In this document: piece after piece, positions 1 through 64,000 of the stretch
Layout of the letters: each line of letters starts with the position of its first letter
Position numbering within the stretch: position 1 is the stretch's first letter
Source: Octopus vulgaris
Lineage: Eukaryota
NCBI GenBank assembly: GCA_951406725.2
Contig: OX597836.1
Location: 9,176,001 to 9,240,000, forward strand
Length of the DNA stretch: 64,000 nt
Direction: 5' to 3'
Notes under the pieces: model-generated
Told to the model about the DNA's origin: nothing
Database searches by the model: none
What the model saw: only the letters and a program-made list of their open reading frames with translations
Translations under genes and position numbers: made by a program

Positions 1-916
1 ATATATATGACGGGCTTCTTTCAGTTTCCGTCTACCAAATCCACTCACAAGGCTTTGGTCGGCCCGAGGCTATAGGAGAAGACACTTGCCCAAGCTGCCA
101 TGCAGTGGGAATGAACTCGGAACCATGTGGTTCGTAAGCAAGCTACTTTCCACACAGCCACTCCTACGCCTATATATATCTACATCTATCTATCTATCTA
201 TACATATATATATATATATATACACACACACATATATATACATATATAGATATATAATTCAGGTAATATTACATTGGGTGGTGCAAGGTAATTGGTACAT
301 ACAAATAATGCTGAGGTTGTTTTGCTGCCTAAGACTCGCTCTCATAGTGCAGCTAAAAGCAGGAATGTAATAACTACCTAATGATAATCAGCTATAGGTG
401 TTTCTTCCATTGAGCAGGTGCAGGTATATGCACAATAGGATGAATGCAGAACCAAATAAAACAACTGGTATTAGGTTAGATTAAGACATTTATATATTTA
501 ACCTTTTAGCATTAAACCAGCCGTACCCAGCCCAACTATGTCTGTTGTTTTTGGTTCAAAGTGGCCAGGCCTAGCCTACTCTACAAAGCCATTCTAAAAA
601 CAGACAATAGCATCATTGAAATCTCAAAGCTATGAGACAATACAGGATTAATTCAAAACAATGTGAATAGATAAGCTTTACACTCGGAAGAGTAATTTGA
701 AGACTTGAAAGTTAAACATGAAGGTTGGCTTGTTACATTATTAAATATCATAAGCAGGGAGGAAAGAAGTACAGCTGTTTCGAGAATTGATGTTCAGATA
801 ACACAGGGAGATGCACCATCTGAACAGCTATTCTCGAAACAGCTGTCAAAGACTCTGCATGCCTTCCTATTTTCTTAGTAGATACATTAATACACAAAAA
901 AACACACATATCTATT

Positions 917-957
<41 letters not shown>

Positions 958-1326
958 ACAAACTTATAGGGATTCAGCAAAATAATGTAAATACCACTTT
1001 TTATTCAATTATTTATTCCTATTGACAATATGACAAATTCAAATGTTCTATTTATATGTGTTTGTATCCATTATATTGTATATACCTTGTATTTCTTGAT
1101 GCAGCTCACTATTATTCTACTTATTATACAACATTACTCTTTTTTGTACACTTTTTTATGTACATTCCTTTATGTACACTGATTTGTTCTGCTTTTTTAT
1201 GTTTAACCCTACAGTCTCTTATGTGGTGGTTTAATAAAGTATGTGATTGAGTATTATCTGGTAATTGATATTTGATTTAGATGTATTTCTCCATTTTCTT
1301 ATCTTGTATATATATATATAATATAT

Positions 1327-1396
<70 letters not shown>

Positions 1397-1398
<2 letters not shown>

Positions 1399-1630
1399 CC
1401 ACGTGTGTATCATTGGTGATTTTCTTTCTTCATTTTCCCTTGAATTGAATTATTGAATTGAATTCCTTGGACCTTTCCCTTTTCTATGTTTCTGACGAAG
1501 AGCTCCACTCTAAATGTTAAATCCTCCTTCTTTCTTTCCTTTCCTGAGCGTAGCATCCAATAACTCTATATTTGTTCCACATCCTCGCGCTGTTGTGTTT
1601 TCTCTTTGTGTTTTCATATTTGGATTAACT
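1397..1630 (+). mobile_element. Penelope-like pLTR fragment in (TA)n with decayed hammerhead motif
   Basis: Similar to 45575-45772. Contains CTGACGA-A-GAGCTCCACTC-TAAATGTT at 1492-1518 (GAAA mutated to TAAA). Bounded by TA repeats. Confidence 0.55.
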
Positions 1631-1964
1631 ATATATAGGCACAGGAGTGGCTGTGTGGTAAGTAGCTTGCTTACCAACCATATGGTTCTGGGTTCAGTCT
1701 TACTGCATGGCACCTTGGGCAAGTGTCTTCTACTATAGCCTCGGTACTTAATTTATCGACCCCGAAAGGATGACGGGCAAAGTTGACCTCGGCGGAATTT
1801 GAACTCAGAATGTAATAGCTGAGGAAATACCGCTAAGCATTTTGCCTGGCATGCTAACGTTTCTGCCAGGTTGCCACCTTAAAAGACAACTTATTTTATC
1901 AACCCTGAAAGGATGAAAGGCAAAGTCAACCTCAGTGGAATTTGAACTCAGAATATATATATAT

Positions 1965-2565
1965 GTCGAACAGCTACTGTCGTGTATAGGACGGATCCGG
2001 CTATCAGCTGAATCCATAGTGAAGATTGCCGTGTCGACTTCCTTTAACTGGGAGGGCAAGGCAATTTTCCTTTGTCTTGTGGCTGTAGTGAAAGAGGTGG
2101 TATAGTGGACCCGTTTGAAAGGGCTAAGGTCAAACACTTTCCTCTTTGGCCAAGGCCTCAACAACTTTTTCAAGTTTCACTTGAAAAGGAAGGTGAGAGT
2201 AGAGAGGGAAGTGCTGTCTCATAGCAAGTTTACTGAAAGGTGGATAAATGTCGCTAGAATGGCCAGTATGAATGGATCAATTCTGAGGATACACCTGTGA
2301 TATAAAAAGGTAATATAAAAGGAGAAGGGGCTCTCTACCCCTTTTTGATCAGGCTCTCCTGGCTTTTATGGGGTTTGCCCACAAGTTACCTTTCAAAGCG
2401 CCTCCCCCTATTGAGAGTTTTATTTGTTATATTTTTCACTGTTATTTTAATGTTTATACGGACCTTTCTTTTAGGACAAAACCCTTTGTACTTTTCGTCC
2501 TGCCTTTGTCCTTACATGTTTTTCTTGATTTATGTCAGCCCTTGTGACCAATAAAACCAGAATTT
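1965..2565 (+). mobile_element. 5'-truncated L1/Tx1-like LINE 3' end (ORF2 C-terminus + 3' UTR)
   Basis: Frame reads VEQLLSCIGRIRL...VAVVKEVV*WTRLKG...FKFHLKRKVRVEREVLSHSKFTERW, resembling Tx1 ORF2 C-termini. AATAAA at ~2550 is followed by the (ATT)n tract. Confidence 0.6.
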
Positions 2566-2575
2566 ATTATTATTA

Positions 2576-2609
<34 letters not shown>

Positions 2610-2620
2610 CATTATTATTA

Positions 2621-2651
<31 letters not shown>

Positions 2652-2753
2652 CATTGTTGTTATTATCATTATTATCATTGTTGTTATTATCATTATTATC
2701 ATTATTATTAATATCATTATTATTATCAGTATCATTATTATTATTATTATTAC

Positions 2754-2789
<36 letters not shown>

Positions 2790-2793
2790 CATT

Positions 2794-2855
<62 letters not shown>

Positions 2856-2857
2856 TA

Positions 2858-2912
<55 letters not shown>

Positions 2913-3013
2913 CATTATTATTATTATTATTGTCATTATCATTATTATTATCATTATTACTATTATTATTATTATTATTATTACTATTATTATTATTACT
3001 ATTATTATTATTA

Positions 3014-3102
<89 letters not shown>

Positions 3103-3106
3103 ATTA

Positions 3107-3161
<55 letters not shown>

Positions 3162-3262
3162 TATCATTATTATTATTATTATTGTCATTATCATTATTAT
3201 TATCATTATTACTATTATTATTATTATTATTACTATTATTATTATTACTATTATTATTATTA

Positions 3263-3348
<86 letters not shown>

Positions 3349-3385
3349 ATTATTATTATTATTATCATTATCATTATTATTATGT
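2566..3385. repeat. (ATT)n/(ATC)n compound microsatellite with internal ~250 bp duplication
   Basis: Direct reading. Landmark GTC at 2932/3184 and ATAATT at ~3100/~3346 recur at ~250 bp spacing. Confidence 0.95.
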
Positions 3386-4127
3386 TGTTGTTGTTGTAGG
3401 TCGTGTGTCAGTGAATTCCTAGTCTTATAATTGCTTGGTTGGAAATTGAACAAGAAAGTGTTGCATTGTAGTGAAACTATGTTACACATGAATGAGCACG
3501 ACATATCCATTTCTCCATACCTCTCTTCCTCACTTACTCCCCCCTCTCTCTGTCTCTATCTATCTATTTATCTATCTCTATCTCCCACTCACTCTTTCTT
3601 CCTCCCTCTCTCTCACCTTCTCTCTGTCTCTCTCCCTCTCTTTCTCTGTCTCTCTCTCTCTCTCTCTCTCTCCGTCTGCAACAATTTAGGTTAGCTCATT
3701 ATAAATTTTTCCATCAAGGTCATTTACAAATTGGAGTCAAACAAACCTTAAAAATTACTTACATATTTCATAAATGTCTCTGAATGGTTATATAAGACTT
3801 TGCACTTAGCGGTTCGGCAATAGCGACCGATAAGATAAGTACCAGCCTTTAAAACTTAATAGTTGGGGTGAATTCTTCAAAAGTGGTGCCCCAGCATGGC
3901 CGCAATCTAATGACTGAAACAAGAAGAAAGAAAAACAGAAAAAAGATATTATTTAAAGGAGTGGCTGTGTGGTAAGTAGCTTGCTTACCAACCACATGGT
4001 TCCAGGTTCGGTCCCACTGTGTGCCACCATGGGCAAGTGTCTTCTACTATAGCCTTGGGCTGACCATAGCCTTGTGAGTGGATTTGGTAGACGGAAACTG
4101 AAAGAAGCCTGTTGCATATATATATAT

Positions 4128-4700
4128 GTTAGTTAGTTAGTTAATTTGGTTCAAAAGCAAATAGCAAGGCCATGTAGGGGGACATGGAGTTAAGTACAGG
4201 GTGGTGTTCATGTAAAGAGTTCAGGCCACTTGAGGTCCAGGGAGGCTTTGAACAAAGCGGTCGTCGGCATCTTCACCATCTTGTCTGGCAGCTTGTTCCA
4301 CGGATCCGCAACCCGGACGGAGAAAGCTCCTCTCCTTCAATTGAGATGAAATCGTCGCAGGTAGAGCTTTTCGGAATGACCCCGCAGCCAATGCTCCGGA
4401 GCAGGAGTGAAGAACAGCTCTTTCGAGAGGTTACACTTCCCGCTTATGATGTTGTGGGCGAGAATGAGATCACCACGGCGGCGGCGTTTTTCCAGAGAAT
4501 AAAGGTCGAGCGTCCTCAGCCTTTCTTCGTAGGACAAATTTTTGAGACCATGAACCATGCGGGTAGCCAGCCTCTGGACTCTTTCGAGATGCTGTAGGAA
4601 TATGGTAGGAATATGGCTGCTGTGAGCATTCCGAATGACCGTCGAATCAAGAACAGAATTCCGCGTGCTTTGTTGGCAGCATGGATGCACTGGGCCGAAG
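4128..4700 (-). mobile_element. CR1-clade LINE 3' fragment
   Basis: LERVQRLATRMVHGLKNLSYEERLRTLDLYSLEKRRRRGDLI...LRGHSEKL, a classic CR1 ORF2 C-terminus. Ends in a (TAAC)n tail. Confidence 0.85.
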
Positions 4701-5140
4701 GCGAAAAGGAGGAATATATATATATCTGGCCTTTGTGCTGGTGGCACATAAAGAGCACCCACTACACTCTCGGAGTGGTTGGCGTTAGGAAGGGCATCCA
4801 GCTATAGAAACACTACCAGATCAGACTGGAGCCTGGTGCAGCCTCCTGGCTTCCCAGACCCCGGTCGAACCATCCAACCCATGCTACAATGGAAAACGGA
4901 CGTTAAACGATGATGATGATGATGATGTATGTGTTTGTGTGTCTGTGTTTGTCCCTCTGCCATCACTTGACAACCGATGTTGGCATGTTTACATCCCCGT
5001 AACTTATCGGTTTGGCAATCGAGACCAATAGAATAAGTACTAGGCTTACAAAAAATAAGTCCTAGGGTCGATCTGCTCAACTAAAGGCAGCACTCCAGCA
5101 TGGCCACAGTCAAATGACTGAAACAAATAAAAGAAAAGAA

Positions 5141-5273
5141 GTTCCATGTAGCTTAAAATTTCATGGAATTGTAGAATGAACATGATCTGTCAGACATCTG
5201 GAGGAGACCAACCTCCAGATGTCTGACAAGTCAGGTTCATTCTCCAAGCCTACTAAATTTTGTGTTGCATGGA
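5141..5273. repeat. ~130 bp imperfect hairpin (MITE-like)
   Basis: TGTCAGACATCTGGAGG-agaccaa-CCTCCAGATGTCTGACA core, extended by AGAATGAAC/GTTCATTCT and TTCCATG/CATGGAA. Confidence 0.7.
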
Positions 5274-6387
5274 AGAGAATCAAACTTGTTTTTAAATAGC
5301 AGATGTAACTCCTGTCAAATGTATTGTGTGCCACTTGCTTTCGTTTGTCCGCTCACTCATTTTTTTAGTGGTCAGACCATATGGGGTCTACATCTAGCAT
5401 AATGGATGTCCACTTAGTGGTCATCTCTCTTATATGTATGTAATATAATTTTTCTGAATCTTCAGATTTCTTCAAGATGCTTGGCCACTGGTTTTTAAAT
5501 TGAAAGTAATCAAATTAATATTCAATTTTTCACCCTTATTATTTAAATTTACATACATATACACGCAGGAGTGGCTGAGTGGTAAGTAGCTTGCTTACCA
5601 ACCGCATGGTTCCGGGTTCAGTCCCCCCGCCCACCCACACACACATGTCTTTACTCATAGGATTGTCGTGGCACTCTGTCGGTTACGACGACGAGGGTTC
5701 CAGTTGATCCGATCAATGGAACAGCCTGCTGGTGAAATTAACGTGCAAGTGGCTGAGTACTCCACAGACACCTGTACCCTTAACGTAGTTCTCAGGGAGA
5801 TTCAGCGTGACACAGAGTGTGACAAGGCTGGCCCCTTTGAAATACAGGTACAACAGTAACAGGAAGAAAGAGTGAGAGAAAGTTGTGGTGAAAGAGTACA
5901 GAAGGGTTCGCCACCAACCCCTGCCAGAGCCTCGTGGAGCTTTAGGTGTTTTTGCTCAATAAACACTCACATCACCCAGTCTGGGAATCAAAACCGCGAG
6001 TCCGTTGCCCTAACCACTGGGCCATTGCACCTCCACACTCATAGGATACACACACATACATATACGAATATATCTGTAAACTTATTGTGCATACATACTT
6101 CAATTAGTTTGTGTCAAAGTATGCCAAACTCCTGTTAATTGGCCTCTAATTGTGGCTAATTAATATAACATTAATTAGTATAATACTCACCATGAACACC
6201 CCACTCCCACCCCACCAGCTCCATCACAGTTGATTTGACACTTCTACAAGTTCACGCATGCAACCATTCCCAAAATTGAACCCTTTTCCGAATTAAATAT
6301 TTGGGATAAATGCAGAAAATAGATAACAAAAGTGGTTAAGAAAAGATGGATAACAGCACACTAAGAATTGAGTTTGCTTATAATAAT

Positions 6388-6427
<40 letters not shown>

Positions 6428-6454
6428 GTAATAAAAATAATAATAATAATAATA

Positions 6455-6815
6455 ATGCTTTCTAATTGATGTATCAATACCGGCAGATGACAACGTGTCT
6501 CTAAAAGAAATGGAGAAACTCTCAAAATACAAAGACCTGGAAATAGAGATAACTAGAATGTGGAACCTGAAAACAGAAGCAATTCCTATCATAGTAGGTG
6601 CATTAGGCATGATAAAAAAATATTCAGACAAATACATAACAAAAACACCAGGACTTACAAACACATATAACATACAGAAAATTGCACTACTAGGCACTGC
6701 ACACATCCTACGCAGAACACTTTCCATACAATAACCATCAGAGCATCACAACAAATCACAGCACATACCCAAGGCACACAGAGCTGCGCTCAGTAGTGAA
6801 GTGAAAGCACGCTAT
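6455..6815 (+). mobile_element. R4/Dong-like non-LTR retrotransposon 3' end (restriction-like endonuclease region) in (TAA)n
   Basis: CFLIDVSIPADDNVSLKEMEKLSKYKDLEIEITRMWNLKTEAIPIIVGALG...IQKIALLGTAHILRRTL. (TAA)n on both sides, the known Dong target. Confidence 0.8.
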
Positions 6816-6841
6816 ATAATAATAATAATAATAATAATAAT

Positions 6842-7415
6842 GAAATTATTGTATACAGTGCTCAGGTGCACCACAACTTGTCAGAAAGTGCATATAAAGC
6901 ATATGCAGTAATGTACAAATGTCTGGAAAGGGAACAGTGTATGAGTCAGATACATGCTTGCTTGTGTGTATGGAGGGGAGAAAATCAGGTGTAGTGTTGG
7001 CGAATCTCAGGAAGTATGGAAGTTTTGAAGGATGCAGTGCTGAGACAACTAGCAACTGATGCCGGCAGTTTGTTCCATGCTTCAGCAACTCTTAGCGTGA
7101 AAAAATGTTTCCGAAAGTCATGGGAGCTGTGCTGTTTTCTGACTTTGTAAATATGTCCACGAGTGTTAGACAGGTGGAGTTTAAAAAGGTGCTCAGAGTT
7201 ATTGTTTGTAAGATGGTGGATAATTTTATGGGTGTCTGCCAAGTCAGCTGCCAGACGTCAGAGTTTCAATGTGTCCATGCCCAGGGAAGTAAGGCATTCA
7301 GGATATGGCAAATGCCTGATGGAGGGTATTCTTTTGGTTGCACGTCACTGAACGGCTTCCAGACGATTAATATCCTGAGCAAGATAAGGGTTCCAGACCA
7401 GTGATGCAAAATTCT
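6842..7415 (-). mobile_element. CR1/L2-type LINE 3' fragment
   Basis: LADTHKIIHHL...NTRGHIYKVRKQHSSHDFRKHFFTLRVAEAWNKLPASV, an ORF2 C-terminal motif. Confidence 0.8.
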
Positions 7416-7569
7416 ATACATCTATCTTCTATCTATATCTTATATCTTATATGTTATTACCTTAAAAGCTGCATTCCATGTGGACTTTGAAGCTAGTTCC
7501 TACAGAGGGCTTTTGGGCCTTCAGCCCAAAACTAAACAGAGCTACATAGCATTACTATGTTCCCTGTGA

Positions 7570-7890
7570 AGGCACGTGGCTTAGTGGTTAGGGGCTTTCG
7601 GCTCATGATCGTAAGGTCATGAGTTCAATTCCCGCCGCCGTGTTGTATCCTTGAGCAAGACACTTTATTTCACGTTGCTCCAGTCCACTCAGCTGGCAAA
7701 TATGAATAGCACCTGTATTCCAAAAGGCCAGCCTTGTCACACTCTGTGTCACACTGAATCTCCCCGAGAACTACGTTAAGGGTACACGTGTTTGTGGAGT
7801 GCTCAGCCACTTGCATGTTAATTTCACTAGCAAGCTGTTCCGTTGATCGTATCAGCTGGGACCCTTGTCGTCGCAACCGACGGAGTGCTC
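7570..7890 (+). mobile_element. tRNA-derived SINE (V/CORE-like family); relatives at ~12605, ~20270, ~33669, ~61735
   Basis: A-box TGGCTTAGTGG, B-box GTTCAATTCC, then GT(A/G)TCCTTGAGCAAGACACTT. Confidence 0.7.
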
Positions 7891-7965
7891 CTACTATGTT
7901 CCCTGGTGGGTTTTTTTGTCAGAGGTTAAGGGCAGATGAGAATTAATTCTATAATGCAATCATTA

Positions 7966-8691
7966 TGTCTGTATGTATGTATGTATGTATGTATGTATGT
8001 ATGTACATATGTATGCATGCATGTATGTATGTATGTATGTATGTATGTATGTATGTATGTATGTATGTACATATGTATGCATGCATGTATGTATGTATGT
8101 ATGTATGCATGCATGCATGCATGCATGCATGTATGTATGCATGTATGTATGTATGTATGTATGTATGTATGTACGTACGTACGTATGTATGTATGTATGT
8201 ATGTATGTATGTATGTATGTACGTATGTATGTATGTATGTATGTACGTATGTATGTATGTATGTATGTATATATGTATGCATGCATGTATGTATGTATGT
8301 ATGTATGTATGTATGTACATATGTATGCATGCATGTATGTATGTATGTATGTATGTATGCATGCATGCATGCATGCATGTATGTATGTATGTATGTATGT
8401 ATGTATGTATGTATGTATGTATGTACGTACGTACGTATGTATGTATGTATGTATGTATGTATGTATGTATGTACGTATGTATGTATGTATGTATGTATGT
8501 ATGTACGTATGTATGTATGTATGTATGCATATATGTATGTATATATGTGTGTGTGTATGTATGTATGTATGTATGTATGTATGTATGTACGTATGTATGT
8601 ATGTATGTACGTATGTATGTATGTATGTATATATGTATGCATGCATGTATGTATGTATTATGCATGTATGTATGTATTAAGCATGTATGTA

Positions 8692-8738
<47 letters not shown>

Positions 8739-8770
8739 TACATACATACAAACATAAATACATACATACA
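7966..8770. repeat. (ATGT)n/(ATGC)n tetranucleotide array switching to (ACAT)n
   Basis: Direct reading; strand polarity flips at ~8690. Confidence 0.95.
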
Positions 8771-8889
8771 ATAATACCCTGTTATTGATGTTGAAATTCC
8801 AATGAAGGGTTCTTGGATCTAGGTTAGAAACCGGTTCTTTCTCTGTTAATAAGAAATCTAGAAATAAAACTGAATAATGACATACATAC

Positions 8890-8934
<45 letters not shown>

Positions 8935-9049
8935 TTTGTATAGATGACAGACAGACTGACCGACAAGGAGAAAAGTCAATAGATAGACAGACATACTGAA
9001 CAAAAGAAAGAAGTATACGCATTGATATAGATAGGTGCATATATATATA

Positions 9050-9179
<130 letters not shown>

Positions 9180-9574
9180 CACACATAGGCAAATCCTTAT
9201 ATACACCCACTCACAATTTTCATTTTCATTTACTATGTTGAATGATCCAGAACGCACTGCTGCCCCTACCACCACCACCACCTCAACCACGAAGCTACCA
9301 CTCCCAACATTACCACCACCATCATTAACTACAGCCATTACCATCAACACCACTACAATATCCACCACCACGATCACCACTACCACTACTATTATGATTA
9401 CTACCACCACCACCACCACCACTACCACTACTATTATAATTACTACCACCACCACCAACACCACTACCACTACTATGACCCTCATTAACACACCCACAGT
9501 GTATAAACAAGTGTCTGTGTGTCTGTAATGTATATGCAATTTAGTATTTATACATACATATATGTGTGTGTGTG

Positions 9575-9608
<34 letters not shown>

Positions 9609-9800
9609 TGTGTGTATGTGTATGTTTGTGTGTCTGTGTTTACGGCCCCCGTAACTTTGCGGTTCGGCCAAAAGAGACCAATAGAATAAGTACTAGGCTT
9701 ACAAAGAATAAGTCCTGGGGGTCGATTTGCTTGATCGACTAAAGGTGGTGCTCCAGCATGGCCACAGTCAAATGACTGAAACAAGTAAAAGGGTAAAAGA

Positions 9801-9847
<47 letters not shown>

Positions 9848-10053
9848 TACACACGTTGGTAGGTAGATGTAGAATTAGATAGATAGTCAGATAGACAGAC
9901 AGACAGACAGACAGATCGATAGATAGATAGATAGATAGATAGATACGTATGTATGTATATGTGTGTATATATATATCTATATATATATATATATATATAT
10001 TCTATATATATATATATATTCTATATATATATATATAGAATATATATATATAT

Positions 10054-10108
<55 letters not shown>

Positions 10109-10110
<2 letters not shown>

Positions 10111-10639
10111 CACTACAAAATTAGAGAATGGAGAAACATACTTAAATCAGTAAAACATCAACTATCCGATGATACTCAATCCATACTTTAATACACCATT
10201 ACATATGAGTAAAGGCAATATATAAAATGAAATGAGATATACAGTAATAGTAAAAAGATAAAGAGATATAAGTAAAAAATTTCAAATATAATAGCATATT
10301 ATATTTGAAATTTTTATTATATCTCTTTATCTTTTACTATTACTGTATATCTCATTTCATTTTATATATTGCCTTTACTCATATGTAATGGTGTATTAAA
10401 GTATGGATTGAGTATCATCGGATAGTTGATGTTTTACTGATTTAAGTATGTTTCTCCATTCTCTAATTTTGTAGTATTAATTCTGTAATATTATTACCTT
10501 TACCCATATAATACAATAGATGAACTGATTGTTTGACAATTTTTAACATCTATGTATTAATTTTGTTGGGTACCTATCTAGCAGTATATTGGATATATAT
10601 TATCCCATGGTGGGTTGAATTTTCAACCCCTATCTCATT

Positions 10640-10645
<6 letters not shown>
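10109..10645 (+). mobile_element. Palindromic Penelope-like insertion in (TA)n: ~185 bp arms + ~165 bp tail
   Basis: 10109-10293 is the near-perfect reverse complement of 10297-10478 (loop GCA). Unpaired tail to ~10645; a similar tail occurs at ~36160-36260. Confidence 0.65.
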
Positions 10646-10718
<73 letters not shown>

Positions 10719-10750
10719 TATATATATATATATAAACACTCACGTACGAA

Positions 10751-10784
<34 letters not shown>

Positions 10785-10885
10785 TACTCCTCTGTCTATT
10801 GTTGGGTATAATAGTGTCTAGTGATTTACTTATGCACAGCACACGCATGCACACAGTAACACACACACTTACACACACACACACA

Positions 10886-10925
<40 letters not shown>

Positions 10926-11467
10926 AACCATACACATAAATACACACATCCTCCCTTCCCTGTCCTATAATAACAAGTAGTGTCTTCCCTCCCCCACTCA
11001 CTCTCTCGTTCTCTCTTTCCCTTTCCCCTCTATTTCTCTTCCCTTCACTTCGCTCTCTCTCTCTCTCCCTCTCCCTCCCCTTTATCACTCTTGTATCCTT
11101 TCTTTTTCTTTTCTCTTTCTTTCTATCTCTTTATCTCTTCCCTCATATTCTCTGTATTTAATTCATAGACATTTTCGTCTTGTATCTTAAATGCTGTTTT
11201 TCCTCGCACACGCGATCAGCAGCCGGAGATGGTACATCAGAATTAAAAGTGCCGACAAACAAGGCGACAACAATAAACACCAACATCAATAGCAACAACA
11301 ACAACGACAGCAACAACACTGTGATGAAATATAAACATATTTGAAAATAACAACAGAAAAAAGAAAGCGTGGATCTCAAACTACTTTTTTTAAGAAAAAA
11401 AAGAAGAAAATTTTGCCCTCAATTTTTCTAAGGCAACTCGTTAGCTTTTCAGTTATAACTTCTAGAC

Positions 11468-11668
11468 CAGTGCTTTTCAAACTTTTTGTTGGAGCGGAAC
11501 CCCAAGGAAACATTCCACTGGTTCGAGGAACCCCTGTGCAATAATTGAATAGTCTTATGCACACATATCTGCACAGGAGAATTAAAAATTACTGCCGATT
11601 TTAGCAGTTTTGTAACTTCTTGCAGAACCCCTGGACTGTGCTGGCGGAACCCTGGTTGAAAACCACTG
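11468..11668. mobile_element. hAT (Charlie/Buster-like) MITE, 201 bp
   Basis: TIRs CAGTGCTTTTCAA / TTGAAAACCACTG. Perfect 8-bp TSD TTCTAGAC at 11460-11467 and 11669-11676. Confidence 0.9.
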
Positions 11669-12272
11669 TTCTAGACTTTAATAAACAAATTTGCTTTAAA
11701 CCTTTAAAAGAAAATTTTGTTCAGAACCTATATGAAAGCAACTTGTTTAATTTTTTAAAAGCAATTTGTTCAAAAGTTTTAGAAGCAATTATTTGAATTT
11801 GAGCCTTTTTCTTTTTTATCAGCGAACTCCTTTTAAAGATCTACCCTTAGGAACAAACCTTTTCATGCAATTAAGAGAGATAGAACACGCCAACCTCTAA
11901 AAGCTCCCGAAGTAATTTGAAACTGTCACAACATCAGAATCGGCTTCTTAATTAAGCTGTCAGGATAAATAGGACAATTACAGAACAAACATTGATATCA
12001 CACAAGCAAACTTCTTTGGTAAATCACATTGATATATTTATCTTCAGAAGGAAAATTTCTTTCCTTAACATTTATTCCAAAACTTTTCACAATAATTTCA
12101 TAGTGATAATAGATTTTTTTAAGGTAGTAAAAAAATAATTTTTTAATTTCTAAAAGAAAAAACAAACTGTTAAAATTTGGAACGAAATATTAATCAGAAA
12201 AAAATTTCAGTGATTCTGACCAAATTATATTTAAGCAGTTGCTAAAACGTTTGTTTACTACAATCAAGGAAG

Positions 12273-12491
12273 ATGGTTAGTGCGGAAAGCAAAAAAACAA
12301 AGCCCTCAACCGGTTCTTCCTTCTATTTATCAGTATGGTGCAGCTTCATCCTGTTACTTTTAAGGAGTGAAACTTGCTATGGTAATGTGAAGTCGTTTGA
12401 AGACTCTGGTTTCCAGAAACTGAATGGCCAACAACAAATTATCCAAACTCGAGGCATAAATTTTTTTGGCAAGACTTACAGTTTTGTAAAG
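12273..12491 (+). CDS. NIDO-domain single-pass membrane protein, coding exon 1 (signal peptide, start of NIDO region)
   Basis: MVSAESKK...FYLSVWCSFILLLLRSETCYG...GINFFGKTYSFVK|GTAAGT. FFGxxY motif typical of NIDO proteins; phase 0 joins VSRNGFVRF. Confidence 0.75.
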
Positions 12492-12839
12492 GTAAGTGCT
12501 TGATAAAACACACATATCTGTCATTCTCCTCTCTCGTTCTAATGAACTTAACTCACCATTTCCACCATCGTGTACCTCACTTCATCCCTAACCCTGTGCC
12601 TGTGCAAGCACATGGCCTAGTGGTTAGAGCAGTGGACTTGCGTTCGAGGGGATTGCGGATTCGAATCTCAGACTGGGCGAGACATTGTACTGTTGAGCAA
12701 AACGCTTCATTTCACATTGCTCCAGGCCACTCATCTGGCCAAAATGAGTAATCCTGTGATAGACCGGTGTCCTGTCCAGGAGTGGAATTTATACACCATG
12801 GAAACCAGCCCTTATGAATCGGCATGATTCAAGAAGATA

Positions 12840-12990
12840 ACCTTTACATTATTTACATTATTTACATTCGATGATTGTTTGTTGTTAACACGTTTCAGCT
12901 GATATACCCTCCAGCCTTCTTCAGGTGTCTTGGGGAAATTTTGAACCTGGGTTCTCATTCCTAAAGTATACTTCGATGTGATTATTATTG
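12840..12990 (-). mobile_element. Penelope-like pLTR fragment (same family as 30245-30372) with hammerhead lacking the cleavage triplet
   Basis: Minus strand GACAC-CTGAAGA-A-GGCTG..CAGCT-GAAAC-GTGTT; the GTT present in the 30282 copy is missing. Confidence 0.6.
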
Positions 12991-13189
12991 TTGTTCAGGT
13001 CACTGCTTGGAACAAAAGGGTTAAATCGTCCAGCTTAAACTTCCTGCATTCCCTGTTTCTCTGCCAGTCTATGTGATGCTGTCCTTGTTTTTTTCTCTAT
13101 GTTCAGACACTTCCAACCTGTATTGAACAATGAGTTTTTTTCACTGAAAAATTTACACAATACATATATATATTGTGTCATTAAAGTTT

Positions 13190-13505
13190 ATATCTCAAAA
13201 TCTCTCGTGGAAGCGTCATCCAACCAAAGTGCAAATATATGGGAAATTACCACCTGTGTCATCTCTTGTGAAAGGTAGAAGAGTCCAGTTTGCTGGACAT
13301 TGTTGTAGAGCTTAAAACGAGGTAATTTCTACTCTTCTCCTCTGGAAGCCACCTGCTCGCGATACCAGAGGTTGCACACTCTTCTACGCTGATGTAATCT
13401 CCAGGGATACAGGCATCCAGCAACAGGACCTCCATAATGCTATGATGGACCGTGAGGTCTGGCGTAACATAGTAAATTCCATTGTCTCGACCACGGTCAA
13501 ACGGC
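13190..13505 (+). mobile_element. RTE-clade LINE 3' end (second copy at 53497-53850)
   Basis: QNLSWKRHPTKVQIYGKLPPVSSLVKGRRVQFAGHCCRA...; near-identical to 53499-53837. Confidence 0.75.
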
Positions 13506-13849
13506 ATTATATCCAAAAGTATTCTTGGGTTGCATAATTGCTGCATCGTTTATGTTCTGTTGCTACCAATTTTCTCGGCCAGCTTCGTCTGGTTCCCATT
13601 CCGGTGGCACGTAAAAAGCTTCATCCGATCGTGGCCATTTGCCAGCCTCGTCTGGCACGTAAAAAGCACCCACTACACTCACGGAGTGGTTGGCGTTAGG
13701 AAGGGCATCCAGCTGTAGAAACACTGCCAGATCAGACTGGAGTCTGGTGCAGCCTTCTGGCTTCCCAGACCCCGGTCGAACAGTCCAATCCATGCAAGCA
13801 TGGAAAGTGGACGTTAAACAATGATGATGAGCATGTTTTCATCTTGTCG

Positions 13850-14140
13850 TCTCAATCTTTACATTCTTTCTCAAAGATTTGCTCATATTTTCTGTCGTAT
13901 GCTTCAAAGGTAGCTCCTTCGTTAGGGTTGTATTTGAACTCTGTTATGGAGTTCACAACATAGTCTGTCCAGAACAATTTTTCTGACTTTCCTGATGACT
14001 TCAGCAATTGCAACATTTCTTGCTCTAATATTACATGAAAGGAATTTAAAGGAATAACAACAGATCCTTTACTGATGTCAGTGCTCAATTCCAAAAGTAG
14101 AGTCAAATACTGTATAAAGTCAGTTTTGACTGGGACTTCC
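13850..14140 (-). mobile_element. Degenerate Ty3/Gypsy gag-like fragment
   Basis: DYVVNSITEFKYNPNEGATFEAYDRKYEQIFEKECKD resembles the N-termini of invertebrate Gypsy gag (FxYxPExGxTFxAWxxRYxDxF). Confidence 0.55.
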
Positions 14141-14271
14141 AAGTCTTACCAAACTGCTTATTGAACCAGTGAGGGAAGTAACCATTGGGCGAAAAACCAG
14201 AAGTACCAGTCAAAATTTATGTTATATTTGCATGTATATAAATATAAAGATATGTATTCTACTAAATATTA

Positions 14272-14302
<31 letters not shown>

Positions 14303-14726
14303 GAGGGAGAGAGAGAAATATAAACCTACATAACAATAATTTTGACCTTCACCTATTTTATGACAAAGCTCTGTTGTCTTTTATAGTTTTGGCATTAATG
14401 GCCATAAATTGCTCAGCTGAGCGTTCATTTTCTCAGTTGAAGAATATTAAAAAATCCCATCGTGACAATTATGCAGCAAAGCAGGCTGGACGTTTTATCC
14501 GTACTAAGTATAGAAGCAGATGAATTACTTAAGATTAATTTTGAGGATCCGATCAAAGACTTTGCAATTAAAAAAAGTGGGAGAAAACTTTTCAAATATA
14601 AATAAAGCGGAGCTATACAAACATAAACATTATTTTCTACCTCACTGTTAGTTTTGTTTCATTTTGAAAATATAAATTTACCTTATGGTTTATTATTGTT
14701 TTGATTTTAAATTAAATATATATATA

Positions 14727-15132
14727 GGCGCAGGAGTGGCTGTGTGGTAAGTAGCTTGCTAACCAACCACATGGTTCCGGGTTCAGTCCCACTGCATGGC
14801 ATCTTGGGCAAGTGTCTTCTGCTATAGCCCCGGGCCGACCAATGCCTTGTGAGTGGATTTGATAGACGGAAACTGAAAGAAGCCTGTCGTATATATGTAT
14901 ATATATATGTGTGTGTGTGTGTTTGTGTGTCTGTGTTTGTCCCCCTAGCATTGCTTGACAACCGATGCTGGTGTGTTTACGTCCCCGTCACTTAGCAGGT
15001 TCGGCAAAAGAGACCGATAGAATAAGTACTGGGCTTACAAAAGAATAAGTCCCGGGGTCGATTTGATCGACTAAAGGTGGTGCTCCAGCATGGCCACAGT
15101 CAAATGACTGAAACAAGTAAAAGAGTAAAAGA
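14727..15132 (+). mobile_element. Major bipartite tRNA/CORE-type SINE (octopus-type), full copy; >15 further copies or halves in the window
   Basis: GGCGCAGGAGTGGCTGTGTGGTAAG...GGTTCAGTCCC...CTTGGGCAAGT, central (TA/TG)n, 3' half ending GACTGAAACAAGTAAAAGAG. Others (approximate): 1-170(-), 16111(+), 18811(-), 24732(+), 26265(+), 31627(-), 35746(+), 49100(-), 52815(+), 54925(-), 55328(+), 58340(-), 61222(-). Confidence 0.85.
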
Positions 15133-15135
15133 GTA

Positions 15136-15176
<41 letters not shown>

Positions 15177-15178
<2 letters not shown>

Positions 15179-15527
15179 CGGAGATGTACTCGTATAGCAA
15201 GTAATTTGATCTGAGATCGTGTGCTGAAACGAAAACAATTGCAGCGTTGTTTATAAGCCATTTAAGAAACACACAAAAGCCGTTCGATTCACTTTAACAT
15301 TTAAGTTTAATTTGTCAAAATGTTTTTGTCGCTAAAATCTGCAACCTGTTCACTGACAAAAGTCCGTGCTGCATCACTTGAGATGCAGCACAGATTTTTG
15401 TCAGTGAACAGGTCGCAGATTTTAGCGACGAAAATATTTTGACAAATTGAACTTAAATGTTGAAGTGAATCGAACGGCTTTTGTGTGTTTCTTAAATGGC
15501 TTATAAACACCTTCCACGCTGCAATTG

Positions 15528-15529
<2 letters not shown>
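15177..15529 (-). mobile_element. Palindromic Penelope-like insertion in (TA)n carrying a G3:C8 hammerhead
   Basis: Arms 15234-15375 and 15382-15529 (loop ACTTGA); tail 15177-15233; TA repeats on both sides. Confidence 0.7.
15397..15446 (+). ncRNA. Minimal type-I hammerhead ribozyme, G3:C8 core variant
   Basis: TTTGTCA-GTGAACA-g-GTCGC-agatttta-GCGAC-GAAA-ATAT-T-T-TGACAAA: 7-bp stem I, 5-bp stem II, palindromic stem III AAUAUU. Confidence 0.7.
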
Positions 15530-15589
<60 letters not shown>

Positions 15590-15592
<3 letters not shown>

Positions 15593-15915
15593 TAAATAAA
15601 TGGAGTTGAACACAGGTGTTATTCAAATTCTTTTACTTTCGACATTAAGAAGATTGCATTGTTTTGCACCGTTTCTTCCTTTGGAATAGGGCAACTGTTG
15701 TCTTCAAAACATATGTTGAAAGTAAAAGAATTTGAATAGCATCTGCGTTCAACTCCATTTATTTACTTATACTACACAAATTACTGCACATTAACCCGGA
15801 ATTTCTACCTTTGATTAGGTCGCTACATCCTTGTTCTTGCGTGAATTTTGCTACCCTAGTAACTGTTTATTGAATTTTCCATGTTAACAGTAAACAAAGG
15901 ATAATTCATTCATCC

Positions 15916-15918
<3 letters not shown>
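15590..15918 (+). mobile_element. Inverted-repeat Penelope-like insertion in (TA)n with tail
   Basis: 15590-15646 is inverted to 15714-15768, with a ~67 bp spacer and ~150 bp tail; TA tracts on both flanks. Confidence 0.55.
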
Positions 15919-15963
<45 letters not shown>

Positions 15964-16934
15964 GGGCACCAAAATCTATCAAGTGCTTAGGTCCTCTATG
16001 GGTCTTAATCCAGCCCTGTATAGAAGCAGATGTGTTATGTGAGATTAATTTTGAGGATCTGATCAAAGACTTTGCAATTGAAAAAAGGTAAAAGAAAACT
16101 TTTCAAAAATAGGTGCAAGAGTGACTGTGTGGTAAGTAGGTTGCTTACCAACTACATCATTCCGGGTTCGTTCCCACTGCATGGCACCTTGGGCAAGTGT
16201 CTTCTACTATAGCCTCGAGCTGACCAAAGCTTTGTGAGTGGATTTAATAGACGGAAACTGAAAGAAGCTTGTCGTATATATGTATGTATATATATATGTA
16301 TGTGTGTGTGTGTATGTCTGTGTGTCTCCCTAGCATTGCTTGACAACCGATGCTGGTGTGTTTACATCCCCGTAACTTAGTGATTCAGCAAAAGAGACCG
16401 ATAGAATAAGTACTAGGCTTACAAAGAATAAGTCCTGGGGTCGATTCGCTCGATCGACTAAAGGCGGTGCTCCAGCATGGCTGCAGTCAAATGACTGAAA
16501 CCAGTAAAAGAGTAAAAGAGTAAAAGTGGAAGTATACAAAATTAAACATTATATTTTCCATGTTACGGAGAGTTTTGTCTCATTTTGAAAAATAAATATT
16601 TATTTCATGGTTTATTATTTCGTGGTCTATATTTTGAATTACATATATATATGGGTGCTTCAAAATCTCATAAGTGCTAAGGGTTGCTATGGGTTTTAAT
16701 CCAGCCCTGGTAGAGAGGACACATATAATAATAATAATAATGATTTCAAATTTTGGCAGAAGGCCAGCAATTTGGGGGTGAGAGGATAAGCCTTTCTATG
16801 GTGTGTATCCTTATCAGATAAAGATATCCACCATGGAAAGACAGATTGGATTAAATAGAACAGAAGGAGACACATGGGATGGAGAATCACAGTAGAGGAC
16901 ACAGGATGTGTGATGAAAGATTTTCAGACGAGGC

Positions 16935-17403
16935 ACAGTCAACCTAGGCAGAATTTGAACTCAGAATGTAGTGGCAGATGAAATACCTATTACTTAACTA
17001 CCCACAAGGGGCTAAACATAGAGGGGACAAACAAGGACAGACAAACGGATTACGTCGATTATATCGACTCCAGTGAGTAACTGGTACTTATTTAATCGAC
17101 CCCGAAAGGATGAAAGGCAAAGTCGACCTCGGCGGAATTTGAACTCAGAACATAACAGCAGACGAAATACCTATTTCTTTATTACTCACAAGGAGCTAAA
17201 CACAGAAAGGACAAACAAGGACAGACAAACGGATTAAGTCGATTATATCGACCCCAGTGCGTAACTGGTACTTATTTAATCGATCCCAAAAGGATGAAAG
17301 GCAAAGTTGACCTCGGCGATATTTGAACTCAGAACGTAACGGCAGACGAAATACGGCTACGCATTTCGCCCGGTGTGCTAACGTTTCTGCCAGCTCACCG
17401 CCC
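16935..17403 (-). mobile_element. Second SINE family (Meta-domain-like GCCTTTCATCCTTTCGGGGTCGAT) with internal tandem duplications
   Basis: Head GGCGGTGAGCTGGCAGAAACGTTAG, B-box GAGTTCAAATTCC, ~180 bp unit repeated. Others at ~1746(-), 25228(-), 30578(+), 42094(+), 50736(-), 60418(+), 62140(-). Confidence 0.75.
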
Positions 17404-17719
17404 TTCCTTCTCTCGATGTTGAGTGCTTAGTTGTAAACAAACACCATTCTTATACAAGTGGTGCTGTTTGCAATCTTCTGTGATGGCACATTTTCAGACA
17501 AAAAGGAAATATTGCTTTGCTTGGGAACAGATGAGGATTGGCGACAGGAAAAATATCTGGCCATAGAAAGTCAGCTTCAATTACTTTTGTCTGAGCCATA
17601 AGAAAGCGGACATTAAAAAGATCAAAACAATGTTGATGATGACGATGATAATGATGCATGCGTGTGTGTGTGTGTGTATGTGCACGTGCATGTATGTGTT
17701 TAATGACCAATTCCTTATG

Positions 17720-18800
17720 AGTACAATTTGTTAAATGGCTTCATTCCTTGTGAGCTTACGCATGTCCTCAGCAGTCACAGCCCATGTTTCACTGCCATGT
17801 AGCATGGCTGTTCGTACACATGCGTCATACAGTCTACCTTTTACTCTGAGCGAGAGGCCCTTTGTCGCCCAGCAGAGGTAAGAGCTCTCTGAACTTTGCC
17901 CAGGCTATTCTTATTCTAGCAGCTACACTTTCAGCGCACCCTCCCCCGCTACTGACTTGGTCACCTAGGTAATGGAAGCTATCAACAACTTCTAGTTTTT
18001 CTCCCTGGAATGTGACGGAAGTTGGTCTCTGCGCATTTTCAGTGTTTATTGCTCCCAAGCATCTGCCACATACAAAAACTATCTTCCTAGTTAGCCTTCC
18101 TTTGACATTGCTGCACCTCTTATGTGTCCATAGCTTATACTCTTATAGAGTTTCTACCTACGCCTTTTCTACAGAATGAGCAGGGCCATCTACCTGAAAG
18201 GATTTGTGGTTTGCCTGCCTTCCTACATATTAGAACTTTGGTTTTAGCTAGGTTGATTCTAAGGCCCTTCGATTCTAATCCTTGCTTCCACACCTGAAAC
18301 TTCTCCTCTAGTTCTGATAGTGACTCAGCAATTAGAGCAAGGTCATCAGCATAGAGGAGCTCCCAGAGGCATCCTGTCTTGAATTCCTCTGTTATTGCCT
18401 GGAGGACTATGATAAATAGGAGGGGGCTGAGGACTGAACCTTGGTGGACCCCTATGTCTACCCTGAATTCTCCAGTGTACTCATTGCCAACCCTCACCTT
18501 ACTTACAGCGTCCCTGTACATGGCTTGCACAGCTCTCACTAACCATTCATCTATCCCTAGTTTCCTCATTGACCACCAGATAAGGGATCGGGAGACCGTG
18601 TCGAAGGCTTTCTCCATGTCAACGAAAGCCAGGTACAGGGGCTTATCTTTGGCTAGGTATTTCTCCTGCAGCCGTCTTACCAGAAATATGGCATCCGTGG
18701 TGCTTTTCCCAGGCACGAAACCAAACTGCATCTCATCCAAGCTGACTCTCTTCCTAATCAGTTGGGCTATGACCCTCTCCGTAACCTTCATTACCTGATC
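17720..18800 (-). mobile_element. RTE/RTEX LINE reverse transcriptase fragment
   Basis: QFGFVPGKSTTDAIF, AFVDMEKAFD, GVHQGSVLSPLLF, LLYADDL, then Cys-rich insert WPCSFCRKGVG and FHYLGD. Confidence 0.92.
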
Positions 18801-19250
18801 CAAATACCACGGCCTTCTTTCAGTTTCCGTCTACCAAATCCACTCACAAGGCTTTGGTCGGCCCGAGGCTATAGTAGAAGACACTTGCCCAAAGTGCCAT
18901 GCAGTGGGACTGAATCCGGAACCATGTGGTTGGTAAGCAACCTACTTACCACACAGCCACTCCTACGCCTATAACTATTTAGTTTGTAACTATTTAGAAG
19001 TTCAATACCAGATTAAATCTTTAGCAATTAACATGGATACTAGGAAGAAATTTAAAACCAGCTGGTTGATTGTTTAGTTAAAATTATATTTTGTTATATA
19101 GTAAAACAATAGAAACACAACACACACACACACGTGCACACACACACACACACGTGCACACACTCACATACACTTACATACAAGCACTTACATTTTTTTT
19201 TCAAGGAGTGGTACCTGGTCAGGCTATTTGTAGTAGTAGTAGTAGTAGTG

Positions 19251-19287
<37 letters not shown>

Positions 19288-19658
19288 GCAGTTATATCTG
19301 TAATCTGTCTCTTTATTATTTGTGTCAATTGAAATATTTAATAGAAGGTGGGTCAGAACATGGATATATGTGTGTGTGTGTGTGTGTGTGTGTATGTATA
19401 TGTATATCATCATCATCATCATCATCATCGTTTAACGTCTGTTCTCCATGCTAGCATGGGTTGGACTGTTCAACCGGGGATCTGGGAGGCCAGAAGGCTG
19501 CACCAGGCTCCAGTCTTATCTGGCAATGTTTCTACAGCTGGATACCCTTCCTAACGCCGTGAGTGTAGTGGGTGCTTTTTACGTGCCACCTGCACAGGTG
19601 CCACGCGAGGCTGGCAACGGCCACGGTCAGATTGCTGTATTTTACGTGCCACCGGCAT

Positions 19659-19698
<40 letters not shown>

Positions 19699-20208
19699 TG
19701 CTAGATCAGACTGGAGCCTGGTGCAGCCTCCTGGCTTCCCAGACCCCAGTCAAATCGTCCAACCCATGCAAGCATGGAAAACAGACGTTAAACGATGATG
19801 ACGTATGCATGTATATGTATGTATAACAAGGATTTTTTAAATAATGTTGTCTGCTGCTATTCAGAATACAGAGGAGTTGTCACATATACATACACATATA
19901 TACATACATTCGTACATAAATGCATGCATACATACACACACACACACATGCATACATACATACATACATACATACATACATACATACATACATACATACA
20001 TGCATGCATTCATACATTTGCAGTTATAGCAATAATTAAAATACATGTGTTTGTCTAAATATGATATATGCATGTAAAAGCATAAGCACACATATACAAA
20101 CACATACCCACACACATGCACACATGCACACAAACACACACATGTGCACACACATACACACAAACCCACATGTATACACATACCTATATATGTGTATGTA
20201 CATATTTA

Positions 20209-20264
<56 letters not shown>

Positions 20265-20599
20265 TGAAGGCACATGGCTCATTGGTTAGAGCATCGAGGT
20301 TACGACCATGAGGTTGTGAGTTCGAATCCCGGACCGGGCTGCATGTTGTGTTCTTGAGCAAGACACTTTATTTCACGTTGCTCCAGTTCACTCAGCTGTG
20401 GAAATGGAGTTGCAACGTCACTGGTGTCAAGCTGTATCGGCCCCTTTGCCTTTCTCTTGGATAACATCGGAGGCATGGAGAGAGGGGAGGCTGGTATGCA
20501 TGAGTGACTGCTGGCCTTCCGTAAGCAACCTTGCCCAGACTTGTGCCTCGGATGCTAACTTTCTAGGTGCAATCCCATTTGTAGCGAAGACTTTGCCCA

Positions 20600-20820
20600 G
20601 CTGGTTGTAACGTCATAATTTCTTGTTGACGTCTTTTCTTGTCTTTCCATTTCTCCTCTCTCTCTCTCTCTGTCACTCCTTTGGGTTCCCTCTTTTACGG
20701 TACGTCGCCAATCTCCATGGTTGCTGGCAACTGCTTCCCAGTTGCTAATATTGATGTCGCAAGCCTTCATGTCCCTTTTGCAAACATCCTTATATCGTAA
20801 GAACAATTTTCCCACAGACC
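20600..20820 (-). mobile_element. RTE-BovB-like LINE C-terminal fragment
   Basis: LRYKDVCKRDMKACDINISNWEAVASNHGDWRRTVKEG. Confidence 0.7.
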
Positions 20821-20851
<31 letters not shown>

Positions 20852-22442
20852 TTTTAATTAATAAACACAATATATGTTTTTATGTGCTACTATTAGTTTC
20901 CTGTGCTGAGAGCATGCCAGACGGTATTTTTAACACATCTGATCTCCTAGCCCAATTATCAGACACTGCCCATATGGTTTAATGAACTAAAAATGAGGCA
21001 GCAGGATGAGAGAAAAGCAAGAAAGAAGTAAATGTAAAAGGTGGGAGGTTGAAAATCCAGAAAAAGAAAACAGAAAAATACAAAAGGGGAGAATTAGAGT
21101 TATTTGCCCTTAGACTTTAAAATATAAGCCTGAAAAGATAGTGGCTTAGAGTCTGTGATACAGTTGTTCAATCCAGAGAGAGGGGCACTTTCTAATTCAT
21201 CAACAGGAACTTAGTCATATGCTTACAACTGCCGAAAGTTTCAGATCTAGAATTCAGCTGTGTTAGACTTTTTAGATCTAAGAACTGTAGGGCAATGCTG
21301 AATTAGTTGAACAAATTAACCCTAGTACTTTATTTTTAAACTTGATACTTATTTTATCATTCTGTTTTTGCCAAACTGCTAAGTTAAGGAGACAAGCACA
21401 CCATCACCAGTTGTCATGTGATGTGGGACAAACACATGCATACATGTATAGACAATTTGATTCTTTCTATCTGTCAAATTCACCCACAATTCTTTGGTTG
21501 GCTCGAAGTTATACTAGAAGGCACTTGCTCAAGGTACCATAGAGTGGGACTGAACCTGAAACCATATGGTTGTGAAGGAAATTTCTTACCCCACAGCCAC
21601 TTCTACACTAAGTCCCATGTTGTGAACAAACATTAGTTGTTGACACATGACAGCTACTACCATCAATTATGTATTATAATCTGTTGGTTAAAGCCGCACC
21701 TATCTTTACAGACAACTAACAATGCATCTGCAATGTAGGGCATTGTACAAAGATTCTTTGAAAATACTTCAAAAACTTCCTGATCATAAAACTCAAGATC
21801 AGAATGTTGAAATATCTCATAGCCTTGTAAGCTTGTAATACAGGAAGAAACAAGACGTTATCTTGGTTCAGAAAACAAATCCTGTCCATAATACTGAAGC
21901 AATGAACGATATATATCAGCAATAACTTCACAGATGTTTATGAGCGCTTGTCCAATGTACCATGCATTAGGAGTGAACTTGAAACACATGTTCAGGAAAC
22001 AGACTTCTTAACTTCCTCATCATCGTTTAATATCTGCTCTCTCCATGCTGGCATAGGATGGACGGTTTGATGTGGAGCTGGCCGGCCATCTGGTAGCTGT
22101 CCAGACTCCAACTGTCTATTGTGGCATGGTTTCTACAGCTGGATGCCCTTCCTAATGCCAGTCACTTAGGAGAGTATACTGGGTGCCACTGGCACAGTTG
22201 CGTTTACGTGGCACCAGCAGGAGTGTATTTCCATGGCACCAGCATGGGTGCGTTAATGCAGCACTGGCCTAGTGCTTTTCATGTAGCACAAGCACCTGTA
22301 GAGGACAAGCCTCTACATGTGGAACGCCGCAATTTTACTTAACTTGACATATCTTATCAAGTGGTGGTGGTGTGTGTGTATATCTGTGTATATATATATA
22401 TATATACACATGTATATATATATATATATTCTTATATACACA

Positions 22443-22825
22443 CTAGCAGTATCGCCCGGCGTTGCTCAGGTTTGTAAGGGAAATAACTATAAAGCATTTT
22501 TAGAGAGTTATAGCCAAAAAATAGCAAAAAAATGGAAAAAAATGATGGTAAATTTTTTTTGGGATTTAAAAAAGGTAGAGTTGCGTCCCCTAGACAGTTT
22601 GTGGTTCGTATTCCTGATTCTCGACCCCATGTCGAATTTATCGATTTTTTCAGAACTGGGGGAACTTTTCAAAATTTTCGCTGCGTTAGTTTTGAATTAT
22701 GACATTGGGCTATGTGTGTGTCAAGTTTCATCAGAATCGGTTGAAAGCCGTGGTCAGGGTGAGGGTACAAGCAAACAGACACACAGAAACACGCACAGAC
22801 AAACTGCCGTTTATATAGAGAGAGA
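22443..22825 (-). mobile_element. Non-autonomous Helitron
   Basis: Minus strand starts TC after A and ends with hairpin CCTGAGCAACGCCGGG + CTAG before T; no TSD. Confidence 0.8.
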
Positions 22826-23685
22826 TGTATATATATATATATATATATAATATACATATATGTATATGTATGTGTATATGTATATATATGCGTGTGTATA
22901 TATATACACACATATATGTCTGCATGCATATATATATATACATATATATGGGTTGTCAAACCATCCATTCCCTGCCAGCGTAGAATATGGACATCAGACG
23001 ACGATGATGATATATGTATGTATGTATGTATACAATCACTTACTCACACACACACATACACACACTGTATCACAAAATAAACAACCTAACTACGACCAGC
23101 AGACCTGGGCATCTTGGGCAATGGTTAACATAATACGCATAAAGGTTTTAATTGATACACATGGCGGTGCCCCAGCATGGTCACAGCTTGTGAGCTGAAA
23201 CTAAATAAATAAATAAAAATAAAAATAAATGCTGTTATGCACAAACTTCTGCATCCTATGCACACACACACACACACACACACACTCGACAATTCTAAGT
23301 TAAGCCTTCATATTGCTTCCTCAGACAGAACCATGCCCTGTGTGTGCAAAAGACGAGGTTCGCGCCACTTGCAAGATTATTAGCAACAATTACTGTTTTC
23401 TCTGGCATTCCTCTCCGTTAACAATTATGCCATTATGAAAACCAGTTGCCATCGAGAGCCAAAATATCTAGCGCTCGGCCAATTTGGGTTACGAAAGTAT
23501 TTCGGCGAAAAGTTATATTTATTTGGTCATAATTTGAGATAATGATAACGAAGCACTTAACAGTTCCTCCTCTGTACTTCGATGCCTCTGTGTGTGTGTG
23601 TGTGTGTTTATTTATGTATGTGTTTATGTATGTATGCGTGTATGTATCTATGCATGGATATATACTCATAGATACATAAATACAC

Positions 23686-23732
<47 letters not shown>

Positions 23733-23998
23733 AATAAATATTCATATATACACATGTATATATATATATAAATATATATATATTCTTATATACACATGTA
23801 TATATATATAAATATATATATATTCTTATATACACATGTATATATATATAAATATATATATATTCTTATATACACATGTATATATATATAAATATATATA
23901 TATTCTTATATACACATGTATATATATATATAAATATATATATATTCTTATATACACATTATCAAAGTATCAAAGTATCAAAGTATATATATATATAA

Positions 23999-24073
<75 letters not shown>

Positions 24074-24187
24074 ATATACATATATGTATATGTGTGTGTG
24101 TATATGTATATATATGTGTGTATATATATATATACACATATATGTCTGTGTGCATATATATACATATATATTTATATATATATGTAT

Positions 24188-24357
<170 letters not shown>

Positions 24358-24514
24358 GTGCATGTGTATGTCAGTGACTTATTGTCTGTGTGTCGTGAAT
24401 ATAAATCCATGCCTGCCTGTCTGTTGAATATTATGTCTGTGTAACAGTGAAATATCTGTGTAAATGTATGAACGTGTCTATTAGTAAATATACACAAAAG
24501 TGTATATTTTTACT

Positions 24515-24552
<38 letters not shown>

Positions 24553-24915
24553 AATGCACAAGCACACACAGATTTCAGAAAATTCGTGTGTTCCTGTCTA
24601 AATGTAACTCATTGCAGACAGCCTTTGAGTACAGCATCATATTACTTAGTAAACAGTTTTTAAACAGTACAGAGAGAATTGAGTACAGAAGAAATGAGTA
24701 CAAGGAGAACTTTGTACTTGTTACTCAGCATAGGCGCAGGAGTGGCTGTGTGGTAAGTAGCTTGCTTACCAACCACATGGTTCCGGGTTCAGTCCCACTG
24801 TGTGGCATCTTGGGCAAGTGTCTTCTACTATAGCCTCAGGGGCCAACCAAAACCTTGTGAGTGGATTTATTAGATAGAAACTGAAAGAAGCCCATCATAT
24901 ATATGTATACTTATA

Positions 24916-24951
<36 letters not shown>

Positions 24952-25704
24952 TGTGTATGATTGTGTGTCTGTGTTTGTCCCCCACAACATCGCTTGACAA
25001 TCGATGCTGGTGTGTTTACGTCCCTGTAACTTAACAGTTCGGCAAAAGAGACCGATAGAATAAGTACTAGGCTTACGAAAAATAAGTCCTGGGGTCGATT
25101 TGCTCGACTAAAGGCGGTGCTCCAGCATGGGCACAGTCACATGACTGAAACAAGCAAAAGAGTAATTATATAAACCACTTTAAATATTATTTCAGCAAGT
25201 TGAAAGCAATTTTTTGGGGGCCATAAACCTATTTCTTTACTACCCACAAGGGGCTAGACACAGAGAGGTCAAACAAGGACAGACAAATGGATTAAGGCGA
25301 ATACATCAACCCCAGTGCATAACTGGTACTTATTTAATCGACCCCGAAAGGATGAAAGGCAAAGTCGACCTCGGCGGAATTTGAACTCAAAATGTAGCGG
25401 CAGACGAAATATTAGTAAGCATTATGCCCAGAGTGCTAACGTTTCTGCCAGCTCGCCGCCTTAACCATAAACCATTTACCATTTTTTGTGGTGCCCCCAC
25501 TTCCCTTGATACCCTAAGCACATGATTATTTTGCTCAATGGTTAATCCAGTCCTGTAGGACTGATTTACTTAAACAGAGACTCGAAGGAGCATTACTCAT
25601 ACCTGTTTCAAATTTTGGCACAAGGCCAGCAAGTTGGTGGGGGAGTCAATTACATCAACCTCAGTGTTCAACTGTTACTTATTTTGTTGACCCCTAAAGG
25701 CACA

Positions 25705-26078
25705 TAAAAAGCACCATCCAAACGTGGCCGATGCCAGCGCCGCCTCGACTGGCTTCAGTGCCGGTGGCACATAAAAAGCACCATCCGAATGTGGCTGATA
25801 CCAGCGCCGCCTTGGCTGGCTTCCGTGCCGGTGGCACGTTATAAGCACCTACCGATCGTGGCCAATGCCGGACTCCCCTGGCACCTATGCAGGTGGCACA
25901 TAAAAAGCACCCACTACATTTGCGGAGTGGTTGGCGTTAGGAAGGGCATCCAGCTGTAGAAACACTGCCAGATCAGACTGGAGCCTGGTGCAGCCCCTGG
26001 CTTCCCAGACCCCGGTCGAACCGTCCAACCCGTGCTAGCACAGAAAACGGACGTTATCCGATGATGATGATGATGATG
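25705..26078 (+). mobile_element. RTE-tail-like repeat with tandem GGTGGCACGTAAAAAGCACC units and (GAT)n tail
   Basis: GGCGTTAGGAAGGGCATCCAGCTGTAGAA...GGACGTTA..CGATGATGATG. Other copies at ~4735, 13590, 27170, 37120, 37450, 46800(-), 56580. Confidence 0.6.
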
Positions 26079-27551
26079 ACTAGAGGGGATAGAAGACTTG
26101 AACTCAGAACATAAAGACGGACGATATGCCGTTAAGCACTCTGCCCAGTATGCTAACGATTCTGCCTGCTCACCACCTTCAATAATAATAATCCTTTTAT
26201 TAGCAGAAAGTTATACACAAGTACGTATCCTGCAAGTCAGAGAATGCCAACAACATTAACATAGGTATAGGAGTGGCTGTGTGGTAAGTAGCTTGCTTAC
26301 GAACCACATGGTTCCGGGTTCAGTCCCACTGCGTGGCACCTTGGGCAAGTGTCTTCTACTATAGCCTCGGGCCGACCAAAGCCTTGTGAGTGGATTTAGT
26401 AGACGGAAACTGAAAGAAGCCCATCGTATATATGTATATATATATATGTGTGTATGTGTGTGTCTGTGTTTGTCCCCCCAACATCGCTTGACAACCAATG
26501 CTGGGGTGTTTACATCCCCATAACATAGCAGTTCAGCAAAAGAGACCGATAGAATAAGTGCTAGGCTTCCAAAGAATAAGTCCCGGGGTCGATTTGCTCG
26601 ACTAAAAGCAGTGCTCCAGCATGGCCACAAAGAGTAGAAATAGTAGCCTCTCCCAGACCATTCATAAATACATGACATCATACCTAAAAAAGATATGTCT
26701 TTGTTATCCTAGAACAGGAAATAGCTACTACATATCTGATGAGCAAGAGAGAGAAGAATGCATCTTGGCGCCTTCATTGTGCTAGAAAATGTCCATTTTT
26801 TGCCATATCATCATGAAAGAAATTAGCTACATCATCAGAGGTTGTCCAAAAATATCTCAAAGTAGCTACTTCTTCATGAGACCCGACATTGTCACAAAAA
26901 CTAATTATAATGCCATATGCAGGAAGGATTGTCCTTGTGGTTATATTACAAATACACAAGAACCCTAACCCTAACCCGACACCTCTGATGCCAATGGCGA
27001 TTTTACTGAAGAAATCTACTCTTTAGTATTTCAAAACATTTTTATGTAATTTTGGTGAATATATCTGTAAAAATGAGATGTCAGTGTTATTTTCATTTTT
27101 ACATAATTTAGACAACAATATACATTCACCACACCCTGTGTATATATAATATATATATATATATGAGCTGGTGGCACGTTAAAAGCACCAACCGATCGTG
27201 GCCGCTGCCAGACTCCCCTGGCACCTATGCCGGTGGCACGTAAAAAGCACCCACTACACTCGCGGAGTGGTTGGCGTTAGGAAGGGCATCCAGCTGTAGA
27301 AACACTGCCAGATTAGACTGGAGCCTGGTGCAGCCTCCTGGCTTCCCAGACCCCGGTCGAACCGTCCAACCCGTGCTAGCATGGAAAACGGACGTTAAAC
27401 GATGATGATGAGCCTCACAGAGGCAATGTCTAGTGACCGAGACCATTGGCGATATGCTGTACTTGAGAAGACCCATCAAACCAAGTGAAATTGTAGTCAT
27501 GGTTAATACTGGTGCCACGTAACTGGCACTTGTGTAGGTGGCACGTAAAGG

Positions 27552-27830
27552 GCACCTTTTGAATGTTGGGCCTCACAATGGCAAAGTGGCCGAGTTCCTT
27601 TCAAGCTTTTGGCCTCGTAGGGGCAAAGAGGTTGAGTTCTTTTTGAGCGTTGGGCCACATGGAGGCAAGGTGGCTGAGTTCCTTTCAAGCTTTTGGCCTC
27701 GTGGAGGTAACGTGGCTGAGTCTCTTTCAAGCTTTTGGCCTCGTGGGGGCAAAGAAGTTGAGTTCTTTTTTAGCGTTGGGCCACATGGAGGCAAGGTGGC
27801 TGAGTTCCTTTTGAGTGTTGGGCCTCACAG
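27552..27830 (+). repeat. ~39 bp minisatellite, ~7 copies
   Basis: GAGTTCCTTTCAAGCTTTTGGCCTCGT.. alternates with GAGTTCTTTTTGAGCGTTGGGCCACATGGAGGCAAGGTGGCT. Confidence 0.8.
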
Positions 27831-28558
27831 AGGCAATGACCGAGATCTTTGCCATTATGTCATGCTTGGGAAGAAGACCCATCAAGCCGAGCAAAATCGC
27901 AGTCAAAGCCGACCAAAGCCTTGTGAGTGGATTTGGTAGACAGAAACTGAAAGAAGCCCGTCGTACATATGTATGTGTGTGTGTTTGTGTGTCTGTCTGC
28001 AATGAGTTATATTTAGAGGGGAACACACGAATTTTCTGAAATCTGTGTGTGCTTGTGCATTTATGTGTGTGTGTGTGTATGTGTCTGTATGTATGTTACG
28101 TTTGTGTGTATGAGTAAAAATATATACTTTTGTGTATATTTACTAATAGACACGTTCCCCCCAACATCGCTTGACAACCAATGCTGGGGTGTTTACGTCC
28201 CCGTAACTTAGCAGTTCGGCAAATGAGTCCAATAGAATAAGTACTAGGCTTACAAAGAATAAATCCTGGGGTCGATTTGCTCGACTAAAGGCGGTGCTCC
28301 AGCATGGCCACAGTCAAATGACTGAAACAAGTAAAAGAGAGAGAGTAATCTATAGCATATCAAACTTAATATGCCCCACTTTAATCTCACATGTAGGCAT
28401 CTGTTGTCCCACCTGCCACCCCCACTCTGTGGTTTGCTGAAAACCCTCCTACCCTCTCTACCCTACTACTCACTCCATCTCCTTCTCCACCATCACCCTC
28501 CCCCATGTCACACTACTTAATCACCAAAAGAAAATTTTCATTAATCAGCCACACCTCT

Positions 28559-28618
<60 letters not shown>

Positions 28619-28812
28619 TGTTTCTCTATATCGTTCCCTCTCACTTTCTTTTTGTTCCCCTCCCACTCTTTTCTCTCTCTCCCTCTTTCCCTCTTTCTTT
28701 CTTTCTCTCTGTCTGTCTCTGTCACTCATTCTCTTTCTCTCACTTCGCTTTGTCTCTCTGTCTCTTTTCTCATTCTCTGTCTCCTTCTCCCTACTCTCTC
28801 TCTCTCTCCCTC

Positions 28813-28916
<104 letters not shown>

Positions 28917-29025
28917 CATGTGTGGGTGTATATTAAATGTTGAGAAAATAAAATACAGAGTAATTTTCTGCCACTCCTAACACAGCTTTGACACTGATCT
29001 AGAGATTCTATGGCCTTAGATTGCA

Positions 29026-29067
<42 letters not shown>

Positions 29068-29081
29068 CTTCAAGGAAGTGT

Positions 29082-29162
<81 letters not shown>

Positions 29163-29165
29163 GTA

Positions 29166-29231
<66 letters not shown>

Positions 29232-29287
29232 CGTACATACATATATATATATATATAATGTATGTATATATATATACATATACATTC

Positions 29288-29319
<32 letters not shown>

Positions 29320-29876
29320 GAATGTTTTTATATATAATGAACATGAAATACAGGAAGGGACGAACACAGAACACAGACAAATCATTCGAAGCCTTCAATC
29401 TTCAGTCAGACACCGAATCATCATAGCAAATTTCGGCTGTTCAATTCTGATATTTGCTCCAACTCGGCCAGCCCCAAGAAAAAAACTAAGCTGTAAGCAT
29501 TAGATTTCTTGGTAGAAGACAGGAATGTGAACGCACAAGACGGATGTGAATACAAGAGACGAAAACGAAATTGAAAACAGTAATGAATAAACAAAAAATA
29601 TATATAACGGTGGTTGTCATACGACATATATATATACACATACACACACACACACATATTCTCTTTTATTTTCTCTTTTTTTCTCTTTTACTTGTTTCAG
29701 TCATTTGACTGCGGCCATGCTGGAGCACCGCCTTTAGTCGAGCAAATCAACACCGGGACTTCTTCTTTGTAAGCCTAGGACTTATTCTATCGGTCTCTTT
29801 CACCAAACTGCTAAGTTACTGGGGCGTAAACACATACACACAAACACAAACACACACATACACATATACATATATA

Positions 29877-29922
<46 letters not shown>

Positions 29923-30144
29923 CTTGGTCCGTTGCAGGTGCGCTGCAAGATGCAGGAGGAAAGAGTGAGAGAAAGTTGTGAAAGAGTCAGCAGAAGTTCA
30001 CCATTACCTTCTGCCGGAGCCACATGGAACTTAGGTGTTTCGCTCATAAACACACACATCTCCCGGTCTGAGATTCGAACCCGCGACCACTCGACCGCAA
30101 GTCAGCTGCTCTAACCACTAAGCCACGTGCCTCCAAAATAATAA

Positions 30145-30185
<41 letters not shown>

Positions 30186-30281
30186 GTAATAATAATAATA
30201 GTAATAATAATAATAATAACAACAACAACAACAACAACAACAACCTTAGGAATGAGAACCCAGGTTTGAAATTTTTCCCAA

Positions 30282-30327
30282 GACACCTGATGAAGGCTGG
30301 AGGGTATATCAGCCGAAACGTTGTGTT
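30282..30327 (+). ncRNA. Minimal type-I hammerhead ribozyme (canonical core) in Penelope-like pLTR 30245-30372
   Basis: GACAC-CTGATGA-a-GGCTG-gagggtatat-CAGCC-GAAA-CG-T-T-GTGTT; palindromic stem III ACGU; GUU site. Confidence 0.8.
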
Positions 30328-31130
30328 AACAACAAACAAGATGAGGACAAATATCCATCAAACGTAAATAATGCAGTCAAAATGTTGCTAAGCAGTTTAC
30401 CTGGCATGCTAACAATTCTGCCAGCTCACTGCCTTTCCATGAATATATTACCTTGTTTGGATGCAAGCGAGGATTGGTGAGAGGAAGAGCTCCTAGGTGT
30501 AGAAGAATTTGTCTCACTGAGTTCCATTTGACCCATGCAAGCATGGGAAAATGGACGTTGTAGAATGATGATGATGAAGGCGGCGATATGGCAGAAACGT
30601 TAGCATGCCGGGCGAAATGCGTAGCCGTATTTCATCTGCCGTTACATTCTGAGTTCAAATTCCGCCGAGATCGACTTTGCCTTTCATCCTTTCGGGGTCG
30701 ATAAATTAAGTACCAGTTACGCACTGGGGTCGATGTAATCGACTTAATCCGTTTGTCTGTTCTTGTTTGTCCTCTGTGTGTTTAGCCGCTTGTGGGTAGT
30801 AAAGAAATAGGTACTTCGTCAACCGTTATGTTCTAAGTTCAAACTCCGCCTAGGTCGGCTTCGCCTTTCATCCTTTTGGGGGTCGATTAAATAAGTACTA
30901 GTTACGTCTGCCGTTACGTTCTGAGTTCAAATTCCACCGAGGTTGACTTTGCCTTTCATCCTTTCGGGGTCGATAAAATAAGTACCAGTTACGCACTGGG
31001 GTCAATGTAATCGACTCAATCCGTTTGTCTGTCCTTGTTTGTCCTCTGTGTTTAGCCCATTGTGGGTAGTAAAGAAATAAGAATGATGATGATAATGATG
31101 TTTTTTTTTTTCGTCTTTTGCATTTTCTAG

Positions 31131-31445
31131 GTCTCAAGAAATGGATTCGTTAGATTTACGGAAAGTTCTGAAGAAACGGCAAACAGTATTGACAATCTCA
31201 AGCCTCAAATTCTTCCTCTGACTCATTCAGTTCCATTTGTAGCAGCTTTCTGGACAGATCCTGATGAGACAACCAACGGAACCGTTTGGTTTAAGCAGGC
31301 GACAAACGCAACAGAAATGACAAGCTTGGAGAAGTTGATCAGTTCTTCTTTTCCTTCATATCAGCAACGGAAGGCCAAATATGCTTTTGATGTAACATGG
31401 GAACAAATGGCTTCCACCAGTCACTCTGGCAACAATTCACAGCTG
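31131..31445 (+). CDS. NIDO-domain protein, coding exon 2
   Basis: ttttctag|VSRNGFVRF...PFVAAFWTD...GTVWFKQ...AFDVTWEQM...SQL|gtagtt; 315 nt, phase 0/0. Confidence 0.88.
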
Positions 31446-31940
31446 GTAGTTTATTTATTTATTTATCTATTTAACCTTTTTGTTACCAAACATCCTGAGA
31501 CTGTCCTGGTAGTCTTAATTGAAAACCTTCCTTCAAATTTCCCTATTAATGTGTTCCAAGCACCAACTTAACCCTGCCATTACTGTATTCATTTTGAGAT
31601 GCTCTGTGTTTCTTTCAATTGCACTTTTACTCTTTTACTTGTTTCAGTCATTTGACTGTGGCCATGCTGGAGCACCGCCTTAATCGACTTAATCCATTTG
31701 TCTGTCGTTGTTTGTCCTCTCTGTGTTTAGCCCCTTGTGGGTAATAAAGAAATAGATATTTCGTCTGTCTTTACGCTCTGAGTTCAAATTGACCCCAGGA
31801 CTTATTCTTTGTAAGCCAAGTACTTATTCTATCGGTCTCTTTTGCCGAACCGCTAAGTTACAGGGACGTAAACACACCAGCATCAGTTGTCAAGTGATGT
31901 TGGGAAGACAGACACAGACACACAAACATATACACAGACA

Positions 31941-31972
<32 letters not shown>

Positions 31973-32712
31973 CGACGGGCTTCTTTCAGTTTCTGTCTAC
32001 CAAATCCCCTCACAAGACTTTGGTCAGCCCGAGGTTATAGTAGAAGACACTTGCCCAAGGTGCCATGCAGTGGGACTGAACCCGGAACCATGTGGTTGGT
32101 AAGCAAGCTACTTACCACACAGCCACTCCTACTTGAAGTATAGCAAAGAATCTAGTAAAATAACTCAGTTACCATTAAGCTAGTGTTAGGAACATTAATT
32201 GTGACTAAGGTTTGGTGGAAGAATTTCATTCAAAACTTATGAAATGAAGGCATTTGTACTACAGAGCCAGAGCCGGTTTCAGCCGGATTGGTAAGGAAAG
32301 GGTTAATTATGACAAAGTTGTTTTACTACATGGTATTTGGAACATAAGTTAACATGTAATTTTATTGGAAGATTTCAACTTAGACCCCTGAAACCCTTTT
32401 GTTACCCTATTTTTATTGAAATACACTCTCTTTGTTTCAATTAATTTTGAAATGAATTAAGATTTTATTCAAATAACTTGTTACGTTATCAAAATTTCAT
32501 GTTAAATTATGCTTGGAATATAAGTTAACATGAAATTTTTGATGGACGGTTTTAATTTAGATTATTTGAAACAGGAAGTTTGTATCATAGACCCAAGAGT
32601 GCTCTCTGACAGTTTGGGGTCAAAAGGGTTAAGTGACTGTTAACCCTTTTGCATTCAGATTATTCTGTAGCGTAGCTGATATCCTCACTGTTTGAGAGAG
32701 ATATTAGAAATG

Positions 32713-33066
32713 ATCTCATGCTAGATAACAACCATCTTTGGCTAGTTTGACTCTGTTGTGTCCACTGCTCTGATTGGTTGGCATTGGTGGAGTTTGTTGA
32801 GTGCTCTGTGGTCAGTGACTAGACCTTAGAAGGTCTAGAGCCAAAGACCAGGAATAGTGAATGCTGGTGCCTTATAAAGCCTGGGGTAGGCTCAAACAAG
32901 GCATAAGAAAACAGTGTCATGAGACCTTATCCAAAGGCCATGATTGGTTGGCTTACACACTGGCACGAAATAAGTCGAGAGACAAACTCTGCCAATGCCA
33001 ACCAATCAGAGCAGTGGACACAACAGGGTCAAACTAGCCAAAGATGGTTGTTATCTAGCACGAGAT
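32713..33066. mobile_element. Unclassified foldback element, ~85 bp near-perfect inverted arms
   Basis: ATCTCATGCTAGATAACAACCATCTTTGGCTAGTTTGAC... is inverted at 32983-33066. Confidence 0.65.
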
Positions 33067-33505
33067 AGATGAAAAGGATGAAAGGCAATGTCGACCTCAA
33101 CAGAATTTGAGCTGAGAACATCAAAATGAGCAAAATGCTGCTAAACATTTTGCCCATTCTTTGCCCATTTTCCCTTTTTTTGTCCATTTGCCCATTTTTG
33201 TCCATTTGCCCATTTTTTTGCCCATTTTTTGCCCATTTGCTCCTTTTTTGCCCATTTGCCCATGTCAGGCAAAATGCTGCCAAGCATTCTGCCTGGCATG
33301 CTAACAATTCTTCCAGCTTGCCGCTACCCTGTCAGGTAATATTACTCCAGAGAACTCTCAGAGGGACCTCATTTCAGTCCCTTGTATTTGTAATCATATC
33401 AATTTTGCTTCTTTGTGCAACATTCATGACAATATAAATCATATATTCTATAATTCTTCATTTTCTTCTTCTTCTACTTTTTCTTGTCACAATTCTTTAC
33501 CAAAG

Positions 33506-33631
33506 ACGAATACATTCAAAATTATCTTGCTAACAATGGAGGACAGAGAATATCTCATTTTCTACTACGTCAGTCTGACATGGGGTGATTGGAAACAGAT
33601 GCCTGAGCTCAACAGGAGTTCCTCTGCAGTG
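33506..33631 (+). CDS. NIDO-domain protein, coding exon 3
   Basis: caaag|TNTFKIILLTMEDREYLIFYYVSLTWGD...SAV|gtaagt; matches the NIDO NTFQxxLxxxxxxSYxIFxYxxLxW motif; 126 nt. Confidence 0.88.
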
Positions 33632-34762
33632 GTAAGTTACATTTCAATGAGCAATTAAGCATAGTGGAGGCACATGGCTTAGTGGTTAAGGTGTTGGACT
33701 TGTGATTATGAGATTGTGGTTTCGATTCCTGAACTGGGTGATGCATTGAGTTCTTGAGGAAAACACTCCGTTTCATATTGTCTTAATGTGTTTTTATCTG
33801 ACACACTTACCGGTTCGATTTCCACTCAAAAAAAATTTTTTTTTTTAAATGTAAAAAATAAGAATATAAATAGTAGATGAATGGGAATCAAATTGTTGAA
33901 TGTGTTAGATGATAAGGTATTATGACAATCTGACTCTCGTCAGACACACCAAAATTTGCTTCAACACATCAATAAATCTATGTACTATAGCCACTAGGTG
34001 TTGGGTTCTAGGTGAGCAGGACAGTCGATTACATCGACCCCCCCCCCCACTGTTCAACTGGTGCTCGTTTTAACCACTCTGAAGGGATAAAAGGCAAAGT
34101 CGACCTCACCAGAAATTGAACTCAGGGCATAAAGCCAGAAGTGACACTAAACAAATTTGTCCAGCTTGCTAACGATTCTACCAGCTCACCGCCTTTCTAA
34201 GTACATAGACAATAGTGTGTAAATACATTAGCATCCACACACACACATGTGTGTGTGTGTGTTCTTGTGTGAGAGTGAGTGGGTTTGCATATGAGTCCGT
34301 GTGTGTATGTGCATGTAAGCATGCATGTGTGTAAGTGTATGCAAGTATGTGTATGTGTGTGGTGGTGGTGGTTGTTGTTGTTATTGTTGTTGTTAAGTAA
34401 CAAGATGGGTAAGGGTGGTTAGGTGATAGTCTAAGGCTTAGGGATGGGATACCCCAGGGATGGGAGACCCCTTGGGAAAAAAAAAAAACTTTGGTCGTCT
34501 TGTTGTCAAGGGCTCTTCATTGACGCCCGACACCACTGGGAGGTGGCCCCTCGAAGTCACTGGAAATGGTGATCTCCAGGTCCAAATTCTTGGACGGCTA
34601 GTGGTGGTGGTGGTGGTGGTGGTGGTGGTGGTGGTGGTGGTGGTGGTGGTGGTGGTGGTATTGGTTGTGGTGGTTGTGGTGGTTGTGGTGGTGGTATTGG
34701 TTGTGGTGATGGTGAGGATAATGATATTTGGTTTAATAATCTAAAGATGTTGATATTTTCAG

Positions 34763-34901
34763 GTTGGCTACGACGGCGGTAACAATAACAACTACATAAT
34801 GTTATCTGGACCGGGACCAAACGATATCGTCACCGGATCAAACATCAACATTTCCGGTGTGTGGATCATCAGGATTGACCTGCCTCCTTGTACCCAGAAA
34901 A
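34763..34901 (+). CDS. NIDO-domain protein, coding exon 4 (end of NIDO)
   Basis: tttcag|VGYDGGNNNNYIMLSGPGPNDIVTGSNINISGVWIIRIDLPPCTQK|gtttgt; SNxxxxGxWxxRxD motif; phase 0/1. Confidence 0.85.
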
Positions 34902-37900
34902 GTTTGTATTCTATTCTACGGGGCTTAATGCTTCATTTTCACCATATTTTGAAAAGGTTCTATTGCATTGCCCACAAGGCCATAAATGTTTTAATGTGTG
35001 ACAGTGTGGCAAAAGCCATTGAACTTACATTGTCATCATCGTCATCATCGTCGTCGCCATTCTCATCATCATCATCATTGTCATTTTCATCATCATCATC
35101 ATCACTGTCATCATTATTGTTATCGTCGTCATCATCATCATAATTACCATCATCATCATCATCGTTATTATCATCGCCGTCATTGTTGTCGTCATCGTTA
35201 TCCTCATCATCATTATCTTCATCATCATCATCTTCATTGCCGTGGTCACCATCATCATCATCATCATTAACCCCTTCCCTGGCGATGTTTTTTGGAGAAA
35301 ACATTTCATTTTCAGACAAATTTTTTTATCAGACGAGCTTGCACTCTCGTCTGATGTATCCAAGTTTCTAATAGAAGGTTCATATTCATTGCCATCTTCT
35401 GAGATCAACATATGGGTGTAATTCATAAATAAAATAAAACAGATAACAGGGTGCAGGAGTGGCTGTGTGGTAGGTAGCTTGTTTACCAACCACATGGCTC
35501 TGGGTTCTACTATAGCCTCGGGCTAACCAAAGCCCCGTGAGTGGATTTTGTAGGCAGAAACTGAAAGAAGCTCGTCGCATATATGTATATGTATATACAA
35601 AATAAGAAAATGGAGGAATAGATTTCCTTCAAGCATCAACCTCCAGATAATACCAATTCATATAATTTATTAACTAATTATTTAGATTAAATAGGAACAT
35701 CCAAATCCAACAGAATAAGACAGAATAAAACAATATACATCAGTAAGGCACAGGAGTGGCTGTGTGGTAAGTAGCTTGCTTACCAACCACATGGTTCCAG
35801 GTTCAGTCGCACCTTGGGCAAGTGTCTTCTACTATAGCCTCGGGCTGACCAAAGCCTTGTGAGTGGATTTGGTAGACGGAAACTGAAAGAAGCCCGTCAT
35901 ATATATGTATATATATATATATATATATATGTGCGTGCGTCTATGTTTGTGTGTCTGTGTTTGTCGCCCTAGCATTGCTTGACAACTGATGCCGGTGTCT
36001 TTATGTCCTCGTTACTTAGCGGTTCGGCAAAAGAGACCGATAGAATGAGTACTGGGCTTACAAAGAATAAGTCCCGGGGTCGAGTTGCTCGATCAAAGGC
36101 GGTACTCCAGCATGGCCGCAGTCAAATGACTGAAACAAGTAAAGAGAGAGTAAGTAAGATAATACCATTTATGTATTAGCCTTCTGGGTACTTTACTGGC
36201 AGTATATTGGATAAATGATATCCCATAGTGGGTTACACTCATAACCCCTATCTCACTTTGTATATGTATATATTTATGTGTGTATGTTTGTGTGTCTGTG
36301 TTTGTCCCCCCCCCAACTATCTCCATATTTCTTTTCCTCTCTCTTTCCCTCTCTCCTTCATTTTTCTCTCTTTCCCTATCTCTCCTCTTGTTCTCTTTTT
36401 TCTCTCTCTCCCTCTTTCTCTCTCACTGTCACTTCCCTTCTTTCTTTCTCTCCCTATTTCTCTCTCTCTCTTTCATGCTCCCTCTCACTCCCCTTCTCTC
36501 TTTCTCTTTCTTTCTCTCTTTCCCTATCTCTCCTCTTGTTCTCTTCTCTCTCTCTCTCTCTTTCTCTCTTACTCTCACTCCCCTTCTTTCTTTCTGTCCC
36601 TATTTCTCTCTCTCTCTCTCTTTCAAACTCTCTCTCACTCCCCTTCTCTCTTTCTCTTTCTTCCTCTCTTTCCCTATCTTTCTCTCTCATACTCTCTCTC
36701 TTTCTCTTTTGTTCCTCAATCATTCTCTCTCTCTCACCACCACCCCCTCCCTCTCTCAACTTAACATATTGGGTCACCGGCTCGTTATTTAATGGCTTAT
36801 TTTTACTTCACCACAGCTGTGGGCCTTCGTTTCCCTTGGTCTTCTCTCGTTCTTTCAGTTTGCCCTGACTGTCAAAAAACAAACACATTCACAACAGACT
36901 AATTACAATATTCCTAACTTCTATTTTGATTCCTGAAAAATCAGAGAATGAACTCAAATAATATTCTCGTTATTCTAAGTTTTAATATGTGAATATATTT
37001 TGGGGGTTGTGAGATAAATATAATTTATTCCTTATTTCCTTTACTTTTTCTCTAATTTGTTTCAGTCATGTGACTGTGGCCATGCTGCAGCACTGCCTTT
37101 AGTCGAACAAATAAAAACCACGTAAAAAGCACCAACCGATCGTGGCCGTTTGCCAGCCTCCTCTGGCCCCTGTGCCGGTGGCACGTAAAAAGCACCCACT
37201 ACACTCACGGAGTGGTTGGCGTTAGGAAGGGCATCCAGCTGTAGAAACACTGACAGATCAGACTTGGCCTGGTGCAGCTTTCTGGCTTCCTCACATCCCG
37301 GTTGAACCGTCCAACCCATGGAAAACGGACGTTAAACGAAGATGATGATATATAGATAGATATATATAGCGGCTAACTGACTTCCATGCCGGTGGGTACG
37401 TAAAAAGGACCTTTCAAGCATGATCATTACCAGAGTCGCCCTACTGGCACGTGAAAAAACATTGACTGGCTCCTGTGCAGGTGGCACATAAAAACCCCAT
37501 CTGAGTGTGGCCGTTACCAGTACTGCCTGACTGGTCCTTGTGCCGGTGGCACGTAAAAAGCAGCCACTACACTCTCGAAGTGGTTGGCATTTGGAAGGGC
37601 ATCCAGCTGTAGAAACTCGGTCAGATCAAGATTGGAGCCTGGTGCAGCCATCTGGTTCGCCAGTCCTCAGTCAAAATCGTCCAACCCATGCCAGCATGGA
37701 AAGCGGACGTTAAACGATGAGGATGGTGGTGGTAGTGGTGGTGGTGTTGGTGGTGGTGATGATAATGATGATGATGATGACGACGACGATGATGATGATG
37801 ATGACGATGGTATACAAACAGAGAGAGAGATACACACGCCCATATCTTTTATTTCATTTCTGTACTTTCATGCAAATTTACCAAAATATTTGCCCCAAAT

Positions 37901-37959
37901 ATCTTCTTTTTTTTTTTGTATGCTTACTAACTTGTTTGTTCATTTCTTTTATTTTCCAG

Positions 37960-38059
37960 GTATGACAGTCATTATACTGGTGACAGCCATACTGTCTTTG
38001 TTGATTGGCACCGTTATCGGCGTACTCTGTACTTGTTACTGCTTAAGGAAAATGAAGAA
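37960..38059 (+). CDS. NIDO-domain protein, coding exon 5 (transmembrane helix)
   Basis: ttccag|(S)MTVIILVTAILSLLIGTVIGVLCTCYCLRKMK|gtatgt; hydrophobic run + Cys + basic stop-transfer; phase 1/2. Confidence 0.8.
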
Positions 38060-38365
38060 GTATGTTTAATACGATTCTTTTGTGATTGTTTCCATAGAGA
38101 ATGTCATGTTTGGGTGGGAGACGGTGGACAGAAAAGACACTCTGCAGACTGGACATTTATGTATATCTCTGTAATATATTGTATGATAAAGTAAAACAGG
38201 ATGAATCGGACATAATTCGTCCACTGGTTTTATCTTGGTATTCTGTGTGCATAAATTATGCTAATGCTATCTGACATCTTTGTATATCTCTTTTTTTATT
38301 TCCACATGGATGGCATTTCTGTATTACTTAATCTATATTGGCTACACAAATGTGTGTGTGTGTGA

Positions 38366-38410
<45 letters not shown>

Positions 38411-38521
38411 CTGTTGAATAACCTATTTTGAATACCTAACTGAGAGCAAGCAGCCAAGCGTTTGGAGAAATCCCTTACTATTTACATATATGTGTGTATG
38501 TATGTGTATTATATACATACA

Positions 38522-38555
<34 letters not shown>

Positions 38556-38710
38556 CATACATATATATATATACCATACTTTAATGTGTATTAGTTTAAA
38601 AAAATATGGGAGTTTCTTATACATGGACAGTATTGTAATCCCTTACAAAACCATTTTTCCAAATTGTAAGCCCCAAAAATTAGGGGCTCCTTATACACAT
38701 TAAAATACAG

Positions 38711-38764
<54 letters not shown>

Positions 38765-38901
38765 AAATGGGTCAAGAAAGCAAAACATCTAGATAAACGA
38801 TGCAAAGAAAATAAGGACGAGTCATTCGGTGTTTTCTTTCTTCAGTTGAGTTCCAGATTATCTTTGCAATTTTGGCTGGTTATACTCATATATTTATGTA
38901 T

Positions 38902-38939
<38 letters not shown>

Positions 38940-39238
38940 CAAGAACATTAGTGATATTGCCATCTTTCCAGGCTTTATGAATACTCTACATATATTTATG
39001 TACACTCACACACACACATATATATATATAAATGTATGTATGTGTATGTTTATGTTGGCGTATATATTTACATAGATATATATACACATGCACATACATA
39101 CATACAACCACTTATATACACCAGTATGTTGCAGCTTATATAATTAACCATTTACTCCCAAACATTAAAAATGTTAACACTAACTTACTGAGTGTCTTTT
39201 TTTCTCATATGGATGAAATCTCTGTTTTACTTTATCTC

Positions 39239-39362
<124 letters not shown>

Positions 39363-39688
39363 CTAAAATTATAATTTAAGGTATCTAAGAGATACCACCA
39401 TGCTGGAAATAGCAGCCAAAACTTGACTCTAAATCCACATTAAATGTTCATACAGCACCAGGAGAGAAGACAAAGAGACAAAATAAACTAGCAAAAAATT
39501 ATTGGATGATTCCAGATCCCGGATTTAATGTGGTTTTAGAGTCAAGTTTTGGCTGCTATTTCCAGCGTGGTCGTATCTCTTAGATACCATAAATTATAAT
39601 TTTAATAATAATTATTACCTTTGAAGGTTTTTATTCCCATGCTGGCCACTTGATAAGATATTTAAATTAAATTATCCTTATTTATATA

Positions 39689-39690
<2 letters not shown>
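39363..39690 (+). mobile_element. Inverted-repeat Penelope-like insertion in (TA)n (sister copy 45276-45520)
   Basis: 39363-39445 is inverted to 39522-39605. Shared tail CATGCTGGCCACTT...ATCCTTATTTA in both copies. Confidence 0.6.
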
Positions 39691-39725
<35 letters not shown>

Positions 39726-39817
39726 TGTTGTGTCTGGGAAGAGTCATTCTCTTTTAGTGCCTTATTATTTAACACACTCACTGGTAAAATTTCCACTTAT
39801 TTCTTATTCTTATTTTC

Positions 39818-39854
39818 CTAAAATTTTCGTTGCGACTTGCAACCTTTTCAATAG
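39818..39854 (-). ncRNA. Minimal hammerhead-like motif, U3:A8 core variant
   Basis: Minus strand CTA-TTGAAAA-g-GTTGC-aagtc-GCAAC-GAAA-AT-T-T-TAG; stem I only 3 bp, at a truncation junction. Confidence 0.5.
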
Positions 39855-39935
39855 TCTTGACTATTTCAATAGTAATTAACTGATCCTCCTGTATTTTCTT
39901 TTATCCAAAGCCAGGAACTTTCCAGCATCCCCTCA

Positions 39936-40328
39936 TCTATTATATGAAATCCATTCTGTCTGTCTGTCTGTCTGTGTGTCTTCTAGGATCTCGGGCATCC
40001 TCCATCCAATTATGCTCAAAATTGATATGTAGATACCGAGGGTATCAGGGTGTGTATAAGTCTTGAAAAAATTACAAAAATCGATTCCAGGTGAGAATGC
40101 GATCGATAAAGCCGTGGGAACGTGCATTTGTACGCGCAATTACATCAGCTGTTGTGATTGATACTACGCGTACGCAAGAAAAATGCACGGTGTCTCAAAT
40201 TTAGGTGAAATCAGTGTTTCTCAAAGAGGAGGATATGGGACGGTCGGACAAGTTGTTTTGAGAAAATTTGGTTTAAATGTTTGACAACTCAGCACCGTCC
40301 ATTGGACGGGGGGGGGGGCTTTTGCTCG
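39936..40328 (+). mobile_element. Non-autonomous Helitron
   Basis: A|TCTATTATAT start, (CTGT)n, 3' hairpin CCGTCCATTGGACGG then CTCG|T. Confidence 0.7.
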
Positions 40329-40469
40329 TATATATATATATTTGCCTATATGTTTGTCTACCTATTTAGCTATTTGTCTTATTGCCTCCAGCTCTCTGTC
40401 TCACCAAATATTTATTACTACTTAGCTATTCAGTCTTCAATACATTATCATTAATAACTTGTGTTTGTA

Positions 40470-40810
40470 GTCAGTTGTTGCGACTCTGACTGTCCACGGC
40501 TTTGGCATGACCTGATAAGCTTTCTCCATACTGGTTGGTCTTTCGCTTGATTTGCTGTTTATTCTGCTCCAATTCCTTTCCACTTCGTGTTCCATTTTGC
40601 AGTATCTTTGAATCTCAGTCTAGATCTTCCCTGGTTTCTTTTCCCCTTGCATAGTTGGGAGTAAAGAATTCATCTGGAGGGAAGTCTGCTGTTGTCCATC
40701 CTGTGTATGTGTCCCTACCAATGGAAATTTCTAGCAATGAGGATTTCCGTCATAGGCAGCAGACCAGCATGCCATAAGATCTCTTCATTCCTTATCTTGT
40801 CAAAGACAGT
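40470..40810 (-). mobile_element. Degenerate RTE LINE C-terminal fragment
   Basis: RNEEIL...GHIHRMDNSRLP...ILYSQLCKGKRNQGRSRLRFKD on the minus strand. Confidence 0.7.
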
Positions 40811-41430
40811 GATCAAATTCTACAAAAATAATCATCTCAACTTCCTGCCTAAATTTTTGGTTACTCTTGGATTAACCGGCTCTAGGATTATCTACCAACT
40901 TTAATAACAGCAATTAACCCAGTACACAAAACCCTATAACAAAACAACAGTCCCAATATCCAGTCAACTCTACTTGTAATCTTTGGGGAAAATTATTTCC
41001 TAAACTAGCTAACCTCAGTTAAAAAGAAAAAAATACAACATCCTTAAAGTTTAAAATATATTTATGAAATACTATTAAAAATAACTATCAACATAGCACA
41101 ATATTCACAGAAATTTCTTTTTCAATTTTAAACAGAAACTATTAAATTTTACTTCTCTAATGAATCTGTATGCATTAACCCTTTAGACCTCAGATTAATC
41201 TGCCAAATGTAATGCTTATTGACTCACATTGTGTTCAATTAATTATGCATTATCTCATAGCTTTGACATTTTAAGATGATATGATAGTTTATTTTTGGAA
41301 TGACATTGTAGGGTAGGTGTGAGAAGTCACATTGGGCTGGTTTGAAAATAAAACAAATAGAATATTTAGACCAGATATGACTGGTTTAAATGGTACTGGG
41401 TTAATCATGTGAACAACATTTACAAAAATA

Positions 41431-41996
41431 TTGGGTTGTCCGGAAAGTACATGCCGATTTTTAAAGGCAAGAAAAAGGTCAATAAATACTTGCCATTACA
41501 TTTTTAATCAACCAAATATGAACCATTTTGTTGCACAATGCGTCTCCATCTTTCCTTTAACTTGAAAATACCCTCTTCACAGAATTGAGGTGGTTTCATG
41601 GCAAAGAATTCATCAAGGTATTTTTTTATGTCATCCAAGGAATTGAAATTTTTACCATTAAGACTATTCTGGAGAGACCTGAATAAGTGGAAATCTGAAG
41701 GAGCAATATCTGGTGAATATGGAGGGTGGGGTAACACATCCCATCCGAGCTGCAGCAATTTATGTCTGGTTCCCAAAGCATCAAGTGCCGAAAATGAACT
41801 TTCTTATCTTCCATTTTAAAGGGTTACAGAATTAACACAGGTTATAGGAACATAAACCTTCTTCCATGAAAAGATAGCTTAAACTGTGCTCTAAATGGAG
41901 GTGTAGTCAAATCCTGCTTTATGGACTCAACCATGTTCTAAAATAAGTCGAAAGGTAAGCTACTATAAATCGGCACAAACTTTCCGGACGACCCAA
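41431..41996 (-). mobile_element. Internally deleted mariner element, 566 bp
   Basis: TIRs TTGGGTTGTCCGGAAAGT / ACTTTCCGGACGACCCAA with TA TSDs. N-terminal MEDKKVHFRHLML is fused to C-terminal WDVLPHPPYSPDIAPSDFHLFRSLQ. Confidence 0.95.
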
Positions 41997-42712
41997 TAGA
42001 TTATAGAGCTTGTCTTGTGTATATCGCTATTTTATAAATCTGTGTTTTTCTAATTATTTTTATTCATTAACATTAATATTAATATCATTATTGAGGCAAC
42101 GAGCTGGCTGAATCATTAATATGATGGGCAAAATGCTTGGCAACATTTCGTCCGTCATTATGTTCTGAGTTCAAATTCCGCCGAGGTCAACTTTGCTTTT
42201 CGTCCTTTCAGGGTCGATAAAATAAGTACCAGTTGAACACTGGGGTTGATGTAATTGACTTAGCCCCTTCCCGAGAACTTGCTAGCTTTGTGCCAAAATT
42301 TGAAACCAAGATTATTATTATTATTATTATCATTATTATTATTATTATTATTATTGCTATTTTGCTGTTGTTGTGGTTATTTTGATGTTGCAATGGTCCT
42401 TGATATCCTGTCACCAATTTGACCCTTGTTATCGAGCCTTGACAATAAATATTCTATCCATTATTCTTGCCTGGTTTACATGTTGTAATTTTTGGAAATT
42501 TTGTGATCACAGTCAGTGGAGTTCGGTTTATAAGCAGTGCTGGGAGACTAGGAGTAGTGACAGAATGAACGGAATGAATGCCACAGCTTCAAATAAAATT
42601 ATGTCTATGTATATATTCGTATATATATATATATACAAAATACTGTATATAGATACGATTGATCGTTAAATCCACGAGTTTTTTTATTCTCTCTCTATTT
42701 ATTTCCTAATAT

Positions 42713-42751
42713 TCTTTTCTGTTGAAGAGCATAGGCTCGAAACGTAAAAGA
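42713..42751 (+). ncRNA. Minimal hammerhead-like motif with CUGUUGA (A6U) core
   Basis: TCTTTT-CTGTTGA-a-GAGC-atag-GCTC-GAAA-CG-T-A-AAAGA. Decayed sister on the minus strand at ~59385-59420. Confidence 0.6.
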
Positions 42752-42906
42752 CTTTCTCACGTTCCCGAGTGTCAAACTAATACAACTATATATATATATA
42801 TATATACCAGAGTAAACACATAAATGTGAAACAAGGTGGAAAAAAGAGTACTCAAATACCAGAGGTAGAGTAATATGCTTTATTTAGAAGCAGCAGAAAT
42901 TCAACA

Positions 42907-42952
42907 AAAACTGTTACTCGGAGTTCCACGTTCCCGTTCGTCAGACAGTTTT
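42907..42952 (-). ncRNA. Type-I hammerhead motif (A13G-mutated) in Penelope-like pLTR 42805-43000
   Basis: AAAACTGT-CTGACGA-ACG-ggaa-CGT-GGAA-CTC-c-GAG-T-A-ACAGTTTT; same family as 59774-59820. Confidence 0.7.
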
Positions 42953-43229
42953 GTTAAAATAGAACCGATATGACAATTCTATCAAGACTAGTATAAACGT
43001 TACACCTTTAAAAACGGATTTGTTTGATTGGTCCTTTCAAATGACGGTCATATGCAAGCGATAAACAAAAATAAACAAAATAAATGAGTTCAATATAAAA
43101 TATAATTTTATAATTTTATATTTTATTTTATATTTGAAGCACTGTTTGATTTTTTTCCCACCTTTTTGTACCCTTATATATAAAATACTACAATTAGCCA
43201 TCACTTTTGATGGCACGGGGCCAGCTAGT

Positions 43230-43640
43230 CTTTAATAATGTATACATTTTTAGAGGGGACGTGGTTTTTATGTCTGAAAGCCTTTACTATCTCCAGCCAT
43301 TTTCTGATAAAGACTGGGTAGATCTTAGCATGCCAACAACACTGTAGAGGTTGCCTGCACTGCTGCTTGTGGAGCCTACATCTTCTTTGTTGTGGAACAC
43401 AATATATGCTAGGATATTTATATATTACATATAATTTGTATTGTGAGACATTCTCTTCATCTGCTTTTGACTGAGGATACACCAGTTTCAGCACCTTGCA
43501 GCAGAACCACTCCTTCCTGAGTTCCTTCTTACCCACTGTGTAACACGGTTTTCTTTCAACATGTTATCTACACAATTGACCTAATAACCACACCTCCAAA
43601 CTATTATCTATATAGCCTTTACCTCATTAATCTGTTCTCT
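43230..43640 (-). mobile_element. Possible degenerate piggyBac transposase C-terminus
   Basis: FGGV..., VERK and QRRCR...C..C-like fragments across frames, with stops. Confidence 0.35.
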
Positions 43641-43689
43641 ATGCATGATATATCCAAAATATTCTATGCTCAGAATATTACATAATCAC

Positions 43690-44335
43690 TGAAATATTAT
43701 GGTTTGTCCAGAATATTATGGTCTGTCAGGAACATTATGGTATGTCCAAAATATGTTGTGTCCAGAATATTGGGGTATGTCCAGAATATTAGGGTATGTC
43801 CAGGATGTTGGGTTATGTCCAGAATATTGGGTTATGTCCAGAATATTGGAGTATGTCCAGAATATTGGGTTATGTCCAGAATATTGGGGTATGTCCAGAA
43901 TATTGGGGTATGTCCAGAATATTGGGGTATGTCCAGAATATTGGGGTATGTCCAGAATATTGTGGTATGTTCAGAATATTGTGTTACGTCCAGAATATTG
44001 GGGTATGTCCAGATTATTGGGGTATGTCCAGAATACTGGGTTATGTCCAGAATATTGAGGTATGTCTAGAATGTCCAGAATATTGGGGTATGTCCAGAAT
44101 ATTGGGTTATGTCCAGAATATTGGGTTATGTCCAGAATATTGGGGTGTGTCCAGAATATTGGGGTATGTCCAGAATATTGGGGTGTGTCCAGAATATTGG
44201 GAGGGGTCCAGGATATTGGGGTATATCATGAATGTGATATAATCACTAGAATACTATGGTTTGCCAGGAATGTTATGGTATGTCCAGAATATTATGATAC
44301 AGCCAGAATATTGTGATATGTCCAGAATATTGTGG
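43690..44335 (+). repeat. 19-bp minisatellite (TGTCCAGAATATTGGGGTA)n, ~30 copies, degenerate at the edges
   Basis: Direct reading. Confidence 0.95.
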
Positions 44336-44413
44336 TTTATAATGTAGAGATATGTATTTAGCTTTTTCCGAAAGATAAGTATGGAATATGTTTTCTTCTG
44401 TTGACTGTTCTAG

Positions 44414-44627
44414 AGAAGATGAAGACAACCTGCCTCTGGACAACAATGCAGAACCGCCTGCAACCAATAAAAGCACAGAACAACTCTCCATATTGCCGCC
44501 ATCCAACCCTAACACACCAGTAGTTCCTTCTTATGCAGCGAATTTAAATGTAGACACCCATGTGGACAAACCACCACCAAGAAAGATAAGAGTCATCAAG
44601 AAAAACCCACCGGCTCCGGCTCCTTGA
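44414..44627 (+). CDS. NIDO-domain protein, last coding exon (acidic/Pro-rich cytoplasmic tail)
   Basis: gttctag|(K)EDEDNLPLDNNAEPP...KPPPRKIRVIKKNPPAPAP*; phase 2 matches exon 5. Confidence 0.7.
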
Positions 44628-45058
44628 TTGTAAAGAAAAGTTTGTTTTTAACATGGAAAATTTGAAGAATTTTCAAGTAATCTAATGCCTTCAGCATTCC
44701 TTGTAGAGAATGCAAACACCAAGAGAAAAAGCATCTTAAGGAGAAGATATTTATTTTCTTTCGTATTGTTTTGTTGTTTGTTTTTCCTTTTTTGTTTTTT
44801 TTTTTTGTTTTTTTGCTATGTTAAATAACTACTTCTTAAATAAGAAATTAATATTGATTAGGTGAGATATATCTTATATGCATTATGGCTTTTGTGTTGA
44901 ATCATCTACAATCGTCTACCGTTTCTTCAGAACCTAAACCCTTAAACCATAGAGAGGCCATTCACCAGAGAGGGTATAAGCCAATGGGCTTTGGGTGTAA
45001 AGAAACACTTTATGGATATGTAACCCTAGCTAACCCCATAAACCAGCCGTAACTATCT

Positions 45059-45124
<66 letters not shown>

Positions 45125-45167
45125 GATATAAAGATATATACATACATATATGTATATATAGATATAT

Positions 45168-45208
<41 letters not shown>

Positions 45209-45226
45209 TATACACACACACAAACA

Positions 45227-45284
<58 letters not shown>

Positions 45285-45511
45285 ACTTAGGGTATCAACG
45301 AGATACCGCCATGCTGAAAATAGCAGCGAGGATCTGACTCTAAAACCTCCATAAGTGTTCATATAGCACAAGGAGAGAAGACAAAACGACAAAATAAAAC
45401 TAGTAAAAAAATTACTGGATAATTCCAGATACCCTAAGTTATAATTTTTATTATTTCCATGCTGGCCACTTCATAAGATTGTTATTTTATTTTAAGTTAA
45501 CGATCTTATCC

Positions 45512-45576
<65 letters not shown>

Positions 45577-45635
45577 ACCACGTGAATCATTAGCAATTTT
45601 CTTCCTCTGTCTTCTCTTCTTTTGGACTTTCCTCT

Positions 45636-45671
45636 ATTTCTGAAGAAGAGCTTTTGCTCGAAACATTAAAT
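45636..45671 (+). ncRNA. Minimal type-I hammerhead motif in Penelope-like pLTR 45575-45772
   Basis: ATTT-CTGAAGA-a-GAGC-tttt-GCTC-GAAA-CA-T-T-AAAT (stem III CG mutated to CA). Confidence 0.65.
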
Positions 45672-46235
45672 CCTCTTTCTTTCCTATCCTGAGCATCTGA
45701 TAATACAGTACTTGTACCACATACTCACATTGTTGTTTTTACATGTTTGTCCTTCTTTGTCTGGATTCACTATACATATATATGTATACGTATATATATA
45801 TATGTATGTACGTGTGTGTATATATATATATATATGCATATATATATGTATGTATATATATATATATATAATTATATATATATATGTATGTGTATACATG
45901 TGTATATATGTATGTGTGCATATATATGTATGTATATATATATATATGTATGTGTATACATGTGTATATATGTATGTGTGTATATATATGTATGTATATA
46001 TAATTATATATATATGTATGTGTATACATGTGTATATATGTATGTGTGCATATATATGTATGTATATATAATTATATATATGTATGTGTATACATGTGTA
46101 TATATGTATGTGTGTATATATATGTATGTATATATAATTATATATATATGTATGTGTATACATGTGTATATATGTATGTGTGTGTATACATATATATGCA
46201 TGCATATATATCCTGTATATATATGTGTGTGTATG

Positions 46236-46288
<53 letters not shown>

Positions 46289-46715
46289 CATCATCATCAT
46301 CATTTAACGTCCGCTTTCCATGCTAGCATTGGTTGGACGAATATATATATATGTATGTATGTATGTATGTCTAAGTAAAATAATTGCGGTTCAGATGAAA
46401 TGCTTCTTTTGTGTCTGTGAAAAATCTGAGTCAAAATATTAATACAAATGTTTAATCTACATTTGTATTGAATGTACTTTTCTTTCATCTAAATACCTGT
46501 GTGTCATCATGCTTAATGAATACAATCAGAAACTTGAAGTAAGCTTGCTGTGAGGTCTCAATTTCATAAATAAAAGATGAATACAAAGATTTAGATATAT
46601 ATATATATATAAATATAAATAAAAAATAATCTATTTTATGTTTTGTGTCTTTCTATTTCACATTTGGGAACTCAACCTCATTTTATCTCTCTCTCTCTCT
46701 CACACTCACTTTCTC

Positions 46716-46773
<58 letters not shown>

Positions 46774-47189
46774 TTCTCTTACCCTCTCACTTTGTCTATG
46801 TCATCATCATCGTCGTTTAACATCCGCTTTCCATGCTATCATGGGTTGGACGATATGACTGAGGACTGGCGAACCAGACGGCTGCATCAGGCTCCAATCT
46901 GATCTGGCAGAGTTTCTACAGCTGGATGCCCTTCCTAACGCCAACCACTCCGAGAGTGTAGCGGCCCAGTCAGGCAGTACTGGCAACGGCCACGCTCAAA
47001 TGGTGCTTCTTATGTGCCACCTGCACAGGAGCCAGTCCAGTGGCGCTGGCAACGACCTCGCTTGAATGTTTTTTCACGTGCCAATCAGATGCAGCTGAAA
47101 TTATTCAAACTGGAAACAATGAGAATGCAGGAAGACATGAACATTGTGTTCCCTGTGAAGGACGTAAGTCACATAAGACATATGCATAC

Positions 47190-47291
47190 CTTGAATGAGT
47201 TTGGTCTGGAATTCTTTCTGGTTGGCAGCAATATAAACATGGGGAGTTTCTGAGACAATGAATGGGTCTTGAATACTGAAAGGGTAACAGG
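47190..47291 (-). pseudogene. POLD2: Isolated inverted copy of a late POLD2 exon
   Basis: atatcag|CC-CYPFSIQDPFIVSETPHVYIAANQKEFQTKLIQ-G|gtatgc matches POLD2 CYPFxxxDPFIxxxxPHVYxxGNxxxFxxKxIxG; 102 nt, phase 1/1. Confidence 0.8.
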
Positions 47292-47446
47292 CTGATATAT
47301 TTATATATTTTACCTGAGATACCAGGTGAACCACATCATGTCAGGAGGCACAAAGAAGAGCAGCTCTGTCCAACTTGATACTTCACCAAAAACAATACTG
47401 AAAGAGAAACCCAAACACACTGAAGCAGGGTTGTGATTTGACACCC

Positions 47447-47935
47447 TTCCTACTTACTAAGACTTTGGTATTGGCTAGGTTAACCCGAAGGCACTTCGAT
47501 TCTAGACCTTGCTTCCGCACCCTAAACTTCGTCTCTAGTTCTGGCAGTGACTCAGCTATAAGAGAGGGTCATTAGCATAGAGGAACTCCCAGAGGCAGCC
47601 TGTCTTGAATTCTTCTGTTACTGACTGTTGGACTATAATGAACAAGAGTGGGGCTGAGGTCAGATCCTTGGAGAACCCCTACTTCTACTTGGAATTCTTC
47701 ACTATACTCATTGCCAACTCTCACCTTACTGATAGCATTCCTGTACATAGCTTGTACAGCTCTCACCAACCACTTGTCTAGCCATAGTTTCTGCATTGAC
47801 CACCAGATAAGGGATCAGGGAACTCTGTCAAAAGCTTTCTCCATGTCAACAAAAGCCAAGTACAGAGGTTTATCTTTGGCTAGATATTTCTCCTGCATTT
47901 GCCTTACCAGAAATATAACATCAGTGGTGCTTCTA
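47447..47935 (-). mobile_element. RTE LINE RT fragment (same family as 17720-18800)
   Basis: LAFVDMEKAFD, WLVRAVQAMYRNAISKVRVGNEYSEEF, LLYANDP. Confidence 0.85.
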
Positions 47936-50125
47936 ATTAAGGATTTTTGTATTTCTTTCATAAACTAGGGGATGGGCACTGACATTGAGTTTAAGGATTA
48001 TATAATGTAAAAGTATAAAGAAAGAATTAAAGAGCAAAAGGACTCATTATATTGAATGTTATCGATAATATCGAGTGGAAATAGGGGTCGCTGCAGTTCC
48101 ACAGTGCCTATCCATGAGCCGCCACTGCTCATCACAAGCAAATGACTACCACAGGGATTTCTGCATCACAATCCAGATTCAGCCATTAGCCAAGTACCCT
48201 CAATGTGTCCAAGGGTCATCTTGCTAAGACACTCTTCAGTTTCCTCTGTGTTGCACAGCATGCAATCAACCAGGCTCTTGTTTCCAGTCCATTCTTTCAT
48301 GACATCAGTTGGCAAAAATCTCTGACTGCCACTTGCTCTTTTTCCCTTCCACATTTTCTGTTAGGATGGCCTCAAGCAGTGACTCATGGAACATAGCCAG
48401 TCCTGATGAGAGAAGAGTAAAAGTCTGCTCCCAAGAGGCCTTTTTGCTCATTATCTCTATAACAAATGACAGTGTCCTCATTATCATCAGTGATGACTTT
48501 AATAAAATGTATGATAAAAGGTGTGCATTTAACAAATTACTCAAATAGCTTATTTTGGAGCGCAATCTAATATAGAAATTGCTCAACAGTTAACAGACAC
48601 ATTGGGTAATACTGTGATGGATACATGGAGGTTACAAATATGGTACAAGGAACAAAAAGGGTCAAATCTCTCAGAGTTGCATACATCAACTTCAGAAAAT
48701 CTGCCAGCCATCTAATAATTTACCAGTCAGACAAACTGCAAGCCAGAAAGTCTTTGTAGCAGATTTGAAACCAAACTGCTGGATACATGAGTAGACATCA
48801 TGGCCAAGCCACAGTAGTTTCACATGATCGGCCAATTAACCAACAAATCAGCATCAAACCATTGCATGATTCAACTTCCTAGAACTTTCACATTGAGCCC
48901 TATATAAAGGTGGTTCTTGGTAGCAGCTCCAGAATGTTGAATCAGTCACTCAATGTCCTCTTTCTTACGGCACAAATTTTGCTGTTATGAACATAACGCA
49001 ATTATTTCCCAGTTGTGGTGGGCTGGCCATAACTGTTATACCAGTTAAATTCACATAGATCCAAGTAGTATGTCTCTGCCAATGCACAACTGTCGCTTTC
49101 TTTTACTATTTTACTTGCTTCAGTCATTTGAATGTGGCCATGCTGGAGCACCGCCTTTAGTCGAGCACATCGACCCCAGGATTTATTCTTTGTAAGCCTA
49201 GAACTTATTTTATCAGTCTCTTTTGCCGAACTGCTAAGTTACGGGGACATAAACACACCAGCATCGGTTGTCAAGCGATGTTGTGGGGACAAACACAGTC
49301 ATACAAACATATACACACACATACATATATATACATATATACGACGGGCTTCTTTCAGTTTCCGTCTACCAAATCCACTCACAAGGCTTTGGTTGGCCCG
49401 AGGCTATAGTAGAAGCCACTTGCCCAAGGAGCCATGCAGTGGGATTGAACTCAGAACCATGTGGTTGGTAAGCAAGCTACTTACTACACAGCCACCAACA
49501 GAGAAAACAGCACCAACACCATGACAACTTCATACTCAGCAAACAATTGAATAGACAACTGGTTGTGAATGTTTAACCCTTTCCCGGTATCATTCAACAT
49601 ATACTTCCAATCCAGTAATTTAACCTTCAGCACACTGTAGGTGCTTCATGTCACTGTATGAGTTTTCTCCCTTGCAGTAACAGGGGCAGTGGCAGGGGAA
49701 ACAATTCTTGAGAAAATGCAGTGTGCTAAAAGTTAAGGATAAATGTCAAAGGACTCTGAAACAGAAACAATCTAGAGAAAGAAGATATTGAAGCTGGATG
49801 AGTCATTAGACATAAGAACAATGACATATTTAAGACACAAAATGGCACTTGTCATCTGATTGAGCCTTGTTCCATCCATAGATCTAATCTGTGACTCCTG
49901 GAATGTCGTAGAAGCTCCTGGTTATTCTGTGCATTATCAGTCTCCAAAATCCTCAATGTTTGAATTAAAAGATAATCACAGCTGCAACAGCTTTCATAAT
50001 AGGTTTGCTTAACGAAGACTGATCTGGATTAAACAAAACCAACTGAAAGAAAGGAAAATTTGGATAAAGGCCGGTCATTGAGTCTACAACATCACTTCCG
50101 TACAAATAAATAAATTTATTAAATA

Positions 50126-50425
50126 CTAGCAGTATCGCCCGGCGTTGCTCGGGTTTGTAAGGGAAATAACTATATAAGCATTTTGAGAGAGTTATAGCCA
50201 AAAAATAGCAAAAAAATGCATTAAAAATGGAAAAAAAATGATGGTAAATTTTTTTTTTTTAAATCGTAGACTCATCGTAGACGCGCGCTAATACCCAGAA
50301 GGGCTCGATATGAATCACGACTATAAGATACCCGGTTTTGGTTAAACTGCACCGCAAAATATGGGAGTAGTTAGGAATCTAAATCGTAGGAGACAGACAC
50401 ACAACTTCACTTTTATATATAAAGA
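50126..50425 (-). mobile_element. Non-autonomous Helitron (sister at 57750-58045)
   Basis: A|TCTTTATATAT start; hairpin CCCGAGCAACGCCGGG + CTAG|T end. Confidence 0.85.
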
Positions 50426-51089
50426 TATATTATTTTTATCAGGGTCGACTTTTTCTTTTTGTATACATTTTCTCTAACATTCGATTACTTCCCCTTTTGT
50501 CACACTGAAATTTTCTTTTCTTTCTTTCTTTTTACAATTAAGATGTAACTTATTGTTCCCAAGCAATTAAGGTGTATGCTTTTTCATTTTTTATTTAACA
50601 TATCGAAAAAAAAAATACTTAACATGAGAAACAATTATAAATATGGCGCAAATTTCGACTTAATTCACACCGACATTATTTTGCTCCACAATAGATTCTC
50701 ATAAGAATAAAAATAATAAATGGAAGCAAACACACCTATTTCTTTATTACCCACAAGGGGCTAAACACAGAGAGGACAAACAAGAACAGACAGACGGATT
50801 AAGTCGATTACATCGACCCCAGTGCGTAACTGGTACTTACTTAATCGACCCCGAAAGGATGAAAGACAAAGTCGACCTCGGCGTATTTTGAACTCAGAAC
50901 GTAGCGGCAGACGAAATACGGCAACGCATTTCGCCCGGCGTGCTAACGTTTCTGCCTGCTCGGTGCACACCGTTCGACAAACAAAACTTTTTAAAATGCC
51001 AGGCCCTGACAAAGAAGTACATATCAAAACCAGTAGAGTTTACCAATGTGAAACTAATCTTATAAACCTAATGATGGCTAAATAATGTA

Positions 51090-51417
51090 GGGCTTACCTA
51101 CACAAGTGCCCTACTCCTGACTTTGTTTCCTCATAACTTTCAGAAAAATGAATATTTTTCAAAAACATTTTCTACAAAAATCTCTCGGATTACGAATAAC
51201 GTTTTCTTTTCTCATTTAACAGCTATATACGGATCTGAGTCAGTATGTATGTGTGCATGCTTACCGTTCCCCCCCCCACACACACACACATTAAATTTCG
51301 ATATAATCATAATCTACACTATGAACAATTTGTAGAAAAGTTCATTAAAAAATATCAATTTTTCTGAAAGTTATGAAGTAACGAAATCACGGGGCACGAT
51401 TGTGTAGTTGTGCCTAA
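51090..51417. mobile_element. MITE with ~70 bp imperfect TIRs
   Basis: CTACACAAGTGCCC...CATAACTTTCAGAAAAATGAATATTTTT is inverted as AAAAATATCAATTTTTCTGAAAGTTATG...GGGCACGATTGTGTAG. Confidence 0.6.
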
Positions 51418-51468
51418 CGTAGCCCTAGGTATAAATTCTGTCTGAATAATAATAATAAAACAGGGTGG

Positions 51469-51967
51469 GGCGATCTTTCGTTTTGACTCGAAAAAATGTA
51501 AACAAGGAATTCGGTGGTTTCCGTGACCACATGCTGTCTATTCAACTGTCAGTTGCGAAGAGAAATGGGTTGTGCGTGCGCGCTTATTCTTGCTTGTGCG
51601 TGCGTGTGTGTGCGTGTGTGTGCGTGTGTGTGCGTGCTTGTTCTTCTGTGCGTGCGTATGTGTGCGTGCGTGTGCGTGCGTATGTGTGTGCGTGCGTGTA
51701 TGTGCGTGCTTGTTCTTCTGTGTGTGTGTGTCTGTTCTGTTTTTATGTATTTATATGTTGTGGAATGTAGAAATAACACACAGAGGAACAAACATGCACA
51801 CACACACACACACACACACAGGAACATGCACGCGCACACACACACAGAGGAACAAGCACACGCGCACAACCCTCCCAACTGACAAGACAAGTGGTCCCGG
51901 AAACCACCGAAAAGATCCCCACCGAATTCATTGTTTACATTATTTCGAGTCAAAACGAAATATCGCC
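51469..51967. mobile_element. Foldback MITE, possibly Merlin-like, 499 bp
   Basis: TIRs start GGCGAT.TTTCGTTTTGACTCGAAA.AATGTAAACAA. 8-bp flanks CAGGGTGG / CAGGATGG (1 mismatch). Internal (GT)n-rich and (AC)n-rich halves mirror each other. Confidence 0.65.
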
Positions 51968-52088
51968 CAGGATGGTCACGTATAGTATGGTCAGTATAGT
52001 ACTGCTGAAACAAGGCTACCTGGAGAAGACAACCACCGGACAAGTCCATCGTGACAACAAACGGTTGCTAACAACAATAAACCAGACA

Positions 52089-52153
52089 GGAAGCGGAAGT
52101 AACGGAACTGTATTAAGTTGTTCTTCAAACGTTAGAGATTCAGTGGCGCCAAA
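52089..52153 (+). promoter_or_regulatory. Putative POLD2 promoter: tandem ETS (GGAAGCGGAAGT) and E2F (TTTGGCGCC on minus) motifs
   Basis: GGAAGCGGAAGT at 52089-52100 and GGCGCCAAA at 52145-52153, 90-155 bp before the ATG of a replication gene. Confidence 0.55.
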
Positions 52154-52243
52154 TGAGAGAAACTTGCTTTCTGCGAATTGTTACGAAAATATAATAAACC
52201 ATCTTTTTAGATAAAGGGCTGTGAGGTCCTTATTGTCTCCATT

Positions 52244-52466
52244 ATGATTTTTGAACGACAAAACAGCATCAAAAGTGCTGAGAAGTTACTTTCAGCTCCG
52301 AGTGAAGACCAAGAAATCTTCCAAAGACAAACCAGCGATTATGAAAACAAATCCGAGAGATTCCATTTAAAGGAATTTCAATACATCCGTCAGTTTGCCC
52401 ATATTTATTCTTCGCGTCTTCTGGAGATGAGACCGGGATTAGAACGTGCAGCGAAAGAAAAGTGGG
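52244..52466 (+). CDS. POLD2: DNA polymerase delta subunit 2, coding exon 1
   Basis: MIFERQ...YENKSERFHLKEFQYIRQFAHIYSSRLLEMRPGLERAAKEKW-G|gtgagt, matching POLD2 RQYAHIYxxRLxxMRP. Confidence 0.95.
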
Positions 52467-53496
52467 GTGAGTGTAACCGTTTTATGTAAGACTAAGAGAA
52501 ACCTATGTCGTTTGTGTGAGGGTGTAATGTGTACAGAGGAACTTGTTGAAGTGGGTTCGCTTGACGAGAGAGAGATTACGAAGCTAAGTTTGCGTGGAGC
52601 CGAACCAAGCTGGTATTTAATAATTTATGTCGAGTTATATATAAAAACAAGGTACTGTTTAAGAACAGTGGTCCCGGTGCGCGTACTCGCGCAAGCTAGT
52701 CGTTACTAGTCGATCCTACAACTACCTAGCAAAGTAAATAAAACAAAAAAATAAATAATTTTTTTACATAAAGTAAATATTTTTAAAACAAAGTAAGTAA
52801 TTTTTTTTAAACAAAGTGGCTGTGTGGTAAGTAGTTTGCTTACCAACCACATGGTTCCGGGTTCAGTCCCACTGTGTGGCACCTTCGGCAACTGTCTTCT
52901 ACCATAGCCTTGGGCCGACCAAAGTTTTGTGTATGGATTTGGTAGATGGGAACTGAAAGAAGCCCGTCGTATATACGTATATGTGTGTGTCTGTGTTTGT
53001 CCCCCTAGCATTGCTTGACAACCGATGCTGGTGTATTTACGTCTCCGTAACTTAGCGGTTCGGCAAAAGAGAACGATAGAATAAATACTGGGCTTACAAA
53101 GAATAAGTCCTGGAGGTCAATTTGCTCGACTAAAGGCGGTGCTCCAGCATGGCCGCAGTCATGACTGAAACAAGTAAAAGAGTAAAGTAAATAAAACACA
53201 AAAACAGAGTAAGGATCGACTAGCCAGCGCGAGTGCGCGCACCGGGACCATAGGCGATCAATCGCCTTTGGAGATTTGACTGTCGAAGGACTGCCAGCCG
53301 AAACGTTAAAAGTTATCGACCTTTTCCCAGTGAAAAATTTGATAAACACGTTTTCTAATCAAAAGTACTGCGTAGTTATGGTAACGTAATTTCTTCAGTT
53401 TCACTATTATTACCGCCTTTGGTCTCAGAACTGCCAAATGTTCGTTTGCTTCCGTGAAAAATTTCTCTCCTTTTACTTTTGGTTCCATGAGATAAC

Positions 53497-53850
53497 GTGT
53501 GTATTTATGTCGACTTATGAGAGCTCAAAATCTCTTGTGGAAACGCCATCCAACCAAAATGCAAATATATGGGAAACTACCACCTGTATCATCTCTTGTG
53601 AAAGGTAGGAGAGTCCAGTTTGCTGGACATTGTTGTAGAGCTGAAAAAGAAGTAATTTCTACTCTTCTCCTCTGGAAGCCATCTACTCGCAGTACCAGAG
53701 GGCGCACACTCTCCTACTCTGATGTAATCTCCAGGGATACAGGCATCCAGCAACAGGACCTCCGTAATGCCATGATGGACCGTGAAGTCTGGCGTAGCAT
53801 GGTAAATTCCATTGTCTCGACCACGGTCGAACAATGATGATGATGATGAT
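53497..53850 (+). mobile_element. RTE LINE 3' end with (GAT)n tail
   Basis: LMRAQNLLWKRHPTK...QFAGHCCRAEKEVISTLLLWKP...DREVWRSMV. Confidence 0.8.
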
Positions 53851-54344
53851 TTTATGTATGTACCTGTGTATGAAAGACTAGCAAAGGCCCTGCCGTGCAT
53901 TGGACGGTTTGTTTCGGTGAAGAGGGTTCACTTGAAGTTGTGCAGATGTTTGGTGATTATGTGGGGTTGTTTTTTTTTGGTTAGGGTGAATGCGATCTTT
54001 TGATGAAAGAAACATTTGTGGGTAAACTTAGCCCCCCACCCCACCCAATTTCTCCTAAATTTGTTTATTTTTGTAATTTTTTTTTTACCAAAAATCCGTT
54101 TTCGGATGCGGAGGTTCCAGAAAATTGCCCCAAAATCGGCATTGTGAAAGTTTCATTCCCTGGTAAAACTAAAATTGTTCAGGCAGAGTTGCCTCCCTTA
54201 GCTAAAGATCTCAAAATTGTGCAACACAGCCTTGTTTTTGAGGTTATTTTTGTAGTAAAAAAAAGAGTGGTCGATTCATTTGGCTAAAAAATTTCAAGGT
54301 GGTGCCACAGTCTCTTTAAAAAAGGTTAATAAACATAATGACCG

Positions 54345-54739
54345 CTAGCTGGCCCCGTGCTGTCAAAAATGACGGCTAATTGTAGCATTTTATGCATAAA
54401 TAAGGTACATAATAATCACAGATACAAACATTCACATATTTCCCTTGTACACACTTATACACACACACATATACTCACACAGAGTTGAAACGCTGTTTGC
54501 TTTTTCTTTTCAGCGTAGAATGTTCACCACCCACCTCCATTGCACACACACACACACACAAACATTCACATACCTCCCTTTTACATACACACACATATAC
54601 GCACGCAGAGTTTAAACGCTGTTTGATTTTTTTTTCACCATAGAACTTCCATCACCCCACTACCAAGTTTGCCATCACCCCTTCCTTTCTCATTTGTATG
54701 TTGTGACGGAGAAAAACACAAGAGTTTTATTATAGTAGA
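54345..54739 (-). mobile_element. Non-autonomous Helitron next to the POLD2 exon 2 acceptor
   Basis: Minus strand A|TCTACTATAATAAAAC start; end CCGTCATTTTTGACAGCACGGGGCCAGCTAG. The same 3' end occurs at ~43190-43228(+). Confidence 0.7.
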
Positions 54740-54758
54740 TTCTATTTATTTTTTTCAG

Positions 54759-54880
54759 GTAAAGATGTGAAAATAAACAAACTATATGAACTGGAAGCTG
54801 ACAAGAAATGTGTCATCATTGGAACTCTGTTTAAGTTTATGCAGCTTCAGCCAAGCATCGTGAAAGAAATTAGCGAAGAA
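54759..54880 (+). CDS. POLD2: POLD2 coding exon 2
   Basis: tttcag|KDVKINKLYELEADKKCVIIGTLFKFMQLQPSIVKEISEE|gtgagt. Confidence 0.95.
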
Positions 54881-55848
54881 GTGAGTGCCTTTCAATGATT
54901 CCCATTTATCTACTCTCTCTCTCTTTTTACTTGTTTCAGTCATTTGACTGTGGCCATGCTGGAGCACCACCTTTAGTCAAGCAAATCGACCCCCAACACT
55001 TATTCTTTGTAAGCCTAGTATTTATTCTATCGGTCTCTTTTGTCGAACTGCTAAGTTACGGGGACTTAAACACACCAGCATCGGTTGTCAAGCGATGTTG
55101 GGAGGACAAACATATACACACACACACACACACACATATATATATCAAACCCACTCACAAGGTTTTGGTCAGCCCAGCGCTATAGTAGGAGACACTTGTC
55201 CAAGGTGCCACACATCAGGACTGAACCCAGAATCATACGGTTGGGAAGCAATCTTCTTAGCACATAACCATGCCTGCACCCATTTCCTGAGTTCAATTCC
55301 TAGCACCATGTTGTGTCCTTGAGCCATAGGCGTAGGAGTGGCTATGTGGTAAGTAGCTTGCTTACCAACCACATGGTTCCAGGTTCAGTCCCACTGCGTG
55401 GCACCTTGGGCAAGTATCTTCTACTATAGCATCAGGCTGACCAAAGCCTTGTTAGTGGATTTGGTAGATGGAAACTGAAAGAAGCCCGTCATGTATATAT
55501 ATATGTGTGTGGGCGTGTATGTTTGTGTATCTGTGTTTGTCCCCCCAACATCGCTTGGCAACTGATGCTGGTGTGTTTATGTCTCCGTAACTTACCAGTT
55601 CAGCAAAAGAGACTGATAGAATAAGTACTAGGCTTAAAAATAATAAGTCCTGGGGTCGATTTTCTCGACTAAAGGCAGTGCTCCAGCATGGCCACAGTCA
55701 AATGACTGAAACAAGTAAAAGAGTATAAGTTAACAACAGAACACAACACGAATACCACAACAACCCATTTTCTATCTATTTATCTTCCTTATCCTTCCCT
55801 GACTTCTACAAATAGTCAACATGAAACTGCCCCTTCTATGTTTTCCAG

Positions 55849-55972
55849 CACAACCTGTTACCTCAGCCCCTTCAGTCGAATTATACCTCAGACTCAGACC
55901 AGTTGATATTAGAAGACGAACTCCAAAGAATCAGTCTGGTTGGGAAACTTGATGTCCACAAATGTTGTACAG
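55849..55972 (+). CDS. POLD2: POLD2 coding exon 3
   Basis: ttccag|HNLLPQPLQSNYTSDSDQLILEDELQRISLVGKLDVHKCCTG|gtaaat. Confidence 0.95.
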
Positions 55973-57525
55973 GTAAATATTCTTTATCTCATCCTCATCA
56001 AACTTCCGTTTCCTTCTCTTTTCTCTGCTTCTTTACCCCTTCTGTCTTCCTGATCATCACTAAATTCTCAAGGCCCTGTCTCTTTATCACTTGATAAGAA
56101 ATCAAAATCTCAGTTGCTTGGCCCTTATCATCTCTAATCTTCCTTTAGGTGCCATGTCCACAGATTAGAATGTAGGCAACCATGTCCTGCCACAATTTTC
56201 TGTTCTTCATTCTCTATAACAGTTACACCTCCTGATGTTTAATGCTTCTTCCTTCCAACCAGTTCAAGCTTGACATCCGTATCATCCTTCTTCATCTTCT
56301 TCTTTCCCCTTTAATCTTTCTGGCCATTGCTAAATCCTCCAGGTCCTCATTCCATGACCAAGTAATCTCAGTTCCTTGGCCCTTAATTCACAAAGCAGCT
56401 TCCTAATTACTGCAGCCCAAGTCGTCACTTCTTCATTAGACACTTTGTTTGTGCCATCCTCAATATTCTCCTTAAGAACCATATTTCACAAGATCCAAGC
56501 ACCTTCTCATTTCTGATATTACAGACCCTGCCTCATTTCCATATGGATAGTCGCAAAGTCATCTATCATAATTCTGTGAGCTGGCCGTTGCCAACTCCAC
56601 CTCGACTGGCTCCAGTGCCGGTGGCACATAAAAAAAAAGCACCATCCGTTCGTGGCCGTTGCCAGCGCCACCTTGGCTGGCTTCCGTGCCAGTGGCCGAT
56701 GCCAGACCCCCCCTGACACCTGTGCAGGTGGCATGTAAAAAGCACCCACTACACTCGCGGAGTGGTTGGCGTTAGGAAGGGCATCCAGCTGTAGAAACTC
56801 TGCCAGATCAAACTGGAGCCTGGTGCAGCCCCTGGCTTCCCAGACCCCGGTCAAACCATCCAACCCGTGCTAGCACGGAAAACGGACGTTAAACGATGAT
56901 GATGATGATGATGATGTTATGAGTACAAATAGCAAAAACTTTCCTTGTACTCCTTTCACCATGCTCCTGCGACCTATTCGTGCATCTCTGCCGCATGTAG
57001 CAGCAAAGATGACACTCCCAAATCATATTTCGATTAAAACTTTAACCAAACATACAAGGAATAAGTGGAAGGAGGACTCGAATTAAGCTGAGGGAGTCTC
57101 TATGCGGTCACTCAACCTGCTAGAAGTAGCAGCTAAATATCTCTGAAATCACATCTTACCAACTTGGCGGGGGGAAAAAAACAAAGACCAAATCTATTAA
57201 TGTAAACCTAAATATGCCTAAAAAGATGTGGTGGTCACAACTGGAATGCTTTTGATAGTAATCCTGCAGGATAAGGTTTGGCCTGGAGGGAGTTTAAATA
57301 ATGTCAGCAAGAATTAAATTTTAGCGAAATATTTAATAACCTTAATCGGGACCGTCACATTCAGTTGACAGTAAACAACTGCTCTATTGTACCACCACTG
57401 CTTATATCTCTCTCAGATATTTAGAAATGTAATATTTCTATTTTTGTGATCAGTGGATTTATTTCACTGGAATTATTATGTTTACAAGAGCTAGACAAGC
57501 ATCTGTAGCTAGCAGGCCATGCTAC

Positions 57526-57568
57526 TCCAGACTGATGACGAGCAAATACTCAGAAACTAGTCTCTGGA
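57526..57568 (+). ncRNA. Intact minimal type-I hammerhead ribozyme (GUC site) in a ~350 bp directly repeated unit
   Basis: TCCAGA-CTGATGA-c-GAG-caaata-CTC-a-GAAA-CTAG-T-C-TCTGGA. Flanking ~45 bp direct repeats at 57340-57387 and 57690-57736. Confidence 0.85.
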
Positions 57569-57749
57569 TGCAGGCTTAGCTGGATGGGGGTGCTTGTCTC
57601 CCTTTTGTAAACATAAGGACACAGGAAATGTGTCAAGGCCGACAGGAAGCGTTGATGCTTCCTAGGGTTAAATAGCGGTGGTGTGATTCCCTTTATGGGA
57701 CTGTCACGTTAAGTTGACAGTATACAACTACTCTATATTTATATTGTAA

Positions 57750-58045
57750 CTAGCAGTATTGCCCAGCGTTGCTCGGGTTTGTAAGGGAAATAACTATATA
57801 AGCATTTTTATAGAGTTACTTCCCTTATATAACCCGAGCAAAAATCATTAAAAATGCAGGAAAATTATGGTAAATTTTTTTTTAAATCGTAGACGTGCAC
57901 TAATACCCTGAAGGGCTTGATATGAATGACGACTATAAGATATCTGCTTTTGGTTAAACTGCACCGCAAAATGTGGGAGTAGTTAGGAATCTAAATCGGA
58001 GGAGACAGAGTCTCACACACACAACTTCAATTTTATATATAAAGA
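57750..58045 (-). mobile_element. Non-autonomous Helitron
   Basis: Same termini as 50126-50425. Confidence 0.8.
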
Positions 58046-58772
58046 TTTACATATTTCAATTAAGAGATACATTAATGTATAGAACTGGCTGAACTGTTAC
58101 CGTGCCAGAGAAAATGCTTAGCATTTCTTCAGCTTCACATTCTGACTTCAGATGCCACTGGGGTCGGCTTCATCTTTCGTCCTTTTGTGGGTCAATAAAA
58201 TAAGTACCAGTTATGCACTGGGGTTAATATAACTGACTTAGATCCTCACCGAAATTGTTGGCCATGTGCCGAAATTTGTTACCAATTTAGAGAGACACTA
58301 GTGTTGGTTGGCCAGGTAAATACTATTTAGATTTGATCTTTTATCTTGTTTCAGTCATTACACTACGGCCATGCTGGGGCACCGCCTTGAAGAATTTTAC
58401 CCCTGTACCCCTCCTGTACTTATTGCTTTTAAATACAATATTCTATATTGTATTGGTCTTCTTTTTTTTTTTGCCAAACTGCTTAGTTACAGGGATGTAA
58501 ACACACCAACACCCGTTGTCAAGCAGGGGACAAACACAGACACAAAGACACACACACATCATACGATAGGCTTCTTTCAGTTTCCTTCTACCAAATCCAT
58601 TTGCAAAGCTTTGGCCGGCCCGAGGCTATAGTAGAAGACACTTGCTCAAGGTGCCACACAGTGGGACTGAACCCAGAACCATGCTGTTGAGAAGCAAAAC
58701 TTCTTAATCACACAGCCACGCCTGCACCTATTTAAAAAATAATTGAATTAATCACTGCTGAAAACTAATTAA

Positions 58773-58994
58773 CCCTTTTGTTACCAAACCGGCTGAAACT
58801 GGCTCTGGCTCTGAGTATAAATGTCTTGTTTTCATAAGTTTTGAATTAAAATCTTCCACCAAACTTTTAGTCACAATTTATGTTCCTAACACTGGCTGAA
58901 TGATAACGAAGTTATTTTACTAAATTATTTGTTATATTTAAAATTAATTGAAAGAAACACAGAGCGTCTCAACAGAAATACAGTAACGAAAGGG
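58773..58994. mobile_element. piggyBac-like MITE
   Basis: TTAA|CCCTTTTGTTAC...GTAACGAAAGGG|TTAA. Relatives at ~500-715, ~31470-32630, ~41177-41404. Confidence 0.75.
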
Positions 58995-59144
58995 TTAAAT
59001 GAATCTAAATGTAACCCTGTATATGTGATGAAAGTGGTCAGTATGAAACTAGAAACTACTGTTTTACTTTAAATTCACTGTCTCCCAACCAAATCTCTTT
59101 CCAGTGTCAATGTAACTAAGAGATATTTTCTATTTATTCGTCAG

Positions 59145-59265
59145 GTTTTGTAATTGCTGTGTTTGGCCATGAACCAGAAGATTCTCGTGGAAAATTTCAA
59201 GTTGAAGATTTCTGTGTTCAAAACCTTCCATTGCAACTCCAGCGTCCAGTCATCGAACACGACAG
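59145..59265 (+). CDS. POLD2: POLD2 coding exon 4
   Basis: gtcag|FVIAVFGHEPEDSRGKFQVEDFCVQNLPLQLQRPVIEHD-R|gttagt. Confidence 0.95.
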
Positions 59266-59572
59266 GTTAGTAGTATATATATATATATATATATAGGGGG
59301 AGAATTCACAAGAAAACAAAAGACGAAGACAGGTGGTGTAGACAACAAACAGATGTATTAGTATAATGCTAGGGAAGTGAAAAAGTCTTTAACATTTCGA
59401 GCCTACGCTCTTCTAGAAAGGAACACAGAAAGAAACAAGGGGAGAAAATAAAGAATGTGTAGTGGTTAGCGATATATATATATAATTATATGTATCTATA
59501 TGCATATAATTATATACATCTATATATATACACACATAGATATACATATATATATATATATAAATATATATA

Positions 59573-59848
59573 CCGGAGTAAACACATAAATGCGAAACAA
59601 GGTGGAAAAAAGAGTACTCAAATACCAGTGGTAGAGTAATATGCTTTATTTTAAGCACTGTTACTTTTTGCCGTTCATCAGACAGTTTTTGCTAGAATGG
59701 AACATATATAGAATGGAACATATATATTAATTCAATCTATAGATTGAATTAATATATATGTTCCATTCTAGCAAAAACTGTCTGATGAACGGCAACGAGA
59801 AACTCAGAGTAACAGATTTTGTTGAATTTTCTGCTGCTTAAAATAAAG

Positions 59849-59852
<4 letters not shown>
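59573..59852 (-). mobile_element. Palindromic Penelope-like insertion in (TA)n with hammerhead (59774-59820, + strand)
   Basis: Arms 59641-59739 / 59740-59852 centred on TCTATAGA; tail 59573-59640. CTGT-CTGATGA-aCG-gcaa-CGa-GAAA-CTC-a-GAG-T-A-ACAG. Confidence 0.75.
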
Positions 59853-59908
<56 letters not shown>

Positions 59909-61164
59909 TACACACACTCATAGATTGTTTGTTGTTAACACAACATTTCGGCTGATATACCCTCAAGAGGAGGACAAATATCCGTCAAGTGTAAATAATG
60001 TAAACAATTGCTCATCTCTTAAAAATAGAACTGCAAGGATAACATTTCATGTTGACATCAACAATCATTCAAATCATTTTCAATTCTGTCAGTGCACAAG
60101 CAGCCCTCAAAAAACTATCTGTGGCCTGCAATGTAATTCAAGTTGGCCAGGCCTGCTCTACACAGTTGCTCGACCTGCTAGAAATAGCAGCACATTATTT
60201 GTCTTTTTCATTAACCATTTTTGGTTTTATCATGTATATTATAATTACTACTATAGGTAAAATATTTAGCATGTTAATTATGTTCCCACACTGTCGTCCC
60301 CTTTGACATGCCCAGTGTTCCTTAGGAGCGGTACCACCCATGTTGAGAATCTCTGCTTTGAAGCAAGAAGTTTGTAATATGCGAACAGGCATCAGATGAT
60401 GATTATGTGTGTGTGTAGGCGGCAAGCTGGTAGAAACGTTAGCACGTCGGACGAAATTCTTAGCGGTATTTCGTCTGCCGGTACGTTCTGAGTTCAAATT
60501 CCACCGAGGTCAACTTTGCCTTTCATCCTTTCGGGGTCGATAAATGAAGTACCAGTTACGCACTGGAGTTAATATAATCGACTTGATCCATTTGTCTGTC
60601 CTTGTTTGTCCTCTCTGTGTTTAGTTCCTTGTGGGTAATAAAGAAATAGGTATTTCATCTGTCTTTATGTTCTGAGTTCAAATTCAGCTGAGGTCGACTT
60701 TGCCTTTCGTCCTTTCGGGGTTGCGTACTGGGATTGATCTAATTGACTGGCACCCCACCCCCCAAAAAATATTTCAGGCCTTGTGCCTAGAGTAGAAAAG
60801 ATTGTGTGTGTGTGTGTGTGTGTAATATGAAATATATGTAGATGAATATCACCCACCCATACCTCCTGCTAACCACTCAACCATGAAGTGGGGGTGGAGC
60901 TTGTCTTTTATTTCTCTCTCTCTCTTTTTTTTTTTCATTTTTTTTTATTTATTTAGGCAAGCTGGGTACAGTGCTCTGTTATCAGGGAGTGCAGTACGAC
61001 AATAGTTGCGCAGTGTGACCTATAAACTATGTGCTCCATTGGGGGCGTCTGACATCCTGACCTACTAACACCATTATTGCAAATTCAGATCTTATTACTG
61101 TCAATGGATTTGTAACGCCTGAACAAGAAGTAATTGCTACAAATCATAGAAGCCCATTGGTTCA

Positions 61165-61211
<47 letters not shown>

Positions 61212-61441
61212 GTGTGTATATACTCTTTTACTCTCTTTACTCTTTTACTTGTTTCGGTCATTTTGACTGCGGCCATGCTGGAGCACCGCCTTTAGTCGAG
61301 CAAGTCGACCCCGGGACTTATTCTTTGTAAGCCCAGTACTTATTCTATCGGTCTCTTTTGCCGAACCGCTAAGTGACAGGGACGTAAACACACCAGCATC
61401 GGTTGTCAAGCAATGCTAGGGGGACAAACACAGATACACTA

Positions 61442-61480
<39 letters not shown>

Positions 61481-63356
61481 CGACAGGCTTCTTTCAGTTT
61501 CCGTCTACCAAATCCACTCACAAGGCTTTGGTCGGCCCAAGGCTATAGTAGAAGACACTTGCCCAAGGTGCCATGCAGTGGGACTGAACCTGGAACCATG
61601 TGGTTGGTTAGCAAGCTACTTACCACACAGCCACTCCTGCGCCTTCTTTCAGTTTCTGGCTACTATATCTATTCACAGGGCTTTAGTTAGCCCAGGCCTA
61701 TAATTAAAGACTCTTGTCTTAAGTACTGCAGTGGATGTGTGTGGCTTAGTGTGTTAGGTTATTTGTCTCACAGTCATAAGGTCATGGTTTCAATTCTTGG
61801 TGGCACATTGTGTCTCTTGAGTGAGACCCTTTATTCCACATTGCTCCTCTCCACTCACCTGGCAATAACGAGTTGTACCTGTAAATCAAAGGGCCTATCT
61901 CATCTCATTACGTAATCTGCTTAAGAACAATGTTAAGGGTACGCATGTCTGTGTTGTGCTCAGTCACTTGAATGTTAATTTCACGAGCAGGTTGTTCTGT
62001 TGATTGGATCAACCAAAACTTCCATCGTCGTAATTGATGGAGAGCCAGAACCTTGACCCCCATGGCCATGCACAAAAATGGATCTCTGAAACGCCAAAAA
62101 TGTGAATCCGGATGCTGAATTAACATTTCTTCTCCCCTCTTATTTCTTCATTGCCCACAAGGGGATAAACAAGGACAGACAAGGGGATTAAGTTGATTAC
62201 ATTGATCCCAGTGCGTAACTGGTACTTAATTTATCGACCCTGAAAGGATGAAAGGCAAAGTCGACCTCGGCGGAATTTGAACTCAGAATGTAGCGACAGA
62301 CAAAATTCCGCTAAGCATTTCGCCAGGTGTGCTAACGATTCTGCCAGCTCACTGCCTTTTCTCCCCTCTTAGTGAATCAACAGCCCCTTGCCTCATCAGC
62401 TGATGTTGAACCATCAAACCCATGGGGGGGGAAATGGATGTTAAATTATGATGATGGTAATTTCTTTACTAAAAAAACTTTTCATTAAGGAATAGAAATT
62501 ACTTTAAGAATTTGTCCAGTTCTTGATTTACACTCTGTAAAGTGGTTGGCTTTAGGAAAGGCATCCAGCTGTAGAAACCATACCAAAGCAGACCTCGCTG
62601 GTGCTGGTACCGTGCACAGAGCACCCAGTCCACTCTGTAAAGTGGTTGGCTTTAGGAAGGGCATCCAGGTGTATAAACCATGCCAAAGTAAACAGTGGAG
62701 CTTGACTCAGTCCTCCAGTTTACCCTTCTCCTGTCCAACTGTCCAACCCATGCCAGCATGGAAAACAGATATTAAATGATGATGGTGATATTGATTTTCG
62801 GATGTTCAATATGCCCATAATAAATACACACACTGGTTCTATTTCCTTTTTTTATTTCAATTTGTCATTTTGTTAACAATTTAACCAATCAATTAATTGA
62901 TTGTTTGATTGATCGCTTGGTTATGCAATGAATCAGCTGTGTTTGTCAGGGCCCTTTCATTGCCATTTGTGATCTCGTGTATAATATACCCTCTCTACTC
63001 CAGGTCTTTGAGATGAGGCCACAAATAGCTATGAAAGGAGTTTAACAAACTTAGCTGCTTTATTGACAGACAGAATAATCAGTCAAGCAAGCGATTGGTT
63101 AAATGATTAACCACTTGACTAATAAAAATAAAGAAGTGAAATAAAACCAGTGTGTGTGTGTTATTGGTATAATGACCCTCCCAAGATAGAACAAAATCAT
63201 GTTTTAACACAGATGTTTACTTCAAGAATCTTGTAACCAAATACATAAGAACAAAGATTTAAAAGCTATTCATTAATTATGTAAATACATCTTTCCCAGT
63301 TGGTGTTCAGTCAAGATATTTTAACATATGCAATGAACTTTGAATTTATCTGGCAG

Positions 63357-63552
63357 ATACGTGGCTATTTTGTCTGGTTTGGAAATTGGCAGCAAGGAAG
63401 AGAAACAGTTTGAAATGCAGATGGCATTGGATCTAATAACAGGGAAGTTGGGCAGTATATACCAACAGGAAGATAGTTCACAGATTGTACGTGTGATTGT
63501 GGCAGGTAATTCTCTCAGCAAGGACACTCAAGATAAGGATTCAATCAGCAAA
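63357..63552 (+). CDS. POLD2: POLD2 coding exon 5 (gene continues beyond window)
   Basis: ggcag|YVAILSGLEIGS...ALDLITGKLG...IVRVIVAGNSLSKDTQDKDSISK|gtaagt. Confidence 0.95.
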
Positions 63553-63568
63553 GTAAGTGTTAAATATA

Positions 63569-63963
63569 CTAGCAGTATCGCCCAGCGTTGCTCGGTTTTG
63601 TTTCGACCCTTTAGAATTGGAATTTTTGAAAAGTAAAAATTTTGCATTATGTAGCTTGTTATTCTCTTTAAGTGAACATTTTCCTGATTGAAATACACCG
63701 AAAAATGGCGACACAGCAGTCAAAAAAATATCGTAAAAAATGGGGATTTTCATAGAAAAAAAGCACCTTTTTGATGTAAATAATTTTTGGTGTTAACATG
63801 GTCCGATTTGAATTTTTTCTTCTATAGAATGAAGAGCAAGCCTTCTTCTATCATACTTTCAATTTTGGTCAACTTGCACCGCAGGGTCTCGGAGGAGATA
63901 GTGTTAGTTGAAGGCTACCAAACCTGCCATGTACAGACAACTTCAGCTTTATATATAGAGAGA
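63569..63963 (-). mobile_element. Non-autonomous Helitron
   Basis: Plus strand A|CTAGCAGTATCGCCCAGCGTTGCTCGG ... TTTATATATAGAGAGA|T. Confidence 0.8.
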
Positions 63964-64000
63964 TTTTACTTTCTGGTTAACAAAAATTAAACTTCAATGA

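Follow-up and report, generated by a model that had tools for sequence, protein, structure and literature searches.

The window, by which we mean the whole 64-kb stretch of Octopus vulgaris DNA that was analysed, contains a NIDO-domain gene whose ATG exon (12273-12491), with GT at its end, connects in phase with an exon beginning at 31131; the Pfam NIDO match has an E value of 5.8e-14. The intron between these exons carries a fold-back with arms at 15248-15375 and 15382-15509 (128 nt, 95% complementary), and its right arm holds a hammerhead motif. The sequence-only reading of this DNA had placed that motif in sense orientation in intron 1 of the gene; the orientation and the intronic position were borne out, and the intron is the first provided that the gene lacks an untranslated exon further upstream. 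The motif is the pseudo-LTR (pLTR) hammerhead of a young family of Penelope-like retroelements (PLEs), here called family A. The parts of the insertion and its surroundings are as follows.

12492-31130, +: host intron of the NIDO-domain gene that contains the insertion (context, outside the element; from exon joining and Pfam)
15134-15175, no strand: (TA)n target microsatellite, left flank (from the sequence)
15176-15375, -: left arm, an inverted pLTR copy with a tail extension (from the fold-back and copy comparison)
15311-15360, -: decayed hammerhead copy in the left arm, with G3:C8 kept
15382-15529, +: right arm, a 5'-truncated pLTR without the tail extension, which starts where fuller copies have their candidate splice acceptor (from the fold-back and copy comparison)
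15397-15446, +: type I minimal hammerhead motif with a G3:C8 core, family A pLTR (from sequence, fold, genomic matches and relatives)
15397-15403 with 15440-15446, +: stem I, 7 bp (from the sequence)
15404-15410, +: core strand GUGAACA, in which G3 (15404) and C8 (15409) replace C3 and G8 (from the sequence; family-wide)
15411, +: extra G after the core (from the sequence)
15412-15416 with 15425-15429, +: stem II, 5 bp, with an 8-nt loop (from the sequence)
15430-15432, +: GAA (from the sequence)
15433-15438, +: palindrome AAUAUU, stem III, the predicted dimer interface (from the sequence, the dimer model of PMC4209133 and folding)
15439, +: U17 of the UUU site, with the predicted cut 3' of this position (from the sequence and the dimer model of PMC4209133)
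15496-15529, +: remnant of an ORF start, with the ATG at 15496, that runs on into the ORF in tandem copies (L165, L166)
15530-15589, no strand: (TA)n target microsatellite, right flank (from the sequence)

Elsewhere in the window are two further fold-back, MITE-like repeats (10193-10393 and 15587-15771), exons matching Pfam DNA polymerase delta small-subunit domains (54707-54895 and 63337-63633, both on the + strand) that are likely part of a POLD2-type gene, and a short-period tandem repeat at 43650-44350 that translates in every frame to a Cys/Tyr-rich repeat peptide and is probably a minisatellite.

Direct reading of the sequence confirmed the layout that had been claimed for the motif at 15397-15446. 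Stems I and II both form in the fold predicted for it (z = -3.25; 0 of 200 shuffles were as stable), the three-way junction with these stems is present, and the stem sequences vary among relatives while their pairing holds. U4, G5, A6, A9, G12, A13, A14, A15.1:U16.1 and H17 are all canonical in the right-arm motif; what departs from the literal definition of a hammerhead is the absence of C3 plus G8 (CUGANGA). An 18-nt motif probe matched the window twice, against 0.02 matches expected. Stem III is self-complementary, so a dimer is possible, and the computed gain from forming it is marginal. The same core had also been claimed for the mirrored arm. GUGAACA is indeed kept there, but G12 has changed to A, the stem III palindrome is broken and stem II contains a U·G wobble, so the left-arm motif is a decayed copy. 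Rfam scans left the right-arm motif unmatched, yet a canonical motif at window position 30287 was likewise missed, and because this control failed too the null result is uninformative. The window sequence at 30281-30326 (+) is a canonical CUGAUGA minimal hammerhead motif that belongs to another repeat family and is unmatched by Rfam.

The window arm is a repeat, for which a first look returned 1,266 candidates, the top copies being 97-98% identical. A consensus of genomic copies was one of the checks proposed for the unusual core, and the copies have G3:C8 as the family state: G3 was present in 115 and C8 in 111 of 118 fetched arms, a set not picked for any core variant, and each canonical core position was kept in at least 112 of the 118. 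Loop II falls into several subfamily types across these arms. An exact genome pattern with G3 and C8 gave 5,583 matches and its control none. When the flanks were fixed (n = 4,665 matches), 4,335 copies had G3:C8, 231 had G3 with another base at position 8 and 99 had another base at position 3; 93% of family A copies are thus paired at 3:8, and forward and reverse matches are about equal in number. A genome-wide search with the same pattern found 0 copies of C3:G8 in family A, and there were none among the 99 position-3 variants either. The supposition that such a family escapes CUGANGA searches was correct, in that this pattern with the same stem II gave 0 copies genome-wide. In contigs of four sequencing runs labelled as four organisms, no alternative letter reached 4% in the 5' stem I, core or 5' stem II strands; loop II was variable at five places, C11.1 (a CpG) varied at about 6% in one run, and stem I showed one wobble-compatible change. 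A candidate second high-copy G3:C8 family with a different stem II (383 matches against 199 in the control) was rejected, the excess in the first 100 listed being mostly an unrelated repeat without an evident stem II.

Longer copies of family A have, upstream of the pLTR, an ORF with reverse transcriptase (RT) motifs, a CxxxCxxC-type Cys-rich linker and a GIY-YIG domain. One reading frame runs uninterrupted over 1,025 codons; a YVDD-type RT motif was read from the translation, GIY-YIG scored above the Pfam cut-off and Pfam RT was unmatched. Many copies have near-identical endonuclease domains, and on this account the family is young. The pLTR is where PLEs carry their hammerheads (Cervera and de la Pena 2014, PMC4209133). 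PLEs are described as inserting into (TA)n and as forming inverted pLTR pairs in which one side alone has a tail (PMC8557442), and family A resembles the Neptune-clade EN+ PLEs of that paper in its C-terminal GIY-YIG, its Cys-rich linker, its (TA)n targets and its inverted pLTR pairs with tail; a Neptune-clade assignment is suggested to the extent of the domain layout. Both pLTR orientations occur within 800 nt at 15 of 30 loci. At L013, L024, L026, L209 and L218 the two arms of one inverted insertion come from different loop II subfamilies, which suggests copying from two different pLTRs or RNAs. What looked like a tandem of the element at C2 turned out to be a duplication of host sequence.

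In tandem copies L165 and L166 a candidate branch point and acceptor come first, followed by the motif, the ATG and the ORF, which places the motif in the 5' UTR part of the pLTR. A branch-point-like CTAAC and a YAG acceptor are present in the pLTR and the motif starts about 15 nt behind the candidate 3' splice site; the PLE hammerhead of D. virilis also starts at an intron end (PMC4209133). No splice joint was seen in contigs of the sequencing runs, where the repeat stretch was skipped. This arrangement, together with a short frame that is open across the motif in copies with a 9-nt loop, would suit an explanation in which G3 and C8 are set by an overlapping frame, a promoter element or splice signals and their pairing is coincidental. 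We regard that explanation as very improbable: in the youngest subfamily with an intact ORF the 8-nt loop shifts the short frame into a stop and the long ORF starts downstream of the motif, and constraint from coding or splice signals leaves the covariation in sister families, described below, unexplained.

The family A motif shares with the minimal type I hammerheads of PMC4209133 its pLTR position, the extra nucleotide after position 9, G10.1:C11.1, GAAA and a palindromic stem III. It differs in the extra nucleotide, which is G in family A and H in the published consensus, and at the 3:8 pair: Figure S3 of that paper (56 motifs by its legend) has only C3 or U3 and the covariation named in the accessible text is U3-A8, whereas family A has G:C. 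The descriptors of that survey fixed the core boxes, which put G3 out of its reach. Natural U3-A8 core variants are described in section 8 of Perreault 2011 (PMC3088659) and for the S. mansoni Cercyon families in PMC4209133. They too are compensated changes at 3:8, and one family in our window, family C, is of this kind. U3:A8 keeps a pyrimidine at position 3 and is reached by transitions, whereas G3:C8 would need two transversions and an unpaired intermediate. Lunse et al. are said to have reported many PLE hammerhead variants in 2017.

That the C3G/G8C double mutant rescues activity in engineered hammerheads had been taken as established. Rescue is in print, but it is only partial (PMC11167929, PMC8495972, PMC9901934). 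In the Anolis PLE hammerhead the double change partly rescues cleavage, and that PLE hammerhead needed the element's protein to cut (PMC11167929); in a pairwise scan C3G/G8C was the sole rescuing double mutant in its region (PMC9901934). All of these, and that of PMC3884650, are laboratory mutants, whereas here the same swap characterises a high-copy family whose ORF is intact. We did not find a natural G3:C8 in the accessible parts of the literature on hammerhead and PLE variants, including PMC3884650, PMC10085705, PMC11014351, PMC6765202, PMC13725137, PMC6962438 and bioRxiv 10.64898/2026.07.22.740005.

Relatives of family A vary at the same pair. Stretches beside ORFs were scanned without constraint on positions 3, 7, 8 and 9; the scan covered 11 regions from 10 elements, among them four metagenomic relatives (L103-L106). 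Five regions had exactly one match and six had none, and all five matches were Watson-Crick at 3:8: G:C in A, C:G in L103 and L104, and U:A in L105 and L106. Family B was missed by the scan because its stem III is not palindromic; parsed by hand, its motif has C3:G8 and a C at position 9, a core found in 95 of the first 100 listed of 2,905 genomic matches. The family B protein is 57% identical to that of A and is its sister in a quick tree (SH-aLRT 99) that holds unnamed relatives and leaves family C out. Family C, found by the same scan at about 39815-39855 (-) of the window, has an ORF start 74% identical to that of B over 27 residues, and U3:A8 in 92 of the first 100 listed of 1,507 genomic matches (loci L258-L287). 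The motifs were compared by structure parsing, and the counts from listings of the first 100 were made by eye. Taken together, the seven motifs (five from the scan, with B and C) have G:C once, C:G three times and U:A three times. When position 8 was permuted over the seven, 36 of 5,040 arrangements kept every pair, a figure that is not a true probability because these motifs are relatives of one another and G:C occurs in a single lineage; other variable core columns were complementary in at most two of the seven. Complementarity in all seven motifs, with three pair types, argues from comparison of sequences for a Watson-Crick 3:8 pair, and it favours a compensated swap over decay. The sequence-only reading's idea of a naturally evolved swap is supported by this covariation and by the family-wide state of G3:C8; what that reading missed is that the motif lies in the pLTR of a Penelope-like element.

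Several relatives were recorded in passing. L093 (G000:C19) holds family B, which is very young, as tandem copies of about 4.6 kb period; the ORF has about 1,310 codons and contains an insert rich in Asn. C9 occurs in 99 of the first 100 family B copies listed, where stem I is weak, and L105 also has C9. The metagenomic relative L103 (4960-5030) has C3:G8 with U15.1:A16.1 in a palindromic stem III, and L109 (2350-2400) appears by eye to hold a degenerate hammerhead at the same position, its core changed and stem II almost lacking. No relative was found in viral contigs, and the best matches of a foreign protein query were places already known for A and B, at loci only partly examined.

A minority of family A copies, about 2%, carry an unpaired G3·G8. 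They occur on all loop II backgrounds (L208-L227, for example), are sometimes present in both arms of an insertion and share no obvious private lineage by eye. Among the first 100 listed of the 231 position-8 variants the base was G in 45, U in 40 and A in 15, and a single host duplication accounts for three of those with A; at a context-matched site the equivalent transversion was seen in 12 of the first 100 listed of 118 (Fisher p 3e-7), and G3·G8 stands about sevenfold above this control. Its presence on all backgrounds, and sometimes in both arms, implies that pair-broken RNA seems able to transpose. The G3·G8 copies may come from a mutational hotspot, from a recombining lineage or from a relic of the path between C3:G8 and G3:C8.

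These copies bear on a reading that we consider doubtful while taking it seriously, namely that the motif descends from a genuine hammerhead and has lost the need to cut, its fold persisting through inertia or for another role such as RT binding, dimerisation of the RNA or translation, and that G3:C8 arose by drift through unpaired intermediates. Relaxed constraint would fit the sevenfold enrichment, the core departures in relatives (C9 in B and L105; U15.1:A16.1 in L103) and the six of 11 regions without a match, and it is in keeping with the low activity of PLE hammerheads (PMC4209133), with hammerhead mutants that did not impair insertion in vitro, where the PLE hammerhead is dispensable (PMC11167929), and with the absence of hammerheads from Naiads (PMC8557442). 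A relaxed core, however, should not give Watson-Crick pairs at 3:8 in seven of seven motifs with three pair types, nor should it keep U4, G5, A6, G12, A13 and A14 together with pairing in the great majority of copies. We consider it reasonably probable that G3:C8 in family A is a compensated swap by which a weak ribozyme is retained, one predicted to cleave element RNA as a dimer; the window copy is predicted to be inert.

For this compensated swap the following mechanism is proposed. Stem III would form by pairing of the AAUAUU palindromes, either within a transcript that has two pLTRs or between two RNAs of the element. G3 would pair with C8 and so hold the ribose of position 8 as general acid, G12 would act as the base, and cleavage would take place 3' of U17, probably at a slow rate and with the element's protein probably assisting. 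The general-acid role of the position-8 ribose is part of the hammerhead mechanism. A role for the 2'-OH in hammerhead catalysis is also stated in PMC8495972. By analogy with PLE hammerheads (PMC4209133), cutting after U17 through a palindrome dimer is most likely. Folding of a single pLTR gave stems I and II with probability 0.68-1.0, and G3 was predicted to pair with U17 with probability 0.67, lengthening stem I. The active dimer was computed at -25.6 kcal/mol against 2 x -12.5 for two monomers, and a mispaired dimer, at -30.9, was more stable. With so little gained by the active dimer and with G3 predicted to pair with U17, these models suggest that any activity of family A is probably low or assisted by protein.

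The window copy consists of an inverted pair of pLTRs, truncated at the 5' end and inserted in (TA)n, and any transcript through it would fold into a long hairpin: the fold-back is predicted at -236.8 kcal/mol, and the native stems have a probability of 0.0 within it. The copy in the window is thus predicted to be inert and buried, and because the fold-back is predicted to sequester it, its intronic position probably means little; the NIDO-intron location is probably incidental. That it lies in sense in the NIDO intron could be taken to indicate a host-exapted ribozyme that regulates the gene, an idea to which we give almost no credence given the predicted loss of the native stems, the balance of forward and reverse matches across the genome and the fact that this copy is one of thousands that are nearly identical (98% to others).

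The G3:C8 motif reveals neither a new ribozyme class nor a host function. It is likely, from the sequence comparisons, that family A holds a natural counterpart of a ribozyme variant that is otherwise a laboratory product. A bolder proposition, which we advance only tentatively, is that this is the first natural purine-3 hammerhead: an active G3:C8 ribozyme in a mobile family, this being one of three sisters within a single genome that hold the catalytic tertiary pair as G:C, C:G and U:A respectively; a persistent G3·G8 minority would mark the valley that was crossed. If this is true, the natural covariation series would be complete at the sole Watson-Crick pair inside the hammerhead core, and searches in which the core is fixed would be shown to miss high-copy families, with more than 5,500 matches in the octopus genome alone. 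The three sister families would then provide a natural panel for the question of whether PLE hammerheads are selected to cut or only to fold.
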